From: Hyphochytrium catenoides
Lineage: Eukaryota; Protista; Hyphochytriomycota
Assembly (NCBI GenBank): GCA_900088475.1
Contig: FLMG01000464.1
Coordinates: 1-37,274 of the forward strand
Length of the DNA: 37,274 nt
Direction of reading: 5' to 3'
The translations under genes and the position numbers were made by a program. This document shows positions 1 to 37,274 of the stretch, one piece after another. The notes beneath the pieces are model-generated. The model had not been told where the DNA came from and ran no database searches. It worked only from the letters and a program-made list of their open reading frames with translations. Position 1 is the stretch's first letter, and each line of letters begins with the position of its first letter.

Positions 1-180
1 AGAGAGAGAGAGAGAAACAGATTGTGAGAGAAAAGGGGAGTGAGAGAAAAGGAGAGAGAGGAACCGAGAGAGAGAAACAGAAAGAGATGGGAGAGATGCA
101 GAAACGACAGAGGAAAGAGCAAGAGCCTCCTCCCCCTTGCCAGGAAGAAAGATAAAAGCGAGAGAGAGAAAGAGAGGGAA
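1..180. repeat. (GA)n / purine-rich low-complexity tract at window start
   Basis: Imperfect AG-dinucleotide and GA-rich runs read directly from the sequence. Confidence 0.85.
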
Positions 181-665
181 TAAAAATAAGCTACGTTACC
201 ACTATCTACTTTCTGACTGGAAAGAAGGATAGACAGAGGAAGGCTCGAGAGAGACAGATAAAGGTAGAGATACCGAACGCGCAGCTGGCCCTCCAAGCAG
301 CGGCTTTTGGTCTCCTTCTCTCAGCCAGTTCTGGGACAGAGAGCAAGAGCCTTTCAAAAACCAAGAAACTACCGCTCTTGCCTCTTTACACCTTCTTACA
401 GGCAGAGGTCCACTTGCCGAAGCACAGCTCCCGCCAGAGGAGGTCTGACGGAGTTAGCTCATTCTTAGTGGGGCCCCCAAATGGCAATGATGGGGAGGTA
501 AACAGTCAGATGCGGGCGGTGCTGAGCTTGGAGTGGTCCCTCTTCTCCACTCCCGATCGATGACACACTGAGCACAGCCAACTGTCATGTGCAGCTTGAT
601 CTGACTGACAACCGTTAGCTTCCTGCCAAGGTTGATCCTCCTCCGAGGCACACTCGAATACAGAT

Positions 666-3153
666 ATGTCTGCAGCCACCGTCCTGAGACGACTTGGAGG
701 CAGAGGACTGGCAGCAGGTCTCTGGCACCAGGCTCGTACGCTGAGGCGCTCATACATCCCCTCCCTCTCAGTCTGGAAGGCCAATGGATCCTATTCCTAT
801 GAGCTTGAGGAGTTCTCTCCAGCGGTGCCACTGGATCAGCTTCAAGTTGTCCCTCCCAAACATACTCCCGGGGAAGACCCAGGGCTGGACGTCAAGTTGA
901 CAGAGACCTTTCGCCTCATGTCGCCGTATATCAACGTGCATAGGGGCCGTATTATGGTGTTTCACGTCTGTGGGGAGGCCATAGAGGCTCGAAACTTCAC
1001 CAACTTAATGCAGGATATTGCGTTAGTGAGTACTCTGGGCGTGAAAGTGGTCCTGGTGCTCGGCTGCAGGCCGCAGATCAACTCGCGACTGTTCGCCAAA
1101 GGCATGAAGCCAGAATATGGGAAGCTTCGTCGCATCACGAATCCGGAGACGCTGGACGTTGTCAAAGATGCAGCGGTAAGCTGAGAAGAATAGAGGAGCA
1201 TCCTTCTTGATAACGAGGAGAAAAGAACAGGGCGCTGAAAAGACGACTAGGGTCAAGAGAGAGTGAGAACTGGCGCTTGTTATGTCTCTAAGCCCTTCCC
1301 TTCCCTTTCCTTCGTGTAGGGCTTCGTTCGTGTCCAGGTGGAAAGTGCCCTGACCTGTGGCGTGGTTAACGCGCCGGGAGCTGGCCATCGTCTGAATGTT
1401 ACCTCAGGAAACTTCATTATTGCCCAGCCGGTCGGAGTGCGCGAAGGAATAGATTATTTGTATACTGGGGATGTGCGGAAGATTAACACGGAGAAAATGA
1501 AGGCACTCCTGGACGCTGGAGACGTGGTTGCTGTCTCTAACATTGGATACTCTCACAGCGGAGAAGGTAAGCGATCAGTGGTGCTGAGATGTGAGCATTT
1601 TCTTCGTTATTTCTCAAGGCTCTCTCTATCACTCATCTCCTATTCAACGCTTCAACTGGATATTCGTTACCCTCTCTGCACGGACTCACCTCAATTGGCA
1701 TCAGGAAGGGTATAATCTCTCCTCTCGTTAACGGCTGCCGCTTATACTGTCATTCATACATTTGCCTGATGTCTGTTCCCTCTCCAGTCTTCAACTGCCA
1801 CTCAGAACAGATTGCGACACGATGCGCCATCGAGCTGCAAGCTGCTAAACTTATTTTCCTGCATGAGGGGGAGGAGGTGATGGATGTTAGAAGCGACAGA
1901 AGAGTGAACAACATGCCCCAGAGGTAGACCGCTGTCAATGTCTTTGCTTTGTTTGTCTGTTGCCCTCGCTATGTTTATGAGCTGCATCTTACAATTTTCG
2001 TTGGCTTTTCTAGCACTGCCAGAGAGTTTGTCGAGCGTTTGCGAGGCTCTAAGGAAGCCAACCGTCTTTTCATTTCTTATCTGACGGAAGGGGTGACCGC
2101 TTGCGCGAAAGGCATACAGAGGGTCCACCTTATCAACAGGCACAAGGATGGTACGGTCCTGTCACTCCTGCTCTCAAGGGAGCTATACTTCTGTCTTCAT
2201 TTCTCTGTCTTTTGCTCTCCTACTCAAGAGTTTAGTTCTGCAAGGGACAACCTTTTAGAAGCCCAGGTTTTACCATCCCAACCCGACGTAGTCCTATTCT
2301 TCTGTTAGTTTGTCTACCCTGGCCTCTTGGCACACTAGTAGCTTTCTTTATCTCTACAGGACGTTACTAATAGCACTCCGATATTTAGGTGCCATTTTAA
2401 TGGAGCTATTCACTCGAGACGGCCTGGGTCTCATGATCTCTGGAGATATCTATGATGGGATCAGAACAGCTAAAGATAGCGATATTCCAGGCATCATGCG
2501 GTTGATACAGGTATATATGTTGTCAGCCCCTCCTACCCTCACTCCCAAGCTCATCTCTACCTTCTTGCTGTCCAGCCGCTTCAGGCTCAGGGTCTGCTCG
2601 TGACTCGCAGCCAGGAATCTATTGAGACTGACATTCACAAGTTTTCCGTGTTTGAACGTGATGGTGCTATCCTTGCATGTGCGGCTCTGCACATCTATGA
2701 CGGGAATGTGGCAGAGCTGGCTTGCGTTGCCGTTGATGGTACTTACAGAGGAAGTGGCAAGGTGAGGAGGGCGCACGCGACTCTCTCTTCTTTCCATTTT
2801 ATGCGGTTCCGATAAATTTCTCGTGTCCGCAGGCCTACTTCTCACCACCTTCTTCGTACAGCTACGCCCTGCCTGAATGTAAGCTTTACGACTTATTTCG
2901 TTTATTGCAGGGTAACGCTTTGTTAGGTTACATGCTAAGGAAAGCTCACGCTCTGGGAGTAGAGAAAGTTTTCGTGCTAACTACCCGCACCTCCCATTGG
3001 TTTGTGGAGAGAGGCTTCCAGCCAGCGAATCTATCTGATCTCCCTGCCAGCAAGAGAGAGCAAGTGGATGTTAGAAGGAAGAGCCGTATCTACATGATGG
3101 ACATACAGAGCCAGCGGGCCATTGATGAGAGAGAACTGATGATGCAGCTCTAG
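666..3153 (+). CDS. argA: Amino-acid N-acetyltransferase / N-acetylglutamate synthase (classical AAK + GNAT ArgA type), 7 exons, with an Arg-rich N-terminal presequence
   Basis: Exons 666-1175, 1320-1566, 1788-1923, 2014-2150, 2389-2510, 2576-2761 and 2911-3153 join in frame through GT-AG introns. Motifs SPYINVHRG, GCRPQI, GVREGIDYLYTGDVRKI, RVHLI, ELFTRDGLG, AELACVAV and FVLTTRTSHWFVERGF match E. coli/plant-type ArgA. An in-frame TGA at 633-635 supports the ATG at 666. Confidence 0.95.
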
Positions 3154-3581
3154 CATACCAAAGGCCGGGTGGATTATAGGGATAGCTAGCCGCCCAGATT
3201 GTATACGGCCTATATGTCTCTAGCACTATTCTTTTATTGGCAAAAGAATATCGTGGCCGCCTCTAGACTCCAAGGAAGCACGTCATTTTCTAAACATAAA
3301 AAGTTTGGACAAAGTTAAGAGGTCCATAGAATAGGGCCATCAATGAGGTACCGTGGATGCCACCGGGTCGTGCCCACTTGACGTGGAGTTTGAAAGTACT
3401 ACTCCTTCAAGTGTGTCTGCACAGTTCTCTGCAAAGTAGCCCGCTAACTCTGATAGTCTTCGAATAGCATTATATATTAGGACTCGTGGACAAAATACTA
3501 TCTATGCAGACATCCAAGCAGGAAGGTAACCTGAGCCATAGGAGCTATGTACACAGTTGGCTACACCGCCTGCTGGAGGCT

Positions 3582-6500
3582 TTAAGCCTTTAGGCGGTAC
3601 TGAAAAATAGCTCTCGAGCGGGAGCTGACTGCTAAGAGAAGAAGTCCATTCTGCGTAAACTTGCACTGCGAGACAGGAGACGCAAAGCCGTAGTATTGAG
3701 GGTCATGGTCCTACATCTTACAGTTAGACACAGAATTGACTAGGAAGCAAAAGGCGGCCCTCGACAATATATTCCCAAAACGCCGGTCGACCCACGTGAG
3801 TCCAGACACTTACCTCTGCTTTAAGAACGGGATACCAAGAGAGCCCCAATGAGCCGTCCATTTCTCCGTAAGCAACAAGAACTTTGTCTGGAGAGCGTTC
3901 CACCGCGGTGGGTGGTTCAACGGGTTCCGTGGGCCAGAGACCTTGGACTGGCCAACCAACTGGGCAACTCCAACTGGACCAGGAGACATCTCGAACTGAC
4001 ATCAACTGCTTTATAGCGGAGCCTGTCTCCATGTCCCCTATAAAGATACACAAGGGCAGAAGGGCGGACTGGGATCAGGAGGCATTATTTTCCAGCACAG
4101 GCTGACTGCTATAAGCTTATGTAGGCTTCAGGTTTAGTATCGCCACGGCACCACGCCTCGAATAGACCGAACGAGCAGAGGCAAGTAGGATCGGAAGCGT
4201 ACGTTTAACATCACTTACAGAAACGAAGCTCATACTTCGCGTCCGAGCTCTGCAGCACCTTAGAGTTTGAGGAGAAATCGAGAGAAAGGATCCTCTCATT
4301 GTGACCCTGAAAGCAGTCCAGATTTAGACTTTATATCTGCTATGAAAATTGCCTTTTCCTCAGCTCTGCCGTACCAGACAACTATTCTTCAGTACATAGC
4401 TGGGGACATCAAACAAAAAGATCCCGCCATCTTCTACCCCAGCGGCCAAAGTATGACCATCCGAGGAGAATCGAAGGCAGACCACGGGGTGACTGGGCCC
4501 CTTGGCAGTCGCTACCTGCTTCTCTAGGCTTGACATGAAGACCAAAACCTAGAGGGACGACCGCACAGTTATTAGCTATAAGGGAATGTAGCCAGTACAC
4601 CACAGGGCTTCGCAAGCAGGGAAATGAAACTCAAGGGAGCGAAGAATAGTCCAGAGCGGCGCCCATACCTGTCCGCCCACGCTGCCTACAGCAATGTGAA
4701 CTCCATCGCTTGAGTACGCCACACTCTTAGCCCGGCATGAGGTATGTCGCCTGGCAAGGATTTGCCTGCGGACAGTACGAAAGCAAGAGTGGACTTCTAA
4801 GGGAAGAAATTGAAAGGGCCTTTATAGCAGACAATCATCCGATCGGTAGTATAGAAGCGGGCTGCTGTTCCCTTGTCCGTCTCACCTGCCATACGGATCC
4901 CAGACTTTGAGCTGCTCATCCTCTCCTACCGTAACAAACTCTTGCTTTCGAGGGTGGACAGCCAGAGCGACAAGCTCCCCTCGTGAATGCCCCTGCAGAG
5001 CAGTTTCAGAGGTTCGAAAGACGGTTTAAGGGATGGATGGTCTGTTGTTGGACCGAGACAGAGAGGAGACATGTCGTGCAGGTGGAGAAAAGTCGTAAGG
5101 TCATGTGGGAGGAACGAGAGGACGAGGGACCTAAGGGACCTATCTTCATATGGCATTTTACCTCTAAAATTCTTTGGCAACATCCAGATGAGGAAGACGA
5201 AGTAGTGTCTAGCTGTAGCAGCTCGCCGCCCTTAGTCAGTGTGAGCAGGTACTTCCCTCTGCAAGAGAGGGAGAGAATGCACGGCTCAACAGGAACATCT
5301 TTAAGAATAGTTCCGTCCAATAGGTTGAACTCTTTCAAACGCTGTGCGACAGAAATGGTAAGCGTTATCACCCGGCCTTACGAAGTTTCCATAAAAGGAG
5401 CCATTTGAGGTGACATATGTCCTTAAACGGACACCCTAGACTGGATATAAAGCGAGAGAGGAACATTTGCTCTAGTGGCCAAAGCCCTAAGGGGAGAGCC
5501 CATGTGACTCGCATTCTTAACGACATACTTACCGCCAAGTTTCTATCCCAAAGGGTCACCTTCCCGTCGACTCCACCTGAAACTACACCTTCCCCTCCTG
5601 AGAGAGGCGAAAGGGCGCGGATTGGACCCTACAAAGTAGAGAAGCTTATAGTGACCGTGCAGGACGATAATGTGGAACGGACAATACGAAAAGTAGGTGC
5701 GTCGTGGGTGAATACATGAGGAGTAGACCTCGTGCCTTAGTGGCGATAGCCCAGTGCAGAAAAAGAGAGAAGTGGTTGTCATTCATTCTCTACCTTATGT
5801 GCCATTGTGGTGATAGCGCATGTCTTGCCCTTCCACATGTAAAGAGAGCCATCTGCCTGTGCCGTCACCACATCCGGACCCAAATGGATCACCACAAGAG
5901 AGACACCCTCAGCGTTGCCCTTCTTCCCAAAGATTCCCCTCTTCCCTAGCAGGCTATTTCGCGAGATCTCCCTAACAAAAGCGATAACACACCAAGCACA
6001 ACGTTGCAGATTGAGAAGTGGCATTTCGAGGATGAGATGGGAAGAAGGGATTGACTTAGTGTGGGGGTTCTTACCAGAAGCGTACAGTCCGGACTCCGCA
6101 TGTAACTATCTCGTCCCCTCGGAAGGAAAGACTAAGAATCTATAGAAAATGGCGTTAGGTTGTCAGTCTAGGTGGTCTCTGCCACTACTATTCCATCTAC
6201 TACGCAGGTTTATGCCTCTGCCGGCTCACGTTTCAGCCCTACTTGACGAAGACTGCATCCTTGCTTTACCTTTTCATGACTGAGCACTGCGGTGGCCACC
6301 TTGTTACCATCAGTCTTATGAACAGACAGGCAGGTTCTACTTTCTCTGCCAAAGGAGTAAGAGACAGAAGCAACTTTGTCTCCTGCTCGCTCTCCTCCTC
6401 CTTCCGATTCATTAAACTTGACCATGGTGATGGGGCCAAGGTGCTCTCCAGTTATGGAAAGAATTGGTGAACCGCTGAAGGGATCCCACAGCTGAACCGA

Positions 6501-9500
6501 TGGAGGATCAGCTGCATCTCCAGTTGCTATTAGGTGACCCTTGTAGAATGGAGGATGTCAGACTAAACGAACATACGATTATACAAAGAGAGGAGAACAG
6601 AGGAAGCAAAAAGAAATGCGAGAACTTCCAAACAATGGCGGTTACTCCAAAGGATGACGAAAAATCTCGCTTAAAAATGAGGTCGGTAGCAGGGTGAGAC
6701 CAGGGGCAATGGTACGTTCCTACCTGGGGATGGACATCCATGCATGTGATTTCTCCTTCGTGCTCTGTGTATAGGATCTGAGTTTGGGAGGATGGAGAAA
6801 GGACCACAGCCACGCCGGCCAAAAAATAGCAAAGGCTGAGAGATTCATCCAGATAGTGAACGGATCTGGAGGCGTATTGATTGGGAGCCCCGTACACATA
6901 TTGGAGCTCCAAAGAAGGAGTGGGTTTTCTCTCCTTCTCGTCTAGTTATCCAACCGGGTCCAAGCAAGAGCGAGTAGTGCCGGAAGTGACGACAAGCGCA
7001 CAGAGTCAGCTTGGAGACTATTGGAGACTAACTCAACAGGAAGAGGGGACCCTTGGCCCGTGACAATGAAGGTTACGTGAATAGAATAGAGGACCAGGAT
7101 GCAACAGATCCTCATTGTGGAGACTAAAGAATTGACCAGGGAACATGTCGTTATAGCCAACAAGTGCAGGCTCTACCTTTTTCAGGCTTGTAGTCGCTAG
7201 GCTCTCTTACAGACGCTAACCAGGGTCTGTTATGGTGGTCGAAGTCCCTCCCTTTCGCCCTTGCCTTCCGAAGGTGCCGCTCTGCATCTAGTAGCTCTTC
7301 CAGGACTATTTGGGATCGCAATAAGAGAAAAAGATCGACACAGTGGTTAGCTGGAGCTAGCGACTATAGTGTCAAGAGATGAAGATGACGAGGCGCAAGC
7401 TCAATCCCAAGCTGCCGAAACCTAGTGGATACCGCCTTCCTCTGGCGTTTTGTATAGCCGAAATGGCCCTCACCTGTTTCCGTATGAATGCCAGGGGCTT
7501 CTCTCAAATCAACAGCTACCTTGACTTCTCTATTTGTCTCCTCCATGTCGGTCCTCCACTAAGGCATCGCAAAAGCAAGTAAGGGTCAGGTTGTGGCGGT
7601 TCACTACTTCCGTAAAATTGCGGACGAGACGGCAGGATGAACTGAAGAGTGCCCGCTAGAAGGACAATGGCTCCGTATAGATAAAGGTTGACAGCCAAGT
7701 GGGCGAGAGAGGATGGCTTGGCTTAGTATATCGGGCCAGGGCACGGATTGTAAGAAGCGCTGAAAACCTAGACAGCAATGACGACAGATCTTAATGGACT
7801 TGTATACAGATGCCACTTGCTCAAACCTGCAGGATGCAACCATCCATTGCCACCGAAATAAGATATTTATCATCGCGAGAGTAAGCCAATGCGGAGACGG
7901 ACGCAGCGTGACCAGAGAAGCACTTCTGTCCATTTCTGGAGATGCATGGATAGCGATAGAGCGAGACATCGCCATTCCGCTCCCCTGCTTCGACAGTGCC
8001 ATTAGAACTCAAAAAATTCACAAAGAGGACAGCTTGCCAAGTGGATGACTACAACTCTTAACAAGCTAATGAGTCTGAGAATAGAGAGGGCGAAGGTGAA
8101 CCCAGCAGTTATCGTGGCACCCACCAATAGCAAGTAGTGGAGTAGCAGATGTTCCTCCTTCCGTATTACTCCTTGCAGCACAAGACGGAAGTGTCGTTCC
8201 CTCCTGATCGTAGAGGCCTTGGACCGGCCAACCTACGGTTGAAGTCTGCCCACATGGGAAAAAAGGTTAGCAGTCGGGGGCATCACACCCCACAGGCGAG
8301 AATAGATCGGAGTAATAGCAAGGCTTCAGATTTTAACGCAGAAAAAACACAGAGGACAGACAGAGGGCCGTGGCGCTTATGAACTCCCATGGCGCTCGGT
8401 TCACGTTAATTTTACTTCCGTTTGCTTAGAATGCTTACCCAGCTCGCCCACGTAACGTCCCTAGCTTGAAGGTCAGAAACCTCCTTCGAGCCATCAGCAG
8501 TCCAGTAAGAGATTTCCTTGTCGCCACTAACAGCCTGGAGGACTGAGGAGTCTGCAGCCCAGTCGATGTGCTGGACGTACGAAAAGGAGCGGGGGAAAGG
8601 ACAAAAAATCTCTCGAATGAGCTTGTATGCGACCCCTCCTGCTACTGAATACAGCCGAAGGCCGCCATCGTGGGATCCCGTAGCCAGCAAAGAAGACGAA
8701 GGGGAGAAGCAGAGAGATTGACACCATTTCTTGGCCTCCGTAAGTTCACAGACACGTTCGAGGCCTTGTCCTTTGCGCAGAAAGATTATTACGGGACCAG
8801 ACAGGGTGCCAACAGCGAGATGCACTGAACCTGTTATTGCAGAAAGGAGGTCAATCCGTTAGCGAACAGAGTACTTTATTGTTTGCCAAATACCGAACAA
8901 GAACAACGACTAAGAACGTAGAGAAAGATGTCACCGTATTTGTAGAGATACAGGGGTAATGCGGTCTCAATGTCTCTACCCTCTTTGTCCACCGCCATGG
9001 TGGAGTAGCAGAGTGTCCTTGGCTTTCTCCCAACGTGTAGAAGAAAGCAACATTTCTTTTCCTTCATATCCCAAAGTCGAATTGTTCCATCATGACTCGA
9101 TGAAGCAAATTCTGGGGTCAAAGGGTGAACTGCTAAGCCCCATACCTCCCTCGAGTTGTGATGAGAGAATAGCTGTCGGGCATTTGCAGAGAGGCGTTCC
9201 GAAGGAGGAGGTACGTTAATTTGGTCACGAGAGACTTCTTGGTCTAAATCGGTTTAACATCGAAGAGTAGAAGGTAAGCTCACCTTCTGAATCCTTTCTT
9301 TACCCTTCGCTTCGTCCTTTGCTACTTCTAAAGCGTGCCCTGCCGATGTCGCGGCAAGTAGTCTACCTTCAAAGTATGAGAGACTAAAAGAAGCCGAGTG
9401 AGAGGCAGATAGGCATATAAGACGAAAAGAACCGAACCAGAAGAGTATCAAGGAGAGCGCACGACTTAGGAAAATGTAGTACCTTCTAATAGCAGCTTCG

Positions 9501-12500
9501 GGCAATGTATTCGATCCCTTTAACTTCCCTATATCTACCTTCGCTGGACTATCCGTCTGCGCTGGCTCGCTTGGCCCAGAAACTCCACCTTCGGTGGATA
9601 GGTTAAAGGTATTTAAAAGAATAAGTGGCCTCTTGCTGTCTTTCGCACGTTTTGACGCCATCGTTCCACTTTCTCGGGTACCACTACTGTTAGAAAGCGG
9701 CAGCTGCCACATGTGGACTACGGCATCGTCTCCGCCTAAACAGTCAAGCAAGACAAGCATCAAGAAAGACCGAGTCCAAAGTTTTTAGATCACTCAGCTG
9801 TTACATCACTCAGAAAGATAGTTGTGCAGGACGATAACGAGTCTCTACAAAAGACACCGAAGCAGATGCACCTATACAAGTATACCCGCACATTAATAGA
9901 TAGTCTATTGGCCCCTCTAGCCACCAATGGGCAATAGGGTCAGAGCTATGGAGCAATAAACGAACTTCAAGGAGGGAGTAAGGTGAATCTGGGAAAGGTA
10001 ATCATGACTTCGCTCAGAGAGTCCGTCGCACCTGTCAAAAGTAGGGTATCAACCGCATACATTGTAAGCACTTTGCCAACGTGCGCGGCCTCAACCACTG
10101 CCACAGCGCAGTGGCCCAAGCAGTCCCAAACTAGGAGGTCCCCTGTTGCCGTGCCTGTTACAAGTTGCCTTCCTACTGGTTGGGCGGACAAAGACTGACT
10201 TGACGGGAGAGTGTTTGGAATGATTCCCTGTCAATGACAAAATGTGTGAGGCGGGAGTCGTATAGCGGTAAAGACCAAAATGCTTTCTTCCTTTTACTCT
10301 AAAAGCCCTATATAGTGCTCCTGTATCCTTGAATCTCTTTCAACCGATAAGCCGCCTTACCCTCCTTCTGTTGAGGTTTTTGCTGCCTTGAGAATATGAC
10401 CAGAAAAGGACTTCTCCCGGCTGGCAGGTCACGAAGGAGGAGAAGCCAGGAAGAAAAGTAAACGCATACACTGGGCCGGAGCAATTCTCTGCTTGAGCAA
10501 TAAGATGCCGATTCTTCCAATCATACAGTGAGACTGATGGACAACCAATGTGAAAAGAGGGACGGCGTAGCGTGGTTAGATGCCGGGAGCAGTTTCGTGC
10601 TTTGCCAGACTTGTTCGTCGGTGAATCGATAGCTGCACGGTTCTGAGACTCTTTGTCCAGTACCTGTACTCCACTGATCTAGCCCCACGGCAAGCAGTAG
10701 CTCGCCATGTTGCCCCTCAAACGTCAGAAGTGCAACACCGCAATTCTTCGGCCCATCGAAGGTGCTCAATGTTTGCAAGGTCTCAGAGGACCAGACGCGA
10801 ACGGAAGCTTTATGGCAAACAGAGCCAGTCGCCACTAGCTGACGGTGAGGATGCACAGCCAAGCTGGCAAGATTTATTTGGAGGATGAGACGCAGAAGGA
10901 AGAGGATACGTATGACAATTAGGTTCCAGAAATATCTGAGATCAAGAACAACCAAAGCGAAATATAAGAAGAGAGAAAGAACTATAAGCGCGCAGAGCGT
11001 TAATCAGCACGTACTCAGCATAGGTGAACACTACCTATGAAATCTCTATGGCGTACAAAGAGGTTTAGGAGATAATACCAAGAAGGGAGAGTGTACTCAC
11101 CATGTAATCTCTCCCTCGTGTTGTGAGTAGAAACTTTGTGTCCATTTCACTCGATCTGTCAGCACGGCTAGCCGACCGGCAGGGTGCACTGTGCTACTGC
11201 TCCCTTGAAGGTATTGCAAATTACCTCGACTTACAGCCGAGTTGTGACCGTAGGACCACTCGAGAGCCATACTTGAGTCAGGAGGGTCGCTAAAGAATCC
11301 AAAAGAAGGAGTTGAGAATCATCCATACCAAAATTGGAGGAGACAAGGGCAATGAAATCTTTAAAGAGCTCCTCATGGCATAGCAGAGACGAAAGTACTA
11401 GCCAGCATCGTCACGCACATGGCCCGGCGAACTCCTATCTATATAGTAACAAGATTGACCTTTACCTGAGATCCTTTGTGTAAACGAACTTGGTGGGCTC
11501 AAGAAATGCAGCAAGAGCCCTGGTGTTAGTACTTCTCTCATTCTCCACTGCAGCAAGCTGCGGAGGTAGCGCGTCTAGATTCTTTGCCAAAAAGAGGTGA
11601 GGACACCACTGTACAGGCTATCACGACCAAACCAAGGAAGCCAGAGCAAAGAGCAAGCTGTACATGACCCGAGAAATGAGCGCTCAAGATAAGAGCAGTA
11701 CGTAAATTGACTTTAGCGCTCATAGAGAATTAAGAAGCAGGAACAAGAAGTAGGAACGAGAAAACGCGTCAAAGGTGAGGTTTGAACAAGTTTCCCATTG
11801 GGCAAAGAGATCCAGCTTCTTACGTGAAGGTTTGTAATCCGGGTAGGTCGCAAGGTTGAGCTGTCTTCTTCTTGTTCTGCTCTGTCCCTCCTCCAGACAA
11901 GAATACAGCCATCCTATACGCGGAGAGTACCCGTTCCGGAGTGAGTTTGTTTGGTATGAAGTTTGGCATTAACCTCTTCGTTAACGAAGTTTCATGGTAC
12001 CAAGATCTTTTCTTACCTCGCCTCCTGAGATTAGAAAGGCGTCATTCGAGCTAAAGCAAAGTGCAGTCACGGCACCGTGATGCCCGTTATACTCCTAAGT
12101 AACCCAACATATGTGTAGAAGATGCCGTGAAACACTTTTCAGGAAGGATACCAAGACACATATGCAAATAGGAACGAGTCTTGCCGATATTGAGAAGGAA
12201 AACTGGATATATGTCGATTGGATGCATCGGTGTAAACAGAAGAAGGGTTTCAATGGTACGGTTGTGCAGAGCTTGTTACTGTGAGCCCTTAAAGCCATTA
12301 GGCGGTTCTAGGCAGAAGTAAGTAGCCGAGAGGGGTGTTTACCATTAATGCCATGCCCTCTACCGGAGCTGGAGATCGATAGACCACTATTTTGCCGCTG
12401 TGCAAGCCGACGACAGCAATCTCACGGTCGCGTGATCTTACAACAGAACTAATCCTAGTGCCCCATCTGCTGGCGTCCCCATGAGGGCCTACAGAAATGG

Positions 12501-15500
12501 TCCCGGCATCGTTGTCGACTTGTAAGGTATAAGATTCACCAACAAGAGCAGCTGTGATAGTAACAAGAACGAGAAGATCATCTGTGCATGCCAGCGCAAT
12601 ACATTACTAATGCGACCCAAAGTCGTTGAAGAGTAATAATTGTGCTCGCGGAAGGAGAGAGGGCAGATTCCTGATGGCAAAGTGGAGAGCACAAAGCAAA
12701 GAGAACGGAGTTGGCAATAAAAAGTTACGAGAATGATACCCTTAATCTCCCAGCCAATGCGGAGTGTATATGACATCCATTGAATATCCTTTGCCACCAA
12801 AGGGCTCAATGCGCACCCAGTCTGAACTTCCCAGAAGTACAAATGACTTGCAGAGGCTTTGACAGTTGATAGGGCAAGGGAAACAACGAGGAAAGAGAAG
12901 GGGACAAGACGGGGTACTATTAGCGTGACCACTATCTTGTGTGGTTGTCGTCGTGCTTCTTGTGCTTCAGCAACCTTTTATACACCTCCCTGTTGCCATC
13001 AGCAACTACTTTCGTGACAACAAGGTACCTCTCCGATATCACTCAAGCCTAAAGGTTCATCTTTTTAAGTTCTCGCCGAGAGCACCTTGCCTATGTAATT
13101 AGCTCGCTAACCTACGTAGCACTTACATGTCTGTAGGTGTTTGGAGTCCACAGAGAAGTCAAGTCGCTGGATTGCTTCAGGGATGGCAGGAACACAGACG
13201 CTGCACTTACGCAACTTCAGGGCCTAAAGGAGGCATGAGAAATGGGGGCAATATGTTTGCAGTTACTTGTGGAATCAGTGCTCCGAACCTTTCCAGCTGC
13301 ATTGACATTATAAATATGGATGCAGCCCTGGGATGACACGGCAAGGTAGTCCATTGAGGGTGAGAACTTGATGTCAAAAATTGGGGACTCGGTGTGCTGA
13401 AAGGAATAAGGTTCCTTCTCCCCGTGAAGGTTCGAAGGAAGGAGTAGAACCTGGACGTGAATCAGTGTCTTTGTTAGAACGACGGTTAGATTGGTGGCAC
13501 AAGATGATATGTAGCCGCAGAAGAAGACAAGCCTAGGAATTCGAACGGCAAAATAAGTTGTAGAATCCAAAGATTGATAATAACGTATCAAGTAGCGCAG
13601 GTACCACTCCCTCTTCTGTCCCAACCACTATGTGGTTTCCGTCGCCTGAGTAACTGAGGCAGCAGGGAGTGTACACCAGCACCTAGAGGGATAAAGGCTG
13701 AGCGAGCAGTGCCAGGACGAAGCCACGTGCTAAGCTAGGAAAGGCCGCGCTCTAAGAGGTGAATGCCAGATGGTGGAGGGAAATCTTGCCAAAAGATTGT
13801 AATGAAGGATGGAATTTTAGAATGAGGAGCAACATTCACGAGTTGTGTCCCATTCTTTGGGGGCATCGCTCACAAGATGCTTATAAGGTAGAGGCGCAAG
13901 AAGGAGCAAACCTTGGTTGCCAAACAAATCTGCGTACGCAAGCTCCACACGCGGACTCTCTTGTCATCTCCACAGGAGGCATATTCAGGCTAGTTATAGC
14001 AAGGCGTCAGACGTTTCTGGGAGGTTGAGGAAAGGATAAACTCAAACGAAGTGTTGAGGGTTATTGCCGTTTGTCCAGCCTCAGGAGAGATTGAGAATAG
14101 GTGAGGCTGGGAAGTAGGACCAACCTTGAGTGGGTGAGCCGCGATAGCCCTGACCGCACCGTAACAGTGTCCTTGAACCAATTGGTATACCTCTCCATTG
14201 CCCTCGTCTGCCTGTGGATTGGAATCAAGGGTTCAGATAGCTGGTCCAAGTTATAAGAGATCTATAGGCTTAACGGTTCCATTTTAGTTAGGGGTTCTTT
14301 TGCAGGAACATCAGGTGTGCCCGAAAGTGTACGAGTGATAGCCACAGCTGTGGCAAGCAGTGCTTGGTGAAGGAAGAGAGAGCTGATGGAGCCGCTGACC
14401 TCGTAAATTGAACTGGTACGAGTTCCGATGAGAAGTTTTTTGCCATCTGCTCGACCAGCCAGAGCAGTAATTCGAGGCGTCGTGCACTGTGTAGTGTCTG
14501 CCTTCAACTTGGACAAGTAACTGGGAAGAGAACAGCAAGCCAAGCCATAGAGGTTAGAAGGGGTCAAAGTCCAAATGAGAGGGTAACATAATCTGCAGGT
14601 GAGCGAAGCGACCTACAATGTCGGAGTCCGCCGAGCAAGATCTATAGGCTTTCCAATGGATCGAAGGGTTCGATCCCAATAGTGGACAACCCCATCTCGA
14701 CCTCCAGTTACTATTCCCCCAGCTCCTTCCAGGACAAGGAGGGATGTCACGCTCTCCCTTTCCTTATGAGCTTGAACGCATTTGTCCACCTTCCTCTTTC
14801 TCCCAGAGACGAGAAGGAGCTCACCACTCACGCTTCCGACAAGCAAATCCTCTCCAAGATACGCGGAGCAGGTGAACGTCTGGAGCTTTGACATTGATCC
14901 CACCGTGACGCGATGAGGCCGCAACGAGCGTCCCTCCACACTATAAATAGAGATAAACTAGACATGCTTCAGATACTAAGAGTGCGTCAGATGGACCTGC
15001 GGGTAGTTGTCGGTGCTATAGGCTATACCAGATGCTCTAGCTTACGATCAAGGACGGCAAGCACGCAGTGGATGTACGCAGCATAAGGTCGGGAAGCTCC
15101 AGATGGAAGCTCTAAGACGACAAAGGGGGGTATACCTTGACTCCAACGACGGCGATTTCGTTGCCTCGAGAATGGATAGAGATGCTTAGGATCCGCTCTG
15201 ACGGGCCACGGCCGGAAGCAATAAGCGCACCGCTGGCCCAATCCCAGAGCGAGATGAGTTGGGGCGACCCTCGGCTTACCTACGAAGCCGGGTAGTCATT
15301 GTTGGTGTATTAAAAAAAGTATGGGTCAGACTCTCGATAGATGACAGCATACTGATGGATAGGGTTGACGTAATAGGGAGATCGAAAAGATTCCAGGTCT
15401 TACCGCAGCGAGCCTTAGGCCGTCCGGAGAGAACTCGAGGAAAGCAATGTCACCGCCTAGTCCCCCTCTTATGATCTTCTCGCACTTCATCTCCCTCTCC

Positions 15501-18059
15501 CTTTTCCCTTCATCTTTGCCGTTTTCTACTACTTTCCAGATGTGCACTTCATCAATTGACGCACTAGCGATGAGATTCTGAGTGGGATGGGCTGCTATGG
15601 CAGTGACCAGTGCTGAGTGACCCTAATATATCACGTGGGAGTAGTGAGACTTGACTGCACCTTTGATGCAGTGACGACATAGAGGGAACGAGCCGCGTCT
15701 GGACGAAAAGTTTAAACGTCTCCCAATAGACATGTAAATATAAAGAGGAGAACAGATCTGAAAGCAATTGGAAATGTATTGGCTTTTTCGCTGGATATAG
15801 GACGCGAATTGAATGCGTTGCAAAGTGACCTGATACTTCAGCTGCACGTGAGTAGCTTTGTCGTAAAGGAAGACAAAGCTTCCAGCAAAGTAAGCTAAGT
15901 CACGTCCGTTTTTGAGATAAATCAGGTTGTTTCTACATGACAGAATTGAAAAAAAGTCGGAGTAAGTTTGAGGACTTCAGGTTGGGACAATGAGCGATCT
16001 CTGGCCAGGGCAGGGTTATAGCCGTGTCCGTAGGCCCCTCTCAGCTGCCACAGAGCGTGGGCATGCCAAAGAGTAGAGTAGCATAGGCAAGATATATGGC
16101 AATTACCTGCAGTCAAAGGTCCGGTATCCGTGGACCCATTCCAGTACTAGATTCGTCTCGGGCCTCTGTCGAACTGCAATCCCGCAAACGTTGGTATCGA
16201 GAAGGAGACGTCATGGGGCATACCTTCTGGGTTTGGTGGACCAGGAAGAAATGGAAATAACGCAGAGGCGGAGAGGAACGGAAGATACTTCACGGACACT
16301 CAGTCTCACCTTTTGCTTCATTTATTGAAAAGGCTGTGGGTTCTAAAGAAGCAGTAATCCAAGGAAACTTATCCACCTCGGATGGCAGTCTTTCGACCCT
16401 GTTCTCCTCTAACTTCTTCCCATGTCTTCTTCGCTTTGTGGAATGCGCCAGTTCAGCTTCCAGGTCTGAGTCCTCATTGTCCGTTAATTCTTCCGCGCTG
16501 TCCTGCTCTCGGCTAAGGAGAGGAGACGATGCTGACGAGCGAAGGGTTTCTGTGAAGTAAATGACTTCTTTGTTTCTCCTGGCCCATTCAACAAACTCAG
16601 ACAGGGAAATGTTGGAGGACTTGTCCTACAAGTTGAAGGCAGGATAAGACAAGAAAATTGAATCAGCTACTTCTGTACGTGAAGACATCATAGGACGAGG
16701 AGAGCAGCCGAGCCATTTGCAGCTGACAGAAGGGACAGCAGGAGCAAGAGTTGGAGATAGGGAAGGAAAGTTATAACGCTCATGGTATCAGAGAATCTAA
16801 CAAGAGGAAAGAGTTCGGCACAAAGGAAAAGCATCACCTTGTCACTAGCTACAAGCACATCCTGACTGATCTGGGAAAAGACTTTCTGAGGGATCTCAGC
16901 TTCTTTTTTCGCCATGGTGAAGTGAAGCAGCCCAACAAAGACTGCCTGCAGCATGACGGCCTTATGGTCATCATGGCCATGGAAGGAGAGGAGTGAGTGG
17001 TGCGGTCATGACGAGCAGGATGGGCATGAAGAAAAAGTCAGCATAATAGTTAATAGGAGTACGAAACAAGCTGAGATCGAAACCTCTGTCTTCAGAAACT
17101 TGCTATGCCTCCCGAATAGCGATAACAGCTTAGCTTTAAGGGTACTTACCAGCTCGGTGACGGAGAGCCCTCCGCTGAAGTTAAAGTCATAGAGAGAGAA
17201 CAGGACTGTGGAGGCGTTGAGTAGGCGGGTGTCAGACGCAGCTTGAGGGAGCGAGAAGACTTTCCGTACAGATTACTACTTCAAAAGCAAAGCTTACTTG
17301 TGCCGGTGGTGAGACAGAGAGGAAATGAAAGGTGGGGCGTGAGAAGAAGAGTGATATGACAGGTAGAGGAGTCGCCCTGATGGGTGAGGGACATATGAGA
17401 GCTTGTGCTAGAAGGAGCATGAGGTTGCCTGGCATTACTGACATTTGGCCTTGTCCTCAAAGCTTCCCCACGCAATGAGACAGAGCCCGGAGATGAAGCC
17501 CAGTCCATCAATGCGCCCATCTTTGTCTGTGTCTAGGGCCTGACTCCACCAGATTTATGGAAAGACGGACAGAACAAGGAGAATGGAAGAGTGCAACGGA
17601 AGGTGAAGGAATGGCGTTAGAGCATGGTTGCGAGCAGGCCAGGAAAAGATTGTGGAAACAATGCTAACGTGCTCCCCAAGGCCGTAGAGAGGAAAGGGGA
17701 CAAGGATGCAAATTGTGCGAGTGCAAAGCGGCATCGATGACCCAGCATCAAGAGATAAAGAGGATAACAACCTCAAACAGAGAGGCCACAGTTATTCCTT
17801 CCATTGGCTTGGTCATCAGAAGGGTCTCCAACTGTGACTCTACAATGGAGAAGCCGAACATCTTCTGATACTCCTTGTACAATGTTTCAAGGTCGGCGAG
17901 GCTCCCTGCAGAGGGTAAGCATTAGCTGATCTCATCTCGCCCTCCATATTCATAAGCTGGCAGAGACGGGCTTTGCTTACAGGCGAAGAAAGGCTGGGCT
18001 TCTCTCTTGACTGGCCCCACCAAAGTGAGGAGCTCCTCGGAGCTCTGACCAGCCCCCAT
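3582..18059 (-). CDS. EML5/EML6-like echinoderm microtubule-associated protein (three HELP + tandem WD40 TAPE units) with an N-terminal myristoylation motif and EF-hand module; many exons
   Basis: Starts MGAGQSSEE at 18059 and ends ...AIFQYRLKA* (TAA 3584-3582). There are three HELP motifs: PETNLVLEWVHGYRTFDCR/NNLIY (~16107-16165), PPDSSMALEWSYGHN (~11230-11290) and PTPSLELQYVYG (~6880-6925). EML-specific signatures recur: W.SW...GWPVQG (~3950-3990, ~8220-8450), WMSYTLRIGWEIKG (~12740-12780) and GH...V..L.FS.DD..LIS (~7860-7920, ~12020-12090). Not every exon boundary was resolved. Confidence 0.9.
16560..18059 (-). other. N-myristoylated EF-hand (recoverin/NCS/CBL-like) N-terminal module of the EML gene
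   Basis: Spliced translation gives MGAGQS..., then ALDTDKDGRIDGLGF (17498-17533, lacks E12), LYDFNFSGGLSVTEL (17153-17188, canonical loop) and SDK/DKSSNISLSEFVEW (split by an intron, ~16590-16850). Confidence 0.8.
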
Positions 18060-18280
18060 GGCTCCCAAAGTTCACGAACTCCAATGTTAGGCAAGAACCG
18101 CTAGCTGATGAATTCCTTAGGGCAGGTCGAGCTCTCTTGACAGCCACGGATGGGCCAATAATGAGTAAGCTTCATCTGCCGCTCGAGTTCTGAAGCTTTC
18201 CTTCAATAGTAGAGCTTGATGATCGAAAGACAGCGGCATTCTGAAGGATTGGAAGGTAGTTTACAGCCGAACTCGCGAAA

Positions 18281-18311
18281 GGGCATGACACGATCCTATA
18301 CGGGCATGACA
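18281..18311. promoter_or_regulatory. Duplicated 10-mer GGGCATGACA about 220-250 bp upstream of the EML start; possible cis element
   Basis: Exact copies at 18281-18290 and 18302-18311, 21-bp period (about two helical turns). Function is inferred only. Confidence 0.25.
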
Positions 18312-19664
18312 TTGACCTTTATCACAAATAGTCTACTTCAATGTCCAAGCGTGCTTACACAGTATTACTTTACGGTGCAGTAGAACGGTACACATGTATG
18401 TGGTAGTTAGCAAGAGAGACCGTATTCTTGATAGTGGAGAAACGTTCAAAATGTACTTCTGTGCAGTATCATCATCATTCTTCAACATTTATTACAACCA
18501 GCACCTGACCAGCACTCAACAACATCGACCATCGCCACCACCACTCGACACAGTAGCGGCAAGTCCGTGACCAAGAGACAGCCGTCGTCCTGCTGCCTGC
18601 TGCTGCCGCGCCATTGGTGATGGTCCTTGTTGGATATGGATAACAGATGCAGGCGTCAGCAGTAGCCTCAATCAGAGTCAGGTTAATTGCCACCTATCAT
18701 GTTGTTGGCTGAGAGGAAGGGTAACCAGTGCAGGATTGTTAGACAATTCGGCTAAGTAGCGTCGTGGGAACTCGGAGATGACTGAAAATGGCAACTATAA
18801 GACAGCTGCTGAGGCACTCGCAGACGCCTCTCCATAGCGAGATGATTTGTCAATACCTGAGTTCATCTTTCAATATTGTGATTGACCTGATGAGAGTATG
18901 ATGACTTTTTTTGATTGATGATGGCTGTATGGGTGTTGAGGCCTTCAGTGAGGTTACTACATTGAGCACCGGCCCCTTGGAGAGTCCTGCCCCTTGTCCG
19001 CCACGGGCCCTGTTCATAGGCGAGGCAGTGGTGATGGCGTGGGGTCATCATGCGTTAAGCTAGGCTCTATATTATGGTCTGCCAGTTTCCCTGGCGTTCG
19101 TATCTGATATCTCTTCTCATAACGTGTCGCTCTTCTCTCGTCTTCTTGTAGTTTGACCCTTTTACTAGGCCATGATGCTTTCTAGGACTTCCCTTACTTG
19201 CCTATCATCTAATGGACATCGAACACTCTACCGGGAGATCCTGCTGCGACTGTTGTTGGTGAACGGTCAGGAAGAGGAGGCCATTCTGGCTCCCGTTATA
19301 CGGCGGTGTGTCCTGCTTCTTGCTGCTGCTGGCGGTGGTTGTCCACTGCCCCGTCGACGAGCTGCCACTTGAGGGTATTATTATCATATATGATGATGCT
19401 CACATTTACCTGCCTCAGAATCAGCTATCATTTTGTGAGGCAGCAGTAAGATGTCGGCCTGGATCGTCTGATGGGTTTTCTTCTTCTCCTTTAGGGAGTG
19501 CTTTCGTGGTCGTGAAGCTGTGGCAACCCAATGTTTGTGGGCGTGCTTGCTGCTGCTTCCCTTTATGCTAATTTTGTACGCAGTAGTACCACGGTATATA
19601 GCCGCATTTTGACGGCAATCCTTAAGAGAATGCGCTCTAGAGTATGAAAGCCTATGCCCGCCTT

Positions 19665-19701
19665 CTTCCACGCCGCAGTTGAACCCTTCCACGCCGCAGT
19701 T
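19665..19701. repeat. 16-bp direct repeat CTTCCACGCCGCAGTT
   Basis: Exact copies at 19665-19680 and 19686-19701, separated by GAACC. Confidence 0.85.
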
Positions 19702-20126
19702 ATATTATCAGTGCCCGCCGATAGAGGTCAAGCTGAGTGAAAGTTCATCAAAAACTAATTCTTGTTTCTTCATTGCTCTTCTTTCTCTACTCTTCCTTTC
19801 GACCTTGACCTCCTTTTCCTAACTTTTGGGATATGTAGGAGAATGGTATACTTACAACGATGCAGTGGCAGCAGCAGCTTGACCAAGCAGGGCCATACAA
19901 TCAAACTTCATTATAAGATGGAAGAAACACTTCATGTAAACAACGAAGACCGAATCGCATATCCCTCGCAGCCCACATGGCTGACCTTGGTTGAGCTCAT
20001 TGAAGTGGGGCGATGACTGAGATATAACTATATAAGAGAAGGATGGCGCGGAAGAGGTCGAGGGAGGAAGGGGAAAGTTATTGAAAGGATACGAGTAGTG
20101 AAGCTAACTGGTGGTGGGCATCAAAG

Positions 20127-20355
20127 GCAGAAGGTCGACGCTAAGAAGAGGTACAGTGGATCGACGAGGGAGATCCTTTCAGAGAAACCTACGAGAGATA
20201 GCAGAAGCTCTATTACTGCTGCTGCCTAAGAACATAACACCAGGGCTACATGCATCACGAGCAGAAGGTCGACGAATAGTAAAAGAAGGTAGATCAGGGA
20301 AATCCAAGATCCTTTCGGAGAAACCTGCGAGAGATAGCAGAAGTTCTATTGCTGC
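20127..20355. repeat. Diverged tandem duplication, period ~135 bp
   Basis: GCAGAAGGTCGACG occurs at 20127-20140 and 20261-20274. A 49-mer at 20171-20219 recurs at 20307-20355 with 4 transitions. Confidence 0.85.
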
Positions 20356-20474
20356 GGCCCAACAACAGGAAGTCAGGGCCGTGATGAGGGCCACTCAGGC
20401 TAGCCTCGAGTTCCTACCCTCTCCATCTTCCATCATGCCTTGGTATCCATCAACAGAATAAGAAGCAGGACATT

Positions 20475-21084
20475 CTACCCAGCTCCCGCCATTCCTGTTA
20501 TCAGCGGCGGTTCTTCAGTAGCACCAACTTGCGCTTCTTCTTGCTCATAGCATTCAGAACGTAGAGCGTAGTAAGCATTGGGGTCAAGGTGCTCCTGGAG
20601 ACAGACAATGTATGAGCAGTAGGTTCAACAGCGCAGCAGCCAGCAACAAGGGAAGCACTCAACCATTCGCCATTGGGCTTCGTTTTCTTCGCTCGCATCC
20701 AAGAAGACGGAGGAGGGACTGTGACGAGACAATCAAGATTTACTGATGGAACGAAACTCCTCTCCTCCTCTGTCTCGCTTCCGAAATGCGTCTATTCCAG
20801 GTTGACATTACCCTTGGCAGAGTCGCCCTAACCGGAGGACAGTACTAGAGACGGTTTTTAGTAACTGTAACGGGGTGATGGGTGCAGAATACGAATATAC
20901 TAGGGTGCATCAAGAAGCGTACTGTGTGACCAAAGGCCAACTGCAGAGACAACGCCACTGAATTTCTTAGACTGCGATCAACCTTTCACCAGCTTTCCTT
21001 TCACTTCTCACACCGACAGTCGCCTTGGTGTGCTTTCTCTCTCTCTCTCTCTNNNNNNNNNNNNNNNNNNNNNNNNNNNNNNNN

Positions 21085-21121
<37 letters not shown>

Positions 21122-21224
21122 TCGCCTCTCCTCTTTCTCTCCTCTTTCTCTCCTCTTTCTCTCCTCCCTCTAATCTCTCTCTCTCCTTTCTCTCTCATAT
21201 CTCTTCTCCCTCTCTCTCGCTCTT

Positions 21225-21264
<40 letters not shown>

Positions 21265-21622
21265 TTCTCTCTTTCTCTTCTCTCTCTCTCCTTTTTCTCT
21301 CACTCTCTTCTCTCTCTCTCCATTCTCTCTCATATCTCGTCTCCCTCTCTCATCTCTCTCTCTCTCTCACCCCAAATCCTTGCGCTTGCGCTTTCTATCT
21401 CGAGCTGATGTTGTCTCCCACAAGATCTACAGAACAGAGCGCCTGATAATGATAAATTGTGTGCCGATCCTGGCTGCGTGGAAGATCAAGAGCTTTGGGC
21501 GTTAGAAAGACGGGATTGCAGAGCGACGGCGGCAGAGAAGTGAAAAAGGCGCACGATCATCAGAACAGAGCAGCAAGGGAGGCACAGTAGGTGCGAGGTA
21601 CCGTAACTGGTCTAAGCGACAT
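20475..21622 (-). CDS. Candidate small 5-exon gene (~104 aa), possibly an FN3 / PhoD-N-terminal-like fold
   Basis: Phase-compatible exons 21622-21602, 21473-21371, 20827-20812, 20718-20664 and 20594-20475 (315 nt), all GT-AG. Intron 1 has a CTAAC branch point. Translation: MSLRPVTPGSAHNLSLSGALFCRSCGRQHQLEIESASARIWGRLCQGPSSVFLDASEENEAQWRMEHLDPNAYYALRSECYEQEEAQVGATEEPPLITGMAGAG*. The middle exon choice is ambiguous. Confidence 0.4.
21036..21368. repeat. (CT)n microsatellite / low-complexity tract containing an assembly gap (N 21053-21084)
   Basis: Read directly. On the minus strand it begins right at a putative donor (GTGAGAGAGA...). Confidence 0.95.
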
Positions 21623-21890
21623 TCAACCGCTGGCCCAGCGCGCCATTCACCAGGGAAAAGTTCTTCGCCCAAGATGCAGAAGAGGGTTGGCGGACCTTGG
21701 CAATAACAAAGTATCCTTTAGCTTTAGAAGCTCAAATGATGAGTACCGATGTGCAGCGATAGAGGCGCAGCAAAAAAGAACTTGAGATCTTTCAAAGATT
21801 AGAGATCCAACCCGGATACTGGTTTGAGAGAAGCGAGGAAACAAAAGAGTTAGATCGCCATCAGCTGTACTATTATAAAGATAGCAAGCA

Positions 21891-24800
21891 ATGGAGTCGC
21901 CCGACAGTGTCGCGCAGGCGGAGAGAGAGACGGAGAAGGACGATGAAGCTCCGGGCCCTTTGCCAGGCCCCGGTATCTATCGGAAAGAAATTATGCGAGC
22001 CAAGACGTGCGGCCCAGGCCGATTGCACTGTAACAGAGGATTCACCGGAGGCTTAACTCACGCCTACTCTGTCTTCGGTGATTCTTTGACCCGCTTGACT
22101 GGTGAGGAAGACGGCATAGTCCACAGTTCCTCATTGATCTTTCATCTTTACGCAGTCGTTCGTCATGTGCACTATCTCCCTTCCATCTCGTACATGCCTA
22201 CCTTCTCTAGCGAAAAAGTGTGCTATCTTCTAATGCTCTTCTGCTGTTTTAAGGTCCCGAAGCAAACTTCGTGGGCTGGGTTATGTCGGCGGATGGAGTT
22301 CTCAGCCCGCAAGATGATGGAGAAGGAGAAAGCAGCCTCGCAAGCCCTACCAGTACTGCCAGAGAGGTAGAGTCTGATGAAGATTTGGGCCTAGAACCGA
22401 GCGACATGTCCAGAAGGGGTAGCTATGGATCGCGGCTCCTGATCAGGTTGGTGGGAATAATGAGAGAGCAACGTAGCACCTCATCGAACTCACAAGGATA
22501 GCTCTTATCGCTCTTACCAGCGGTGAGGATTCCGAGAGGGATGTAAGGCCTGTGGAGCAGCCCGCAGAACGAAAGAGTGAGGAGCCATTCTATGCTTTCC
22601 GGGTGAACAGGGCTAGCCTCGAAAGCGCCCTATCTTCTCTCTCTTCGCTGTCTGCGCCTCCTTCCGACGATGAAGAGGTGTGGGTCGTTCATAGCCCCAA
22701 AGGAGATCTGCTCGTTCGGTCAAACGAAGAGTTCCATCGGAGCTATGAAGCGAGAGATGGGTCTCAGGGCCACGAGTTTATGGAGAAGATAGCAAGCCGT
22801 CCACAATCGCCAGGTACGATCTACTTATTTCGCTAGACACATCCTGTTATAGCTGCGGTATACCCTTAAGCAGTTCCTCCTCTGCCAAAAGTGAGCTGCT
22901 TTCGTTGAGATCTAGTAAGTGTATTGCTCGACCTGGTGACACTCATATCTTTTTTCATTTAGACGCATCTGCGTCCCATGTGGGCATTATTACAAGCACC
23001 GAAATCCTGAAGCTGAACGGGGTGGTAGGTAATGCGTACGCCTCTGCACCTTTTCACAAGCATAATATCAGCCTGAGAGAGGCTGGCTTCAGAGAGATTC
23101 TGCAGCACTCGGAGGCCCTCGAAAAGCTAATACTTTACGACTTTAGCAAGATGATAGACGACTGGAACATAGATATGTTTGAGGTATGACGTCGGGGCGA
23201 TAGTGCTCATCTTATGACTGTGCTGGTTGCTTCTTGGCCCATCTAGCATGTATTTCCATTGTAACCTTAACGGATTTTGTTATTGGTTGAATTCCGAGAC
23301 TGTTGGGCACTCTGTAGCAACAGAGACCTTCATACTTGATCTTCCTGAACGATATAAACCTTGCTGCCTCCCTTTTTTCTATCTTAGGTGGCATCAATTA
23401 CTGGTGACTGCCCGATTGTCGCTCTCTCCTCGCAAGTATTCACTAAGCTGGATCTGTACTCGAAGCTGAACCTTAATGAAATCGTCTGCACAAACTTCTT
23501 CCGGGAGGTCGAGCGTGCTTACTTCCAGAACCCCTACCACAACTCTTTGCACGGAGCTGATGTGATGGTCTCCGTATACAATCTGATAACCAAGACTACT
23601 CTAGCCACTAAACTTACGGATGTCGAGATGTTTGCTCTAATCGTGGCGGGTGCTTCGCATGGTAAGGGTATCGCAATACTTCCATTATGAGGCGAAGCAA
23701 GGAGACAAGAGAATTGGAGAACTGCAATCCTTTTCCTTCGGGTCTTCCTTACTGTGCTTCTGCTGGCACCATTGCTGTCATCATTGATGTCATGCAGGGA
23801 TATATGAGTTATATGTCTTTCTTCTTGTCACTATTTATTGACATCGTAATGCTCTGACTTGCATTCTCTCATACTCCTTCCTCTGTACCTTGACAGATGT
23901 CGCCCATCCAGGCACAAACAATATCTTTCAAATCAAAAGCGGTGCTGCAGTAGCTCTTGAGTACAACGATGTATCTGTCCTAGAGAACTTTCATTGTTCT
24001 ATGACCTTCAAGCTGATGAGTCGGCCTGACCTGAATATTTTGAAAAGATTGAGGTCCGACAAGCGGTCGACGGCCAGGAAGATCATGATATCCGCCATTC
24101 TAGCGACTGACATGGCCAATCACGCATTCCACTTGGGGCAGTTCAAGTCGACGATAGGAAGAGGTAAGAATAACATTGTAGAAGGTATAGCGAGCTAGAA
24201 AGTTATGGCACGATGGAAAGGTGGCTTCAATAGAGGGCGTAAGAGCTAGGCAGGAACGCTGAGGGGTTTGAAGACTTGTCTATTTCTCTTCCAGGGGCTC
24301 AGCGTCCCGCCCAAAGTCCGGCTTTCACTAGGGATGCTATTCGGCTTAGGGGACTAGGGGCATAACATCCTCTTGGAGAATTGTTGGGCTTCTCTGATAG
24401 CGGTCTCCCTCTCAGATGTCTCTCCGTTCACGTTTGAAGAGAGGCTGATGGTCTTCAACGCAATCATGAAGTGTGCAGACCTCGCTCATGCGTCCAAGGT
24501 CCGGCGGCTGCACGTGAAATGGACCAAATTGTGTATGCAAGAGTTTATGGATCAGGTTTGGCCTCCTTCCCGTGCGACCTCATTAATGTTATGATTGTTA
24601 GTACGAGTCTCTGCTTTATTGAGGTGATGTCTCCTCTCGTCGTCCATAATCTAAGCCTTTGTTTGCAGGCTGAGAAGGAGAAGGCGTATGGTATTCCTGT
24701 CTCGATTAAGGTGGACTCTTCTCTGGAAGGCTATGCAAAGTCCCAAATTGGGTTTGTGCAGGTCTGCGTACTGGTAGGGCGATTGGTGGACCAATCCTTG

Positions 24801-25169
24801 CACAATATCTGACCCAAAGCATACTGCTCTTCACCTCTAGCCCCTGTTCTCGGCCTTCTCGGCGTTTACTGAGGACTCTGTTTGGGAATCACGAGTCGCT
24901 GAGAATCTGCATTTCTGGCAAAACTGGTACGAGAGTCTGTGAAGTGGATGACCGTATGCCACAACTCTATCGTTACTAATGTCACGTTATCTAGCAGTTC
25001 CAAAACTGGGAGGAGCGACATTCCGTTAACAGTGAAACGTAATTCCTTCAAGCTCGTGGCGCCGCCTGATTTCGAGTACATTCAAAGTGGACCAGGAAGA
25101 CGGCGCGTGAGGAGACAGCCCTCTGCACCAGCTGTTAGGCGGCAACCATCCATCCGCTCTGCCCAATAG
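21891..25169 (+). CDS. Class I 3',5'-cyclic-nucleotide phosphodiesterase (PDEase_I, HD domain), about 10 exons
   Basis: Spliced motifs DWNIDMF, NPYHNSLHGADV, ASH/DVAHPGTNN, YNDVSVLENFH, ILATDMANH, KCADLAH, EFMDQ/AEKEK and SQIGFV...PLF give the complete class I PDE signature. N-terminal exons 21891-22101, 22254-22446 and 22521-22812 join in frame. The start codon and last exon (24995-25169) are less certain. Confidence 0.92.
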
Positions 25170-25454
25170 AGAACAACACAGAAGACGTGACAGCCAGCAA
25201 ATATTTAGTATACAATTAACTTTGCCTCACCTCACCTGGCTTGTCCTGCTTGGCAGCAGACGGTGAAGCTAGGAGAAGTAGAGTACTAGTACTTCCCCAC
25301 TGTACGATATATATAATAAAAGCACCTCAGCCTTTAACCTCTAACATCTAGATGTTCTCATGGCCCTGGACGTTGCCATGTGGACACGGTGATACTAGAG
25401 CTTCTCACTCTTCCGTCGTCGCCCCTAATTCACCGGCCCCTCGAAGGGAAGTCG

Positions 25455-27631
25455 TTACGCCTTGCCGTAAGAGGTACCAAACCATCGGTCAATGTGTGAA
25501 ATGTCGACCTCTAGAACTAGACTCCGAACGACGAAGACGTGGCTTCTGCTCTTCACATTTTCTGCCTCTCGCTTTAGTGCCGCTAACTCTACTTTCACGC
25601 GACATTTGCCCATATCCTCCAGCTCACCTAAACAAGTGGAAGACCAAACACGTGAGAGAGAGAATTCAAGTGATTAACAGTACAATGATCAGAGAGCTAG
25701 AGAGGTACTGATTATTGAAGTCCAACTAGAGGATGCGAAAAAGGATTATAAGAAAAGGCCGCGGGCGCAACAAGAACATTCTCAAAATGCTTGGAAGACC
25801 AACAGGCGCAACACTGGGAGAATAAGAGTTGCATGGTGAACTTGAGATTGGAAGCAGGAGTCAAGATGGGGCACCTTGAAGGACATTGTCTTCAACTCCG
25901 GCCGCCTCAAAGTCGAAGGAGGAGTCTCTCGTTCCAAGTTCAGTTTCTCTGTTGTCTCTCATCACAAGCAGACGGGAGAAGCTCCAAAAAATCTCTAAGT
26001 GTTCATCCCAGACAGTGACGTCCAGGACTAAGGTCTGAGGGACACTGATGGTGACGGAGTCTGTTCGCAAAGAAACAAAGGGCGAGCCATGAAGAGACCG
26101 AGTGATGTCGCGCACATAACCCTGGGTGATAGTGGACGTTAAAGTCGTGTCAATAGTATAGAGGAGTTGGGAATAATAGCACGTCCAGACGAAGAGGGTA
26201 AGGGCCAGCCCAGGGAAGGTTGCGGCGAAAGAAGACGGTTGAAAGAGGCTGGACAGGCGTTGGAAGTGAGAGAAGAACCAAATGTTGAGACTGGTTTGCC
26301 CTGACTTACCGAGGGAGAGAGAAGAGAGAAAACACAAGTCTTGGCACCCTTTGTTATTTCCTCCACCTGTCCCTTCACTTCTCTGAACTCCCTCTCCCAA
26401 GCGTTTTGTCCCAGTGATCTGATGCCAACCACGATGTGGAAACGATGCAAGCCATACAGAGGGTCAACGTCGTCAAGAATAGGAGTATGAGGTACGGGAG
26501 TAGGAGAACTAAGCAGATGTATGATGTCTGCGAAGTGGACCAAAAGGAAAAGAGACAGAACTTCGTGATCTTCTCCCCATTCAGCAAGGATGATGGAAGA
26601 CGAGGTAGGAGGAGAAGGAGACGAGGAAGCCGTGCTGTCTTCCGTAAGGAGGAACTGATAGATATTGACCATCGTGCTGTCATTGCTCTTGACAAGCACT
26701 TTCCACTTGTTCTTCTCCTTTCCTCCAAATATCTCTCCTTTTCTGCTTTGCCTTCTAACGGTCTCTGCGCTTAATGGTTCTCCTCTCCTTCCCTGCCAGT
26801 TCTCTATAGCTACAAGTCTCCTTGTTCTCTTGACTAGCGAGGAAGAGACGTCAACGCTTATCTGGTTGCAGTCGTACGCAGAAAGTTTAGGAGGAACCTG
26901 GCACTTGAGGATGAGAGAGGAAGTAAAAAGCCGAAGCTCCCTCTTTTCTAGCACTTTGATCAGTTCTGTGGGGTTGTTTGACCAGGATGCATCTTTGTCT
27001 CCTCTGTCCCGTCCGATCTGAGCTAACTGGCATGGCTGTTGATTGATGGAAATGTCAAAAGTAGGGTCCAGCAGTTCAACTATCCTTTGTTGACTTTGGG
27101 CTAAGCCTTTGCCTTTGATGGACCTGACTCTTGACTCAAAAGATGGCAACGTTTTCTTGGTTGCTCGCTGCTTTTTCTCTTCCGATGGCGCCCTACTCAT
27201 TTTTGCTGAATGTTTCTCCCTGTTCATTGAATCCGAGTGATTACTAGTGCTGGAGGAGATCGACCCAAACGAGCATGTGGAAGAAGGGCGTGACGAGATG
27301 TCCTCTTTCTTTCCCACTAGCGCTTCCTCGTACTTGTCGACATTCCATTCTGGTCTGTCCTCTTGTTCACTAATGTAGGTATACGAAGTCAGGGTCTGGT
27401 ACCATGGCCCTTAATGGACTGCCTTTACCTCGTGAGGGTACTCTTTCGCTGAACTTGAAGTTTGGAGCTTCTCGCCGCAGCCACCTCCTCCCTTAACCGT
27501 GTGACACTTGGCCTTTGCTTCCTATTCATGGCACTTTGCTGACGTCTCGCCGCCCTTGGCTCTGAAGCTCTAATGGACGGGTATTGGAGACGATGGCACT
27601 GCAGTTGAGGAGACCTTGGAGAGAATAGCAT
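25455..27631 (-). CDS. FBXO15-like protein (C-terminal domain homology, no F-box seen), 4 exons
   Basis: Exons 27631-27429, 27369-26310, 26121-25875 and 25627-25455 join in frame. Motifs PHTPILDDVDPLYGLHRFHI, LDVTVWDEHLEIFWSFS and SLVLEVDISHIDRWFGTSY parallel remembered animal FBXO15 motifs (PHSPFLDDSPEYGLHGY, MDVTLLDEHGKPFWCFS, NLVLYLSIAKINHWFGTEY). The start could be the downstream MNRKQ. Confidence 0.8.
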
Positions 27632-28253
27632 CTGGTTAGAGGAGAAGCACTAGTCCAGAGAGAGAGAGCGTCCCAAAGCGCAGAGGGCAGCGCAAGGGCA
27701 GCGCCAGGGATGGCAATAGAGGGATCGAGGTGAAGCTGCTCAGGAGCTGAAGCTGCTCAGGAGCTGCTGGGAAGTGTGTTTCTCCTTTCATTCCTCTTAC
27801 ACCCCTTCATCTTCAATATGATAACTGCATGGCGGTTATCACATTGATGTCGTCACTCGCAAGCTGTCAAGGATCCTGAATAGTGAAGCCAATCGGAGGC
27901 TTTCTTCAAGATAACCACAGGAGGGTTTAGAAATAAAGAGCTTTAATGCTTTCTTAATGCAGATTTTACAAGAGATCTTTCTTTCAGTCTTTGAGAGCTT
28001 CTTTGCTGTAGATTTCTACATTTATTGAGAACCAAACGGCAATAAATCTGCAGATCGTCTGTCCAACCTGGGGACCGTCATTCCCAGCGGCTCTTCTTCT
28101 ACTTGTGCCCGCGCATACTGCACGATCCTTGAAGCTGAGTGCCAGAGCGCGTCCCTTTTTCTACTGTGCAGTTGGCATCTGTGATCAAAGAAGCGGAGCG
28201 CCTTCAATAAGATAAACTCCACCAGCGCTGCTTCCAACCTCCTCCTGGATAGT
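27632..28253. promoter_or_regulatory. Probable bidirectional promoter between the divergent FBXO15-like and V-ATPase F genes; includes a 17-bp tandem repeat TGAAGCTGCTCAGGAGC (27731-27764) and a CCAAT (~27889)
   Basis: Head-to-head gene arrangement, a T-rich stretch at ~27900-28030, and the repeat read directly. Confidence 0.45.
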
Positions 28254-29303
28254 ATGGCTGACATCTTAGATTCCACCAAGCTGGTGGCAGTGATTGGTGA
28301 TGAGGTAAGAGCTTTCTGCTTCAATGAAGGCGTCATCACCGCTGACTGTGCGAACAATTGCAGGACACAGTCACAGGGTTCATTCTAGCTGGCATTGGAC
28401 AGAGAACTGCCGAGTCATGCAACTACATGGTCGTCAAGTCAGGTATCCGGGGACATCTCATCTCTAACCTTATATAGTATCAGATTTGGCTATTAGGCTC
28501 TACTTTGTCTACCTCGTTCACGCATGGACTCATCTTTCTGTCTAATGCGGACGCCATGTAACAGAGACGCCTTTGTCAGCGGTGGAGAGTTTCTTCAAGA
28601 ATCTAATTGAACGACAAGACGTCGCCATCATCCTAATCAACCAGCATGTAAGATGTCATTGCATGAGGGCTTTGCCCATGTCTCCCATTAGATGAGCGCC
28701 GCGCTCTTCCTCTTTCAGTTTGCTACCTTTCCTGCCTCTATCTCGCACCAATCTCTTCCTCTTCTGATGTCTCCTTAATCTGCCTCTCACTCCTTCTGTC
28801 TATACCTCCTTAGGTAGCAGATGATATCCGGCATTTGCTGAACGACTATAACAAAACCATACCTACTATCCTTGAGATCCCAAGTAAAGACCAACCGTAA
28901 GTGGGATGCAAAAGTCCTTAACGGAATCTCTGCTATTCTCCTTCTGCCCACTTCATTCCCTGACTCGAGTATCTACTTTCACTTGCTAAATGCTCTTTGC
29001 TCCCTCTCCTGTTGATGTCTATACTTATCGCCTTGATTGCCTATGTCTCAGGGTTAGCGTCTTATCACTTCTCTCTGCATCTCTCTTTCTCTATCAAACG
29101 ATTATCTTGCTTTCGCGGGCTGTTCTGTTCGCTGCACAATGTAACAACCGATGTCTTCCTCTCGTTTGGATCGCTCTTCTGCTTATTTTATCATTGCACT
29201 TTCCTCTCTCGCTCTCATTCTCGGCTGACGGTCCACATCCAGGTATGACCCATCCAAGGACTACATTATGAAGCGAGTGAGCTTAATGTTAGGCGAGTCC
29301 TAA
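28254..29303 (+). CDS. ATP6V1F: V-type proton ATPase subunit F, 5 exons (not in the ORF track)
   Basis: Exons 28254-28304, 28364-28442, 28565-28647, 28814-28896 and 29243-29303 give MADILDSTKLVAVIGDEDTVTGFILAGIG...DVAIILINQHVADDIRHLL...[32 protein letters not shown]. These are the diagnostic VMA7/ATP6V1F motifs. Confidence 0.97.
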
Positions 29304-29573
29304 CTGTGTACATTCTTCAGTAAATACGTCTGTAACTACAAGAGCAGCATCCCTGTCCGTGGATCTCCTTATTGTCCAAGAGACCCCTATCTCTACGTCC
29401 AAAACCCTGGGTGGAAGTTATCCACACTTCTTCGGTGCGGCCATCCACTCTGGGAAGTTCCATGATAGGCGCTGCCGGGAACAAAAGGGCTTGACCATGT
29501 GTGTAGGGAATGGAAGGGGAGGTGAATGGTCTCGCATTCGGCACGTGAAATGAAGGCTGCTTGAGCGTAGGAA

Positions 29574-32500
29574 TCATTCTTTCTCGGCGAATGCTAGCTT
29601 CCGCTCCATCTTCTCTATCTTGCTTTCAACAGCGTCTCCGTAGGCAAAGACAGCCGTGGATATAATTTTCTTGACTTTGGCCACTAGCTCTTCATCCCTT
29701 CCATTATGCGTCAAAAAGTCCTTATAGATTTTGGGCACCAAAGTCTCAGCAAGACGCTGAGATTCCAGTGCGTGCGTTAGCAGCGTCTCATAGGTCCGGT
29801 ACGAAGGCTCGAGACCCTGAAGACCCATATAGAAGGCTTTCAGTTGTCGAGTAAACTGAGCACATCTTAAAGCACGATAAAAGAGGACCGGCCCAAGAGA
29901 GAAATGAGGGGAAACTGGTGTTGGGAAAACTGCGGGACCTTCGCAACAAGAGACTCAAGCTAACAATGCCATCGATTCCCAACATCATGCATCTACTTGG
30001 CTCTTACCTCCTGTCGCATGTCTGAGAGCTTCTCAGCAGCTTCGCCGACGAGCCCACACCGTCCCAAGGCGTCTAAGTATTCGTTCCAATCCCTGACAGA
30101 TAAGGGGAGGAAGTCTTGTCGAACCTTCATCTCCTCCCAGGTCGCCTGTAGTTTACTCCTAAGTTTCGTCCTGCCGTACAACTTCAAGAGTATCGAGAAG
30201 GTCTTCTTATTGGTTCCTTTGGCCCTAACTGCGCTGCCTGAGTGCCCTTCATCTCTCTTCCCATCCCTTTCTGCCTCTTCTTGCTCCAAGGTCTGCATAG
30301 TTCCCTCCTTCATCAGCTGGACCACCTTCTCCGCCATAGTGAGGTTGGAGAGCTGAATCGCATACCGCCAAAGAAGGTCATTGCAGACGTTGAGAGGAGG
30401 AAGATGAGGCAAGTGCTGAAGGCTCTGAAAGAAATTGTCTAGTTTTTCTCTATAGTCCTTGTCTGCAACTTTTAAACTCCTGAAGTAGGATACAAAGGAT
30501 TCGTTTAGGGGTAACCTCATCTGTTGGAGAATGTCTCTAGCATAGTTCAGGAACATCCGTAGCTGACATAGCGCCACCTCGGCAAAATGTTGGAGAAAAA
30601 GAGACCCGAGGAGGCGATGACAGGGAGGATGGAAGAAGGAGAACTGAACGGTCACAAATGCGTGGCTTTGCTTACCTGAGGTAGGTCTGATAGGCTCGGG
30701 CGGTGTATCTGTCAGAATTATCTCCCTCAGTCTCACGCTCTTCCTCTCCGCTTTCTCTTTCTTTTGCCAGAAGCTGACCTAAAGAAGTAACTAGGTCCTT
30801 CCGTCTGATCGTAGCTGCCGAAATTGTGAAGAGCTTAAGTGCAGATAGGGATAGACTACTCCAGTCGCTGAAGGAAGAGGAAATGAGTGCCTTAAGCACG
30901 CGACATACTCCAGGAGACGAGCCAGGATTATCCAGATGGCGATAAGGCTAAAGATGCACGGCGTTAGTAGATGAACTCTTCCAATGTCCCTCCCAGAATA
31001 GCCGATCATGCCACGCCCACGGGCAACTATCGCCTTGCCTGCGGTGAGCCGCACCACTTAATAGACACGCCTTTTCTCTCTCTCCACCGCCCTTTCTCTC
31101 TCTCCACCGGTGGCTGTTGTTTGCCTCTTTTACCTTCAATAGTGAGTCAATCACTGCTGGATCAGTTATTATGTTCTTTTGACTAAGTATCTCTAACAGC
31201 TTTTCCATGAGACGTGCGGCCTCCGACTTTTCCATTTGTCCTATTGCTTCAGCTAGATCCACCAGGAGATCCTAGACCAGCGAGGTCGTCAACATTAGTA
31301 CAGGTAGCCAGAATAAAGGAGCTTTGCCAGTAAGACACAAGAACGGGGCAATTGCGCTTTCTGTGACGCATGAGCAGGAAGCAACGGAGCCTCAATAGCA
31401 GACGTGGGCCCGAATATCAAATGAGCAGCATAATCACGGAGCTCTGTAAGGTCACCAATCGAAGAAACAACTCCATTGTTGGAAGATCCATCACCGTTCA
31501 ACCAATGGCCATGTCTCTCCTCCCTCTCTAGAGCAGCCGCGAAGGAATGTATGCACTTTACCTGGTCGACGTCCGCCCAGTCAACCTCTAACCTCATTCT
31601 TCGAAGCATCTCAACCGCTACTCCCACTCTTCCTGCCTGGAGGTTGATCCTCATGAGGGCTTGGAAGGTTCTTCGATTCTTTTTGAGACCTCTCTTTGCT
31701 CGCCCCTCAGCTTTCCGCTCTACAGCTTTGTGGAGCGCCAAAATCTCATTGGCCGTCTCTACATCCCCCGTTGGGACACAGGCCTCAAGCCCGAGATTGA
31801 AAGGCTGGACCACGTCCAAATGAGGGACAAATCAGTTAAAACTGGGCCCAGGTGAGAGTCCGGGATGGAAAAGACAGTCTCACTCGTGAGGGCCAGCGAA
31901 TATTCAGATAATAATAACAAGCAAGCCATTAGGTACTCCACGGGAAGGCAGAAACAACACATTCATCCATGTAAACGAAGTCCCAGCTCCTGAAGAGAGA
32001 CAATGAGACTAAGAGAGAGTGAGAGACAGAGCTGCGTAATAAAAGTCGGACATTGCCGCGCAGATAAACGCGAAGAACTATGTAGTCTCTCTTACCCCTG
32101 CCATCAAGCGCAAGTTTAGGTCCACCATCGTCTGTAAGACCCTTAAAACATCTTTGGGCCGTCCCAGTCGACTGTTAGCCTTGACCAGAGTCATAAGTGG
32201 GGCAAGGTCTATCGGGATCGATCGTGCGCCCATCTCCTCGATCAGATCGTAACCCTCTGCCACGGAGAGATGAGAGAAAGAGAGGGAAGATGGACCATGT
32301 CATTGACAATATAGGAGCCTATACTCAAGTAGAACCCTCAATCTGTGAGGGAAGAATATAAAGGTATAGGGAGGATACCTTGTAGTCGTCCTGCAGAGGC
32401 ATACGCCTCTAAAGCTGCTGAGTACGAGAACTTGTCTGCGCCTATGTCGTCTCCTGGAAGTTCTCTTTCCCACAATTTATCTAGGATCTCTCTAACCTGC

Positions 32501-35071
32501 CATCGCAGAAATGTACGCGGTTCATGGTGAGAGAAAGACAAGAACAACGAGAAAGGCAGGATAAGAGGTTCTCTCTGGGATTCTACTGGCGCTCACGTTA
32601 TAGGCGAACAGCCTTATCAAGAAGAGAAACGGTTAAGAGCACAGAGGAAACTTTTCTACTCTGGTACCTTCTCTACGTTCTGAGTCCTGCCATACGCGGT
32701 GAGCAGGACATTGTAGGTGACACGGGTAGGTTGGATCCCCTCTGCCAGCATCTCCTGAATGAGCTCGTTTACGCGCTCCGGTTGGAGCCCCTGATGGAAG
32801 TGCCCGAACAGCATTTAAAAGAGAGACTTTCGTAAGTGCCGAGCAAGTTCAAGCTAGATCTGGCCAAGACGTAAGACCAGGGAAGGAAAGTCCATTGCGG
32901 TGCCGCAAGGGTGACTTTGCCATACAAAGGACCAAGGAGTTATAGCATCAAGAAGACGTACACGAAAGAAAACACGCAGGAAGGTTGAGCCCGCAGGCAT
33001 TCTAAAGAAGAACAACTCCTTCCTCTCCTCTCCTCTGTCGTCTTCCTTACATGTGAGTAGGCCTCCATCAGCGCGTGGTATGCGAATACCGTTCGCGGCA
33101 CCTGGACATTGCAAGAAGCAGGAGCAACAGAGCAAGAGTTTAGAATTGGAAACTAACTCTTGTAGGAACCCAAAGTAGTGCTTCGCAGGGACAGACAGAG
33201 AGACAGACGGAGAGGCACAGAGACACGGAGAGAGAAAAGATAGAGAAAGAGACTCAAGCAGAGGAGGAAAAGCGATAATCGGGCAGCTGTCTATTTTAAT
33301 GCTTAATGGAGAGGAGCAACGGTGGAAATATGTGTAAAGGGAGAGACAAAGCGACCTTCAGTTCCTTCATAGTGGCAAACGCGGACTCTGCGACCTGCAG
33401 TAGTCCCGCCCGGCCGTACGCAAGCATCACCTCTGTAAAGGTTCTTTTAGACGCTCTGATAGAGTTTCCTTGCATCTCGTGCAGCAGAGTTTTGATCTAA
33501 CCAATGAGCGAGTCAGACAATCTCGCATTGTATGAGATATGGGAGAGTGGAAAATGACTAGGGATGGTGAGAGATGATTGTCGTAAGATAAGGATGCGCA
33601 GGATAAAAGGACGTATATAGTGGCATGCTTGCCGAAATGTAGAACAGATTCCGAGTAGATTGAGAGTGGCGCGGTAAGGAGATAGAAAGAGAGAGAGAGA
33701 ACAGAGAAAGCAGAGAGTAAGAGGAAGAGAGACAAGGTGAGCGAGAGACAAAGAGGGAGCGGTCGATCAAGAGAGAAGAGAGAAAGAGGGATTGGAGGAC
33801 AACTGGAAGTAATCGGACTAGCGGGGACCAGATAGGGTCAAAGGTAGAAACAGAGACGTACCTTTCCGAACTTCTTTCTCTCCCCGTAGCCGTGTAGCAA
33901 GACGGAATAGGTCGTCTCGGTGGGCCGACAACCTGCAATGTCAAGTGAGTCAAGTGCGTAGGAGAGATAAGGAAAGAAGCGTCATGGGAGAGGGAGGACA
34001 GGAACTAAGGACGATCGGGCAGAGACGGGAACAATGGCGATATGGGGTCATATTGCGCATGGATCACCGCTCAGAGATCTTTTAGATCTCTCTCTCTGTC
34101 TCTCCCTCTCTGTTTCTCTCTCTCTGTGTGCTCTCTCCTTACGTCTTGTTGCATCTTCTGTTCATCGTATTTCTCGCTCTTTGTTTCGCTCAACATCATC
34201 TAGCCTGGTCCTCTTCTCCCTCTCTCCCCGCTCCCCTCCTTCTCTCTCTCTCTCTCTGCGTGTCCCTCCCGCTTCCCCTCTCTTTATTCTACCACCATTT
34301 TTCATTCTCTCTGAACTCTCCCGCATCCCCTTCTCTCCATCGGTGCCTCTACTCGTTCCAGTGCGCAACTCTCTTCACTTTGGCTGATTTACCTTCTTTC
34401 ATCATGGTCCTCAACGCGCTCTCTGCCTCTTCCATCTTCCCTTTCCTGACACAGGCGTGTATCCAGGAAGTATAATGGAAGACATTGGGTGGCACTCCTT
34501 TGTCTCTCATCTCCTCCAGCATCCGCCGCGCAATGCGAGCATTGCCTCTCTCCGCGAAGGACGTGATACTCGCCAGATACTCCCGCTGAAGGCGCGGCAC
34601 GTTGGAAGAGCTGTGAGAAAGAGTTCAAAAGAGAGGGGAGCGGACCAGGGCAGCGGCGTGAGGGGGCAAATAAAGGACTGGACAAGAAGGGACCCCAACC
34701 CGAGTACATGGCAGCCAGAACGCTACAAGGGAGACAGAGAGAAGGAGAGGAACAGAGAGAGAAGGAGACAGAGAGAGAAGAAGAGAAAATGCAGCAGGCT
34801 GGCCCGCAGAATTTTGGTAGGTGGGAGGGATAACTACATAGATTCTTAGAGCCTGTGGGGGAGTGACTGGGAGAGAGAGACACACATACTCACACAAACA
34901 CTAGTAAACTAGTAACGCAGAGCGAGAGAGACAGGAGGAGGAAGGAGAAGATAGCGAGAGATTACTCTCGAGGCACCGCAGGTAAAGGATAAAGTGAGGG
35001 TATGACTAGCTGCGTTGCGCTGCCAGCAGGAGACTGACAGGGTGAGAGCAGCTTCGAGGGTGCTCCGGAGA

Positions 35072-35125
<54 letters not shown>

Positions 35126-35429
35126 CAGAGAGCGAGAGCGAGAGAGAGAGAGAGAGGGCTAGAAAGCCAAAGACGATCAAGAGAGCAACAGCGACAGCAA
35201 GAGCGAAAAAGAATAGTGGTTCTTAGGTATGGGCTGACCTATTCTCATCCCCTTCTATCTTCCCATTCCCCTTGTCGGGCCGGACTGATAGTTTCTGATC
35301 CCAGGAAATGGACCGCTGGCCCTGCCTCTCCCCTCTGTGCCCTGCCTCCAAGACAGAGAGCGCTCGGTGCTGCTGTGAGAGTGGAGCAGATGGAGATGAG
35401 AGTCTCCTGAGAAAAGAGAGAGGGGCCAT
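29574..35429 (-). CDS. P-type pentatricopeptide repeat (PPR) protein, probably mitochondrial, multi-exon
   Basis: Tandem 35-aa repeats after splicing: MRDKGVPPNVFHYTSWIHAC, GCRPTETTYSVLLHGYG, VPRTVFAYHALMEAY, GIQPTRVTYNVLLTAYGR, ADKFSYSAALEAYASAG, NKKTFSILLKLYGR and GLEPSYRTYETLL. Putative exon 1 (35429-35239, MAPLSFLRRLSSPSAP..., presequence-like) splices in frame to 34610. The start is less certain than the repeat body. Confidence 0.9.
35074..35157. repeat. (GA)n microsatellite in PPR intron 1
   Basis: Read directly. Confidence 0.95.
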
Positions 35430-36159
35430 ATTAGGGGAGAGGAAAGAGAGAGCTCCTGCGATTAGCTTATTGCTCTCTATAGGAAGAGCACTCTCTCTTG
35501 CTCCGCGGCGTTGGACTTCAGAAGAGAGCCATCGCAGGAATAGACGGTTCTACTCTTCCGTGCTGCTGCCTGTTATGCGTGTTGACTCTGTCTGCTGGGC
35601 TGCAGATTTTGAAGAGAAAGGGGCCCAGCCATTAAGAAGCGAAGGCTTGTTGAGCAGCAAAGGAAGGCTGGAGATGTTGGCGACAATCAACAGCAGAGCG
35701 AGGAACAGTGACGGGGAGAAATAGTTGTGAAGAGAGAGAGAGAGAGAGAGAAGAGACATTGGGGCGTGATGACTGATGAAGCAAGAGAGAGAAAGAAGAG
35801 AGAGAGAGAAGAGAAGAGAGGTGAGAGACAGACAAGAAAGTAACTTTTGGGGATAAATGGCGTTGGGTGGTCGTCCGAGGAGAGATGCTGTTTTGCCTCC
35901 ACATAATAAACTTCCGCGACCTGATCCTACTCCCCCTTAGCCTTTTATACCTTGGGCAGAAGACTGATTTGACCTCAACATCAGCCGATACGAAGCCGCA
36001 AACTGTGGCATGTTAACATTGTGAGTTATCCTAAACATCCGCCGGCCTCTTGATCCTCACATAGATAAGCCTTTCGTTTATGCCCCTAACAAACTCCGCC
36101 CCTGCCCTAAAGCTTTGTTGCTCAAATCTTTTTGTCAAGATGAAGCGGAGCTCGAGAAG

Positions 36160-36271
36160 GGAGAGAGAGCCAGTGAGAGAGAGAGAGACAGAGAGAGNNN
36201 NNNNNNNNNNNNNNNNNNNNNNNNNNNNNNNNNNNNNNNNNNNNNNNNNNNNNAGAGAGAGAGAGAGAGAG
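36160..36271. repeat. (GA)n tract containing an assembly gap (N 36198-36253)
   Basis: Read directly. Confidence 0.9.
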
Positions 36272-36448
36272 GGAAGCGGGATGGAGAAAGCAGAACGAGG
36301 CTTTCATGATCCAGCAGCTCTTCAGCCCAAGAGAAGCAAGAGGACGGCGCTCGAAGGAGGGAAGGAATAGCTGAAGGAATACGGGGAATGATACTAGTGG
36401 CGGACCAGGGAGAGAAGGCGCAGCAGGAGACCAAGACAGAAGAGGCAG

Positions 36449-36751
36449 ATGGAGACGGTGGACAGCATCACTGAGAACATTCTCGCCATGGTCGGGGCGC
36501 GCGGCCTCCCGCAGCTCTCTCTGCCCCTTCCTCACGACGCAAAGCAAGTGGCGGCGCAGTCCATAGTCAAAGGAATGCTGGCTGCCAAGGTTCTCTCCTC
36601 TTCGTCCTCCACAGCATCGCTAAGGCAAGTCAGGAGCTTTCCCTTCACCGTTTGAAATGCCAGGCTTCCGCCGCTTCATTCTTGTTGTCTGCTCCTCTCT
36701 ATTTCTCTTTCTTCATCTCTTGAGCTATTGTTCCCCTATCGCCTATTTTCT

Positions 36752-36811
<60 letters not shown>

Positions 36812-37274
36812 TCTTTTCTCTTTCTCAACATGGTGAGCCCAGTCTCTCCTCTCCCCCGCAGTCCGCCTGGCATGTTAGCCCTACGCTCGTCATCGTAGTC
36901 GTCCTTTGCTCCCACTCTGTCTCCCATCCTTGCCTCCACTCTTCTCCGTTGCGTGACCGCTGGCCTCCTCCTTACCTCTTCATCCCTCCTATGATATCAT
37001 AGAGCACAGCGAAGAGCACCAGAGAGTTTCAAAAGGACTGAGTCAGCACTCAAGCTTGATCTTTCGGCGCTGGACTGGAGCCAGAGCTCTCTTCAGCCAT
37101 CAGAAGTCATAGGTCTCTCTCTCTCTCTCTTTCTCTCTTCTTTTCTCTTGCCTTTCAAGGCATGGTTCTCCTCTGCAGGATGTCGCCTGTCTCTTGTACA
37201 CTTCCTCTATTTATCCCCCTTGCCTTACCCTTGCTCTACCTCCTCTCTCTCTCTCACTCTCTCTCTCTCTCTCT
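36449..37274 (+). CDS. 5' part of an unidentified multi-exon gene running off the window end
   Basis: METVDSITENILAMVGARGLPQLSLPLPHDAKQVAAQSIVKGMLAAKVL... is protein-like. A possible AG|GCAAGT donor at 36625 joins in frame to an exon at 37003 (RAQRRAPESFKRTESALKLDLSALDW...), flanked by CT-rich intron-like sequence. No family recognised. Confidence 0.4.
36756..36809. repeat. (CT)n microsatellite
   Basis: Read directly. Confidence 0.95.

What the first reader, a model, noticed from the sequence alone, without database searches (positions are those of the whole stretch)
3582..18059. Myristoylated EF-hand calcium sensor fused to a triple-TAPE EML: candidate Ca2+-gated membrane-microtubule linker
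Seen: one minus-strand gene starts MGAGQS (MGxxxS N-myristoylation consensus). It carries three EF-hand-like loops in a recoverin/NCS/calcineurin-B-like layout, then an acidic/basic linker, then three HELP+WD40 TAPE units. Established: animal EML5/EML6 have three TAPE units but no N-terminal myristoyl-EF module, TAPE domains bind tubulin, and recoverin-family sensors use a Ca2+-myristoyl switch. Inference: this single chain could tether cortical or flagellar microtubules to membrane under Ca2+ control. Similar fusions may already be annotated in other protists, but I know of no functional characterisation.
Basis: partly seen in the sequence, partly recalled or inferred. Interest (0 to 1): 0.7.

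Follow-up and report, generated by a model that had tools for sequence, protein, structure and literature searches.

The report
NCS calcium sensor fused to EML
One real 14.5-kb gene joins a calcium-sensor domain, probably lipid-anchored, to three tubulin-binding EML units. The same fusion is conserved in over 100 stramenopile and ciliate proteins, and I found no study of it.

Summary
A minus-strand, multi-exon gene (18059 to 3582) starts MGAGQS. An in-frame stop lies 12 nt upstream of the ATG.

- **N-terminal module.** It has four EF-hands: EF1 is degenerate and three loops are recognisable. A profile of relatives matches the neuronal-calcium-sensor (NCS) family (KChIP, calaxin, GCAP, NCS-1, recoverin; E about 1e-20). 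The predicted fold matches myristoylated NCS1p (Z 13.8).
- **The fusion is real.** A single exon (16625-16310) carries the EF4 loop, an acidic linker and the motif that precedes the first HELP. Three HELP/TAPE units follow.
- **It is not unique.** 118 fetched proteins share the architecture, from oomycetes, thraustochytrids, bolidophytes, chrysophytes, a pinguiophyte and the ciliate Blepharisma. They carry only automatic names. Animal EML6 lacks the module.
- **Conserved features.** Gly2 is present in 75 of 80 colinear N-termini. The EF3 loop is canonical in every subgroup.

The functional reading is only partly supported:
- This copy alone has Gly in place of the otherwise invariant Glu-12 of EF2.
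- The linker is acidic.
- In animals TAPE binds soluble tubulin, and EML5/6 are not shown to bind microtubules.

I rate it a new variant of a known kind, of moderate interest.

The parts
18072..18074 (-). In-frame TGA stop, 12 nt upstream of the start codon
   Evidence: Read directly from the sequence. It leaves almost no room for an upstream coding extension that would remove Gly2.
17981..18059 (-). Exon 1: ATG, MGAGQSSEELL..., N-myristoylation consensus (Gly2, Ser6)
   Evidence: It matches the PROSITE-type pattern G-{EDRKHPFYW}-x(2)-[STAGCN]-{P}. The MG start is homologous to that of 75 of 80 colinear family N-termini. The donor is GTAAGC.
17772..17905 (-). Exon 2: degenerate EF1 region (FGFSIVESQLETLL) and the entering helix of EF2
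   Evidence: It aligns without gaps to the family motif GFALVEAQFESI. tblastn of P0134 residues 29-77 hits here. The donor GTTGTT is weak; I chose it because it keeps the family's helix-loop spacing.
17443..17539 (-). Exon 3: EF2 loop DTDKDGRIDGLG, with Gly at position 12
   Evidence: Pfam EF-hand_5/6/1 hits are sub-threshold on this exon alone (E 0.012-0.16). 32 tblastn HSPs fall here. Position 12 is Glu in all 101 other aligned sequences.
17150..17205 (-). Exon 4: EF3 loop DFNFSGGLSVTE (canonical)
   Evidence: Pfam EF-hand_6 E 0.034 on the open stretch. Loop positions 1, 3, 5 and 12 are conserved in all subgroups of the family.
16838..16960 (-). Exon 5: exiting helix of EF3, entering helix of EF4, first two residues (DK) of the EF4 loop
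   Evidence: It aligns without gaps to the family at both junctions.
16310..16625 (-). Exon 6: rest of the EF4 loop (DKSSNISLSE), its exiting helix, a 61-residue acidic linker with a KRRRHGKK patch, and the pre-HELP motif FPWITASLEPTAF
   Evidence: One open frame of 111 codons. P0134 residues 168-253 align to it in a single HSP. Linker pI is 4.96 and net charge -5. This exon physically links the EF module to the EML part.
16107..16173 (-). Exon 7: first half of HELP motif 1 (LVLEWVHGYRTFDC)
   Evidence: Pfam HELP E 4.1e-7, 29.8 bits, above the 27-bit cut-off. The frame is kept from exon 6.
15830..15932 (-). Exon 8: second half of HELP motif 1 (RNNLIYLKNGRDLAYFAGSFVFLYD...)
   Evidence: Pfam HELP profile positions 19-35. 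The exon ends in phase 0.
15404..15622 (-). Exon 9: first WD blade of TAPE unit 1 (GHSALVTAIAAHP...)
   Evidence: Pfam WD40 E 1e-4. Acceptor TATTAG and donor GTAAGA.
11800..16173 (-). TAPE unit 1 (approximate span; many exons)
   Evidence: HELP and Beta-prop_EML hits (E 2.6e-9 at 14616-14957). Colinear tblastn HSPs to P0134 residues 263-800. The exons of its second propeller were not scanned with Pfam.
7180..11318 (-). TAPE unit 2 (approximate span)
   Evidence: HELP E 1.7e-4 (11100-11318). Beta-prop_EML E 1.6e-10 (10524-11003). Beta-prop_EML_2 E 1.5e-24 (8415-8858), 1.3e-10 (8879-9253) and 2.5e-11 (7824-8048)..
3582..6945 (-). TAPE unit 3 and the stop codon (3584-3582)
   Evidence: HELP E 6.7e-4 over profile positions 2-40 (6724-6945). 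Beta-prop_EML E 8.9e-4 (5782-6105). Beta-prop_EML_2 at 4885-5025, 4363-4548 and 3727-4074 (E 4.5e-13). The C-termini of P0154 and P0168 align to 3585/3588.

Best explanation
**Shown.** This is one genuine gene. It belongs to a conserved family, found so far in stramenopiles and ciliates, with this domain order:
- a four-EF-hand domain of the neuronal-calcium-sensor (NCS) type, about 190 residues long and starting at Gly2;
- an acidic linker;
- an EML6-type chain of three TAPE (HELP plus twin beta-propeller) units.

**Inferred mechanism.**
1. The N-terminal glycine is myristoylated.
2. Ca2+ binds at EF3 and EF4. In this copy EF2 has lost its bidentate Glu.
3. Binding changes the NCS domain, as it does in other NCS proteins. 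That change controls exposure of the lipid and/or of a target-binding groove.
4. This in turn sets where, or whether, the three TAPE units engage tubulin or microtubules next to a membrane. The most plausible place is the cortex or flagellum of the motile stage.

Whether the ligand is polymer or soluble tubulin dimer is open. Architecture and family membership are near certain. The calcium- and lipid-controlled membrane-proximal function is a hypothesis.
For: **Gene structure**
- Nine GT-AG exons keep the frame.
- A single exon holds EF4, the linker and the pre-HELP motif.
- A stop lies 12 nt upstream of the ATG.
- Eight full-length relatives align colinearly from N- to C-terminus.

**EML part**
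- HELP, Beta-prop_EML and Beta-prop_EML_2 hits are found in three units.

**NCS part**
- A profile of 25 relatives matches KChIP2 at E 7.7e-21, calaxin at 3.6e-20, and also GCAP2, neurocalcin, NCS-1, CBL4, calcineurin B and recoverin, over nearly its full length.
- The AF2 model has pLDDT 85.
- The fold match to apo myristoylated NCS1p is Z 13.8 over 185 residues.
- The window's spliced N-terminus matches family N-termini at E 1.9e-42.

**Conservation**
- 118 fetched proteins have the module. One is a single-transcript model from Phaeomonas parva.
- Gly2 is present in 75 of 80 colinear N-termini. At least one of the other five (P0253) shows an internal MG after a short model extension.
- The EF3 ligand positions are conserved in all subgroups.

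**Link to motile cells (weak)**
- All named hosts form flagellated or ciliated cells.
- Orthologues turned up in Phytophthora, Plasmopara, Pythium, Albugo and the Saprolegniales. None was listed from the non-flagellate downy mildews Peronospora, Hyaloperonospora or Bremia, which should have ranked near the top.
Against:
- EF2 of this copy has Gly where 101 of 101 relatives have Glu.
- In the quick tree its NCS module sits on a branch about ten times the median length. That is compatible with relaxed constraint.
- In the oomycete subgroup the EF2 and EF4 loops are degenerate, so full calcium sensing is not universal in the family.
- Only 40 of 75 Gly2 N-termini fit the strict myristoylation pattern.
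- The linker is acidic and lacks the basic region that binds microtubules in EML1-4.
- TAPE alone binds soluble tubulin and does not localise to microtubules, and microtubule binding by EML5/6 is unproven.
- The absence from non-flagellate downy mildews is a negative result from a search that filters by length and shared words.
Confidence: 0.5

Rival explanations
1. The NCS-like module is a constitutive lipid anchor or docking domain that no longer works as a calcium switch. The protein is then simply a membrane- or partner-tethered EML6.
For: - This copy has lost the invariant Glu-12 of EF2.
- It has a very long branch in the tree.
- Oomycete orthologues have degenerate EF2 and EF4 loops.
- The model also matches the calcium-independent EF-hand region of dystrophin at Z 12.6.
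- From general knowledge: several NCS proteins (NCS-1, GCAPs, KChIP1) do not use a Ca2+-myristoyl switch.
Against: - EF3 keeps Asp-1, Asn/Ser/Asp-3, Asn/Asp/Ser-5 and Glu-12 in every subgroup, including this copy.
- EF4 is canonical in this copy and in two of the three subgroups.
- Such conservation of ligand residues over very deep divergence argues for retained Ca2+ binding.
Confidence: 0.2
2. It is an axonemal or basal-body calcium regulator. The NCS domain would act on dynein or spoke structures and the propellers would dock on doublet microtubules. This resembles calaxin or CFAP251 rather than a membrane linker.
For: - Calaxin is among the best sequence matches (E 3.6e-20). It is an axonemal NCS protein reported to bind beta-tubulin and outer-arm dynein (PMC4415241).
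- A language-model neighbour search listed CFAP251 clusters that carry EML-type propellers (a lead only).
- All named hosts make cilia or flagella, and no orthologue was listed from non-flagellate downy mildews.
- An EML4-like gene is specific to the flagellate haploid stage of Emiliania (PMC2784329).
Against: - Calaxin lacks the myristoylation consensus, whereas Gly2 is nearly invariant here.
- The similarity to calaxin is no greater than to KChIP, GCAP or NCS-1.
- Searches by protein name found no match in the oomycete flagellar gene list or in a zoospore membrane proteome. The locus tags were not known, so this is weak evidence.
Confidence: 0.15
3. It is a membrane-tethered binder of soluble tubulin dimers. 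It would act as a local tubulin store or delivery factor released or activated by calcium, not as a tether for polymerised microtubules.
For: - Isolated TAPE binds soluble tubulin tightly but does not localise to microtubules.
- EML5/6 lack the microtubule-binding N-terminal region.
- The linker here is acidic.
Against: - There are no data on EML6-type proteins in any protist.
- Three TAPE units in one chain could bind along a protofilament.
- This rival overlaps the best explanation and differs only in the ligand.
Confidence: 0.1
4. The EF-hand exons and the EML exons are two adjacent genes that were wrongly read as one.
For: - There is no RNA evidence for this genome.
- Reading through the exon 6 donor reaches a stop after six codons, so an unspliced product of about 274 residues is formally possible.
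Against: - Exon 6 itself contains both EF4 and the family-specific pre-HELP motif.
- All junctions keep the frame and align to relatives without gaps.
- The fusion is present in 118 proteins, including transcriptome-derived ones.
Confidence: 0.03

Closest known systems
Animal EML5/EML6 (triple-TAPE echinoderm microtubule-associated protein-like proteins)
   Same: Both have three consecutive HELP plus twin-propeller (TAPE) units in one chain of about 2000 residues or more. Neither has an N-terminal coiled-coil trimerisation domain. Identity to stramenopile members over a TAPE unit is 33-37%.
   Different: Animal EML6 starts directly with HELP, as do the triple-TAPE proteins of Diphylleia, Mantamonas and Fabomonas. 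They have no NCS module and no Gly2.
Neuronal calcium sensor family (recoverin, NCS-1/frequenin, hippocalcin, neurocalcin, GCAPs, KChIPs) and relatives calcineurin B, CBL and CHP
   Same: All have a compact fold of about 190 residues with four EF-hands, an inactive EF1 and an N-terminal Gly2 with a myristoylation consensus. Profile E-values are 1e-20 to 1e-12, and the fold match to NCS1p is Z 13.8.
   Different: Those proteins are free-standing and act on separate targets. Here the domain is covalently joined to its presumed effector. EF1 lacks the Cys-Pro signature. In this copy EF2 lacks Glu-12, so at most EF3 and EF4 are canonical, whereas recoverin uses EF2 and EF3 (general knowledge).
Calaxin (EFCAB1), the axonemal NCS protein of opisthokonts
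   Same: It is an NCS-type sensor that works on a microtubule-based machine, and it is among the top sequence matches (E 3.6e-20).
   Different: Calaxin is not myristoylated, is free-standing, docks on outer-arm dynein, and was reported as opisthokont-specific (PMC4415241).
CFAP251/WDR66 (radial-spoke-3 base protein)
   Same: It combines EML-type beta-propellers with an EF-hand in a ciliary protein (a lead from a language-model search, plus general knowledge).
   Different: It has one propeller pair, I know of no HELP motif in it (not tested here), and its EF-hand is not an N-terminal NCS domain. I did not test the relationship by alignment.
Trypanosome calflagins/FCaBP (acylated flagellar EF-hand proteins)
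   Same: They are N-acylated EF-hand proteins whose flagellar-membrane association depends on calcium. This comes from general knowledge and was not checked here.
   Different: They are small free-standing proteins with no tubulin-binding domain.

Membership tests
EML family | HELP motif at the start of each TAPE unit | tested here: met
   Pfam PF03451 hits at 16106-16210 (E 4.1e-7, 29.8 bits against a 27-bit cut-off), 11100-11318 (E 1.7e-4) and 6724-6945 (E 6.7e-4, profile positions 2-40).. Only the first passes the curated cut-off on its exon alone.
EML family | Tandem atypical beta-propellers (Beta-prop_EML followed by Beta-prop_EML_2) | tested here: met
   PF23409 hits at 14616-14957, 10524-11003 and 5782-6105. 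PF23414 hits at 8415-8858 (E 1.5e-24), 8879-9253, 7824-8048, 4885-5025, 4363-4548 and 3727-4074.. These are exon-by-exon scores; the whole-domain score was not computed because the joined model was not submitted.
EML5/EML6 subtype | Three TAPE units in one polypeptide, with no N-terminal coiled-coil and basic region | tested here: met
   Three units, as above. The N-terminus is an NCS fold and the linker has pI 4.96. I did not run a coiled-coil predictor.
EML1-4 subtype | N-terminal trimerisation coiled-coil followed by a basic microtubule-binding region | tested here: not met
   The N-terminal 188 residues align to NCS proteins, and the 61-residue linker has net charge -5.
Neuronal calcium sensor (NCS) family | Compact domain of about 190 residues with four EF-hands and NCS-specific sequence similarity | tested here: met
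   A profile of 25 relatives' N-termini matches KChIP2 at 7.7e-21 and NCS-1 at 7.4e-18 over profile positions 13-197 of 205. Fold match Z 13.8 over 185 of 189 residues of 2l2e. The window's own spliced N-terminus was tied to that profile's members only by local blastp (E 1.9e-42).
Neuronal calcium sensor (NCS) family | N-terminal myristoylation consensus (Met-Gly-x-x-x-Ser/Thr) | tested here: met
   MGAGQSS fits G-{EDRKHPFYW}-x(2)-[STAGCN]-{P}. Gly2 is present in 75 of 80 family N-termini. Actual lipidation cannot be tested here.
Neuronal calcium sensor (NCS) family | Inactive EF1 | tested here: met
   The EF1 region (FGFSIVESQLETLL) has no recognisable loop in the window or in the family. The Cys-Pro signature of animal NCS proteins is absent.
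Neuronal calcium sensor (NCS) family | Functional Ca2+ loops at EF2 and EF3 | tested here: inconclusive
   EF3 is canonical. EF2 has Gly at position 12 in this copy only. EF4 is canonical except for Ser at position 6. Binding itself cannot be tested here.
Neuronal calcium sensor (NCS) family | Free-standing protein of about 22 kDa | tested here: not met
   The domain is the N-terminus of a protein of more than 2000 residues. I therefore file it as an NCS-type domain, not as an NCS protein.
Recoverin-type Ca2+-myristoyl switch | Myristate is sequestered in the Ca2+-free state and extruded when Ca2+ binds | not testable with these tools
   The AF2 model resembles the closed apo form of NCS1p, but residues 1-12 have pLDDT below 50. 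No inference can be drawn.

The most novel reading that the evidence does not exclude
The NCS-EML6 fusion family is a calcium- and myristoyl-controlled coupler built into a tubulin-binding scaffold. It would operate at the membrane-microtubule interface of flagella or the zoospore and ciliate cortex, would be retained only in lineages with motile cells, and would translate Ca2+ signals directly into changes in the microtubule cytoskeleton. That would make it the first case of a neuronal-calcium-sensor domain hard-wired to a microtubule-associated protein.
Probability: 0.22. Interest if true: 0.65.

Novelty: new variant of a known kind. Interest (0 to 1): 0.45.

Why it matters
EML proteins and NCS proteins are each well studied in animals, but only as separate molecules. 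In this family the sensor and the tubulin-binding scaffold are one chain. The family spans oomycete plant and animal pathogens, thraustochytrids, several algal classes and at least one ciliate, and its members carry only automatic names.

- If the calcium and lipid control is real, it offers a direct route from Ca2+ signals to microtubules. Ca2+ signals govern zoospore swimming, encystment and chemotaxis in oomycetes.
- It would give a tractable handle on what triple-TAPE EML5/6 proteins do. That question is still open in animals.
- The window's own copy is a natural variant with EF2 disabled, which is useful for comparison.

If the module is only a passive anchor, the finding is still a tidy example of domain fusion, but of limited reach.

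Tried and rejected
- **Pfam on single EF exons.** This gave only sub-threshold EF-hand hits (E 0.012-0.16), because introns split the motifs. The joined spliced model was not sent to any search, family or structure tool. It was assembled only inside local scripts, for blastp and MAFFT against proteins already fetched.
- **The one HMMER representative search.** Generic multi-WD40 proteins dominated it. Only nine long hits with few matched stretches were worth following.
- **A home-made exon-chaining gene finder.** It over-called intronic open frames and mis-cut exon 1. I discarded it, so exons beyond number 9 are given only as spans.
- **Literature.** No paper describes the fusion, and five locus tags of orthologues occur in no indexed text.
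- **Oomycete flagellar gene list and zoospore membrane proteome.** Searched by protein name only, without a match. The relevant locus tags were unknown, so this says little.
- **The look-up of encoding contigs on a neighbouring ORF.** It found nothing, so the organism was not identified directly.
- **Protein Atlas search.** It gave only language-model neighbours (CFAP251, WDY, 'DNAAF10'), which I did not test.
- **Considered and rejected.**
  - A two-gene model.
  - An upstream start.
  - A donor three bases further downstream for exon 2. It would insert a residue that breaks the EF2 helix-loop spacing seen in all relatives.

Full report
**Observation**

The window is eukaryotic, about 49% G+C and intron-rich. 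On the minus strand an ATG at 18059 opens MGAGQS. An in-frame TGA lies 12 nt upstream.

I defined nine exons by hand. All have GT-AG borders and all keep the reading frame:
- 18059-17981
- 17905-17772
- 17539-17443
- 17205-17150
- 16960-16838
- 16625-16310
- 16173-16107
- 15932-15830
- 15622-15404

The spliced N-terminus has this layout:
- **EF1:** a degenerate region.
- **EF2:** loop DTDKDGRIDGLG.
- **EF3:** loop DFNFSGGLSVTE.
- **EF4:** loop DKDKSSNISLSE. This loop exists only after exons 5 and 6 are joined.

Exon 6 is a single open frame of 111 codons. It runs from the EF4 loop through a 61-residue linker to FPWITASLEPTAF, a motif that in all relatives sits just before the first HELP. The fusion of the EF-hand part to the EML part is therefore visible within one exon.

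**EML part**

Pfam scans of individual exons, given by reference, found the following.
- **HELP:** three hits, at 16106-16210 (E 4.1e-7), 11100-11318 (E 1.7e-4) and 6724-6945 (E 6.7e-4).
- **Beta-prop_EML:** three hits, at 14616-14957, 10524-11003 and 5782-6105.
- **Beta-prop_EML_2:** hits in units 2 and 3, the best being E 1.5e-24 at 8415-8858. I did not scan the second propeller of unit 1.

Eight full-length relatives align colinearly from about residue 29 to their last residues, across 17903-3585. The frame ends at the stop 3584-3582.

**Relatives**

The single HMMER search of the representative library, with the 148-residue exon at 8415-8858, was dominated by generic WD40 proteins. It did yield long EML-like hits.

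Three of these have about 260-335 residues ahead of the first HELP, and all three start MG: P0134, P0039 (Phytophthora fragariaefolia) and P0042 (Aphanomyces invadans). Three word-indexed searches seeded from them gave many more. Local blastp counts 118 fetched proteins with the N-terminal module.

Named sources:
- **Oomycetes:** Phytophthora (eight species), Nothophytophthora, Plasmopara halstedii, Globisporangium, Pythium, Albugo, Aphanomyces, Saprolegnia, Achlya and Thraustotheca. The Plasmopara protein is annotated 'putative guanylate cyclase activating protein', which is an NCS name.
- **Other stramenopiles:** Hondaea (thraustochytrid), Triparma (bolidophyte), Tribonema (xanthophyte), Chlorochromonas, Pedospumella and an ochromonad (chrysophytes), and Phaeomonas (pinguiophyte; a transcriptome model).
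- **Ciliate:** Blepharisma stoltei.

Triple-TAPE proteins of animals, Diphylleia, Mantamonas and Fabomonas start directly at HELP and lack the module.

The window's spliced N-terminus matches family N-termini at E 1.9e-42, colinear over 11-215. In a quick maximum-likelihood tree of the module (105 rows; two rows shorter than 150 residues were left out), it falls inside the clade that holds Phaeomonas and the chrysophytes, with SH-aLRT 99. Its branch is very long, 2.18 against a median of 0.19, so its exact place is unsure.

**Nature of the EF module**

- A profile of 25 relatives' N-termini (alignment A1) matches solved structures over nearly its whole length: KChIP2 (E 7.7e-21), calaxin (3.6e-20), GCAP2, KChIP4, calsenilin, neurocalcin, NCS-1, hippocalcin, CBL4, calcineurin B and recoverin.
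- An AlphaFold2 model of P0134 residues 1-205 has mean pLDDT 85.
- Foldseek ranks hippocalcin, GCAP1, calcineurin B, KChIP and NCS-1 first.
- The second-look aligner gives Z 13.8, rmsd 3.5 Å over 185 residues, to apo myristoylated NCS1p.

The window's own joined sequence was not submitted to these tools. Its link to the profile rests on local alignment.

**Conserved features that bear on function**

- **Gly2.** Of 80 gene models whose N-termini are colinear with the queries, 75 have Gly2. The other five carry short N-terminal extensions, at least one with an internal MG (P0253). Forty fit the strict PROSITE-type myristoylation pattern, and the window's MGAGQSS fits it.
- **EF loops, across 107 distinct sequences.**
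  - EF3 keeps its ligand positions in every subgroup.
  - EF2 and EF4 are canonical in the window's subgroup and in the Hondaea/Triparma/ciliate set. They are degenerate in the oomycete subgroup.
  - Glu-12 of EF2 is present in all 101 other aligned sequences but is Gly in the window.

This copy therefore retains at most two canonical loops, EF3 and EF4.

**Points against the stronger reading**

- The linker is acidic, with pI 4.96 and net charge -5. This is unlike the basic region that confers microtubule binding on EML1-4.
- Published work states that isolated TAPE binds soluble tubulin but does not localise to microtubules. It also states that it is unclear whether EML5/6 bind microtubules (bioRxiv 10.1101/466979).
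- A Ca2+-myristoyl switch is a property of some NCS proteins only. Calaxin, for example, lacks the lipid consensus (PMC4415241).

**Link to motile cells**

All named hosts make flagellated or ciliated cells. In the TAPE-region search, orthologues from Phytophthora (82-88% identity) and Plasmopara (73%) head the list. None comes from the non-flagellate downy mildews Peronospora, Hyaloperonospora or Bremia, which nest among them. This is suggestive only, because the search filters by length and shared words and lists 120 of 642 hits. An EML4-like gene is specific to the flagellate haploid stage of Emiliania (PMC2784329).

**Verdict**

The gene and its architecture are real and conserved. The family is already in public databases under automatic names. 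In eight of the ten permitted full-text searches I found no paper that describes or tests it.

The mechanism I favour is a lipidated NCS domain that makes a triple-TAPE tubulin binder responsive to Ca2+ near a membrane of the motile cell. I put this at about 0.5 as a whole, and the architecture itself at above 0.9. The rivals are:
- a calcium-insensitive anchor;
- an axonemal regulator of the calaxin/CFAP251 kind;
- a tether for tubulin dimers rather than polymer;
- a two-gene artefact, which is very unlikely.

Earlier notes of this scan call the genome stramenopile-like and mention potassium channelrhodopsins. I did not verify the organism, but the family's distribution agrees with a stramenopile origin.

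Noticed in passing
window 17443-17539 (minus strand): Glu-12 of the EF2 loop is invariant in 101 other family sequences but is Gly (codon GGC) in this genome. In the quick tree the whole NCS module sits on a branch about ten times the family median. This could be real divergence or a sequence error.
   Followed up: partly
window 666-3153 (plus strand): The neighbouring multi-exon gene has a weak amino-acid-kinase hit (PF00696, E 0.0012 at 666-1181). By eye its C-terminal exon looks like the acetyltransferase end of N-acetylglutamate synthase, but that exon gave no Pfam hit.
   Followed up: partly
window 29996-31819 (minus strand): Two long open frames have helical-repeat character and one weak PPR hit (E 0.0029). 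This may be a pentatricopeptide-repeat gene.
   Followed up: partly
window 21053-21084 and 36198-36253: There are two assembly gaps (runs of N). Both are flanked by GA/CT dinucleotide repeats, which also occur at 34241-37274. These repeats produce spurious 'ERERER' and 'SLSLSL' open frames.
   Followed up: yes
window 26142-27317 (minus strand): A 392-codon Ser-rich open frame has no Pfam match and no exact entry in the gene-position index.
   Followed up: partly
window 18104-18175 (minus strand): A short upstream open frame (MKLTHYW..., 24 codons) lies about 45 nt ahead of the main ATG. It could be a regulatory uORF if the transcript starts upstream of it.
   Followed up: no
proteins P0262, P0270 and P0252 (relatives, not the window): Some orthologue gene models are much longer: Albugo laibachii 3741 aa, Thraustotheca clavata 3797 aa, and Pythium oligandrum 2839 aa with a Na/Ca-exchanger Pfam entry. 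These are probably merged neighbouring genes, but I did not check.
   Followed up: no
proteins listed: No orthologue from Peronospora, Hyaloperonospora or Bremia appeared among the top hits, although Phytophthora and Plasmopara orthologues did. These three are downy mildews without flagella.
   Followed up: partly
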